Assembly: GCA_015680685.1 (NCBI GenBank)
Contig: MNCI01001191.1
Span: 45,666-107,766, forward strand
DNA: 62,101 nt
Source: Gnetum montanum
Taxonomy: Eukaryota; Plantae; Gnetophyta
Reading direction: 5' to 3'
Part shown: piece after piece, positions 1-62,101 of the stretch
Position numbering within the stretch: position 1 is the first letter of the stretch
How the letters are laid out: each line of letters starts with the position of its first letter
Notes under the pieces: model-generated
Seen by the model: only the letters and a program-made list of their open reading frames with translations
The model's database searches: none
What the model was told of the DNA's origin: nothing
Made by a program: the position numbers and the translations under genes

Positions 1-2776
1 TTTAAAGAATTTAAAGTGGCAGTGGAAAATCAAAGCGGCCGACACATCAAGCAAATCCGAACAGATCGTGGTGGTGAATTTTTGTCTCGGGATTTTGGGG
101 AATTCTACAAGAAGAATGGCATTATTCATCAAACGACCACGTCCTACACACCCCAACAAAATGGCATTGCCGAACGGAAAAATAGGACAATGGTTGAAAT
201 GGCCAGATGTTTGCTACAACTGTCTTCTTTGGCAGATACCTTTTGGGCAGAAGCTTGTGCCACCGCCATTTATCTGTTAAATAGGGTGCCTTCCCGATCC
301 CTTCAACACAAAACACCCTATGCATTCTGGCATGGTCGTACCCCCAACCTTTCCCATTTAAAAATATTTGGTTCACCCTGTTACGTACACATTCCTGCCC
401 CCACCCGCCAGAAATTCCACGACAAAGCTAAGCCTTGTATTTTCGTTGGCTACTCTCCCACCTCCAAAGCCTACCGATGCTATGACCCCAGCCAGCTCAC
501 GATCCTTGATTCCCGTGACGTTCATTTTCAGGAACCAGCTTGCTTTGACTTTACTCGTTCTTTTCCAGGCTGCCAAAATTTCTGTGCAGGCCCTCGCGCC
601 GATCCGTTTTTTTCGCGCTGCCGACCTGTTTCCAGCGCTTCCGCCACCCCTTCCGCGTCGCACGGTTGGCAGCCATATCCCGTCGCTGCCACCCATGGCC
701 CTGCCTCCCTGCCTTCTGTTTCCGTTGGCTCTGCTGTTCCTCCCGCGCTGGCGCCTCTCCTTCCTCCCGGCCATCCACGCGGTGCAGCGATTCCTGGTGC
801 GGGCAGCACCACCAGCCCGGCACATCGCGCCCCTGCATCGGCGACTGCAGGTACCCACGCAGCGGCTGCGGTCGATCTTCTCCTTCCCGGCGGCGCTGTT
901 CCTTCTGCCGCGATGGCCCCCCTGCTCCGGTCTGCTGCTGCTCCGCCATCCCCGTTGCGCTCCGCTGCTGCGCCGTCTCCGGTTTCCTCCCCTACGCCGA
1001 CTCCCTCACCTCCTCGGCCTTCATCCTCCCGGGCAGCTCTCAATCACCCCGCCACCCAAATGCTGGATTTGAACTTTCAGCACCGTTTTACCCGCAGTCA
1101 TTCCCACCAGCAGCCTGACCAGCTGCCACCTGATGCTTCCACCGCTGCTCTCTTCTCCAACGCGGGCAATTTTACGCGCTGCTTACGCCGCTGGGGGGAG
1201 TTTGGATGGTTTGGTAGAACCCTCCACCGTCGTCGAAGCTGCGCTGGATGCTCGTTGGACAGCAGCCATGGAACGCGAACTTCAGCAAATCCAAAAAAAT
1301 AACACCTGGAGTCTTGTTCCTCGCCCGTCTGGTAAGCCTGTCATCGGCTTAAAATGGATCTTCAAACTCAAGAGGACTCAACACGGTGAGCTAGACAAAT
1401 TCAAAGCTCGCCTTGTTGCCAAAGGTTATCTCCAACAACAAGGCAGAGACTTTGACGACAGCTTTGCTCCTGTCTCACGCATGGAATCCGTGAAAATCTT
1501 CCTAGCGATTGCTGCTCACGCTGGCCATGTGGTATATCAACTGGATGTCGCATCTGCATTCCTCCATGGCGTTCTGAATGAAGAAGTTTATGTGGAGCAA
1601 CCTTCAGGTTTTGTTGATGAAAGTAAACCAGATCATGTGTACAGACTTCACAAAGCCTTGTACGGACTCAAGCAAGCACCTCGTGCATGGTACGCACGAA
1701 TTCATGCCTTTTTCATCCAAGAAGGGTTCATTTCTCTCCAGTCCCAAAATACAATTTACAAAAAGGTACTCGGCGATGATTTTATTTTTGTTTGCCTCTA
1801 TGTAGATGACTTAATCTATTTTTCATCTACGATTGCATTAGGAAATATTTTCCTAAATGCTATGCAAAACGAGTTTGAAATGTCTGATTTAGGGAAAATG
1901 TCATATTTTCTGGGTTTTCAAGTCATCCAGAGATCCAAATCCATCTCCATATGCCAAATGAAATTTGCCCGATCCTTGCTTGAGAAATTTGGCATGCTCA
2001 ACTGTAATCCCACTGACACACCACTACCCCTTGGCATCAAACTCATCAAGAATGACAAATCTCCATCAGTCAATCCATCTCAATACAGGTCCCTCGTTGG
2101 TGGCTTATTGTATCTTTCCAATACCCGACCAGATATTCAATTTGCTGTGAATTACCTCTCCTGGTTCATGCAAGATCCACATGAATCACATTGGAAGGCT
2201 GCCAAAAGAGTTCTACGTTATCTGAGAACTACCACAGATTTTGGGATCACATTTCATCGGCATACAAATTTCAAAGTATGGGGATACACTGATGCAGACT
2301 GGGGAGGCGACCTTGACAATTGAAAGTCAACTTCTGGCTTTTGCCTCTTCTTTGGTCCATCGCTCATCTCTTGGGGATCCAAGAAGCAGTCTTCTGTCGC
2401 TCTCTCAACCGCAGAAGCAGAATACATTGCTGCCTCCCATGCCGCTTCTCAGGCTATGTGGATCCATTCTGTCTTCACCGAATTGGGACTCACGTTGGTT
2501 CCTCCCATTCGCTTCTACTGTGACAGCACCAGTGCTATTGCAATGGCACACAATCCGGTTCAGCATGGACGTACCAAACACATTGACATCAAGCATCACC
2601 ATCTACGCAGTCTGATCCAAGAGAATACCCTCAGCCTGGTACATTGTACAACTGAAGAGCAACTAGCGGTCATTTTTACCAAGACTATGAGCCGTGAAAA
2701 GTTTGCATCTTTCAGATCCCTCCTTGGCGTGGAACCACTTACCATCATGGGGGGGTTTGTGGAAAATGATGAGTAG
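1..2776 (+). pseudogene. copia pol polyprotein, disrupted
   Basis: The frame changes between ORF 16..1302 and ORF 1133..2323. An in-frame TGA at 2321-2323 falls in DN*KSTSG, where R (CGA) is expected. Confidence 0.9.
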
Positions 2777-3239
2777 ACATTACACAAATTTAGGAGATTG
2801 ATCTCATCCGTTTATCCCTTCCTAATAAGATGAGATCAGAGTTGTCCATGCTTATCCATATCCATCCATATCCAAGCTTATCCATATCCATCCTTATCCA
2901 AGCTTATCCATATTCATGTTTATCCATTCCTATGATTGTCACATTCTAGAATGTTGTTGGAAGAATCCAACTTTATATATTTGTAGCAGCACATTTTCAG
3001 AATTACATAGATTGAAGATTAGCAGATTAAGAGAGTTTATTTTTTTTGTTCCTTACTTTCTGCTCAGCATAGGTAGAAGATCCAGGGCCCTTTAGTTTAC
3101 AGTTTTCAAGGAGTCTGCAAAGAAGGAAGTTGCCTTTAAGGAATTTCAACAAGCAGCTGCGTTTGTGGACACTAAACATCATCGAGAAGTGTTGCAGAAT
3201 ATTCACAATCAGCAATGCCCTAATTGTGAATGTTCTACA
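2758..3239 (+). repeat. copia 3' LTR
   Basis: Starts TGTGGAA just after the PPT and ends TTCTACA (imperfect terminal inverted repeat). Contains internal CTTATCCATATCC-type tandem repeats at about 2850-2930. The partner LTR is outside the window. Confidence 0.75.
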
Positions 3240-3289
3240 TTGGTACTACAGGTAACCCTGTCCATATCTTTGTGATGATGCTTTTTATT

Positions 3290-3516
3290 TCGTGGGGCCA
3301 CATGTGGGGCCCAATTTTTGACCTAGTGTACATGTACATGGTGGCGTCCTTCTTTGTGTTTCTGTTTTGCTGTAGTTTGTAGTCTGTCTTATTTGTTCAA
3401 CCTAGTAGAGGGGAGAAGTCCCCCTTTCAATAGGGGAGACACCTCCCCAAATATCTTTTGTATGTACAGTCTTCCTATTTTCTTTTAATCTAATCCTGAA
3501 CATTCTCTCAAAAAAT
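3290..3516 (+). mobile_element. 5'-truncated LINE 3' end
   Basis: Ends TAATCCTGAACATTCTCTCAAAAAA, similar to the terminal motif of the LINE ends at 26221-26253 and (minus) 14582-14620. The left boundary is approximate. Confidence 0.5.
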
Positions 3517-5069
3517 ATTTAAAATATAAAAAAAGAAATAAAATAATAAATAAATGAAATTATTTCATTCCTTCTCTCACTTCATTTTTCATACTTTTTC
3601 TCCTCTTATGCTAAGTTTCCTTGATTTTTTACATTCACTTTGTTTTTTCCCTTTTATCTCATTTTTTACTGATTTCTCCCCTTTTTGTTGTTTTCTCTTG
3701 TTTTTATTTTTATTTTTTTATCATTTCTCTTTATTCTTTCAATCGTTGCTCGTCCAAGTAACCAGAATTTTGTTGTTTATCACTAACAACCAACATTTAA
3801 GGCTAAATCTTGCAGTATATTTCATCACTATGCCCTTGTTGCTAGTGGTAATACTTATCTTACTTGTGTGAGTCAAGTGTCTCATACCTCAACAGACACC
3901 TCAACAGTGGGGGAGAGGTGCAAAACCAAGTATAATTTTTTAAAACTTTCCTCACCTCTTGCATACCTAAATGTGCTAGCATCTTGGCTATGATACTGTT
4001 TCACCTATTGTCCTTGGGTTTTATGTTTGCTATCATTCTTGCTACCATTTTTTGCAATGAAGGTGTAGAATCTCAAAGAACTTACATGATTTTTTAGCAT
4101 TTTTCACAATAAATTAGGTTCCAACAATTATGTTCCATGCCCTGAAGGCCACTAACCACATAAACTTGAATCACCTCATGTCTTGGTGGTAGGGTTGAGA
4201 GAAAGACAAAGACAATTCAAACCACTAGTTAAACTAAATCCAGCTAAACCTCCTTAGCCAAGAAGATCCACAGGTCACTGATCTAGCTTGTTCCCAAATA
4301 CCAAGTCAAGGATGTGCACAACCACCACCATAGGAAGCAAAGTTGACTGATCTACATGAAAATCCTATTGATACAAAAGATGTCCAAGAGAAAGTTGAAA
4401 CTCATGCAACTTGAGCTCACCAAAGCAAGTTAGTCCCATGATCAATACAAACTAGAGAGCAAGTAACTAAGTTGGGCACTACAACAGAAGGATTGACGCA
4501 ATATCAATTCTAATAGGCAATGTTGAGTTATGGAAAATTTCCATAAAAAGAAATTTTTAAAATTAGTGTGGAATAATAGATCCAAAGAATCTCAGTGAGT
4601 GTAATTAAATACATTAATATATGTACAGTTGTAGTTTTCAACCCAGTCAAAGACTACATTTTCTTATAAAAGAAGCAGGTGTAGATATATTGAGATTGTT
4701 TAAACCCTTAATAAGAAGCCAACCACAAATAGAATTACACTAGGCATGAAATATGTAGGAGCTGGAGATCACAGATGGAGAAAGGGCTGGCAAAAGGGGT
4801 TAAGGGGCAGAGCAATTTTTAAAGACAATTCCTATTCTGCTGCCTTTATGGGAATACAAATTTTTACAAGTGACATTTGATTTTGTATTGAGTTGTGTCT
4901 GCATGTGCATCTACAAGGACTGCATGAACTATAGATATTAAAATGTGCAAAAGAATTATGTTTTGAACATTTTCACCGTTCAAATAAAAATTTGCAATAG
5001 AAATAAACCATCAATAATTACTATCCACGAGCTGCATGCAAAGGAAATAAGAAGGTTGCACGAGATTAC

Positions 5070-5200
5070 CTAGACCCAAAATGGATGAGCATATCAGAAA
5101 GCCTAAAAGTGAAAATTCCATCTTGTAAAATTGCTCAAGTACAATGATACAACACGCAGTCACAGCAAGATGTCTAGGTGATGAAACCACCAAATGCAGT
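5070..5200 (-). CDS. host gene exon (RLHLVVSSPRHL...SSILGLG)
   Basis: CAG acceptor at 5203-5201 and GTAATC donor at 5069. Phase matches the exon at 26654-26542. Confidence 0.9.
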
Positions 5201-8200
5201 CTGTGCATTGAACATGCATATCAGTAAGATATTCTATGTATTGGGGCTCAAAACTCTTACATAAATAACATATAATACATATAAAAGGCCAAAAAAAAAG
5301 TTATAGAAGCATATTGCTAATTGATCTGAAATATAACTGAAAACCATAATCAAACATACAGAATGTTGGCACACCCCCAAAGATATAGGATCTAATGCAC
5401 TTTCGTTGTCTCTATTTCATGCGTCATTAATGTTCGAAATGGGTAAAAAACAATAATAAAACATAAACAATCTAAATGATGTAAGTCCCCAGTTTAAGAA
5501 TATGATTGAATGGACTCACACCTTTCAACAAGCCAATAATGTAGCAACTTAACAAGACATCTATAGCCAAGGCAAGAGACACTGTTGCTTCACTCAAAAT
5601 CAATATGTGCTGAGCTGTGTCTACATAAAAGGAGCGATGTAATAGTAGTTAATTGCCCATACATAACAGATGCCAGGTGCTATGATATTATTGATTGAAG
5701 ACATAGAATTGCATTTAAGTACCAGAACCTTTGAATCCTGTTTTAATTAGTGGTTCATCATATATGGTCACTTTTACAGATGACTGTTAACTTAAGGTAT
5801 AGGTCCACACAATGAAATCCAAAAACAATGCTTATGGGTTCTTTAAACGTTAAAGCACTTATAGATATGATGGAAACGCAAACAGGCTTGAAAATGATGC
5901 ACGGAGCAATATGAGTGTGGGCAAAGCACACGGAGCGAGCAGAGTGAGCAAGGCAAATAGAGTGCATGGAGTGAGCGAAGTGAGTAAGGCAAACGGAGCG
6001 CATGAGGCACACAAAGCCACTGGAACAAACAGAGCAAACAAGGCAAACGGAGTGTACAGATACAGTGCACGTGGATGGGGTGGTAACGACACGCACGGAA
6101 ATGGTGAGCTAACCAGCCCGTGGGTGACAAGCCTTGGGGAGTTTGTTGAGGGGGCTTGTATTGGGGGGGACTCTAAGACGGCAAATGGGGCTATTGAGGA
6201 ACGCTCTCATTCGAATGGCATCATGCACCTCCAAGTTAGTGGGCCACCGACAAAGGGAGTGAGGACGATGCAACGTAGTTTAATAGGGATGGTTCATGTC
6301 TTCTAGCACCCGCACCCAAATGGACCTTATCTTGCAGTGGACAAAGGAGGTTTGGGGAGCAAGGGTACTGGATGTGAGGAGCTTGTCAAAGGACCTACTC
6401 CTATTTATCTTCCAGATGATTGAACACCATGACATGGTCCTACAGGGGGGGAGGGGAGGCACCCCATGGTTTTACAGCACTAGAGGACTTGCTCTAACCC
6501 TTGGCGGCTGAGGGCACATCGCAAACCGGATTTGTTCGCTCGTGCCCTGGTATGGGTGCATGTTTATGAGATTCTGTGCAAAATGTGGAACCTGGATTTC
6601 CTAAAACGTATTGCAGGATTTTTCAACGATTTCATTACCTTCGATAAGGTCACACAAACAATAGAGTGGATGGGCTTTGCCCGTTTCTATGTGTGGAGGA
6701 CCTTATCCCCGAAAGATCTAACCAATGAGGTGGTCCTCGAACTCCCAGGCGTGCAGGAACGGCTCCACACAGAGTTTGAAGATTTAGAGGTTGAGCAACC
6801 AATGGAGAAAGTGTTGCCCCCCCCCCCCCCCCCCCCCCGGGGGCAGGGGGTTGCTCCCTATGCAGAAAGAATGGGCACCGTGAGCCTAACTGTAGGGCTC
6901 AGGATGGGGGAGCAAGGCTGATGTGGGCCAAGACCCATAAGCCGAGAGATGGTGGGGGTTGGATGACTATTAGATGCAAGGGATGGTTGGTGGGGCCACC
7001 CCCACCACCACACCCCCTTCCCCCCCTCCCTCCCTCCCTCCCTTTGGCGATTGGGTTAATGTGGTCTAGGGGAGCACAAGATCTCACAAGCCCGAGGAGG
7101 CTTGCCCACAGTCCGAGGATTTGGGATGCAGCCCAATATCACTAGGGAGAGGGGTGGGGGGGTCGCGTTGGCCACCCATCTAAAAATTCAGTATGGGAGA
7201 AGCAAATGAAACGAAACATTGACTTGGGATTGCAACAGACCCTACAGGAGCTCTACCAGTGCCACTCGACCAGTCATACATAAAGCTACTATCATGGAAT
7301 TGTAGGGGACAAGGTACACCCTATAAAAGAAATACCCTACGACAGATTGTTCATGCTGAAGACTATGACATTGTATGCCTTTAGGAGACCAAACTACAGG
7401 AAACAAAGGCTTGCCATCTCCATTAGGATGGTTGGAAGGTGCACCTGCGATCCTGTGTGGGGCGGCAAGGGGCCTGGCTATCCTGACGCATTTTGACATA
7501 ATCTTAGTTGACTTGTCGCAATGAGCCCTAACTGTTCACATTCCCTCCCAGGGTTTGTGGCTAACTAACTTCTACGAGGCCCAAGCTTGGGAGCAAAGAC
7601 TATGTGAGTTGGAACAAGTGGCGGCACTGGTGTAGGATCGCTTTGCTTGGCTTGTTGTTGGGGATTTCAACCAATGGCTCCACTCTTGGGAAAAGTCTGG
7701 TGTTGGATGCTCCCCTTCCCCGGGAGCCCAAGAGTTCTAAGACGTTTTGATGTCTCGCTCGCTGGTTGACCTGCCAATTGAAAATTGTCAATTCACCTGG
7801 AGCAATAGGCGAAAAGGGGCTGACCACATCCTCTCTCGAATTGATCGAGTTTGCATCAATTCGAACCTCCTTCTGAGGCTAGATGTGTGGGTTACAAGGC
7901 AGGAGAGGGTTGCCTCAAACCATCGGTCACTCATCTATTGCTTTGGACCCCCGAGAAACCAGCCCCNCCCTCGTCATTTATGTTTAAAGCAACTTGGTTG
8001 CTTAAGCCTTGGTTGCATCCTTTAGTTGAAGACATCTAGGTGGACTACAAGCCAGGCCAAAGAGATCCTAGGAGTTTTCTCCGAGAGGGGCTCCTTCGTT
8101 TGAAGTGGGCTATCCAATCTTAAACTATAGAGGAAAAATTTTCATTCCAAACGAGCTATATTGCCCTTCAGACCAAACTGGCCCAAGCGCAATCCCAACA

Positions 8201-11200
8201 AGAAGCTGGAGAGGACCTGCATGACGAGGAGCAAAACCTTCTAATGAAATTGCAGGCACTTGACTTGGAAGAGAAAATCTATTGGAAACAAAGATCGTGG
8301 GTCAGATGGCTCAGGGAGGGCGACAGACATAAAATTCTTCTTTGCTACAACCAAAACATGTGGGTGGAGCCAAAGACACGTGTTGGAGACTAACACAAGA
8401 GAGATGGTTGATGATCCAAAGGACGTGGCCAAAGAATTGCCACGATATTGGGGGACGATCTGGGCAAAACGGCCCACAACGCCTATGTCTGTATGGGTTC
8501 CACGAGTGCTGGGCAAAGAGGATAACACTAGATTGCTAACCCCATTTTCCTAGCAAGAGCTAACAGCAACAATTTGGGCCATGCTTGGAGGGAAGGTGCC
8601 TAGGCCAGATGGTTGAAGTCTCGAATTCTTCAAAGCTTTCCTTGATATTGTGGGACCCAACATCCTGGATGCCTTCAATCTAATGCTGGCCAAGAAGCAG
8701 GTCCACCGTGAGCTCAAGGGCTCCCGAATCATGTGCATTCCCAAAGGCGTTGATGCTTCCTCTCTGGAACATTTTCGACCCATTGGGGTCTCCAACATGC
8801 TAATCCGTATTTTTCTCTAAGATGCTTGTGCAAAGGTCGACTCCCCTCATGTCCAGACTAGTCGGGGATAACTAGACGGAATTTGTTCAAGGACAAACCC
8901 TACAAGACCAAGTACTCCTCATGTAGGAGATCCTCCACTCACTTTGTCTATTGAAGTTCCCTGGGCTGTGCCTCAAACTAGACATCACCAAGGCATATGA
9001 TACAATCAGCTAAGAGGCACTTGCCGCCATTATGCGGCAAAAAGGCTTTGACCCGAATTTTATCCAGCTCTACATTCACCTACAATCTTTGGCTGGTTTC
9101 TCTTTGATGAGATGCAATATTGCATGCACCGCGATATCGCGGTCCATCGCCAAATCTATAAATAAGAGGCGGCACTCCCCTCATTTCCCATCCTGGTCTA
9201 GAAGTAGGGAAACTCTAGCAGTTTGATCACTCCAGAGATAGATTATTTTCCATGTGCCCACAGTAGGAGTCCTAGAGTGAACGGATCTTTATTCGAGCAA
9301 CATTGTACCTGAACACAAGTTGTGTACGGCAATAAAGACGAACTTGATTGGATAAACCTTGCAGTGCATGGAATAGGATTTTATTTAATTGTTATTTATT
9401 GTTTTCCTAGAATGTAGTATGAGTACGACTTGATTACGAGCATCTAAGGATGTGTATGGTTAGTCAAGGAATCGGCTACTTATTGCATGCGGTATGAGTA
9501 CGAATTGATTACGAGCATCTCATGTGACTACTTGGTAACCCAGTGGCATATCCAGGATCTACGCTTGGTAATCCTAGTGGTAGTCGTGCACAGCAAATGT
9601 GTACGGTTAGTCAAGGAATCGGCTGCTCATTGCACTTAGGCTAGAGAAATTCTCTCAACCCTTTCCTCCTAGTTAGGTGCCTCAGTATGACCACTTCGAG
9701 CACATGCGTTACATGTGGTGATCCCAGTAACAATTAGCGTTTGGTAGCCACAGTTGCATAGTTCAGGGTGTGTACGGTAAGTGGGAACGGATGCTGACGG
9801 TAGTTAATTTAGACTTAGGACATTAGTTAGAGTTAGTTAATTTTCTCACCCCTTCACCTCATAACATAGGAGATAAAACCAGAAAAGACCATAAAAATCA
9901 TATACCTCGGACTTACTTAACCATACACCGTGACAACAAGTAAGTCTAGGAAGACAACGAATGATTAACCCCAAGTGTTCCATGGGGCGCGTAGGCATTT
10001 AGTCTGCGGAGTTCAACCGGATCGTGCGTGCTACGCTCGTTTTGTATGGTTGAGTGTAGGGGTACCTCGCCACTCATCATCAGCGCCATTGTCGGGGACT
10101 AAGTGTTTGTGTGCCAAATAGAACATAAGGGATATCACTCACATCGTTGTGAACCTTAACGAACCTTCGGGTTAATCAACAGAAAAATTATATACAGTAA
10201 ATTTAGCACACCGATAAAAATGACTTCTTCTCATAAGAGCAACTCACCACCTAAGGATCATACACGAGACAGTCGGCAACATAAAAAACATAACCAAAAT
10301 CAGCCAGTACCTCAACAGTATAAAATGACATATACTCATCCCGATGAGTATATCCCCAACTTTACTTTTATTCTCCATCAAGACAAACAACTACGATGGA
10401 GAGATTTGCAAGGTAACATCGTGTTACCCCCAGATCGATCAGTCCCTAATATGCTCTTCCGTGCTCTGGCACAGATTGGCATGCAAGAACTATTTGCGGA
10501 ATACGTTATGGATGACTTTGACACAAGGGATTATCATCCCATAGATGCCAAACGTATTCGGGACTTAAGGCAGGAGAGTCAACATATTTTTCTGAAGGGC
10601 AAAGCCTTGCACATCCTTAGCGAAATAGGAGATGAGAATCCCCTTATCACGGGTTCTCTAACAAATGATGTTCCCCCTCCTAACGATGATGAGAAGGAAG
10701 GGTATCAAAACCTACGATCAATGATACATATCCCTGGTTCTGATACCCGTGAACACCAGCTATTCACAGAGGGAACAACCACTCATGTTAAGGACGAGCA
10801 CTTAGATCGTCACCACGATCGGGGCCGTAGCAGCCGAAGAGAAAGCAAGAAACATCGGCATGGCAATGGTTCCCCTTCTTCTTCCCCTTCTTCACATCAC
10901 TCACCCTCTCCTTCCACATCTGGGCGCAGCCATCATGAACATAAAGGTGAGGATAAAGGTAAAAAGGACGAGAGACCTCAACAGGAAAATAGAGAGAGAG
11001 GACAAGGGCAAGGACGTAGGGAGAGTAGGGAACAACGCAGACATCACAGGCGTCATGAAAGAGATGATCATGACAAGCCCCTACTCGCAACCCGAAGTAT
11101 GCTTGACATAATAGAGGCAGTTAAGATTCTCACAAGGCATTTAAAGGATAGTCAGATCAAACGATTAGACATAAACAATATCCCATGATTTGAAGGGGGA

Positions 11201-14200
11201 TATAATGCTGATCCACAAAATCATTTACTGGCATTCCACAATGCCTGTGTGTTGCAGAATATAGAAAATGAGTGGCAAAAACTTAAGTTGTTCCCAAGGA
11301 CACTCACTAAATAAGTAGAAAGCTAGTACCGGTCCTTAGAATCGGAAACCATCAAGAGGTGGAGTACGATGCTAGAACTGTTTAACGAAAAATATCAAAC
11401 GTACTCCAGAGTGTCCAATTTGCGTAAGCAGATCCAAGGCTGAAAGTAAGGTCATCACGAACCCTTGGATGCTGTCATGGCCCGCTATTACACATTGTTA
11501 CATCGTTGCCCGGGCCATGGGTATGCTCAGCGGGATCAACTTCGCCACATCGTGGATGGGCTAAGGCATGAAACTAGAAGAACCCTTGGGACTTATGCCC
11601 AAGGGCGATTATCAAAACTTAGAGCCCATGAAGTACAAAGCTTGTTAGAACAAGTAGCAAACGAAGAAGGTGAGCTACGAAAAAGGGAAAGTGCAGAAGA
11701 GTACAACCGTGATCCCTCCCTTCGAAAGAAGGGAGTGAAATTTTGTGATGAAGAGGATGAGTCACCACTCGAAGAGTTGGTGAACCGGAAAACCTTGCTG
11801 ATCCAAAAATTAACAACAGAAATAGCGGCTAAGGTAGACGACGTAGGAGTTCCTTAGACTCTAAAATTGAAACTGTCTTAAAAATTGTAGAAGAATCTAA
11901 GGTAGAACAAAGTAGTGACAAAGGTAAGAAAAAGTGGAGAGATGTAGGCCCTACACATAACAAGGGTAAGGGAAAAATCACTAACTCCGATGTGGCTATG
12001 GACTCTGACATAGACGATGACAGTGGATGTGAGATCTGCCACTGACCATCCTAAGGGATGTTGCCCCATTATCTCACATCTACAGGAGTCTAGGGTGTAT
12101 GCACTAAATCCAAGACTTAACCAACGGCAAACACCCCGAAGGTTACCTTATCCACAAGGTAACCCAAGGCAGTTCCACCAACCACTAAGCTATTATCCAA
12201 GTGGAACTCCACCACAGCCCATCGGACAGCATCAGCAATGGCAATACCCACAGTCATGGGGGATGCCATCGTCGAAACATCAGTACCCTTACTGGCAGCC
12301 TGACCTTTATGGATATTATGTGCAGCAGCCAATTTCTCCAAGTGACTCTGTGAGTNNNNNNNNNNNNNNNNNNNNNNNNNNNNNNNNNNNNNNNNNNNNN
12401 NNNNNNNNNNNNNNNNNNNNNNNNNNNNNNNNNNNNNNNNNNNNNNNNNNNNNNNNNNNNNNNNNNNNNNNNNNNNNNNNNNNNNNNNNNNNNNNNNNNN
12501 NNNNNNNNNNNNNNNNNNNNNNNNNNNNNNNNNNNNNNNNNNNNNNNNNNNNNNNNNNNNNNNNNNNNNNNNNNNNNNNNNNNNNNNNNAGCTTAACACA
12601 TACGGTTATGTTAACGCATACTGTAACTAACTGGATCAAGGTAGGCTACCTTCCCAGGAAACTAACTGACCCTGGGAGTCCCTTAATCTATTTACAGATT
12701 GCTGGAAATGAACCACATAGGGCTCTTCTTGACTCAAGTTCCGGAGTCAACTTAATTTCACGAGAGATGCATCACGCCTGGAACCTACCACAACTTTAAA
12801 AAAGCAACATTCAACTAGAGCTGGCAGACCAGTCCATCACCATTCCCTTGGGATTGGTGGAGAACATCATCACCACTGTGTGTGGTTGGTCTTACCCAGC
12901 TAATTTTCTGGTGATTGAAGTGAACAACAATGAAGGGGACTTCCCAATTATAATGGGAAGGGCATGGCTAAGTACAATAGACGCATGCCTTAGGATTTGT
13001 GATTTTTCCTTGGAAATCTCTAAGATAAACATTTATGGAAAGATTGAGAAGAGGAAAGTTCCATGCATCTCATACAGTGATTCATCGGGTGTTGACATGG
13101 AGGAAATGCCTCTATGTAACAGGTGTGCCTAAGAAACTTTGAACCAAAGATGCCTGTATGTAGCAACCACACAAGTAGTAAACACCCCGTGGTTGACAGC
13201 TACTAGAGGGAGCAGAAAAATATGCATGGAACGAACTGAGGAAACCCATGCCAACAACAAAGGCATAGATACATTAGAATATGAGCGTTGCCAACTTCCA
13301 CCCCTTAATCTAAGATCATCATTTGGGAGAAGTTGGACACTTTTAAGAAACTTAAACAAGCGTTCATTATTTCGGATCTCTCCCTTTCCACTCAGTCATG
13401 GGGGAGATGGCCACCTATGCTGATCATATGGGGCCCTCAGTTCTTTTTCGATTTTTGTTTTACACGTTTTTGTTTTACAACGTTCTTATTTTACACATTT
13501 TTGTTTTACAAATTTCTTTAACTTTTCTAATTTTTGTTTTACAAAGTTATTTAACTTTTCTAAGTTTTTGTTTTACAACTTTCTTTAACTTTTCTAGTTT
13601 TTGTTTTAAATCATTGTTATACTTTTCCATTTTGTGTGTGTGTGTGATCCACCCTATAAGTTTGTCCCATAATAAGTGTTTGGAATGATGGTATGAACTG
13701 TTTTCATATTGATTGCTAATGTTTGGTTTTTACCTTTAAGTTACAATGTTGATACTAAGGTATGTTTCTTTTGATATGGCAGGCAATGAGACCACTTCAT
13801 TCATCTATCCGCCAAGTTCTATGATCTCTCTCGGCTTGGAAATGTACAATCCCTTTTTAATAAGAACTTTAACGAATCGGTGACTAGGTATTTCTCAAAC
13901 TAAGGAATGACTCAAGGATTGAAAAGGGTGTGATTTCAAGAGAACTTGATGCTTTTTGTGTTGGCCATTCTCTTGGGTGCTTGGATGTTTTCTTCTTGAG
14001 TTTTCTTATCGTTCCGATGTTACCCCAACTATCGGAAGCTGAGACAATAAAAATAAGAAGTCTTTGCATGGTGTGGTTCTCACGCATAAAAACAAAAAAA
14101 AAAAAAACAAACTAAGTGAGAATTCAAAGCACACCCCTTAGACGAATAAAATTTGGGCTACAAGCACTGGTTATGGAACCAAAAGTGTTCCCTCTAACTA

Positions 14201-17200
14201 AGGCCCTTCTCGCTTCCCATTCCCTTCTTTGTTTCATCAGAATGGTGGTGACTCTTGAGGAAGGCATTCTTATTATCCAAGTGGATGGCTTAGCCGAATG
14301 CATTGATGCGAAATCACTGGATGTGGTTGGTTTGAAGCCGGAGTTGGAATGAGATTTGCCATGTCACATTAATCATGAAGCACACAAGGGGCTATACACC
14401 ACCTTATCCTTGGGATTCCATTTCATTCTCTTCTCTCTATACTTCTCTCCATTATTCACCTCATTGCTGGTTGTATCATTAGTGTATATATTTTGGTTAA
14501 TGCATTGTTTTCTTTTTGGTAAATTCTAGCGGTTAAGACTTTAACTCTTGTTCCGAATGACATTCCTAGGGCCTACGAACTCTTTTTTTTTTTTTTTTGA
14601 GAAAGTGTTCGGGATTCTATTACTGAAAAATGCAAAAAAATATGTTACACGAGATTACAACAGGAGGTCACCAACGGTGGCCGCACCGAGGGGGAAGGGT
14701 CCCCCGACAGCTCACAGCATCTCACCCAGGCAGAATGGCCGAGGGCAAAAAGCCCCGAGCAGTAAGCAAAAAGCACCAATCAACAAGGGGGGGCACCCCC
14801 CCCACTCGAAAGACAAAACTGGGGGCGGCGCCCCCCCCCCCCCCCCCCCCCCGCCATTTCCGTTTTGTAAAAAGTTCTTTGTGGGCCCCAACCTGGAAGA
14901 CCTGGGGGGCACCCCCCAGGTCTTCCAGGTGGGGGGGGGGGGGGGGGGGGGGGTGCCCCCCCAAGAAAGTTCCATCCACCCCTTGGGGGTTCGTAGGAAG
15001 CTGCCTGCAAGCACAATCGGGGCACACCAGCTCGTGTAGAATATCGAGAGTATTCTGGTGTTCCTCCGTATCCATGAAGCTAGCCACCTGCTGGATACCC
15101 TGCATGGCCGCCTGTCTTCTGTTTCTGTTCTCATGGGAGGTGTCGCCATCGGGGTGGCAATGCGCCAAGGTTCAACGGATATATCTACGAAGTTCGCCCC
15201 ATGAGCTCTCGCAGCTGATTCCTAACGTAAGGTACGGGCATCGTCCCCCACGTAACCATTGTTTGGCATTATTTTTGTGGGCACGGTCCAACTGTCGCTG
15301 CCTCTGCTCTTCCTCCTCCAGAAGTCGGGCCCGCTCCACCTGCTCCGCCTGTTGTCTCTATCTCCGGGTTTTTTCCTCCTGCGCTAGCTCCTCCTGCACT
15401 TGGGCTCTGATTTCATCGGTGAGCCGAGCCCTGGCAGCTTCTGCCAAAAGGTCCTGCTGCCTGGCCCGTTCTTGCTCCCTTGCCTGAAATTGGGCTTCTA
15501 ACTCGCTGCGGGCTTGGGCGAGGGCTTCCGTCCATTTTGCCTCCCACTCCTTCCTTTCGGCCTCTCTGGCTTCCTCCGCCACCCTCTTCCATTGTTCCTC
15601 GTTCCAAGCAAAGGTTTCTGGGGGAGCGGAGGTTTCAGGGGGGGCGAAGGTAGATTGGTCCTGTCGCGCGGGGGGGCACCGTTCCCTTAGGGTCCTTCGG
15701 CCTCCCATGATGCTAGTGCCCCAAGGGCTCCAACTCCCACCCACCGCTGGACCCTCCGGCGACCTGGGGGGCGTCTCGGCGAGACCCCTTGGGGAGGCAG
15801 AGGAGGAGGGGTGCTGCCCCCCGCCACAGAGCCAAAATCACCCCCGAATGACGACCCCAANNNNNNNNNNNNNNNNNNNNNNNNNNNNNNNNNNNNNNNN
15901 NNNNNNNNNNNNNNNNNNNNNNNNNNNNNNNNNNNNNNNNNNNNNNNNNNNNNNNNNNNNNNNNNNNNNNNNNNNNNNNNNNNNNNNNNNNNNNNNNNNN
16001 NNNNNNNNNNNNNNNNNNNNNNNNNNNNNNNNNNNNNNNNNNNNNNNNNNNNNNNNNNNNNNNNNNNNNNNNNNNNNNNNNNNNNNNNNNNNNNNNNNNN
16101 NNNNNNNNNNNNNNNNNNNNNNNNNNNNNNNNNNNNNNNNNNNNNNNNNNNNNNNNNNNNNNNNNNNNNNNNNNNNNNNNNNNNNNNNNNNNNNNNNNNN
16201 NNNNNNNNNNNNNNNNNNNNNNNNNNNNNNNNNNNNNNNNNNNNNNNNNNNNNNNNNNNNNNNNNNNNNNNNNNNNNNNNNNNNNNNNNNNNNNNNNNNN
16301 NNNNNCTTCCACACTACCCAAAGAAGTAGCGTGGCCCAGGAGTCGCCTATCAGGTGCCTCGGGGGGGGCAGCGCCGCTACGTGCCATGCGTCGCGCATGC
16401 AGGGGCAGTTGCGAGCAAAGTGGAGGGTAGTTTCAGCCGCTCCCCCGCATGTAGGACGTGTCCGTGTCCAGCAGCCCGCGCTGTCGTAACAGGGCTCTGA
16501 CAGGTAGCGTGTCTTGCTGCATTAACCATAGGAAGAACTTAATTTTTTCTGGCAGCCGCCCCCTCTAGATCCGCCACCAGGCATCACAGCGTGGATACTT
16601 TTCAGCCATGATGGCTCTGGACTCGAGGTTTGCCCACCCCGAGGCTTGCATGTCGCGCGCGTGTCTAGCAACCGCTTGCCAAGGTTTGGAGTCCCGCGCC
16701 ACCACCTCCCAGCAGACATTTATTGCGCATAATATTAATCCATGGGACCGGGTCCCGATGCGGTCATGAGAGCCAGAGAATGAGCCGTTGCCACCCCAGC
16801 ATCAACTTGTCCTCGAACGTCGTGATGCCCAGGCCGCCTGCACCGCGTGGGCGTGCCACTTACTCCCAACGGACCAAGTGCAATTTGCTCCCCCCTCTGC
16901 CCCCCAGACGAAGTGTTGAACCAAGGCATTGACGACATTGATGACAGCACCAGGGGGCGGCCACCGTAGCCACGAAACGCGCGGTCGCCATTAGGATTCT
17001 TGTGGCCACCAGTAGGCACCCCTTGCAGCTCAGGAATCTGTTAGCCCAATGGCTTGCCCTTCGTTCAATCTTTTCTAGCAGATGACCCCACGCCACGGTC
17101 CTCCCCCACCGGAAAAGGGGGATGCCCAAGTATGTGTCGCTGGTGGCCCCTGGTTGAATGTCCAGGGTTTGCGTCACCCTTGTTTTAATCTGCTCATCCA

Positions 17201-20200
17201 CGTTAACAAAGTAGGCCGCGGACTTAGCTCTGTTGACTTCCAGCCCCAGCTCGGCGGCCAAACGAGATAACGCCAAGTTTATGCATAGTGCTTGTGGGAC
17301 CGCCACCCTGCTTAGCAACATCGTGTCATCCGCATAATGTTCCGCCCAGCAAGTCACCCCGGCTATGCTAAGCCCATCCACCCCAGAGGTACTGCAATAA
17401 TGTTGCATTAGATCCATGGCAATAATGAAGAGGAGGGGGGAGAGTGGGTCCCCTTGCCTCAACCCCCTTCCTGGAGATGTGAGGTCCCACAACCGCCCCC
17501 CCCACATTAAAGGAAAACCCCACCGAGGATTGTAGGTGAATGCACAACCGGGTGAATTATGGGTCGAAACCTTTTTGTTGCATGATGGACTGCAATGCCT
17601 CCCAACTTAGGGTGTCGTAAGCTTTTGTGATGTCCAGCTTGAGGCAGAGCCCAGGGAAACCCGAAGTCCCAAGCGAGTGGATCACCTCCTGCATGAGGAG
17701 GATCTNNNNNNNNNNNNNNNNNNNNNNNNNNNNNNNNNNNNNNNNNNNNNNNNNNNNNNNNNNNNNNNNNNNNNNNNNNNNNNNNNNNNNNNNNNNNNNN
17801 NNNNNNNNNNNNNNNNNNNNNNNNNNNNNNNNNNNNNNNNNNNNNNNNNNNNNNNNNNNNNNNNNNNNNNNNNNNNNNNNNNNNNNNNNNNNNNNNNNNN
17901 NNNNNNNNNNNNNNNNNNNNNNNNNNNNNNNNNNNNNNNNNNNNNNNNNNNNNNNNNNNNNNNNNNNNNNNNNNNNNNNNNNNNNNNNNNNNNNNNNNNN
18001 NNNNNNNNNNNNNNNNNNNNNNNNNNNNNNNNNNNNNNNNNNNNNNNNNNNNNNNNNNNNNNNNNNNNNNNNNNNNNNNNNNNNNNNNNNNNNNNNNNNN
18101 NNNNNNNNNNNNNNNNNNNNNNNNNNNNNNNNNNNNNNNNNNNNNNNNNNNNNNNNNNNNNNNNNNNNNNNNNNNNNNNNNNNNNNNGTGACTTGGCCAT
18201 GGCAAAGAAGAATCTGGTCTACCGATCTCCTTCCCTGATCCAGTGCACCTGGGAGCACTGTCGCCAGTAGATCTCCTCCTCCTGATCCAGGGCCTGAAGT
18301 TGCCGCAGCGCATGCTGCTCCTCTACATGGAGGTCCTCCCCTACCTCCTGTTGGGCTTGGATCTGGCCGAGCTTGTCCCGGAGCTCACGCAGACCCGTTC
18401 GGAAGGAGAAGTTGTCCGCCACCGGCAGGCCCTTGATAGCCCATTTTAGCCGAAGTAACGCTTTTCGCAGGAAGTTTCGAGGGTCCTCCTAGTCAGGCTG
18501 ATAGTCCATCCAAATCTCCTCCACCAGCGGCTTCAACCACGGTTTGGCTAACCAAGAAACTTCAAAACGGAAAGGGCGCGGGGTTCTGGGCTTGTCTGGC
18601 CCGATTGTACAGGTCAGCGAGCGGTGATCTGAAGCCACCCTTTCTTGTCCCGACACCCGCACTGAGGAACGGAGGAGCATGTCTGTGCTGACGCAAACCC
18701 GATCAATACGGGTTAGGACACGATCCAGGCCTTTTCTTCGATTACTCCATGTGAACCGGCAATTCTCAATGGGCAAGTCAACCAAAGAAAAGGTCATAAG
18801 AAAATTCTGGAATTCAGTCGCTCCAGGTGGCGGTGGGCAGCTCCCCCGGTTTTCTCCCATGGATGGAATTGCTGGTTGAAGTCCCCGACCAGCATCCACG
18901 AACTATGGTCTAGAACTAGCCACGCCACCCGTGTCAACTCTTGGAGTCGCTGCTCCCAATTTTGTGCCCCGTAGAAGTTGGTCAACCAAACCCCCTGCGA
19001 GGGGAGCTGGACAGTGAGGGCCCAGTGTGATACATCCATGAGATTCATGGTGTAGCGTGTCAGGATGGCAATGCCATCGGCTCGGCCTAAGCAGGGGTGC
19101 ATTTGGGTATTCCACCCTTCCCATTAGAGGAAGTGCGCCTCCGTTGCCTAGAGTTTTGTCTCTTGGAGACAGACTATATCACAATTCTCATCTCTAACTA
19201 TTCTGCACAGGATATTTCTTTTGTAGGGGGTACCCTATCCCCGACATTTCCAGCTGAACAGCTTCATGGGTGACTGGGGGTGCGTCGTTGATAGACCTCC
19301 CGGAGGGTCTTTTGTAACCCCAAGTCGATGTTCCTCTGGGTTTGCTTGTCCCGGGTTTTATTCTCGCTCGNNNNNNNNNNNNNNNNNNNNNNNNNNNNNN
19401 NNNNNNNNNNNNNNNNNNNNNNNNNNNNNNNNNNNNNNNNNNNNNNNNNNNNNNNNNNNNNNNNNNNNNNNNNNNNNNNNNNNNNNNNNNNNNNNNNNNN
19501 NNNNNNNNNNNNNNNNNNNNNNNNNNNNNNNNNNNNNNNNNNNNNNNNNNNNNNNNNNNNNNNNNNNNNNNNNNNNNNNNNNNNNNNNNNNNNNNNNNNN
19601 NNNNNNNNNNNNNNNNNNTGGGGGGGGGTTCTAGGGGGCAACGTGTTGGATGCCAGGTGCATCTGGCCCTTGCGGCCCATGGTGATCCACTCACCCCCTT
19701 CAAATAGCTATTGGGTTCGGGTTCTTGGCTGTGGTGGCTTCGGTCCTAGCATGCGACAGGCCGTTTCATGGTGCCCAGGTTTGCCGCAGCGCGTACACCC
19801 GGTCCGGGGGAGGGGCCTTGGGTCGCCGGGCTACACTTGGGTCCGGCCGCTGTCTCCAGGTTCTCAAAAATCACTTCAAGTTTCTCTTCCCCCCTGAGGA
19901 GTTCCAGAATCACCTCCCAGATGAGGTCCTTCTTCATTAGCGGTCTCCACACACAAAATCGGGCGAAGCCCATGCACTCCATTGACTGGGTGACCCGGTC
20001 GAATGCAATGACCTCCCCAAAGAAATATGTGATTTGTCGCAGGAACTCGAGGTTCCACAGCTCCCAAGGGAGCCGAGAAACTCGTATCCAGACCGGCGCT
20101 TTAGCGAAAAGGTCGGTCTCCTGGTGGGCCCCAGGGTGCCAGGGGGTCAACGCCTGGCCCCGCACTCCGTAGAACCACGGGCCCCCTAACAGGACCGAGT

Positions 20201-23200
20201 CCCTAGCTTTTCTGGACAGAAGAATGAACAACAGGAGGTCCGTGGACAAGCTGCGTACCCCAACCTCCCCGACCTGCCACTGTTCCCGGGCCCAGCGCCT
20301 GACCAGGTCCAGTCTTGGCCGTGCGCCCCGCGACACGAAACGCCCGATGAGGCTCCGCTGTAAGGTGCGGACCCCTTCAGGGGGGGCTGGGTGACCCGAA
20401 GGCACAGTGTGTCTGCGGCTCTAGAGTGGGCCTCAATGCAACCACCAGCTTGGCTGGTGGACTAGTGTGGCCCCCCGTTGGTCGGCGGTTGTTGGTCACC
20501 CTGCGTAGCCTCCAGCGGGGATTGCTGCAGGTCCGCCGATATGTCCTCCTGCTGGCTCGTCTGGAGGGTCGCCTGCTGGTGTGCTTGTGGGTGCGCCAGC
20601 TGGTCCTGCTAGTGCTCTTACTGCTCCTACTGGGGCTCTTGTTGTTCCTACTGCTGCTGCGCATGCTGCTCCTGCCAGTGCTCTTGTTGGTGCTCCTGCG
20701 CCTGCTCCTGCTAGTGCTCCTGCGCCTGCTCCTGCTGGTGCTCCATCCTCAAGGCCTATGGACTCTTTGAATGTGGGTTTGTCAGGGCATTAAGGGCATG
20801 AGCCTGCTTTGGGAAGGACCCACTGACATTCCTATTTGGTGCACCAGTTAAATTCTTTCCCTTAACATTTCGCAATTAATNNNNNNNNNNNNNNNNNNNN
20901 NNNNNNNNNNNNNNNNNNNNNNNNNNNNNNNNNNNNNNNNNNNNNNNNNNNNNNNNNNNNNNNNNNNNNNNNNNNNNNNNNNNNNNNNNNNNNNNNNNNN
21001 NNNNNNNNNNNNNNNNNNNNNNNNNNNNNNNNNNNNNNNNNNNNNNNNNNNNNNNNNNNNNNNNNNNNNNNNNNNNNNNNNNNNNNNNNNNNNNNNNNNN
21101 NNNNNNNNNNNNNNNNNNNNNNNNNNNNNNNNNNNNNNNNNNNNNNNNNNNNNNNNNNNNNNNNNNNNNNNNNNNNNNNNNNNNNNNNNNNNNNNNNNNN
21201 NNNNNNNNNNNNNNNNNNNNNNNNNNNNNNNNNNNNNNNNNNNNNNNNNNNNNNNNNNNNNNNNNNNNNNNNNNNNNNNNNNNNNNNNNNNNNNNNNNNN
21301 NCCATACCTTCCCGATATTATTGTAAGGAACTCGAGGACGAGTTTTCATTCAGTCATGGGGGTATGATGAGACACGATATCGCATGCACTGCGATATCAT
21401 GGTCTGCCACCAAATCTATAAATAAGAGGCGGCACTCCCCTCATTTCCCATCCTGGTCTAGAAGTAGGGAAACTCTAGCAGTTTGATCACTCCAGAGATA
21501 GATTATTTTCCATGTGCCCACAGTAGAAGTCCTAGAGTGAATGGATCTTTATTCAAGCAACATTGTACCTGAACACAAGTTGTGTATGGCAATAAAGACA
21601 AACTTGATTGGATAAACCTTGCAGTGCATGGAATAGGATTTTATTTAATTGTTCTTTATTATTTTCCTAGAATGCAGTACGAGTACGACTTGATTACGAG
21701 CATCTAAGGATGTGTATGGTTAGTCAAGGAATCGACTGCTCATCGCATCTCGTGTGACTACTTGGTAACCCAGTGGCGTATCCAGGATCTACGCTTAGTA
21801 ATCCCAACAGTAGTCGTGCACGGCAGATGTGTACGATTAGTCAAGGAATCGACTGCTCATCGCACTTAGGCTAGATAGATTCTCTCAACCCTTTCCTCCT
21901 AGTTAGGTGCCTTAGTACAACCACTTCGAGCACGTGCATTACGTGTGGTGATCCCAATAACGATTAGCGTTTGGTAGCCACAGTTGCATAGTTCAGGGTG
22001 TGTACGGTAAGTGGGAACAAATGCTGACGCTAGTTAATTTAGACTTAAAACATTAGTTAGAGTTAGTTTTCACAACCCTTCACCTCATAGCATAGGAGAT
22101 AAAACCAGAAAAGACCATAAAAATCATATACCTCGAACTTACTTAACCATACATCATGTAGGCATTTAGTCTGCGGAGTTCGACCGGATCGCGCGTGCTA
22201 CGCTCGTTTCGTATGGTTAGTACCTCGCCACTCATCACTCTTTCAATGTGGGGGGCGACTGTGGGGACTCTCATCCCCAAGCAAGGGATTACGACAGGGG
22301 GACCCCCTTTTGCCATTACTTTTTATTATTAGTATGGACCTTTTGCAATATTATTGCAAGGCTGCGGGCGTGGGAGGCCTGAAAATTGCTGGGGTGGAAT
22401 GTTTGGCTGAACACTGTGTAGATGAGACAATGCTACTCAGTCAGGATAGGGTCCCACAAGCGCGAGGCATTCACCTGGCACTTACATGGATGGCTATCAA
22501 GCTTGGCCTGGTGATAAACCGTGAAAAGTGGTCAACACACTTCCTCAATGTCGACACTCACATAAAAAGCCAGGTTACACAAATTCTAGGGGTTCCTTCT
22601 GGAATGATCTAGGACTCCTACCTAGGCATTCTATTGTTTCATTAGTGTTGTTGTGTGTCCTGGGGGTGATTTTGAAGAAAATTGAGACTCAAGTAGGAAA
22701 CTGGGCAAATCGTTTCCTTACTCATAAAGGGCGACTGGTGCTAGTGTCAGGGGTGCTGGTTGCAATGGCATGCTTCATGGTCGTAGTTGCTCCTCCCCCG
22801 CCCCGCAGATGTGCAATAAGTTAGGCTATTGACAAGCTCATGTATCACTTTGTGTGCTCAGGGGGATGCAAATTGCACTTGGCCAACTAGGACCAAATTG
22901 CATGCCCTCTAACTATTGGGGGTTTGGAGATATCAAAATTCAAAGACAAACTGACACTCGATCAGCAACGTCTACTGCTTTGTTTCACCCGCTAGAATGA
23001 AGAGTCGGCCTAGTGTCATAAAGGGCGACTGGTGCTAGTGTTAGGGGTGCTAGTTGCAATGGCATGCTTCGTGGCCGTAGTTGCTCCTCCCCCGCCCCGC
23101 GGATGTGCAATAAGTTAGGCTATTGACAAGCTCATGTATCACTTTGTTTGCTCAGGGGGGTGCAAATTGCACTTGGCCAACTAGGACCAAATTGCATACC

Positions 23201-24122
23201 CTCTAACTGTTGGGGGTTTGGAGATATCAAAATTCAAAGACAAACTGACACTCGATCAACAACGTCTACTGCTTTGTTTCACCCGCCAGAATGAAGAGTC
23301 GACCTAGTGGATACGGATCATGAATGCCAAGAAGGTTTGATGGCAGTTGGGGACGCATGACTTGAGGCCATGGCATACACTTTCCGACCATACACTACAA
23401 ATGCAGTTGCTAGGGTGGTTGGAGTGCGAGCTGCACTACCTGTTATCGACCATGTATCTGCCAGTGCTAGAGTAGAAACAAATATGGCAAGGGCATTTGC
23501 CCAAGAAAATTAAAGTCTTTTTATGGCTTTTAGAAAGTAATGCCTTGCCAGTACAAATGAATTTAAGAAGGCACGACCTTGATATCGATGCCACCTACCC
23601 ACTCTTGTGCTCCCCTGGACCATGCCTCCAGGGAGAAGTTTCCTTTGGCTTCGCCCTGCTCAGGCATAGTTCACCATCTTTCAAGTCCCAACAAGCATGT
23701 TCTCACTCAAACCCTTCTCAACAAGATCAAGGTTGGTGGACAGTGCTTCGTGCCCGTGCAGGGATCCCACCTTTCAGCTTCCTTGTGTCATGCGGGTTTT
23801 CAAACCTGACGACTCACGCATGTTAGACTCCTTGTTCCATGTTTCAAGACAGGTTGAATGGAAAGCTCATGAAATCCACGTCCCGAGCACGCAAGCGTTG
23901 TAGGACCCGCCCCTCGAAGGGGTGCACACTTGGGCCCTCGACCATCACAACGGCAACACGCGCACAACCAACTACGCACACTTGTGCCATGGCGCCAATC
24001 CACATGGACTCATCTCCCACACCAAGAGGCGGACCAAAGCATACACACTCCGCTCCACGTCGGGCCAGGAAGCAACGTTGGCCTCCATCCACTTCCCTCT
24101 CGATAATCTCAAGCACTTTTTA

Positions 24123-24156
<34 letters not shown>

Positions 24157-27100
24157 ATGGTACTTGTTCGCCATCGATCTCTCGTGCGTATTTGGCCTTG
24201 GACGAAACTTACCACCAACTTAGGGCTGCATTCCAAAACAATCTGACTCGTCGATAGCGCCCCGTGATGTAGCAAGGTCTGAGCCTAATGGGGCTATCAC
24301 CCTCTCCGATGCCCCATTCCAAGGGACTTAGGCTTGGTCCGCCACAGGGGACGCTTCTACAAACTACAATTCAGGCAGCAAAAACAAAGGAAACTTCTTC
24401 TTGAAGGCGCAGTCCAAGAGAGTGTTCTCCCTGGACCACATTAACCTAATCGCCAAGGGGGGGAAGCACAATTCCAAGGACCATCGGCTCAACTGACAAC
24501 AGAGAAGCTAGCAAAGAGCAGCAAGCCTACTCTTGTTGTGGCAAGGAGACCTACCACAGTGGGGAAGCCCACGAAGGTGGGGGTGGCCCCACCAACCATC
24601 CCTTGCGCCCAACAGTCATCCAACCCCCACCATCTCCCAACTTACGAGTATGGGCCCACATCAGCCTCGCTCCCCCATCTCAAGCCCTACATTCAAGCTC
24701 GCGGTGCCCATTCTTTCCGCATAGGGAGTAGCACCAACCCCACCCCCCCTTCCCAGGGGGGCAACGCTTTCTCCATTGGTTGCTCAACCTCTAAATTCTC
24801 AAACTCTACATGAAGCCATTCCTCCCCGCCTGGGAGTTTGAGGACCACCTCTTTGATTAGATCTTTCAAGAATAAGGTCCCCCACACACAGAAACAGGCG
24901 AAGCCCATCCGCTCCATCATCTATGTGACCTTATCGAAGGCAATAAAATCGCTGAAAATCCTGCACTACATCTAAGGAAATCCAAGTTCCACATTTCCCA
25001 CAGAATCCTGGAAACATGCATCCCTACTGAGGCATGAGCGAACAAATCCAGTTCGCGATGCACCCCCAACCACCAAGGGGTTAGAGCAAGTCCTCTAGCG
25101 CCATAAAACCACAGGACCCCCCCCCCCCCCCCCCCCTAATAGGACCATGTCACGGTCTTCAATTGTCTGGAAGATAAACAAGAGCAGGTCCTCCAACAGG
25201 CTCGTCACGTCCACTACCCCCACTCCCCAAACCTCCTTTGTCCACTATTAGATAAGGTCCATTTGGGGGTGAGCACCAGAAGACATGAACCATCCTATTA
25301 AACTACGTTGCATCGTCCTCACTCCCTCGGCTGGCAACCCACTAACTCGAAGGCACATGATGCCATCCAAACAAGAGCATTCCTCAATAGCCCCACTTGC
25401 TGCCTCAAAGTCCCCCATAGTACAACCCCCCTCAACGAACTCCCCAAGGCCTATCACCCACGGGCTAGTCAACTCGCCATTATCATGCATACCGTTTCCG
25501 CCCCCTCCGCATGCACTATATCTGCACACTCTGTTCTCCTTGCTCGCTTCATTCGTTCTAGTCGCTCCGTGTGCCCCATGCACTCCGTTTGCCTCACTCG
25601 CTCTGCTCACTCCATGCACTCTATTTGCCTTGCTTGCTCCGCTTGCTCCATGCGCTCTGCCCACACCCATTCCACTCCGTGCATCATCAATATTGTTTGA
25701 TATGATGGAAACACAAACAAACTTGAAAAAAAATATTGATGATGCATTATATAATTTGCTAACACGTGTTTGCCATATGTTTAGGCCAATTCATCAAAGG
25801 TGATATGAACAAGCTTCTGTATCAATAAGATGTAGCTTGTTAGTAACACTTGTGACCTGTATTCCACAGGTCACTAATTCCATCTTGACAAGGTAAATTG
25901 AGAATTTGATATATAGGTATTATTAAAGGAACTAGCTGAAAATAAATTCTGTCCAACAAATCCCTAGTGTCCTCAAATGGACCTGTTATTCAAGATTAGA
26001 ATGATTTTAAAGATACTAATTGATTGTCTGGCCTAGCGTGGTTGTCATAGACTACGCCTATTCTGCTCCCCCACCCCCCACCCCCCCAACTCTCCGGGCC
26101 CCCCCTCTTTAGTTTCTAGTTTTTAGTTTTCACAACTAGTTGAGGTTCGAGGCCTCCCATTTGGGCCACTAATAATGACCCGGAATTTTGTACTATCTCT
26201 TGTATTTTAATTTCCAGTAATATAATCCCAAACATTCTCTCAAATAAAAAAAAGATACTAATTGATTTCAATTATAAATCACATAAATATCAAGATCAAT
26301 GACATTCCTAGGGAAGTACTCACCCACCCTCTTGCTTAGTCAAACCTAATGTTGTTTGTTCCTTATGATACTAGAATCCCATAAATTTCAAAACAATGCC
26401 ACTTCTACAAAACAGGTAACCAATCTTATACATTAGGATGTATACGTTAGCATTTGTCATTCTAGTAATTCACGTCTAATAGTTATAGTTAACTACAACC
26501 ATTGAAAATTAGTAATGTGGTCATGAGAAGAAACTAGGAACCTGTCCTCTGCAAGGGACTCAACGTAATAGGAGAAAATTATTCCAAAAAGAATGGTGCT
26601 TATATATGCCCATGATATGTGAGGAGAATGAAAATATCGACTAATGTTTGCACCCTGCATGTGAAAAAAAATACATATTAAAAAATTCGAGACATCAAAT
26701 TGCTATATATCATATAAAAGTTATCCAAACTTGAAGAAAGTACTCACCGTTACTAAATGCCAAATGGCAAAAGGGAATAAAAAGCACGTGGCAGAAGCAA
26801 TAGTAATTGCATGAAGACGTCTCTTCCATTGTGTCTAGCAATGTAATACCATCCGAATATAATTAAATGTTGTGTGTAATTTATAAATAATCATTCAATT
26901 TACAGTTCAACCTTGAGATGGACACAGAAAAAATACGCAAACCTTCAAAGACACACGTCGCGCTACCACGCGCCGTACAGCTGACAATATTCCCGCAAAG
27001 ATAGGAGTCATCATTTCTCCTATTCTGACTTTACCATCCTGAGATACATATATATCTTCTAAACCTCCTTTAAATGGTGATTTCTTGTTAAAGTTCTCAA

Positions 27101-30100
27101 GACGAAAATTTTGGATAAAAACGCAGGAAAAAGATGTGAATTTAATTCAACCTGATATATCAAATCAATTAAATATGCTAGTTTTACGAAACATCTTTTT
27201 TATTCAGAAAAAAATACGATACCTTATCATAAGTAAAATTTAATATAATTATGAAAAGGATATAGATAGGAGCATTGTTTGCCTTAAACCATCCTTGTGA
27301 TAGAAAGTAGAATGCTGCCATCATTGCTACGAGGCCTCCAACCTTCATCCCCAGTTATTTCAAAGTCAACATATATTAATGATAAGAAGCAACTCTAACA
27401 AGAATTCTTATGTTTGCTTAAAAGTATGCTTGGTAACATCAACACTTTAACTATTTATTTAAATTTTTACAGTGTTATTTTCCAAGAACGTTTACCTAAA
27501 TATTACAGAATGGCCATAGGACTAAATATGTTTTCATGAGGGTTACATATCTTCCATGAGGGCTCTCAGCAAGCAAACAACTTTGCTCAATAGTTTTAGA
27601 TTTCAAAGATAACAAACATCTAAAGAATGCTACAAATAGAAACAGAATTCCCTAAAGGATGTATTTAATGGAGAAATAAAAGGTATGATACACGCTACCT
27701 AGCCTATTACATGCTTTGGGAAGATCTTGTATTTGGGTTGCACCAAAAAATTTAGCAACCAAAAAAAAAAATATTTCAACAGTGTTATCCTTATCTGTAA
27801 GGTTTTAAAACGTTAATAGTCCCCCAACAAGACTAAATCTGTGCAGCAATTCTACTAATGGCATGAATAATGGAATGTTGTGTCACGGCTGCATCATAAA
27901 TTGTAAGCACAAACACATTGAATGTTAAGAGTTTTCAATGTTAGTGGTCAATCTCAATGCATGAAGTAAATACTATTTAAAAATATAAATAGTGAATGAC
28001 TTGTACAAAGATAATTTATGAAGGTTAGTGACATTTTCGAGATGTATAAAGAAGCACACTCTCAAGGCAACAATAATGTAAGATATTGCAAGATACAATA
28101 TTTCTGGCTTGCAAGTTATAGCTTCAATCGCAATGAGATATTTTGAGACAAGTCCCAACCTAAGGGCATGGTATATTTAGAATGAGATCATCCTTAATCA
28201 TGAGTTGATGCACATATGCAAACAACATAAATTTCAAGCTATGGATCTAAAATTAGGCATTGCTAAAGCTTATGATACTCTAAGCTGGAAGGCTGTACAA
28301 CACATAATGGAAAGAAACGAATTTTATATCTAATTTCATAGACTCTGCTTCAAAAGGCAACAAACAGCTACATTCTCTCCTAATTACCATGGCTACATGC
28401 AAGGCATTTCTTGTAACTATGCCAGAGAATTAAGGCAAGGAGATCCTCTCTCCATACTTTTGTATCATTGTCATAGATACCATGTAGGCCTTCCTCAAGC
28501 AACAAAAAGTTAATTGAATTTTAATTAGCAGAGTAAATTATCTCATGAATCACTAACAACAGAAAAGGAATTGAAGCAAAGAATGGCCCAAGGATCTAGT
28601 AGGGGGAGAATGCCAATATGACAATTGACATCTCTTATGCATCCAATGCACAATAGAAATGTCAAAATATCCAAAACTTAAAATCATATCCATAGCCATC
28701 TAGCTCAACAAGAAGCCACTTAACTCGATCACTTCACTTTAACAAACATAAATTACGCACAAACAAAATGCAACCAGTGAAATGGAAAGTCGAACCAAAG
28801 GAAAACATATTATTCATGAACCTGAAAAATTGCAAACTCAAATCCAAAATAATGCAGCAGTCTCCACACTTATTCACAATATCGATGTCAATGATACACA
28901 TTCAGTTTCGGAAAAAAGGAAGAATTAGAAACTAGGTTGTGCACATTAATAAACTTGTTTACATAAATAACTAGAGAACAAGCACAAGAATCTTATGAAA
29001 CAGTAGTTTATAAATCAAATTATCAAAACTCTAACAAAAGAATTAAAAACAACTACATCCAGTGTCAATTGACAAACCATAATGAATAATGTTAACAAAT
29101 AATTTCATAGTTTTTTCTAATATTCAATATATATAATAGCACATATAGTCTAGTTATTAGTAGAAGAAAGAACATACAGTACAAAAGTGTTGTCAACCAT
29201 TTATTTCTCCTCTCTTGATCCATGTTCTTTCCATTTGATGCCCTTCATTGATTTCATGTGAAGCTCTCAATCCCTTCATCTCACAATGCTCCCAATTTCA
29301 CAAAAAAGCTCTCCCAAATATACACTCAAATTTCACAGCCAATTTCACAACCTATTTCACAATCAACTTTCAATTTCACAAGAATTTCAGAGTTTCTAAT
29401 AAATCTCTCCCTCATTTAACAATTGATCTCTCAATATTGAAATGAAGAAGAATGCATCCATAGAGACGCTATAGTTTTTGTTTGTTTTGAATCATGTTTT
29501 TATGAGAAGTTCCTATCAATAAATTTTGATAATGAATATTTGTATTACAAGTGTTTGACAAAATGATTAGAAGGATTTTGATGGTTTAGAAGCCAAGTTT
29601 TGCGATGCAATATCTTAAGGTTTATGTTGCAATTAATGGATAGAATATTTAACCAAGAAGATTCAAAAGTTTTAATACAAGTTTCAATATGATTTCACAT
29701 GTTTATAAGTGAAAAATTAATATGTAGAAGAGGCTTTCATGTTTGCCTCAAATCTCATGGAATTTTGATGTATTTGTAAAAATCAAATCCTCTCATGCTT
29801 GGAGTTCTCATGCTTTACAAATCTAATCAAATTACATTAATATATAAGCATTATTCATGAAGATTTTATAAAGCATGCCAAAGTACTTGCATTCATATAA
29901 AGTATTTGTTGAAATTTCTCCAAGTTCTATTTAAAACATCTGAATTGATTTAGTAAGTTCTCTTAAATTATGAAGATCTAAAGTATGTGCTACATATTTC
30001 TAGAAAGCTCTTTGAATTCTTTACAGCTTAGAACCAAGGAAATCTAAAAAGGCATTCATGAAAATTATTTTATTTTAATTTTATTCAAGTCTTTCCAAGA

Positions 30101-33100
30101 CAGAGGGAATTTGGACAGTGTTGAAAGATTAGCCCATAAATCAAATTTCCGTAAATATATTGATTTCTATTTTTTTTAATTGTTGAATTTTTCATGAGCT
30201 TTCCAATAGAGGGTCATATGAATCATAATTCAGTTTCATTTGAGAGATGATTTTTAATCATAATGATTAGCACTAAAAACTTGCTGGTTCTTAGACAGAA
30301 TGAACATATGTTAGTAAATCTTCTATATCTCTCTCATTTCATCATATTTTTAAGTGATTCTTTTTTCTTAATTGAAAAATGAAAGATTTTTAATGTCATG
30401 AAACAAATTTCATAGCAGTAATTTATGAACAAAGAGATCTGGAATCAATGCATTGCATGCTTCTGCTAACAAAATTTTGTTTTTTATTTGCCATTTTGCA
30501 TCAATTGTTCTAGTATTGATTTTTGTTTCACTTCATTCATTATCGTCTTTGTATTTTCTCTCACGCCTCATTTTTTTCCCATTTGACTTACTCTGCTGTT
30601 TTTATCAAACAATTATCCTCCTCCTCCTCCTCCTAGCCTTGTCCCACCAAAATGAGGTCAGCTATGCACACCAAAAACTAGGAAAATCCTAACCGTAACC
30701 CTCTTTTGCTTATTAATGGTCCTAGGGACCTTTAAATCCAATGTACTTGCTTCTACACTTTGTTACCTCAGGATGCACTGGTTAACATACTGCATCACTG
30801 GCTACAACCTGCTAAGCCTTTTGCAAATGCACTGGTTACTCGTACCAGATGCCTCTGCAGAGGCCGATTTTGGGATGGTTACTCGTACACTTGTTGTGTC
30901 TTGATACTGCTGGTTTGAATCTTTTCCTCAAATGGAACAAAGCATAGCTCATGCCCATCCAATATTGACCCCAAAAAATTAACAGTAAATTATCTACCAA
31001 GAACAGATATTAAATTCAAAATTTCCAAACATTCATTTACCTTTCTCCATATTTGAGGTCTTCGTCCATACAGAAATCCAGAAAGGACACCCAAACAAGC
31101 ACCCGCATACTCTGATAATGTAGTCCTGAAAGTCTTAAACAAATGCTTTGCTATGTAAAGATGGGATTTTAAAATGTTTTTATTTAACTGAGAGTTGCAT
31201 TTGGTGAAAAAGAGAGAAGAAAAATATTTTGTTCGCTAGTTGTCATGCGGAAAACAAGCTGTTGTGCACATGAAATTATTTCCAAAATGTTCAGTTAAGC
31301 ATAGCTAAGGAGATCTACTGCTTGTCATTCACTTTTAAGAAGCCAAAACGTAAAAAACACTTTTTTTTATAGGTTGCTGCATCCAAGAAGTTGCAGGCAT
31401 TCTGTCCAATAAATAACTAGGGCCTCATTATCTTCACATGGACATAACAAAACATTTTAATCTGAGTTTCAGTTTCAAAAATTCTGTGTCAAGTCAAAAT
31501 ACATTTCATTGCTCTAGTGATTTTCTTCTGTGGTCCTTGAAAAACTATCTTGACAGAGTCCTCAGGACAAGCCCAAATAAAGGACAGTTTCAAAAGATTA
31601 AAAATAATATGAAAAAGGGGCTTTGAAAATAACGTTTGTACACTTGGGAAAAGTCAAGAAATGATTTGTCTGAGCCGTCGAGCGGCCAGCAATTTCTGGA
31701 CTTTCTACATATGCACAATTTAGCTGATCTGGAGATTGCCGACTGCAAATTTACCTGGAGCAACCATCATAAGGGAACGGACTTCGTTCTATCAAGAATT
31801 GACTCTATTTGGGTAAGCTCTAGTATCTTATTGGATCTTGAGGTCCAAGTTTCTAGGAAGGAGAGGCTAGCGTCGGACCATCGGTTGCTTTGCTATCAGG
31901 TGGGGAAGCGGTCTCCACGAAAGTCCCCCTTTCGTTTCAAGCAGTCTTGGTTGCTAAACATTGGCTCAGGCCGTTGGTGACCCGAACCTAGGCAAATTAC
32001 CCGTCCCAAGTGGACCCTAGGGAGTTATTGAAGTGTGGGCTGCCTCGTCTCAAGTAGGCTATCCATTTGGTCAATGCCACTGAGAGCTACTCTTTCAGAA
32101 ATGGGCGTGCAAGTTTGCTAGAGCAGCTGGCCACTCTCCAAGCTTGTCAGGAGGTGGCAATTGAGGTGGCTGAGGAGGAACAACTGGTTTTAAAGGAGTT
32201 ATAGGACCTAACTGCAAAAAGGAGTTGTACTGGAAACAACATGTCTGGATTAAGTGGTTGCGGGAGGGCGACAAAAACACAAAGTTTTTCTTCACGATGG
32301 CTAAGTCTCACAGCCAAGCAACGACTATCAAGCTAGTGCATAATGGGGTAACCCTCACCGAACCCCAAGATGTTACCCTTGTGCTACATGAGTACTAGTC
32401 TAAGATTTGGGCCAACAAACACAGTGCCATTGTTTGTCCCTATCAAATCGGTTTTTGATGAAACATATAAGCATAAGCTCTTGGAGACTTTTTCATGGAC
32501 TGAGCTGGATGACGCAATGACTCCATGAGATCAGATCGTGCCCCTAGGTTGGATAGGTGGCCCATCAAATTTTTCCAAGTGTTTTGTTATCTTAGGGGCA
32601 AACATTTTGGAGGCCTTTAATTTGTTCGCAAAACAGGGTTGTCAATCTGTTGAAATCAATCGGAATTGTATTATAAGACTTATTTATATTATCAGTTATC
32701 ATCTCTTCACACTTTTACACTGGCTTGCAAATTATTGGTTGTTATTAATAAAAACAGACAGATTATAAAACAAATGAAACAAAAAAAATCTAAGATAATC
32801 TTTTCAGATAGTGAGCTTTCAGTCAAATCTAAATACCTGACTGGGCCACAAGATTCAAGACCTCTTCCCCATAGAACAAAGTACAATGCCAATATTCCAC
32901 CATTAATAATAGATGGCACCACCTGAAAAATTATAATAGGTAGCAATGAAATGTGTGCAATATGTGAAGGTTATGAAATAAAGTACTCATCATGGAAACA
33001 ATTATTAGTATGTAAATGGTAACGCTTGAGTGTTAGCATTACTAGATAACACATGCTAATTGCTCAATAATAATGATCACGTGTTAGCAGCCAGTGGTGC

Positions 33101-36100
33101 AGCACTGAAACCCCTAAACTAGACCCTAGTAAAAGTATATATTAGAATATTTATAATTGTTAATGTTACTAGAATAAAATCTAACCTGTGAATGAGATAA
33201 TGGCCTCCCTTTCCATGGTTTCTGCATTATCAAAAATAATACAGCTGATAAAAATAAACAAACGAAGATGAACTCGATGACAGGTATACCAGTTTGGGCT
33301 AAATACTGATAGGTTGCATAAACCGACCATATCCGCATGAACTGACCCAAAATGTGAATTACTTGCAATGGCACATGTCTGCAACAAACCGAAAATAATG
33401 AAAAAAAAAACAACAAAATACCAATATCTATTATACTTTCTAAAATAAAACAAATCTAACAGTTTCTTTAAAACAGGGTAATGTAGTAACAAACATGATA
33501 ATGTGTTGAATGGTATGAATATGTTAAGCTAAATCTTGTACCTTCATTACTTAATTGATAAATACGGCCTTTTTGTAAGGAATGAACCGTTGCTAATGAG
33601 TTCTTTCTAGATGGTTCTGTAGGGTTTGTTTTTATTCTATGAGTGATTTCTTTGGAATGTTCAATATTGGTGAGATCCTTCTAAATGCATAACTTTCTTT
33701 TTTTGAAAAAGGATCAGAGTTATACTAAAAACAGAATGTACATAGTACAAACCACAAAGGGGGATTGGAAAACCAAAAGGCAAAGCCTTCATCAGACAAA
33801 AAGATAAGGGAAAAAACTCCGCCGTGCCAATTCGCAGAAAGCAGCAACAGACAAAGAACATAAAAATAGATAAACAGACCGTTGCAAGTGGTATGGGAAC
33901 CTGGTCCCACCTCATAGCCTTGATCCCCCAAGAAAATCAAAAACATATTTGAGAGCCCTTCCAAAAATCTAACAAAAAATGATGTCATCTAAGAATGGAA
34001 GATGAAGGCAACCACATCAACACCACTAAATGTGATAAATCCTATTTAGCAAATCCCTATCTTCCTTGGACTTGAAGAAATCAGCCACCTAGCAAAAGAT
34101 CTGCAATTTCCCTAGATGCCTTCTTTTCTCGGCCTCGCTCATGTGGGTAGCCTTATTTGGATGGCCCATGTTAGAAACCCAACAATAGAAAGATCTAAGA
34201 TCATTTCATTGGGTATAACAATTGATACCAACATCACATTGAGACACTCCCTATTCTTGAACCAATCTCTAAGCTTTTCCTCATGTTGCTTCTTTAAGCA
34301 ATTTTGCATCTCCCTATATTTCTAGCTTTCAATATCATTTCTTCTCTACTCTTCCTTCCCACAACACCTCTCCTCTTCCATCTCATGCCAAACCTCCACT
34401 CTAATTTAATCACGTCGCTCAAACTTCGGGCTATATCAAAGCTCACCCTCCAACAACTCCGATCTTCTCTTGTTTTCCCACTTGAGTTTGACCTCCAAGT
34501 CCTCTATGGCCACCATAAGATTGGCATCCACTTGTTACTTCAGTTTCATTTCAATCTCAGTGGCCCGTCGCAAAACCTCCTTTGCCTGCACCTTCCAACT
34601 CTCCTCCCATTCATGTTTGATCTATTGCAGCTATTGTTGGAATTCACACTCCAACATCTCTTTCATCTTCTCCGCCCAAGTTTGCATAGTATCCTCAACC
34701 TTCAAACTCCCCACAACATCACCAACCTCCAAGTCCCCTTTAGCTTATGCATCCTCCAAATCCTAGACTTCATCCATGGCATCCAAGCCCTCTTCACCAC
34801 CCATAGCCTCCAAGCTCACAATATCATCTGCCACCTCCAAACCAAGTCCTCCTTCTGTAAACAATGTGACAGTCCACAATTCTAGATGGAGAAATAAGAA
34901 AGAATTGTGAGTGAAGTTATGCCACATGCTACAAGACTAGTATGAGACCCAAATGTCTACCAACTGTAGGACCCCTAATAACCACTTTCTAAAGATTAGT
35001 ACAATTTTTTTCTTTTCCAATCCCTTAAAAACAAAGGATGATACTTACATTAGCAACTAACAAGGCTGTGATTCATAATGATGGGATGAGTACAAGGCCT
35101 ACATGCCTCCTTCTCTCATTAGACTTAACAAGTTGTTGATAGGATGAGACCTTGTCACTTTTCCTGATTCTAAAAATGAGTGCATCTATTGCATATCATC
35201 TAACTTTAGTAGCACTATGACATCTAAAAAAAAACTAGCATCATCCAGGGTGATTGCTAACACTTCCCATCACTTGTGAAGCTAGAAAACATCAAACATT
35301 TGTGTGATTCACTTGTTTCAAGTTTTATTTTACAAGCAGCACCAACAGATGTGGTTGGGTGTACTCCTAATCTTCCACTATGTTTCTCTCATATAAGATC
35401 ATTTAATCTATAATACACTTCAAACAATGGCAAGGATGCAAAAATTGTATAGGTTTCAACAACTTTGATCATGCAATGTGGCATTGCATTTCCACATTGA
35501 GGACCATCCAACTCAAAAGAACCTGGTCACCATCCAGCCATGAGTTGGGTCATCTTTGGGTTCTAAACTACACAAACAAAGCTTGGCTCAACTATCATTT
35601 TTGGACTACACCTTGATATACCCCCAAGATAGGTGACCAGGGATCATACATGAAGTACACACTTACAAATGGCACTTGCATCATTGAAAACCTCTAGGTA
35701 TCCCCTTGGGTCCAATGGCTAAAGATATTAAGCCGAATTAAGCATATGTACAGGTAAAGTTGGATAGTGATGCTTATCTCCACATCTACAGCAAGGTGTA
35801 TGCAAAATAAACAAACAATGCAACCCACCCATTCAAGGTATGCAGATGAATATATTATTATTAGAATGATTAGTTAATGATTAGTTAATGATCCAGTGCT
35901 TTACACAATGCACACCAATCAAATGCATCACCCACCTAATTACTAGTTGTGGGTTTAGGTGAATTACTTATCCTATGGCCTAAAGGGCTTCTAATCATAA
36001 TTCATGTGGGTTAATTTTAGGGAAAGCATATAAACATACATGATCACACATATATTTTCTGTTCTTTCTTTGCACAAATAAAGGAATATAATTGCTAATA

Positions 36101-39100
36101 AATAAATGGGATTAGATCATTGTAGCAAATATAAATAAACAATATTTATTTTGCATGAAAGAAAAATCTAACTATGACAAAATGTACAAACATTCATGGA
36201 ACGAAAGACTTGCTCCAAAGAGACTTGCAGGTCTACAAGATGCAATATTCCTATAATACATATGAAAGAAGTAGCTGTGCATCTCTCAAGTGTAAGTGCC
36301 ATATAAAAACTAGCTCCCATAATACAATAGAGAGAGTTACAGTAGTTAGGGTTTGTTTTTCTTGAGACAATTAGCCAATGTTTTCCTCCATTTTCGAGCA
36401 TCCAAAATTAAGCAAACAAAGTCTGAAAGCAAGGCCTGAATTTTTACCAATCAAATCTGTGTTTAGGGGAGATGGAGGGCCTAAAAATAAATCTAAAATT
36501 ATAATCCACACAGTTCATGGGAATTGGGACTTAACAAGGTTTTGTCTTGTTTTGTTTTTCTTTTATTTTTCTCTACCAGCCTAAGGTATCTTTAGACTCT
36601 ACAATATCTATAATTGGGAGATAGAACCTTATGAAATAGATTACCAGACATAAAAAAGTAATAGTAACAGTAACAATACCCTTTTTTTTCTTAGGCTAAA
36701 ACAGAGAATAGAGAATCTCTGAATTCCTTTTCTTTAAAAAAAAAATGAGAGAAACAGAGGTAGATTCTATGTGTGATGGTTGTCATTTCCATTTTTTACT
36801 ATGATCTAAGAAATCAGAGAGCAATAACTGTCAAATAACAGAAAATAGAGAAAAAGAATGGCAACCTCTATACTAGCATTATTAAATAATCAAATTTTTG
36901 ATTTTATAAAGCAGAAAACAAACAAAATCCCATGTGCTCTTCTGCAATATGGAAAGGAAAAATAACAATAAAATCTGATATACACTAAGCTTGAACATCA
37001 TGATGGATTAGCATAGTTTTAAACTTTGAAATCTTCATTAATAAATTGTCCAGCCTCTCATGTTTTCACATTGAGAGAAATGTAGGCTTAAACAAAGGAC
37101 CATTTAACAATGATTTGGGACATGAAAACTCTCTTAAACCCCCTCAAAACTGACCGAAAAATGATCAACAAAACAAAGCCATCAAAAATCCCCAATATGC
37201 ATAGCTTTATTTTTAATAATAAAATGAGTACTGATGGGGCATTAGAGACAGCAAGGTGTAATGGAGCAGCAGCGACAGCAGGAGCAGCAGCAACAGCAGG
37301 AGCAGCAGCAAGAGGGACGACAGGCGGGCGTCAGACCGCAACAATAGCAGGAATAGCAGCAAGCGCTAGAGTGCAGCAGCAACCGACGGGCACAGGAGAG
37401 GAGAGCCCGACGAACGTAGGGGCAGAGTCTTAGGCAAACGCGGGAGCAGGCAGAGGCGATGGGGAGTCTGCACCACCCAGTGCGTAGACAACCACAAGGG
37501 TGTCACGTCTATGCTAGTAGGTGAAGGGGTACAGATAGCGTGCAGGATTAGCCGTGATGCATGAAAAGGGCACAAAGAAAGCCCTCCTTCTAGCGCCAAA
37601 AAATTGTAGCGACCGAAAACGTCAGTGGCTGGAACACCGAGAAGTTACCGGACGTACAGCCTAACCCCAGATCCGCGCAAGGGCCGTGCTGAAGAAAACG
37701 GAAACAGGGTGCCCTAAACGGTCTAGTCGATCAGACAAGGACTTAGTCGGTGTACAAAAACCTTTTGTAAACAATTGTTTTAAACTGTTGAGCGTGGAGA
37801 TTGGGATGGAGAAACCGTGGCACACAAAACAATGAAAGCCTAGCAAAGTATGTAACTTAAGCAATAAATGCAGACTAATAGACAATGATGCAAACTATGA
37901 GGAAATGAAATGAAGTGAGCTTGAGTGAGAGAATGCATCACCCCAAGATCGGGGGATTTGATCTTTGTTTGGCTGAAGAAGATGTACAACAGATGTGTAG
38001 TGTGGACAGGCACAGCTTACAACGAAATGGTATGGTCACAACCCTTGAACTGCTACCAATGACCTGCTAACCAAGGCTGATGAGCTGGTGCCTGCTAGGC
38101 TAAGAGAGATATGGGAAGTGCTACTGCTGGGGTTTGCTGTTTGTCAACCTTCCGCTTGCCCGTCTCTTTGCCATTGCCAATCGCGAAAAAGCCAAATGCC
38201 AATAAATGTGAATCTCCAATCGCAAGAAAGTCAAGTCCAAAAGCCAACCTTCGAAGCCAACCCCTTGAACGTCATTCGCTAGGGTATTTATAGAGCCAGA
38301 TGCAGGAGAGAGACATGGTTTGGATGCCACGTGTCCTGGGTCCCACATGGTGTGAACGTGGACGTGTCATACTACTGTGCAATGCTACACTGCAATGTTA
38401 CGCTAACATGCTACACTGCAGTGTAACGAGGTTGGATGCGAAACCTGCTAAGCTGAGCCGTGACCATACCGTTCAAACTACGTATGCCAGAATCTAGGAA
38501 ACTACCATGTTTTTACAAAGAATGCCAACAATGAATGCAAAGTGGAGCCTGTGTTCTAGGACTACGTCTTCCCTGCTCTTGCGAGTAAGCTCAAGCGTAG
38601 GGACAATTTTGAGAATTAACAAGGGGGTGCAACACAAAGCAAACTTGTTGATCTTGTCTGTTGAAGAGATGCCGAAGCAGAAATGACCATTGTTGGCAAG
38701 TTCTGGAACTGCTGGAGATGTCCTGGGGCTTCCACACAAGTGTTACGCTGCCCAGCGTATCGGCGTAGCATAAGCATCCGCACGCTACGCTGTGCTACGT
38801 AGCGTAGCGTAGCCACCAACCTTGAGTTAAATCTTGCCTAAAAATCGAATATACCTGTCTGAGGCTTAGCTAGGCAAGCAACTTCTGCAATTGACAACCT
38901 TGTCTTCCATGTCGAAAGGTCCTGGGACCTACGGAGTTTGTCCTTGGGACACTTTCGTGCTTTGTGTCCTTGCTATGCCGTGCTTTGTAGCATAGCACAG
39001 CATAGCAGCTAGTGTGACATAAGTCCTTGCTTGATTTGCAATGCCTTGTTAAGAAACTTTGCTTGGAACCTGGGGGCGAAGTGGAATTGGCAGTCTTGGA

Positions 39101-42100
39101 GGTCTGAATGTGGCCAAGTGCAATCCCTTTGCTAGGAACCATTTGGCAGAGGACCTTCATGTGTTCTAACCTTGCTACGTTGCACTACGCTATGTAGCGT
39201 AGCATAGTGTAGCATCTTGTTTAACTTGCATTATGACTTAGTTTGCAAATGCTTTGTCACAAGATGTCAGTCATGTCCTGGTGTGGCAGCAGAGCAAGCA
39301 TGTTTGATGGTTGAAGCATGGGCAATTATGTTTACTTTGTCAAAACAGTCTAAGCAGAGGCAATGCTACGTGGTCACCCTGCTACGTTATAGCGTAGCAC
39401 AGCGTAGCACTCAAATGAAGATGATTTTTGACAAAATTTGCCACATTCTCCTACATCACGTTGATTATGCTTCAAAGACAAATCAGGGTAGGTATCCCAG
39501 AGGGCTGAATCACTGTCAATCTGCATCTTTGGCGCCCATTCAATCTCCATATGGCCTGCTACAATGTGCAGCGTAGCGTAGCGTAGCAGGTTTTGCAGTT
39601 AGAAAACTTGCTGAGCTGTTTAGTCCATCCTGAACACTTTCGGTAGCTCCTAGCATGGTCCTTGGGTAGACCATCAGCCAAGTCATGTGCCAAGCTGGGC
39701 AAGCTAGAGGGTGTAGCAAGCCTGTCAGCCCGGGAGATAGAAAATTTGCCAAACTGTACGATCTACCCCTAGTGCCTCTTTCATGCAAATTGCCCTCATG
39801 GCTGGGTGCTGCGCTGACTGTGCTGCAAAGGGTGGCTAGCAAGCTCAGAAGCAACTTTGCAGGCATTAGGACTTCTAGGGTGCCATGTTGTCTACATGGT
39901 CCAGCGTGACACCACGCTTGCAGAGGTCTTTGCCCAAATTTCGGGACTGTGCTGAATTAGGAGAGTCCCAAAATTGATCATATTTCAATGGCCCCTCTTT
40001 GTTGACGTTTGGAGGATATGCCCGAGAGACATCGACAAAGAATATGAAACACCATGAAAAACAAGATGCCAACACCGCTCTTCAGTGCCCGCTCGAATGA
40101 TGCTTTGCTATGTTTGAGAGTATTTGGAGGGCAATGTAAGGTAAGGGGTAAAGAATGGATTTAAGGAAACAGGTTCGGGGAAGAAATGAAGGTAGAATGT
40201 GACTTTATGAAAAATTGTTGTCACAGTGTGGTCCCTTGTTGGAATGCTTACGAGGGAATCAACACGCATGGGTGCCTTTTTTCTTTGGCCCTAGACCTCT
40301 CACTGGAGTGCTTAGAGATGGTCTATTTATGGCTGAAAATGATTGCAAAGCAGCTTTTGTGCCATTTGTTTTAGGCACTTGTCTCTTTTTTCTTTTTCTT
40401 GTGCCTTTTGCTTTTCTTGTTCCACACCCACGTTCACTTGAAGACAACCTTGTCGTCGCTGTAGGACAAGTGTTTCCTCCCTAGGATGAGTTGTGTTACA
40501 TCCATGTGAGACTTTGACCTGCCTACAGATGCTTCCCATGGGACGAGTTGCGTTATGTCCATCATGGACTTGATGGTTGGGCATGTGAAAGGGCTTTATG
40601 TGCATCAAGGAAGCTTGCGAAGAGGATATGGAAAATTATGGGTATAAGGAAATGGAGAGTAAGCTAGCTAAAGGGAGAGTAGGGTATGCACTCTCAAGTA
40701 GCTAGGCTAATCAAAGCGGCCACTTTGAAACAATGTAGCGTCCTGCTCTCATGGTGAAACGCATCTCTGAATTACGCCATCTTGGCTTTTATCCTGCAAA
40801 CACAACAAAGAGAAAACCAGAAAAAACAACCATCAAGTGAAGTGAGGGCAAGGTCCTGCTTGCTCGGGACACTGCCAGGGTGGCAAGCATTGTCTGACTT
40901 GTGTAATGTCCAAAGCAAGAAGGCCAGCGCAGGCTTTGGCATTGGCAGGCTGAAAAGCTTCAACAGCCCTGCTGGAAATGGGCATCGAAGAGGCTAGGAG
41001 CGGTGATGATGCAAGTGCTCAAGAATCCCCACCCAAGGCAAGCATCATGCAATTCAGCTGCAAGGTGAGAAGCCTAACAGCTAGATGCCTTTTGAACTCG
41101 GGTGATGGCGAGGGCTGGAGAATGGCAACCTTGTGGCTGGGCCACAATCGTGCTGGGACTCCAGCAGCAAGTGCTGATAGCAGGAGCTACGACCAAGATG
41201 ACTGGTTGTGGTAGCGGTAGCTCCAGAAGGTCAGCAAGATGTCAATTGACATCTCCGAAAGATCAACAAGATGCCAAGGGCGATGACGTTGCATGTGTTC
41301 CAGAGGGCTTTTCCTTGATGACGTGAACTTCGTTCTGAAACTGCAACATCCCACCCCATGTTGTTTGAGAAGCTCAAAAGTGTGGACGCTCTCTTGTTCA
41401 TAGGGTCATACACGTGAGCTGGGAGGCATTACACTACAAACCCAGTTTAAGGTCTTGGTAGACCATCAGATGTGCTAGTTTAAGGTCCTAGTAGACCGTT
41501 GTGCTTGTTTAACGTTGTAGCGGACGATGGATGGCCAGTTTAAGGTCATAGCGGACCATGTTGTGGGTGCCAGTTTTATGTCATGGCCCAAAAACGTGTT
41601 GTGTCAATTTAACGCCATAGCGGATGTGCTATGCCAATTTATAGTCATAGCAAACGTGTTGTGCCAGTTTATAGTCATAGCGGACTAGCTGTGCCAGTTT
41701 TACGTCGTAGCGGACGTTAATGGGTTTAAAAAGGTAAAGAAAATGCTAATATCGCCAGTTTAAGGTCGTAGCAAACTGTTATTCTGTAACGTTGTAAGTC
41801 AAAATTGCCAATTTAAGGTCTTAGCAGACCGGAACTTTGTAAGTCAAAATTGCCAGTTTAAGGTCTTAGCGGACCGCACCCATGCAAAAAATTATTTTTT
41901 AAAAATATTGCCAATTTAAGGTCGTAGTGGATCATTACTGAGTCACATTGTAAAGGAATGGAGTGAAAATGTTAGTGCATCTACGTACTATGCTGCAAAT
42001 GCGCGTTACGTTGCAATAGACCTATGCTACACTACAATAAACTTCTACTACGCTACAAAGGGTGTCCCATGTTACGCGTGGGATATGAAACACTCTGAAA

Positions 42101-45100
42101 GTGACATGTGTTTTAACCGCACATACTATAAATAGGGGATTACCCCCTAGTAATCTTGTCACTTTCATTGTCAGAGCTAACACCTAGAGCATAGCGCAGT
42201 TGAGCTAAAAGACAGCCTAACGGTCGTAGCGTAGCGGTTGATACACCCGATACATCCAAGTTTGTGAGTAAGCAATGGCACGCAAGAGTAAACGCAGGCA
42301 TTAGGGGCTTGCCAACCTAGACGAAGGGGAGCGCACCCTGCGACGTCTAGCAGTTGGCATGGATAAGATACCCTCCAAAATGGACATAGGGCCATCTCAG
42401 GTTAGTCATTCTTTATTGTGTCACAGCTTATTTTATGAGAGCCTTGTTGTAGTTTGATTTATTATTTTGTTTTTTGTCTTATGCAAGATCCAAATGGAGG
42501 TGCAAGACCTAGTGGAACAAGAAACGGAAAGGCTAACGAAGACTTATAGCGTGGCAGCGAAAGATTTTATTTTTGTTTTGTTATTTTATTGGATTTCATT
42601 TTTTGTAAACATTATTGTATAGACTGAAATTTGATGAAGAACAGAATGTGAAACAATTATTTCATCTGGTTTTAGTTAATTAAATTTTTTTTATTAATGT
42701 GTTTGGACCCCTTGTGGGCCCCTTGTTTTAGTTTAAGGCCATCTCGGGCCATTGCTAGTTTTAGGCCATTTCGGGCCGTGGCAATACTTTAAGGCCATTC
42801 CAGGCCGTTGCTCAATGATGATTTTTTTTTATTTTTGTTTTCTTTGTTTTAGGGAAGTAGAGTTGCCAGTTTTAGGCCTTAGTAGGCCACGATGGTAGTT
42901 TAAGGCCATTCCGGGCCATTGCTAGTTTTAGGCCATTTTGGGCCATATGTAAGGTATTGACAACAAGGGCAATGCAATCAGCAAACTCAATGTAAAATGT
43001 AAGTAATGGAAATAGCAAACTTAATGTAAAAATGTCAATCATGTGAACAACAAACTTAATGTAAAAATGTAAATCATGCAAACAGCAAATTTAATGTAAA
43101 ATGTAAATTATGCACACAACAAACTTAATGTAAAATGTCAATCATGCAAACGGAGGTATAACCATTTATTGAAGTGATATGGGTTAGGCGAGGCATACGG
43201 CCGGGTGGCTTTGCATTGGTATTCGTCTATGTTATCGTTTGCGGCTTGGAAGGGCAACTCAGCCCACGTGGTTTCTTTGTTTGAGTTAACGATTTTGGCC
43301 TATTCATTTGTCAAACATGACGTTTCAGTTTGAATAGCTGCTTCATTTTCAGAGATTTCTATCTCTGAGCCTTGTTCCACATTTACGTTGTTTATGGCCT
43401 GGGGAGCCACTTTGTCACCGTAAATCACCACTTCCCCGCCCGTGTAGGGTAAGTGGATTTCCTGATGTATAGGGGAGGAGACAACCCTTAGTTGGGCTAA
43501 CCATGATCGTCCCAAGATCAGGTTGAACCCAAGCATCTCCTCCACCACGATGAATACTACGCTGGTGGGGAACTGGTCCCCTACCACAAAGTTGATGTGC
43601 ACAATCCCTTTTACCACCACACGCACCCCATTGAAGGACTTAAGGCATGAAGTTGTTGTGGGCTTGATTTGGTCAACCAAGCCCAACTTGTCTACGATAG
43701 AAAATGGGATTACGTTGGTGGCGGCACCGTTGTCAACGTGTACCCTGCAAATCTTGTATTGGCCAACCCGAATGGTGATGAACATCAGAGCAATTGTCAC
43801 CTGACCCTTTTCAGGGTCATCTTTGATAGCCTTATCGTAAAATGTTAGCTGGGTAGGCCGTGGTTCTTCAGCTACGGGGGGGAGCATGACAGAGTGAATG
43901 GCCTTTTCTTCAGCGGGTAGATTTCCACTAACAGGAATGGACATCAACATGCGAACCATTGCCTCACGATGCATCGCAGAGGTCATTATCAAGTCGTATA
44001 GGCTTAATGTTGTATTTTTCTACTTCAAGGCCTGTTTAACTTGTGAAAGGGCATTAAGAAAGTCTTGCCCGCCATCTTGATGTTTGCTAGCCTTCTCTTC
44101 TTCCATACACCCAGGAGACAAATTTCTCGAGGAGGAGTAGCTTCAGGTTGAGCGCTAGGCTTTCTTGGTCCGGAAGATGATGGTTGTGCCTGTGTTTTGC
44201 TATCGGTAGCTAGTGAGGAAGAGGCCATAGGCACTGTTGACAAGGGCATAGGCTTAGGGGGACCTAGCGCGGTACGTTCCCTAGCCATCTTTTCTACTAA
44301 GCGCTCTTCCCGCTTCTTTGGACGGGGAGGCTAAGGTGCAGCCTTCGTCACTCAATTTTGAGTTTGGGGGGAACTTGCATGCCTTGGCACCTTAATGACA
44401 AACAGTGCCTGCGTTGTTACAGTGGGTTGCGGTGCGGTTTTCAACACAAAGGGTGTAGGAGGTGTCTAGTGAGGGGCCCTAATGACAAAGGGGGCCTGCG
44501 ACCTAGTTGTCGTTGGTGTTTCTACGTTACGAGAAGGTACGCGAATCACAAATGGTTGTTGTGGTGGTTCAAGGTTATTGCCAATGCCGATAACGTTGAT
44601 GGTGTAACTTGCATTATTAGCGTTTAGGGGATCTTTGTAAACACCCATCGACTGGTTTTTAGGTCAAACGGGACTGCTCTCATCCAGGACCAACTTGCCC
44701 TGACCAATCATGCGTTGTATGTCGTCTTTCAACGCTAAGCAGTAATTTGTATCGTGACCACACAATTGGTGATAGTCACAAAAACGCTCTAACATGAAAT
44801 TCTTAGGCACTGGTGATTCATTGGGCGTAGCCAAGGAGGGGTTCTTAAGAACTTCACAATACCTTTGATGGCATTTAATAGCCTCCTCCAACATTTGTTT
44901 GTGTTGTATACACCCGGCTCCCAACAATTGCTTCAAGAGTTCTAAAGGCTTAATCGGTAACAGGGTATACTTTGAGCGGTCCTTGCGCTCAAAGTTTGGC
45001 CTTGGCTGGGTTTGCGCCACAAATGTTGATGCTTGTGGCTGACCAGTGCTAGTGGGGCTAGGTGTTGCGTTAGTGGGAACCTTGGGCATAGTAGCAACCT

Positions 45101-48100
45101 TTTTGTTGTTGTTAGGCTTGGTCTCGTTGGCTACAGCAGCCACCGTGGTTGCTGCAACCTTGCCTTTCTCCTTGTCTTTTTTGGTGTGGGCATTCCTGTA
45201 GGCCACATAAGCTAGGTCCCTACTAGCCTCCACCGCGTCTTGGATGCTCTTAGTTTGAGCGAATGCTTGGCTGAGGGAACACGGGGCCAAGTAGTAGAGC
45301 TTAGACTTAATAAAGTCATTGACTGCACCCTTAAAAATGGCCAACAAGTAAGCCTCGGCAATTGGTTTGCGTATTTCATTCAGGATTGCACTCCACCGTT
45401 GTATAAATCACTGTACAAATTCTAACGGTTTCTGCTTAACACTCATGAGCTAATCTAGAGTGACTTCCGGTTTAAGTTATACCTAAAATGAGTCACGAAT
45501 TGACTTAGCAACTCCTCCAAGGTGGAGATAGAGGCACATGAAAGTGCACGGTACCAATCTAAGGCTTTGCCTGTTAGAGACATGGCAAAGACACGAACGA
45601 TGATGTGAGGCCATGGTTACAAAAGCAATGATTCAACCCTGAAGGTTACCAAATGTGCATTCAGATCGCCCTCCCCGTTGTATTTTGTAAATTGGGGGAG
45701 TGGCACCCCAGGGGGCAACGTGAGCATAGGGACAGCTGGACTGATCAAATCATCATGGTAAAAGTCCATGACTTGGACAGTCTAAGAACCGGCGGCTTTG
45801 AGCCACTTAATCTCTTCAGTGAGTGTTTGGATGAGTTGGAAAGCTTGATCCAGACCCGGGGATGTCACGAAGGGTTGTGGGGCTGCAGGAGCGGCCATCG
45901 TTTGTGGCGTTGTTGGGGCGGCAGCCTGCCCCACGGTGGGCGCCATAGGGTTGGTTACTTGCCCGGTTGGTGGAGCGGCCCACAGCCCTGCGTTTTGTTG
46001 CACTACGTGTGGAACCTGATACGCTTGGGGTTGCACATAGTGTGACATCTGAGATGGTAGGGTGGTAGGGAAAGCAGCAGTTGTCGTCCACCATGCGGTA
46101 GAGGTAGGGCCTGCTACTAATGGTGGGACGGGTGCAGACGAGGTGATTGCAGCAGAACTTACGTGAAGTTGTGACGTAGGCAGTGTGTGCACATACGACA
46201 ACATAGACGTCACAGACGTTGAGTGCGGTACGTGGATAGACTAGGAAGGAAGGGTAACAGGGAATGAAGTTGAAGGGCCCATGTGCTGATACATTGAAAA
46301 CATTGCGTGGCTACCCATTGCCATAGAGGGTTGAGGTTGCGAGACTGTCACGACAATAGGAAAGGGGATGGAAAATTGTGATTGATGCGAACAGGCAACA
46401 AAGGTGGAAGGGACACTTGTGGTGTAAACTGGACCACCACCTTCTGAGTGGAAGTCCAACTCCTCTTGCCCATCCTGGAAGGGTTCTACATAATGGGACA
46501 CTGTGTCCCATTCCCTTGCCCTACTTGGACAAGTTGGTTCAACATCGACTGGTACGTCTCAGTCAGCAGGATGGTGGCATCGAGAGTGGGGATGAACTCC
46601 CTCCCGTTCCGATAGAAGAACTCGAAGTTACATTTCTCTTCGAGTTCGCGATGGTCCAATGGTATGTTGGTTTGCATTTTTGCAAATAGAAAGTGGTATC
46701 GCTCCGTGTCTTGAGGGAGATGTTTGGGCGATTGCTGCCACAGTCTTAGAGACTGCCTCTGTACTAGCACTGGGCTGGGTGGTCACTCGAGACCTGACAT
46801 ATTCTGGAAAGAGTAGGGCACTTCCAAGCTTGAGGTGGGAACTGCAGTGGTAATGGGATTCATTTTCCGTTGTAGTTGGAAAGCTGTAGGGAAGATAGGC
46901 TAAAGCTGGGCACGTTCGCGAGTGTCGGAAACTGGTTTCCTTCATCGTTACGCCTGTTACGTTGAGTAGGACTGCTACGCTAAGAGGGTTGTTACGCTAC
47001 AGGGGATGCAGGTAGCATAACGCGATGGGTAGCGTATCATGCTAGATAGCATAACACAGCAAAGGGCGTTACACAATAAGCAGCATAACACTATAGATCG
47101 GTAGCGTAATGGGCTAGACAGTCGAAGGACAGCTACGCTGACAAAGTTACTACGATACCCAAAGGGCAGGCAACGTAACTTAGTTGCTTGAGTAAGCAGT
47201 CAGCGTATCACACTGATATGGTCGCTACACCACACAGGACATAGGCAGTGTAGCGTAGTTGACAGAGTAAGTGTGGTACAGCAAACAGTTGGAGGCTTTC
47301 GTCCTGCAGGGTTCCAGGGGAACCATCGTTGCGACCAATCTGCACCGCCTAGTGCATAGACAACCACAAGGGTGTCACGTCTACGCTAGTAGGTGACGGG
47401 GTACAGATAGCATGCAGGATTAGCCGTGATGCGCAAAAACGGCACAAAGAAAGCTCTCCTTCTAGCGCCAAAAAACTGTAGCAACCGAAAACTTCAGTGG
47501 CTGGAACACCAAGAGCTTACCAGGCGTATAGCCTAACCCCGAATCCTTGCAAGGGCCGTGCTGGAGAAAACGGAAACGGGGTGTTCTAAACGGTCTGGTC
47601 GATTAGACAGGGACTTAGTTGGTGTACAATAACCTTTCGTAAACAATTGTTTTAAAATGTTGAGCGTGGAGATTGGGATGGAGAAACCGTGGCACACAGA
47701 ACAGTGAAAGCATAGCAAAGTATGTAACTTAAGCAATAAATGCAAACTGATAGACAATGATGTAAACTATGATGAAATGAAATGAAGTGAGCTTGAGTGA
47801 GAGAATGCATCACCCCAAGATTAGGAGATTTGATCTTTTTTTGGCTAAAGAAGATGTACAACAGATGTGCAGTGTGGACGGCACAACTTACAATGAAACG
47901 ATATGGTCACAACCCTTGAACTGCTACCAATGGCCTGCTAACTAGGGCTGATGAGCTGGTGCCTGTAGGGTTAAGAGAGATCTGGAAAGTGCTGCTTCTG
48001 GGGCTTGCTATTTGTCAACCTTCCGCTTGCCCAAATGCCAAAAAATGCCAATCTCCAATCGCAAGAAAGTCAAGTCCAAAAGCCAACCTTTGAAGCCAAC

Positions 48101-51100
48101 CCCTTGAACGTCATTCACTGGGGTATTTATAGAGCCAGATGCAGGAAAGAGACATGGTTTGGATGCCACATGTCCTGGGTCCCACATGGTGTGAACATGG
48201 ACGTGTCATACTGCTGTGCAATGTTACGTTGCAATGTTATGCTGACATGCTACGTTGCAATGTAACGAGGTTGGATGCGAAACCTGCTAAGCTAAGCCGT
48301 GACCATACCGTTCAAACTGCGTGTGCCAGAATCCAGGAAACTGCCATGTTTTTACAAAGAATGCCAACAATGAATGCAAAGTGGAGCCTGTGCTCCAAAA
48401 CTACGTCTTCCCTGCTCTTGCGAGTAAGGTCAAGCGTAGGGACAATTTTGGGAATTAACAAGGGGGTGCAAAACAAAACAAACTTGCTGATCTTATTTGT
48501 TGAAGAGATGTCGAAGCAGAAATGACCATTGTCGGTGAGTTCTAGAACTACTAGAGATGTCCTGGGGCTTCCACGCGAGTGTTACGCTGCCCAGCATATC
48601 GACGTAGCGTAAGCATCCGCACGCTACGCTGTGCTACACTGCGTAGCGTAGCATAGCGTAGTCGCTAGCCTTGAGTTAAATCTTGCCTGAAAATCGAAGA
48701 TACCTATCTGAGGCTTGGCTAGGCAAGCAACTTCTGCAATTGACAACCTTGTCTTCCATGTCAAAAGGTCCTGGGACCTATGGAGTTCGTCCTTGGGACA
48801 CTTTCGTGTTTTGTGTCCTTGCTATGCTGTGCTACGCTGTGTAGCGCTACACAGCGTAGCAGCTAGTGTGACATGAGTCCTTGCTTGCTTTGCAATGCCT
48901 TGTTAAGAAACTTTGCTTGGAACCCGGGGGCGAAGTGGGACTGGCAATCTTGGAGGTCTGAATGTGGCCAAGTGTAATCCCTTTACTAGGAACCATTTGG
49001 CAGAGGACCTTTGTGCATTCTGACCTTGCTATGCTGTGTAGCGTAGCATAGCGTAGCACCCTGTTTAACTTGCATTCTGACTTAGTTTGCAAATGCTTTG
49101 TCGTAGGATGTCAATCATGTCCTAGCATGGCAACAAAGCAAGCATGTTTGATGGTTGAAGCATGGGCAATTATGTTTACTTTGTCAAAACAGTCTGAGCG
49201 GAGGCAATGCTACGTGGTCACCCTGCTATGCTGTGTAGCGTAGCACTCAAATGAAGATGATTTTTGAAAAAATTTGCCACATTCTCCTGTGTCATGTTGA
49301 TTATGCTTCAAGGATGAATCAAGGCAGGTATCCCAGAGGGCTGAATCACTGTCAATCTACATCTTTGGTGCCCATTCAGTCTCCATATGGCCTACTACAC
49401 TATGCAATGCAGCGTAGCGTAGCAGGTTTTGCAGTTAGAAAACTTGTTGAGCTATTTCGTCCATCCTGAACACTTTCGGTAGCTCCTAGCATGGTCCCTA
49501 GGTAGACCGTCAGCCAAGTCATGTGCCAAGCTTGGCAAGCTAGAGGGTGTAGCAAGCCTATCAGCCAAGATATAGAAAATTTGTTGGACTGTACAGTCTA
49601 CCCCTAGTGCCTCTTTCATGCAAACTGGCCTCATGGCTAAGTGTTGCGCTGACTGTGCTGCAGAGGGTGGCAAGCAGGCTCGGAAGTAGCTTTGCAGGCA
49701 TTAGGACTTGCGGGGTGCCATTTTGTCTGCATGGTCCAACGTCACACCATGCTTGCAAAGATCTTTGCCCAAATTTCGAGACTGTGCTGAATTAGGAGAG
49801 TCTCAAAATTGATGGTGTTTCATTGGGTAAATACTTGTGCACAAAAGTTTACACAATGGGCAAAGAGTAGACAGCCCATTCTTCAAAAATCCTTATTTTA
49901 TTCATGGCATCATTGCTACTTGACTTGGACAACCAAGCTCTCATGATGGAGTGGACATGTAACATTCACGACACTCAAGAGAGTCACACGGCCCCTATTA
50001 AATAAATTTTTTGTCATGTTTACAGCCATTAATATGAAGTGGACAATTTGCATATAAATAAAATAGATGTCGTCATAAGCATGTCATAGAATGTAAATCA
50101 CCATCCCACATTAACTTTTCTTATGGCCCTACCTTTTGTCTTGTTTTAAGTCACTTTTTAGTTTATATGCTATGATGGTTTATAATTTAATTTTGGCCTT
50201 TTATCTATTTTCCACATTTCCTATAATTTATCTAGTAAAAATCATTGATACTAAACTAATATGTCCATCCAACACTTTACACATGTTGTGCCGGCTATAA
50301 CAAGCATGAATATGTCATAGCTACCATGCTAAAAACTAATATTTTAATTAAATTGAGGAAAATATGATCCCACTAGGTACTTTTTTAATTATTTGACATT
50401 AAAATCTCAAAATGTAGGGCTCAAATTGAAAAACTAATTATAGATCTATACTCTAGGTGTAAAGCTAAGTTTGTCCACGAAATTTGAGTGTGATCCAACA
50501 ACTTTAAATTTTGACATATTTTAATTAATTAAATATTCAATAATTTCAAAATTTTAACTAAAGATAAAATAAAACCATCGATCCACATCACATAAATTTT
50601 TTAGTATTATTCTAAAATAATGCTAGACTTTGCAATGCTCACTGATTAATTTTATATATAAAAAACTTAAAATAATAAAAAATTAGACAAAAATTACAAA
50701 TAAATAGTAATCTTGCTTATGTCACCCAAACAAAGGTCTTCGTATCACTAAGATGCATTAGGCACATCTACAAATATATATACGCTTTAAAACAAATTAA
50801 AGTCTAAGTATTTAATAGGGCACTAAGGTCACATGTACAAATGTGGGGGCATTACACCAACCTACCTCTTCTCCAGCATGACCCTAAAAAATGTTGGCAA
50901 ATTTATAAGTTTACACACGAGAAGACAACACATGAAGGCAAAGTGAGAGCCTTACAATTTGGATGGGCTTCCACATTGAACAAAAATCCTCTCCACCAAA
51001 TCCACCACTTTCTACCAAAGAATCAGCAATTTAGCCCTCAAGAGCTAGTCACTAGATGTCTTTGGCATAGCTCCATGAAAGAAAAGCATCACCTCCTATA

Positions 51101-54100
51101 GGCTTCTAACATGAGGCAAGACATGCTCACCACCCACAGAGGTGTCCAAGTAATCCACGATGACTACCTTTGAAAGAAAAATCCTCGTCCCCTAAGAACG
51201 AGTGGCTTTGCCTTATCATGAAAGAACAAAGAGGTATTGAGGTCATCCTTCTCCCGCAACCTAAGAAGAAGGGAAGCACATCTAACTACTTCCACCATCT
51301 ACCAGAGGTTTGTGTTTTCCTGCTAGGTCACAGCATCTAGTTCAATCATGTTGGAACCTCCTATCACAAAAGAAGCCTCCCTCCACAACTTTCATGCAAC
51401 ACCCACATCTAAGACTATGGAAGGGACCATAGCGGCCAAGAAAATCATTGTATTCCTCGCCTTCCATAGCATACAAAGGAGAGTCATGACAAGTGAGTAA
51501 CCCATCAGTGTCGTGTTTGAATCAATGTCTACCATAGACCAAACTTGTCATGAAAACTAACAATTATAGAATAAGTGGTTGACGGTTTTGGGGTCCTACC
51601 CTTCACAAAGAACACAATGCAGCGGGACATTTAGGTCATGCCTAGTGAGAAAAACACACATCAAGATGGCATGTCTTTTCACCAGCCAAATAAATATTTT
51701 GATATTTCCAAGAAGACATCCCCTCCCGAGATTATGCTAATCTCACCATGGGATATTGATGTGTCTATAATTGTTTACCTGTCCCATAAATGGAGAAGTT
51801 GACGTGATGAAGCTTTGATGGGTGCATAAATTTTTCCATAATGATGAAGAAATGTCATAGGCATTCCACATCTCATATTTTCTTCAAATGATCTGCATCC
51901 ATGTTACATCATCATTTTGTTGTACTAGTGCAATCAAGTTCTGCTTGTACATCATGATGCAATTTTTGAATTTGAGTACTCCTAATCCTGCCACCTTATT
52001 AGGTTTAGACACTTCTTCCCAACAAACTAAATGCAAGTTAGGGGGCCCTTTGCCACTAGACCAAATGAAATCCTTGATGACCTTATTATAATCACAACCG
52101 ATGGTTGATAGATAGAACCCACATATATCATGATAGCAACAAGAATTGAACTTACACGCATAATTTTTCCTTTAATATAGAGAATATTGATGGCCAAATG
52201 AGAAGCATGAGCTTGGAGCTTTTGTAATAGAATTTCACATGTCCTTGCCTTCTTCCAATCAAAGATGAGGATCCTTAAGTAGATATCCTTCGTGAGACCA
52301 ATCCCTACCCCAAAAAGCCTATAGATTTTGTTACACATGTTAGGATCCATATGGATGAACTAAGCCTATGCCTTACCCCAGTTTATCTACAACCCCAATT
52401 CTCTACCCATGTGATTGATAGCACATTTCAAAGTAGCCACTTCAAGAACGGTGGCTCTCATAATGACTATAGTATCATCAACATAATGATTCACGATATA
52501 TGTGATGCCTTTTATTGATAGCCCATGGACTTCCTCAACTCTGCCGTAATCATTCATCAAGTCCATAGCTATGAGAAATAAATAGGGGGAGAGGGGATTC
52601 CTTTGTCAAAGCCCTCTCTATGAAGAAAAAAAGCTCCTAAGCTAACCTTCAAAATCAAAGGAGAAGGCTCCCAACCATCAAATATGTATGCATAACTATA
52701 CAAATCTCTTATTAAAACCTTCAGCCAATATAATAGGTTATAGAGCTAACAATTTCAAAGAATCATACGCCTGAGCAATGTCTATTTTAATAAACATACC
52801 TAGAAAAGAATCTTGTTTGATTGAGTGCATGATCTCTTGAAGGAGGATCTGATCCTAAATATATCTTCCTTTAACAAAACCTACCTGTTGTTGGCCAATC
52901 AAAGTAGGTATTACTGACTTCATTTTTTTTTTTAACAATCACTTTAGTAAATTCCTTGAGGAGAGTAGTACAAACCCCAATAAGTCTAAATAACGAATTT
53001 TCGGCAAATTTTCCATAGCTTTATGTAGGAGATTTTCACCACAGAAATATGCATCGTTAAGCTTTGTTCATCTCTAATTTAGATGATACAAGAGAAAAAT
53101 GATGTCTTCTATATTTTTGTTTCATATATAATTTCTGAAAATAGGATCTAAATCTGATTCTCAAAAGAGATTTTTGATAAGTAATTGAATCTATGGTAGA
53201 TGTATAATCCAAACAATTCTCAACCATCTTCACCGTTTACAATGCAATTTAAGATTTTATATATTTATTAAGTTCATTTAACATGAAATACAATAGTTAA
53301 CAAATAGAACATGTTGTTTTGGCTGGATTTACGGATAACATACTGAAAGATCCACAACGCATCAGTACAATGTTTGATAAGCTCGCAGAGCCCTGATAAC
53401 CATTACACAACAAATTTAAAAGTATCGCATGAATTCAGGATATTTCCCAATTAATTTTTTAATACACATAATAGAAAAAACCCACAAAAAGAAAAAATTA
53501 CAATTAGGCAGAATATGGATCAATTAAGGTAACTACCTATCGTTGGTATCATTTAAGAGTACATGAGAGTGAACAGACATTGAACAAAAATGAGGGTTCG
53601 AGAAAGGAAGAAAATTCTCCTTGATATTCCCACATATCATATAATTTATGATTAAATGTAATTTATGATATTTTCAAATTTTTTTTAAATGGGAGTGATG
53701 GTGATAGTAAGGTGGCTGTTTCTCAAGCTGTACTACCTAGGTTCTGGCTCAAGTATAGCCACTTAAAAGAGGTTAAGTTTTCACTCATCGACTATGGGAT
53801 ATGGGATAAGCATGAGTCTCCAAGTGATGATCTTTTTAAATTTAAAAAAAAAAAGTTTTTTCAAAGCTTAATGAAATTTTTCCCTGGCCGTTGTATGATT
53901 GTTATTCTTTTAATTGGTTATTTAGCTTTGAATTTCATTGCAAACAGCTGAGGTGTTCAGGAAGTTTTAGATGCTTTGGCACCTTTAAAACTTCTCTATC
54001 TTAAATTAAAAAGCATAGAAACCAATCCAATCGTTTTTCCTTTGGACCGGAAGAATTACTGCAACTTTGCATGTTAAGCAGCCTCATTGGATGGTTCACT

Positions 54101-54346
54101 CAAGTTAAAAGTAGGTTCAACATTGCATCCGGACTTCTACCGAATGAGCTTTGATAAAAAGGTGTAAAAACTACTGTTACAGCAGGAACAAAGAAAACGC
54201 AGAATCAAGGCGTGTTAAAAATTCCACTAGGGTTTTTCATTAAAACGTCCTAGCGAATCCATAAAGAGGTAGATATTTTACCCATGCGCAGTGGACTCTG
54301 ACAATGGCCTCTGAGTTCTTCTAGTGGATTCATCGAAGGCAGACAT
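5070..54346 (-). CDS. Multi-exon membrane protein, plant 'zinc transporter'-annotated family (AT5G38380-like, related to the ZnT5/MTP12 N-terminal domain); last exon not found in window
   Basis: These exons join in frame with valid splice sites: 33378-33186, 32922-32837, 31125-31041, 27342-27264, 27076-26943, 26834-26748, 26654-26542, 5200-5070. Joined sequence: HVPLQVIHILGQFMRIWSVY...QKPWKGRPLS...VVPSIINGG...CGPVRTTLSEYAGACLGVLSG...WRKVGGLVAM...FAGILSAVRRVVARRVSLK...RRLHAITIASATCFLFP...LAEDRLHLVVSSPRHL...LGLG. The first exon (54346-54282) is less certain. Family name is from recall. Confidence 0.88.
9105..10079 (+). repeat. gypsy 5' LTR
   Basis: Direct repeat of 21365-22237, with TG...CA ends and TATAAAT at about 9157. 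Confidence 0.93.
10220..13132 (+). pseudogene. gypsy gag + aspartic protease, disrupted
   Basis: Retrotransposon gag-like core (FEGG..ADPQNHLLAF, KLKLFPRTL..W) at about 11190-11600. Protease motifs KLTDPGS, ALLDSSSGVNLI and FPIIMGRAWL at 12660-12970. Stops at 11186, 11855 and 12797. Confidence 0.85.
14980..15744 (-). pseudogene. LINE-borne coiled-coil + J-domain (HPD) + Cys-cluster coding region
   Basis: One frame read through two stops (TAG 15360-15358, TGA 15174-15172): an E/Q/R/A-rich helix, then KQWLRGGRCPYLTLGISCESSWGELRRYIR*TLAHCHPDGDTSHENRNRRQAAMQGIQQVASFMDTEEHQNTLDILHELVCPDCACRQLP. Confidence 0.75.
19746..20405 (-). CDS. LINE B ORF1 (DUF4283-like)
   Basis: Open frame containing LQRSLIGRF...WAREQW...LLLFIL...GGPWFYG..LTPWHP...APVWIRVSRLPWELW...FARFCV. 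Confidence 0.85.
   Translation of the reverse strand: MPSGHPAPPEGVRTLQRSLIGRFVSRGARPRLDLVRRWAREQWQVGEVGVRSLSTDLLLFILLSRKARDSVLLGGPWFYGVRGQALTPWHPGAHQETDLFAKAPVWIRVSRLPWELWNLEFLRQITYFFGEVIAFDRVTQSMECMGFARFCVWRPLMKKDLIWEVILELLRGEEKLEVIFENLETAAGPKCSPATQGPSPGPGVRAAANLGTMKRPVAC
21365..22237 (+). repeat. gypsy 3' LTR
   Basis: Direct repeat of 9105-10079, about 100 bp shorter through internal indels. Confidence 0.93.
22722..23309 (+). repeat. 294-bp tandem duplication within LINE A ORF2
   Basis: 22722-23015 and 23016-23309 both run TCATAAAGGGCGACTGG...GAGTCG(G/A)CCTAGTG with few substitutions. Confidence 0.9.
23635..24375 (-). pseudogene. degenerate 25S/26S rRNA fragment (5' part, D1-D3 region)
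   Basis: Mutated reverse complements of conserved LSU motifs: GGCATAGTTCACCATCTTTC, GTTAGACTCCTTGTTCCATGTTTCAAGAC, AACTCTCTTTTCAAAGTCCTTTTCATCTTTCCCTCATGGTACTTGTTCGC, GGGCTGCATTCC, ACTACAATTC. Confidence 0.92.
24423..25686 (-). mobile_element. LINE 'C': inverted copy of the 5' part (ORF1) of LINE A
   Basis: Reverse-complement match to 5895-7080. ORFs 25670-25248 and 24920-24693 parallel ORFs 5911-6306 and 6532-6921. Confidence 0.92.
26026..26250 (+). mobile_element. short 5'-truncated LINE 3' end with 17-bp TSD
   Basis: AAAGATACTAATTGATT at 26009-26025 and 26251-26267. Ends CAGTAATATAATCCCAAACATTCTCTCAAATAAAAA, like the LINE B terminus. Confidence 0.85.
26542..26654 (-). CDS. host gene exon (GANISRYF...SLAEDR)
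   Basis: AG/GT bounded, phase 0 to 2. Confidence 0.9.
26748..26834 (-). CDS. host gene exon (TQWKRRLHAITIASATCFLFPFAIWHLVT)
   Basis: TAG acceptor, GTGAGT donor. Confidence 0.92.
26943..27076 (-). CDS. host gene exon (SFKGGLED...RRVSLK)
   Basis: AC (U12) acceptor, GT donor, in frame. Confidence 0.88.
27077..27263 (-). other. U12-type AT-AC intron
   Basis: 5' splice site ATATCCTTTT, branch site ACTTTAAC at 27094-27087, 3' end CAC. Removal restores the frame (API-S-FK). Confidence 0.88.
27264..27342 (-). CDS. host gene exon (VGGLVAMMAAFYFLSQGWFKANNAPI)
   Basis: AAG acceptor, ATATCC donor. Confidence 0.88.
28390..28560 (+). mobile_element. LINE RT remnant
   Basis: TTAAGGCAAGGAGATCCTCTCTCC encodes LRQGDPLS. 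Confidence 0.55.
31041..31125 (-). CDS. host gene exon (RTTLSEYAGACLGVLSGFLYGRRPQIWRK)
   Basis: CAG acceptor, GTAAAT donor. Confidence 0.92.
31636..32670 (+). mobile_element. LINE 'D' ORF2 fragment (endonuclease C-terminus and linker)
   Basis: FTWSN..SRIDSIWVS..ASDHR..PFRFKQSWL and W..WLREGDKNTKFF. Confidence 0.85.
32837..32922 (-). CDS. host gene exon (VVPSIINGGILALYFVLWGRGLESCGPVR)
   Basis: CAG acceptor, GTATTT donor. Confidence 0.92.
33186..33378 (-). CDS. host gene exon (HVPLQVIHILGQF...GRPLSHSQ)
   Basis: TTGCAG acceptor, GTTAGA donor. Confidence 0.92.
33970..34885 (-). pseudogene. second, divergent LINE-borne coiled-coil + J-domain + Cys-cluster region
   Basis: E/K-rich helix, then, with one frameshift: KLRDWFKNRECLNVML/GINCYTQ*NDLRSFYCWVSNMGHPNKATHMSEAEKRRHLGKLQIFC*VADFFKSKEDRDLLNRIYHI*WC*CGCLHLP. 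Confidence 0.7.
37469..39987 (-). repeat. Tat-like 3' LTR
   Basis: Direct repeat of 47341-49822. Confidence 0.93.
41440..41935. repeat. degenerate tandem array (core GCCAGTTTAAGGTCNTAGCGGAC)
   Basis: About a dozen imperfect 30-40 bp units. Confidence 0.85.
42725..43150. repeat. two tandem arrays (TTTAAGGCCATTCCGGGCC and AAACTTAATGTAAAATGT units)
   Basis: Imperfect tandem units downstream of the protease. Confidence 0.8.
43300..46770 (-). pseudogene. Tat/Ogre-like gag + protease, disrupted
   Basis: ORF fragments 46770-46486, 46501-46241, 46213-45782, 45347-44664 and 43992-43300. Gag core at 45700-45300 contains stops. Confidence 0.85.
47341..49822 (-). repeat. Tat-like 5' LTR
   Basis: Direct repeat of 37469-39987, followed on the minus strand by a PBS-like TGG motif. 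Confidence 0.93.
53344..53392 (-). other. candidate 49-nt (alternative) exon of the host gene
   Basis: CAG acceptor and GTATGT donor. GC-richer than its flanks. In frame only from the ATG at 54333. Confidence 0.35.
54282..54346 (-). CDS. putative first coding exon of the host gene (MSAFDESTRRTQRPLSESTAHG)
   Basis: TTGCAG acceptor before 54348, ATG at 54346 and GTAAAA donor at 54281. Phase 2 joins the exon at 33378. An upstream GTACGT donor at 54469 suggests a 5'UTR exon. Confidence 0.5.
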
Positions 54347-56282
54347 GTCTGCAAGCACTCAAAACAAAATGCTGTTTTATGTCTGTAAATACTTGATAAC
54401 CCTTTGCAAATTCACTCGAGTTGTTGCTTGTAACGGTCAATTTTGCAGCTGCGATGCAACGCTACGTACGTGTTCTTAAGACGGGGGGGGATCAAATATG
54501 CAGGCTTTGTATGGCGGTCGGCGAATCGGGGGTTGTCGCAACGAGAAGGAAGAATTGACATGTATTGCCTGTTTTGTTAGATTTTTTTTTTTTTAATTGA
54601 AAATTAGGGTGGCGGAACTTGAAATGAGTGAAACATAGGAATATTTCAAGATGAATAGTCTCATGAGAACTTTATATAAATCACCATTGCTCATTGGAAT
54701 CCAACTCATTACATGAAGCTTTTAAATTCAAATTTAAAATTTTGTGCGGGGAAGGGGGTGTTAGACCCTAAAAAATAAATATATTAAAAAAATTAGATTC
54801 AAAGTACAAAGAAGCATAGAGAAACTCCAAAACAACAAAAGGAAAGGCCCAATGGTTGTGGGAATACCCTTTTAGATTTTCTTTCTTGCAACCAATCTTG
54901 AAAAACCTCTCCTTTAGGGTAAAAAAAGGATCAGATCTTGCCCTTGTTCAAAAGCACCCAAATGGGTTTTCACTTCCTACTAAGGGCTTCATAGTAATAA
55001 AAAAGAAAACTACAAAGAGAAACATTTAGGAATTCAACTAAAACATACGCTATTAAATGATGTCACGTTGAACTAACAAAGGAAGAAAGTTAACTAGAGA
55101 ATCTCTATGAAAAACCACATTACATTGAAACTTGTAGATGGCATAAAGAATAAGAGGATGAAAGCAACACTAACTATGAAGAAGAAATCCTTGAAGTTGA
55201 GGAGTATCACTAAATAAAACTTCATTTAATCTTAGTTGAAAACTATGTAAATACTTACTACACCAAGTCTAAGAGCTACAAGCAAGGGGACAAGTAAAAA
55301 AATTAATAGATGAACACCTTGGGTCATGAAAACCTAAATGAGGGCACCAAATATCAATAGGCAAACTTTGATAAATTAAGTACTACACAAAATGTCTAAG
55401 TTTTGAAGGAGTAGTGGCATTCCATATCTTTTGAATTTACTAGTCCTATAATTACACATTGTGATTAACCTTCCAAAAATAATTGAATCTTGGCCAAATA
55501 TTAGTATTAGAACTAATAAGAGTATACACAATCTTGGGCTGATATGAAAATACATGATGCCCATTAATCCAAGAAAAATCAAGAAAACTATTATGAGAAT
55601 CTTGAATAGCTACACTTCTATCCAAACTATCTAATAGATCAAAAAATTTAAACTTTTCAAAAACATTAATGCCATAGAAACTTTGACGCTTAGACTAAGT
55701 AATCTAGCAATTTATGCATGTGAAGAGATGAAAGGGAGGAAATGCCAAGCTTGCACCATGTACTACAAAGGTGTGGATACTTAATAGCCCATGGTTCATT
55801 ATTAATTAGAAGCCACTAAAAAGAAAGCTTATCAAGCATAGAGGTAGAAACAATAATATTATAGAAGTTTACAACCTTACTTATAAGACTCTAAGCCTTC
55901 CAAATATATTTTATGACAATAGAACCTAATATAGTAATGTCTTTTGGAAAAGGATCATATTTTAAAAATGAGTATCTCTCTAATAACCACTACCTCTAAG
56001 CTTATCCATCTAAATGCACTTCTTAAAAAGAAGCCTCCAAAGCTCTCTACCAGATAAGCTTTTAATCACCTACTTGGCACATAAAACGATACCCTGCTTA
56101 TAACAATTCATCAATCCTAATCCACCATCCTCTTTGTGAGAAGCATAAATGTCTCATGCAACATGACAAAATCCTTTCTTGGAATGGTTGCTACTCTAAA
56201 GAAAATTTCTCACAAGCTAATCAATGCAATGATATGCAAAAATACTAGGAGCCCAACATGAAGAATAATCCACACAAGTAAT

Positions 56283-59240
56283 TGTAACAACCCATATGGT
56301 AGTAAAGGTTGTAGAATGGTTGAGGATGGTTAATAATATTAATATTAATTTTTTATATGCATATTAATTTTTCTTAGCATATGATAAATTTTTATTACCC
56401 ATGTTTACTTATTTTTATGTACGATTAATGATTTATACCTATCACTAGTGTGCACTAACAGGGTGAACGAGTTATGGTAGGTTCTCATGAAGGCTATGGC
56501 ATGGGCATGGTATGGCTATGATGGCATGACATATGATTTATTCATGTAATTTGTAATTTAATTTTACTTTGGTTATTACTTAGATTAAAGGGGAGAAAGA
56601 TAGATGAGTTACATAGGTCTTGGAAGTAGATGCAAGAGGGTAGCTAGGTCACATGGGTTAGGGGTAGATGAAGTAGGGAAGAAGCCTTTAAGTAGCATCC
56701 ACTCCCTTAACCCAAAGCATTCTTGGTCTCTTAGCCCTTAGGTTGGAGGGCTGCTAGGTTGGAGGAGTGTGAGGAGCTTACTAGTTTAGGGAGCATGTGG
56801 GAAGACTCAAGTAACAAAAACTAGCAACATCTAAGGGAGTAATCTTGGCCCCCTTTCATGGTTGTTTCAATTCACTAGGTTTTGCACATATTGAGGTTGG
56901 GTTTTGTTTTAATTAATGTAAAATCTTGTAGATCTAGCATATTTAGGGATGGCTATTTCTTCCATGTTTTGAAGCAAAATTTTCATTACTAGATTTGCTG
57001 ATGTTTCCTGATGTGTAGTACTTCCTATGAACTTTGCCTTTTGAGGGTTTAGGATGATTCAAATATGTCTCAATAAAATGTTTGTATCTCTCTCTGTATT
57101 TTGAATCTGGTTGCGACCTACCTATTGTTGGATTCTTTCAAATCTAATAGTGATCTACCTATTTTTGGATTTCTTAAGACATTATCTACAACTTTGCAAA
57201 AGGAAGCATATTGCAATTTGTGGTAGATAAGGCACTACAAGTTGTTTTTTCAACATTGCCCACAATTGCAGTAATTTTAGTAGGGTCTGGAGTCAAGGAT
57301 ATATCTCTGCTTTTATTGCGACTCTGATTATAAAATTTTAATAAAAAACTTATAACATATATAACATCTAGATTCAAGTGGAAGCACTAAAAATTAGCAT
57401 GTGTGGTTAGAGTTATGGTTCCATCTTTGGGGGTTGTCTGAGTTTGCCTAAATTTATTTAGAAATTTAATATAGAGATTCATCTATTAATATCTTCATAC
57501 CTATAGCTCAATTTCTTCCAAAATTTTTATGAGACTTAGATGAAGATGTTCTATTTCCAACCAAAGTGGAAGGAGTTAAAAAGATGATCGTTTGACAGAG
57601 TTATATGAGATTTAATGTCAGTCACTCATTCTATCTCTATTTATGATTACCTATAATGTTCGACTGATATCTATTGCTATGAATCTCTAATTGTTTAAAT
57701 AATTTTACAGTAACTAAGTATGGATATTAGCTTTCAATTAAATCATTAATTAAGAGGAAATTCATAGGGAAGTGTGACATATGGGAGCTTTATTATGGTT
57801 CTTTAGTTTGCCTATTATGTTCTTTGAGATGTTGAATTCTAGTGAAGTTGTTGGGAGATGTATATCATTTTACGATTTTGATCCTTGCATTGTTATATCT
57901 CTTTTGAAGTTGTTATTGGATATTACCCATTGCAAATTATTGAAGGAATATTACTTTTAATTGATTATCAATCTTTAAACATTTGGGACTTGTATTTTGT
58001 TGAGTTTGGTCTTGAGATTAGGTGTTGAAATCTTGGAGAATTTGGATCTATTGAATTGGATTTTGTTGAAGTCTTTGACCCTTGGATTTGTTGGGACATG
58101 CCAAATTGTTAATCTTGAAATTGTTGTAGAACATGTCAGATTTTGGGATTTTGGATAACATGTTGGGTTGATGGTCCTTTTTTTTGCCTTATGTAAAAAT
58201 GATGTTGAGTCCCTCCATCATTAATGTCAGTTTGCCATCTTTTGATGATTATGAGATGGCTAGATGATGTCATGGTTTGATTGTCTGCTATGTGTTTGGA
58301 TGATGGAGCTAGCACTAATTGTGTGGCTAGTTGGCAATGAGGCTCCTTGGAGATGATTTTTTGATTAACCCCTATTGTCAATGCACCAATGTGGCTCTTG
58401 CTGCAAATCCCATCCAGTAGGAGAGGCTAATCCATAGCTCATTGGTCTTGTTTGATGCTTCCAGAAGTCTAGAGGTGGGTATCTCTAGGAACACTTCTAA
58501 CATTAGTATGTTTGGGAATCCTTGTGGGGAATCCACAAGTTCCACCTTGGTTTGAATCTTGGTGGGGATCCATAGGGACCATCTTGATTCATTGAGACTA
58601 ATAATAAATCCATGAACATGGTAATTTGATATTTTGTTAAAAATTTTGATTTGGAAATTTGAAAGTATTCATGAGAACTTGATACACATTGATGCTAAGT
58701 GTGGTGCATGCTAGCCTCCTTATTTGCTTAGTTAATGGGTGGAGTGAACATTTGTTGGTTTTGGATCGTTATGATGGTTAAATGGATTGATCCCATTCTT
58801 GATGGATGGTTGTGATGGTTATGTGTTTGAATATTGTTTACATTGATAGATGTATGGCATTGGATTTTTGACATGTTTGCAATGGATGATCTTGGATGTT
58901 GTAGTGGTTGTATGTTTGGATTTGCTTTGATTGTTTTGCAGGTTGTCATGCCCTACTTAGCCCCCATGAGACCTATCCTTGATTCAGCTAAAAGATGATG
59001 CCAAGGTTACTCACTCAACAATAGCTGATATTTTTGTTTGTTGTATAGGTACTAGTAAACAAAGGGATCAAAGGTTCAAACCTTAAGAGAGACAATTAGA
59101 ATATACTAGCATAAACTAGTAGTAGTATAAACTATATTATTAACATACTATATTAAATTATACCCTTATTCTTAAGAACCAAGGATAAGAAAATAAATAA
59201 CAAATCTAAGATTCTAGATTTGAAACACTGAGATGTTACA
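56283..59240. mobile_element. possible solo LTR remnant
   Basis: TGTAACA...TGTTACA termini about 2.96 kb apart with no coding content. The flanking 5-mers do not match. Confidence 0.3.
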
Positions 59241-60002
59241 TCCTTCAAATTCTTACTCTTGAAATTCTAGAGTGAGAAATGAGAAAATGAAGCCTTTTGT
59301 GCATGAGGGATAAAACTCCTTTTATAGTAAAAATAATCTCTTGTATGTCATTTTAGATAAGTTTTAGTATTATTGTATCTTACATCTAAAATTTTCCATT
59401 TTAGAAACATTTTACATGTATGAAACAAACCTTGTAATTACAACATGTAAATAAAAGATAAATGATAACAAACAAGGAAACATTACATGAGAAATGTAAG
59501 TAGAGCTTCCATCTATATTATAATTTGACATCATCTCAATCAATAGGAATTGGTACTTAGGTAAAGCATGTCTCTTTAAGAATACTCACTAGGAGGATTA
59601 AACTATGAAGATCAAAGACGTCCCAATCTCTGAATCTATTAATGCCATCACACAAGCCTTGAAAATTCACAATGCTAGAACATAAGTGACTGAAGTATCC
59701 TCTAAGTTTGATGTCAAAATAAAGAGGAAATGAGTGTAGAGAGCATATGGTATGAATAATAAGAAATTTGATGTTTTGACCTAAGAAGAAAAAATTTACT
59801 TTAAGATTGTGATGTACTATATTAACCCCATGATAAGTCATAACAAATTAATGTGCTTCTCTATTAGGAAATGCACCAACCTTAATGAAAATTTTCCTAT
59901 CAATTTGCCATAGCTCATCTTTTTGGAAATAAAAAAAGATTCAAAGAAAATGAAAAAGGTAGAAAAACCCTTCCTTTTTTATGTTTGATTAGAAAACTCT
60001 AT

Positions 60003-60701
60003 TGATGAGTCGTCATTTGGGTGACCGCAATATCGCGTACGCGATATCGCAGCCCAACCCACGATATCGCATAGGCAATATCGTAGCCTATCTCCTCATC
60101 TATAAATAAGAGGTAGACAAATGAGTTAGGATCATAGATTAGTAGGAAGTTAGTCAATTTTAGTTTAAGCATTTTAATTTCTTTCTCTCCCTTTTCCTCT
60201 CAGTGTATGCCCGCAGTGTGGTGATTGTAATTGTACGGCATCCTTAATTCAAGTGTGACATACTTGGACACGCACATGACCAGTAATAAAGATCAAGATT
60301 ACTTTACCATTGCAACATTCACTTAGTTTAATCATTTAATTAATTATTATGTACTGTTTTCCTAGTTAATCTCTCTCACCCTTAACTCATGTTAAAACGT
60401 AGAATGAGTACGACTTGATTACGAGCATTTAAGTGTGACTACTTGGTAACCCAGTAGCGTACCTAGGATCTGTGCTTGGTAATCCTAGTAGTAGTCGTGC
60501 ATGAAGTCCAAGATGTGTACGGATAATCAAGGAATGGATGCTCATTGCATTGAGGCTAGTTTAGATTATCTTATCCTTTCTCTCTTAACTTAGATAATAA
60601 CATTTTCCATTGCCTTTAGGAGTAGCATTAGATTAGAAACCCATCATACACCTCACTCTGGACTAAACCATACATGAAAAAGCTAATACTAGTCCAGGTG
60701 G
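60003..60701 (+). repeat. LTR related to the Athila-like LTRs at 9105 and 21365 (runs into a gap)
   Basis: TGATGAG start. Shares CGCGATATCGC, TCTATAAATAAGAGG, GAGTACGACTTGATTACGAGCAT and GTGACTACTTGGTAACCCAGT. Confidence 0.85.
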
Positions 60702-60764
60702 NNNNNNNNNNNNNNNNNNNNNNNNNNNNNNNNNNNNNNNNNNNNNNNNNNNNNNNNNNNNNNN

Positions 60765-61077
60765 CGTTTTAACATGAGTTAAGGGTGAGAGAGATTAACT
60801 AGGAAAACAGTACATAATAATTAATTAAATGATTAAACTAAGTGAATGTTGCAATGGTAAAGTAATCTTGATCTTTATTACTGGTCATGTGCGTGTCCAA
60901 GTATGTCACACTTGAATTAAGGATGCCGTACAATTACAATCACCACACTGCGGGCATACACTGAGAGGAAAAGGGAGAGAAAGAAATTAAAATGCTTAAA
61001 CTAAAATTGACTAACTTCCTACTAATCTATGATCCTAACTCATTTGTCTACCTCTTATTTATAGATGAGGAGATAGG
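60765..61077 (-). repeat. inverted copy of 60087-60399 between two gaps
   Basis: 313-bp reverse complement with no differences seen. Confidence 0.9.
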
Positions 61078-62101
61078 NNNNNNNNNNNNNNNNNNNNNNN
61101 NNNNNNNNNNNNNNNNNNNNNNNNNNNNNNNNNNNNNNNNNNNNNNNNNNNNNNNNNNNNNNNNNNNNNNNNNNNNNNNNNNNNNNNNNNNNNNNNNNNN
61201 NNNNNNNNNNNNNNNNNNNNNNNNNNNNNNNNNNNNNNNNNNNNNNNNNNNNNNNNNNNNNNNNNNNNNNNNNNNNNNNNNNNNNNNNNNNNNNNNNNNN
61301 NNNNNNNNNNNNNNNNNNNNNNNNNNNNNNNNNNNNNNNNNNNNNNNNNNNNNNNNNNNNNNNNNNNNNNNNNNNNNNNNNNNNNNNNNNNNNNNNNNNN
61401 NNNNNNNNNNNNNNNNNNNNNNNNNNNNNNNNNNNNNNNNNNNNNNNNNNNNNNNNNNNNNNNNNNNNNNNNNNNNNNNNNNNNNNNNNNNNNNNNNNNN
61501 NNNNNNNNNNNNNNNNNNNNNNNNNNNNNNNNNNNNNNNNNNNNNNNNNNNNNNNNNNNNNNNNNNNNNNNNNNNNNNNNNNNNNNNNNNNNNNNNNNNN
61601 NNNNNNNNNNNNNNNNNNNNNNNNNNNNNNNNNNNNNNNNNNNNNNNNNNNNNNNNNNNNNNNNNNNNNNNNNNNNNNNNNNNNNNNNNNNNNNNNNNNN
61701 NNNNNNNNNNNNNNNNNNNNNNNNNNNNNNNNNNNNNNNNNNNNNNNNNNNNNNNNNNNNNNNNNNNNNNNNNNNNNNNNNNNNNNNNNNNNNNNNNNNN
61801 NNNNNNNNNNNNNNNNNNNNNNNNNNNNNNNNNNNNNNNNNNNNNNNNNNNNNNNNNNNNNNNNNNNNNNNNNNNNNNNNNNNNNNNNNNNNNNNNNNNN
61901 NNNNNNNNNNNNNNNNNNNNNNNNNNNNNNNNNNNNNNNNNNNNNNNNNNNNNNNNNNNNNNNNNNNNNNNNNNNNNNNNNNNNNNNNNNNNNNNNNNNN
62001 NNNNNNNNNNNNNNNNNNNNNNNNNNNNNNNNNNNNNNNNNNNNNNNNNTACGTTACACCCAGAGTTCGTACAGAGATACTATGTTCGATCACAGTGACA
62101 A

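Follow-up and report, generated by a model that had tools for sequence, protein, structure and literature searches.

Positions 33693-34964 (minus strand) of the window, the whole 62,101-nucleotide stretch of Gnetum montanum DNA analyzed here, are likely to be the 3′ terminus of a plant L1-type LINE, old and long dead, that carried an inherited J-domain tail. This copy (copy A) is compared below with a younger, distantly related element (copy B, or LINE B) and a front-truncated copy (copy C) in the same window, and with copies of the family in sequence reads.

The LINE copies of the window

The window is TE-rich plant DNA, with a Copia reverse transcriptase (RVT_2, 7e-76), several L1-type LINE pieces and nested LTR elements; the plant DUF4283 domain (2.6e-22) is found in ORF1 of its L1-type LINEs. 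The features of the three copies are as follows.

Copy B
~14583-20405, minus strand: extent of the element (ORF1, endonuclease-like ORF, RT, tail, UTR, A-tail)
19746-20405, minus strand: ORF1 (Pfam DUF4283, PF14111, 2.6e-22)
18489-18899, minus strand: endonuclease-like ORF, similar to other LINE copies of the window
16860-17507, minus strand: RT (RVT_1, 2.9e-9)
15612-15262, minus strand: charged stretch preceding the J-like domain
15261-15037, minus strand: J-like domain (HPD at 15156-15148; rank 1 in the blind J scan, 9.9 bits)
15036-14986, minus strand: H-x3-C-x2-C-x-C tail, from motif reading
14983-14985, minus strand: family stop codon (sense in copy B; stop in all other contigs and RNA reads, four runs)
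14583-14982, minus strand: 3′ UTR, 3′ terminal motif and A16 tail, from 3′-end alignment

Copy A
51887-52999, minus strand: decayed reverse-transcriptase region (tblastx to LINE B RT)
51599-51736, minus strand: zf-RVT remnant (PF13966, E 0.0068)
50862-51598, minus strand: end of the ORF2 core and linker to the tail, in frame with zf-RVT
34965-50856, no strand assigned: nested insertion splitting the copy (TGTAG...ATTACA ends; CCAAC flanks)
34268-34964, minus strand: linker and acidic/charged helix-prone stretch (by composition; collinear with copy B)
34029-34267, minus strand: J-like domain (HPN 34163-34155; 1-nt frame slip at 34229; alignment to B z 14.5)
33972-34025, minus strand: Cys-rich C-terminal tail (..C.CGC..LP) to the stop, aligning with CPDCAC..LP in B and CPNCEC in C
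33693-33971, minus strand: T-rich 3′ UTR (44 % T), 3′ terminal motif (33730-33706) and A-tail, from 3′-end alignment

Copy C
3096-3515, plus strand: front-truncated copy with J helix III/IV, CPNCEC, UTR, 3′ motif and A-rich end (tblastx and alignment)

The LINE identity of these copies rests on RVT_1 and DUF4283 in copy B and on the zf-RVT remnant of copy A; the DUF4283 ORF1 is seen in copy B, that part being absent from the truncated copies A and C. The endonuclease-like ORF has no Pfam match at 0.01 but resembles, at 46-64 %, the corresponding region in two other LINE copies of the window. An N gap at 15861-16305 conceals the link from RT to tail in this element.

Another L1 LINE on the plus strand (6247-9103 and 22223-23580), with 52-70 % protein identity to copy B, is split by about 13 kb of nested insertions, LINE B among them, and its 3′ part ends before any visible tail. 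Directly after its truncated end (22223-23580), amid TE-rich DNA, lies a eukaryotic LSU rRNA fragment (23837-24459, minus strand; Rfam RF02543, 219 bits, model positions 24-664). Further plus-strand LINE fragments at 28187-28498 (RT) and 31651-32308 (endonuclease and RT start) show 38-46 % identity to copy B and have no tail nearby. Three plus-strand ORFs of 322, 130 and 260 aa in 10220-12799, none with a Pfam match, are probably the gag region of an unclassified element; the 322-aa ORF is rich in H, R, S and E, and the 260-aa ORF crosses an N gap. The 3′ UTR of copy B (14808-14968, minus strand) contains long homopolymer tracts of C and G, which in the run-on frame translate to poly-Pro and poly-Gly; the read data pass over them as repeats.

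The earlier note had placed the module of copy A at the 3′ end of a LINE. That placement stands, while the LINE body does not adjoin it: the copy's own RT and zf-RVT lie at 51.6-53.0 kb and would have been severed from the tail by a later insertion of 15.9 kb. Compared with LINE B RT by tblastx, the decayed RT region shows 36 % identity over 188 aa (52665-52102) and 37.5 % over 88 aa, with a summed E of 2e-37. The zf-RVT remnant scores 17.5 bits (PF13966, E 0.0068), below the 27.5-bit cut-off, and pieces of the linker at 50862-51598 have no Pfam match. A LINE piece closer to the tail (31.6-32.3 kb) was rejected as the body of copy A, being on the opposite strand and unrelated.

The insertion (34965-50856) spans 15,892 bp between CCAAC flanks at 34960-34964 and 50857-50861, and holds gag-like and aspartic-protease ORFs on the minus strand. 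It has TG..CA ends and a 5-bp duplication. Two direct 2.5-kb repeats, 88 % alike (37467-39991 and 47339-49826), lie 2.5 kb and 1.0 kb inside its ends, and because these internal repeats stop short of the ends the structure is not simple: the insertion is either a rearranged LTR element or a composite. When 34965-50861 (the insertion and one CCAAC) is removed, RT, zf-RVT and tail share one frame of about 2 kb, interrupted by stops only, up to the slip at 34229. This single frame supports both the join, which as read from the sequence depends on the 5-bp duplication, and a single long ORF2.

Conservation of the tail and abundance of the family

For the comparison of copies A and B, both tails were read with X at every stop and at the single frame slip of copy A (34229); copy A has decayed to 11 stops and that one slip in 259 codons. 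Alignment leaves the two tails clearly homologous at the protein level. The J parts (minus-strand readings 34267-33972 in A and 15261-14986 in B) reach a Smith-Waterman score of 82 against 24.4±4.0 for shuffles (z 14.5, 0/2000), and the full tails a local alignment score of 138 against 37.6±6.1. The charged stretch by itself is not significant (z 1.3), and it raises the collinear score from 82 to 138. All of the motifs that the earlier note had aligned by eye were found where it had placed them, including HPN at 34163-34155, and shuffling statistics bear out the resemblance of the two peptides. W-x5-C begins at 34264 (A) and 15258 (B); LGIxC lies at 34229-34218 in A, past the frame slip; (Q)VAxF is at 34088 in A; and CxC..LP occupies 34016-33996 (A) and 15024-14995 (B). 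Both copies have exactly 30 residues from the first Cys to HP. The stretch preceding the J part of copy A, which the earlier note took for a coiled coil, is acidic and charged (23 % D+E, 19 % K+R), and the tail is followed, as that note described, by a 266-nt UTR of 44 % T and then by an A7 tail at 33705-33699.

Searching the remainder of the window with LINE B by tblastx brought up copy C (E 9e-7), whose alignment to B gives z 18.9. It starts inside the J part, as for a front-truncated LINE insertion, and a profile of the module matches only copies A, B and C within the window. All three share a motif of ~30 nt at the end, with an A-tail behind it (A7 in A, A16 in B, A-rich in C), so that the tail lies inside the retrotransposed unit. 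The earlier observation that A and B have no obvious nucleotide similarity was right for the coding part and does not extend to the last ~30-70 nt before the A-tail; blastn at word size 7 found nothing beyond an 18-nt match, at the 3′ terminus. The final 70 nt of A, B and C have 72 % mean column identity, their coding parts being unalignable as DNA; these DNA-conserved ends of three LINE lineages lie at 33698-33765 (minus), 14590-14665 (minus) and 3445-3516 (plus). The reverse transcriptase may recognize the conserved 30-70 nt as a 3′ signal.

Identity at codon positions 1, 2 and 3 is 0.47, 0.58 and 0.33 for the J part of A and B, and 0.54, 0.66 and 0.24 for C and B, with about 0.25 expected at each for random sequence. 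Positions 1 and 2 together exceed position 3 with p 0.002 to 0.0002, in codon alignments whose protein guidance somewhat favors positions 1 and 2. The divergence of A and B has thus been constrained at the protein level. The copies belong to separate LINE lineages, A and B having RTs that are 36 % identical across 188 aa, as against 57 % for B and another LINE of the window. The tails, at 27-28 % identity, are less alike than the RTs, which fits old common inheritance better than recent capture, since tails captured late and handed from one lineage to another should resemble each other more closely than the RTs do. Two proposals of the earlier note hold up on these data. Retention of the module at the protein level across distinct LINE lineages agrees with the z of 14.5, an RT identity of only 36 % and the third copy; selection, as opposed to recent capture, agrees with third codon positions near random, second positions 54-66 % identical, and a tail more diverged than the RT. 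The tail thus looks like an old, selected part of these elements.

Sequence reads place the window copies in a much larger family. Contigs from DNA runs of three species, and reads from one poly(A) RNA run, were aligned to 14500-16800. All three species show depths in the thousands; over the tail the depth is at least that over the RT, rising toward the 3′ end, and higher tail depth is as expected for front-truncated LINEs. Where copy B differs from other copies, it mostly has A or T where they have G or C, a pattern that marks it as an old methylated copy. Its stop at 15360-15358 is private, a Gln (sense) codon standing there in 83-97 % of the depth of other copies. At 14985-14983 all others have a stop where copy B reads through, so that the family protein ends in ..CRQLPTNP, three codons after the Cys motif. 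Among the common indels listed, eight that break the frame fall in the UTR, and the sole common one in the coding part of the tail adds 6 nt. A separate ORF3 starting from an MGG common to A and B was considered and rejected, the ATG of B (15708-15706) being Thr in other copies. RNA reads cover both strands of the tail, mostly at <90 % likeness, and are family transcripts, not expression of copy B itself. The LINE family with this tail is very abundant in three species, and its ORF stops just past the Cys motif.

Likeness to J-domains and alternative readings

J profiles were built from E. coli DnaJ, CbpA, DjlA and HscB together with 80 bacterial loci and 80 viral-contig loci, and a broader profile comprised 104 J-domains; the comparison with it was a single planned one, not a library search. 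In hhalign the alignment of A, B and C matches the broader profile with a probability of 79 %, a score of 31.0 and an E of 1.6e-5, and as the J idea was prompted by the sequence, single-comparison E-values of this kind overstate significance. The match takes in 62 columns, J residues 7-68, with one 3-residue gap. Scores rise as homologues are added, from 22.7 for B alone to 24.6 for A+B and 31.0 for A+B+C, and likewise from 26.4 against the narrow J profile to 31.0 against the broader, more diverse one. Column shuffles give 8.8±1.8 with a maximum of 15.6 in 400; the controls, namely 11 alignments of real LINE proteins, the module in reverse and the charged stretch, reach 7-17, over short stretches.

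The details of the match fall where a J-domain would have them. HPD of copy B (15156-15148) and HPN of copy A (34163-34155) are placed on the HPD loop of the model by both HMM and hhalign, copy C being without this region owing to its truncation, and copy B has basic residues in helix II. In a pairwise alignment of B with E. coli DnaJ, Y..LG to HPD is in register at a score of 40 that 5/3000 shuffles reached; A aligns likewise in register. As single sequences the copies score low in the J HMM (B 9.6 bits, A 3.3 bits), and copy B has a window-wide E-value of 0.33. A blind J HMM scan, run on 90-residue tiles from the six reading frames of the window, ranked B first (9.9 bits), C fifth and A sixth among 685 loci, ranks that are not independent because the three are relatives; the next unrelated locus scored 4.7. 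Each copy fell on the part of the J model predicted by their mutual alignment, C on J positions 39-64. The stop-free pieces that A and B offer, which are halves only, had no DnaJ match at E up to 10 in Pfam hmmscan, and phmmer of the two halves of B against PDB sequences gave chance matches or none; the whole domain is invisible to library tools because of a stop in mid-domain in B and the badly broken state of A. Kinship of the tail with J-domains is probable on this sequence evidence.

Between helix IV and the family stop, adjoining both, lies a Cys/His end-piece. Its H-x3-C-x2-C-x-C spacing is identical in B and C; in copy A one of the three Cys is gone and the His is shifted. No known zinc-finger model in Pfam matched its stop-free pieces, and metal binding, which the earlier note had suggested, is at present a guess.

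Protein databases yielded no relatives of the tail, and no intact copy turned up in the searches. A search for homologous proteins with the 149-aa and 60-aa pieces of B found none. With the 60-aa piece, a full HMMER search against 1.84 billion representatives returned one match and no true relative; that match (P0001) was rejected as spurious, a repeat protein with only the word ..YCPDC.. in common. Two metagenome loci were also rejected, since they match in nothing but the word HENRNRRQ, on the strand opposite to bacterial genes, and the ESM Atlas had no usable match to the tail. Such repeats are probably masked before annotation, which would account for the lack of relatives.

Three other explanations of the tail deserve to be weighed against an inherited J-domain. 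The resemblance of A and B could be chance or low-complexity similarity in a noncoding 3′ UTR, a thought that the charged stretch, not significant on its own, might encourage. It is scarcely credible given the z of 14.5 (0/2000) for the J part, the identical spacing, a third copy, the asymmetry among codon positions and a family stop codon directly behind the motif. Pieces of a host J-protein gene, transduced (3′ transduction) or retrocopied and foreign to the LINE, are another conceivable source, since host genes are sometimes transduced and the tail has no relatives among known LINE proteins. That origin is very improbable, however: in three copies, whose lineages have diverged to 36 % RT identity, the tail stands between ORF2 and one and the same 3′ motif with its A-tail; tail depth is at least RT depth in three species; the tail is more diverged than the RT and is in frame with ORF2 in A; and among the 1.84 billion representative proteins there is no cellular homologue.

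The remaining alternative accepts the tail as a real conserved C-terminal LINE domain and denies that it is a working J-domain, so that HPD and Y..LGI would be there by chance or convergence and the function might be, for example, nucleic-acid or metal binding via the Cys motif. The halves have no Pfam or PDB match, HMM bit scores are low, the hhalign probability is only 79 %, and the conserved H-x3-C-x2-C-x-C is foreign to canonical J-domains. Against these points, the match spans the whole J-domain in register with HPD exactly on the loop and a basic helix II in B, its score rises with homologues added on either side, and controls never exceed 17. We regard a domain of another kind as unlikely.

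Parallels and possible role of the tail

In the inherited J-domain reading, the ORF2 protein of this LINE clade would have continued past zf-RVT through a linker and a charged helical stretch into a J-domain of ~65 residues, the His/Cys motif and the stop. The tail would have come down by inheritance to the lineages of A, B and C, in all of which protein-level selection would have maintained it for as long as they were active. Through its HPD loop the domain may draw host Hsp70, in cis, to the nascent ORF2 protein or to the particle that this protein forms with RNA, where activated Hsp70 would aid folding, assembly or release of the particle; the Cys motif may have a part of its own. We think it fairly likely that a plant L1 clade encodes its own Hsp70 co-chaperone in this form, a J-domain and His/Cys end fused to the RT protein and selected since before the split now seen as 36 % RT identity. 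It would be the first retrotransposon J-domain to be reported, and the full-text literature searched describes no LINE or other retrotransposon with one.

Judged by its sequence, the element is largely of a known kind, an L1 LINE with an added C-terminal module, here apparently co-chaperone-like and undescribed in the literature found. Smyshlyaev et al. reportedly described, in 2013, plant L1 LINEs in which the RT is followed by an additional archaeal-type RNase H domain; these are also discussed in PMC5348765. Like the elements here, these have a DUF4283-type ORF1, RT and zf-RVT, and their extra module is a lineage-inherited C-terminal extension of ORF2; unlike them, the present copies have a charged stretch, J-like domain and Cys motif, and Pfam saw no RNase H in the pieces of A or B. 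Canonical DnaJ/Hsp40 J-domains (PF00226), especially type III with a J-domain only, share with the tail the Y..LG(I/V) start, basic helix II, HPD loop and helix III/IV over ~62 columns. The tail differs from them in its C-terminal place on an RT protein, in the H-x3-C-x2-C-x-C that follows and in being very diverged, and is known here from sequence alone.

Selfish elements elsewhere use J-domains of their own. The polyomavirus T antigens recruit host Hsc70 through an N-terminal J-domain, which small t antigen pairs with Cys clusters. By analogy, the LINE tail would likewise equip a selfish element with its own J-domain for host Hsp70, next to a Cys cluster; polyomaviruses are animal DNA viruses with the J-domain N-terminal, and no sequence relation is claimed.

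Extra domains have become fixed in other retrotransposons too. Insect R1 LINEs have a C-terminal SF1 helicase domain of viral origin in ORF2 (PMC4686597). These resemble the present elements as non-LTR elements with an extra C-terminal ORF2 domain, and differ in LINE clade, host kingdom and domain; for the J-like domain here no source was found. Host-like domains are likewise fixed in an orchid Ty3/Gypsy LTR retrotransposon (an AlkB demethylase; PMC9289625) and in retrotransposons with DNMTs (PMC5890265). The likeness to the present case is the rare, lineage-wide fixation of an accessory domain, and the differences are the element class and the domains.

Apart from such cases, old copy A shows the tail to be ancient and inherited rather than a one-off capture. 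For annotators, 1-1.5 kb of apparent 3′ UTR in these abundant plant LINEs is likely to be coding sequence. LINEs are thought to rely on host chaperones that are recruited indirectly. Should the J-domain reading be true, a retrotransposon would be in direct control of Hsp70, as some DNA viruses are, and an HPD mutant in a retrotransposition assay would offer a handle on chaperone action in target-primed reverse transcription.
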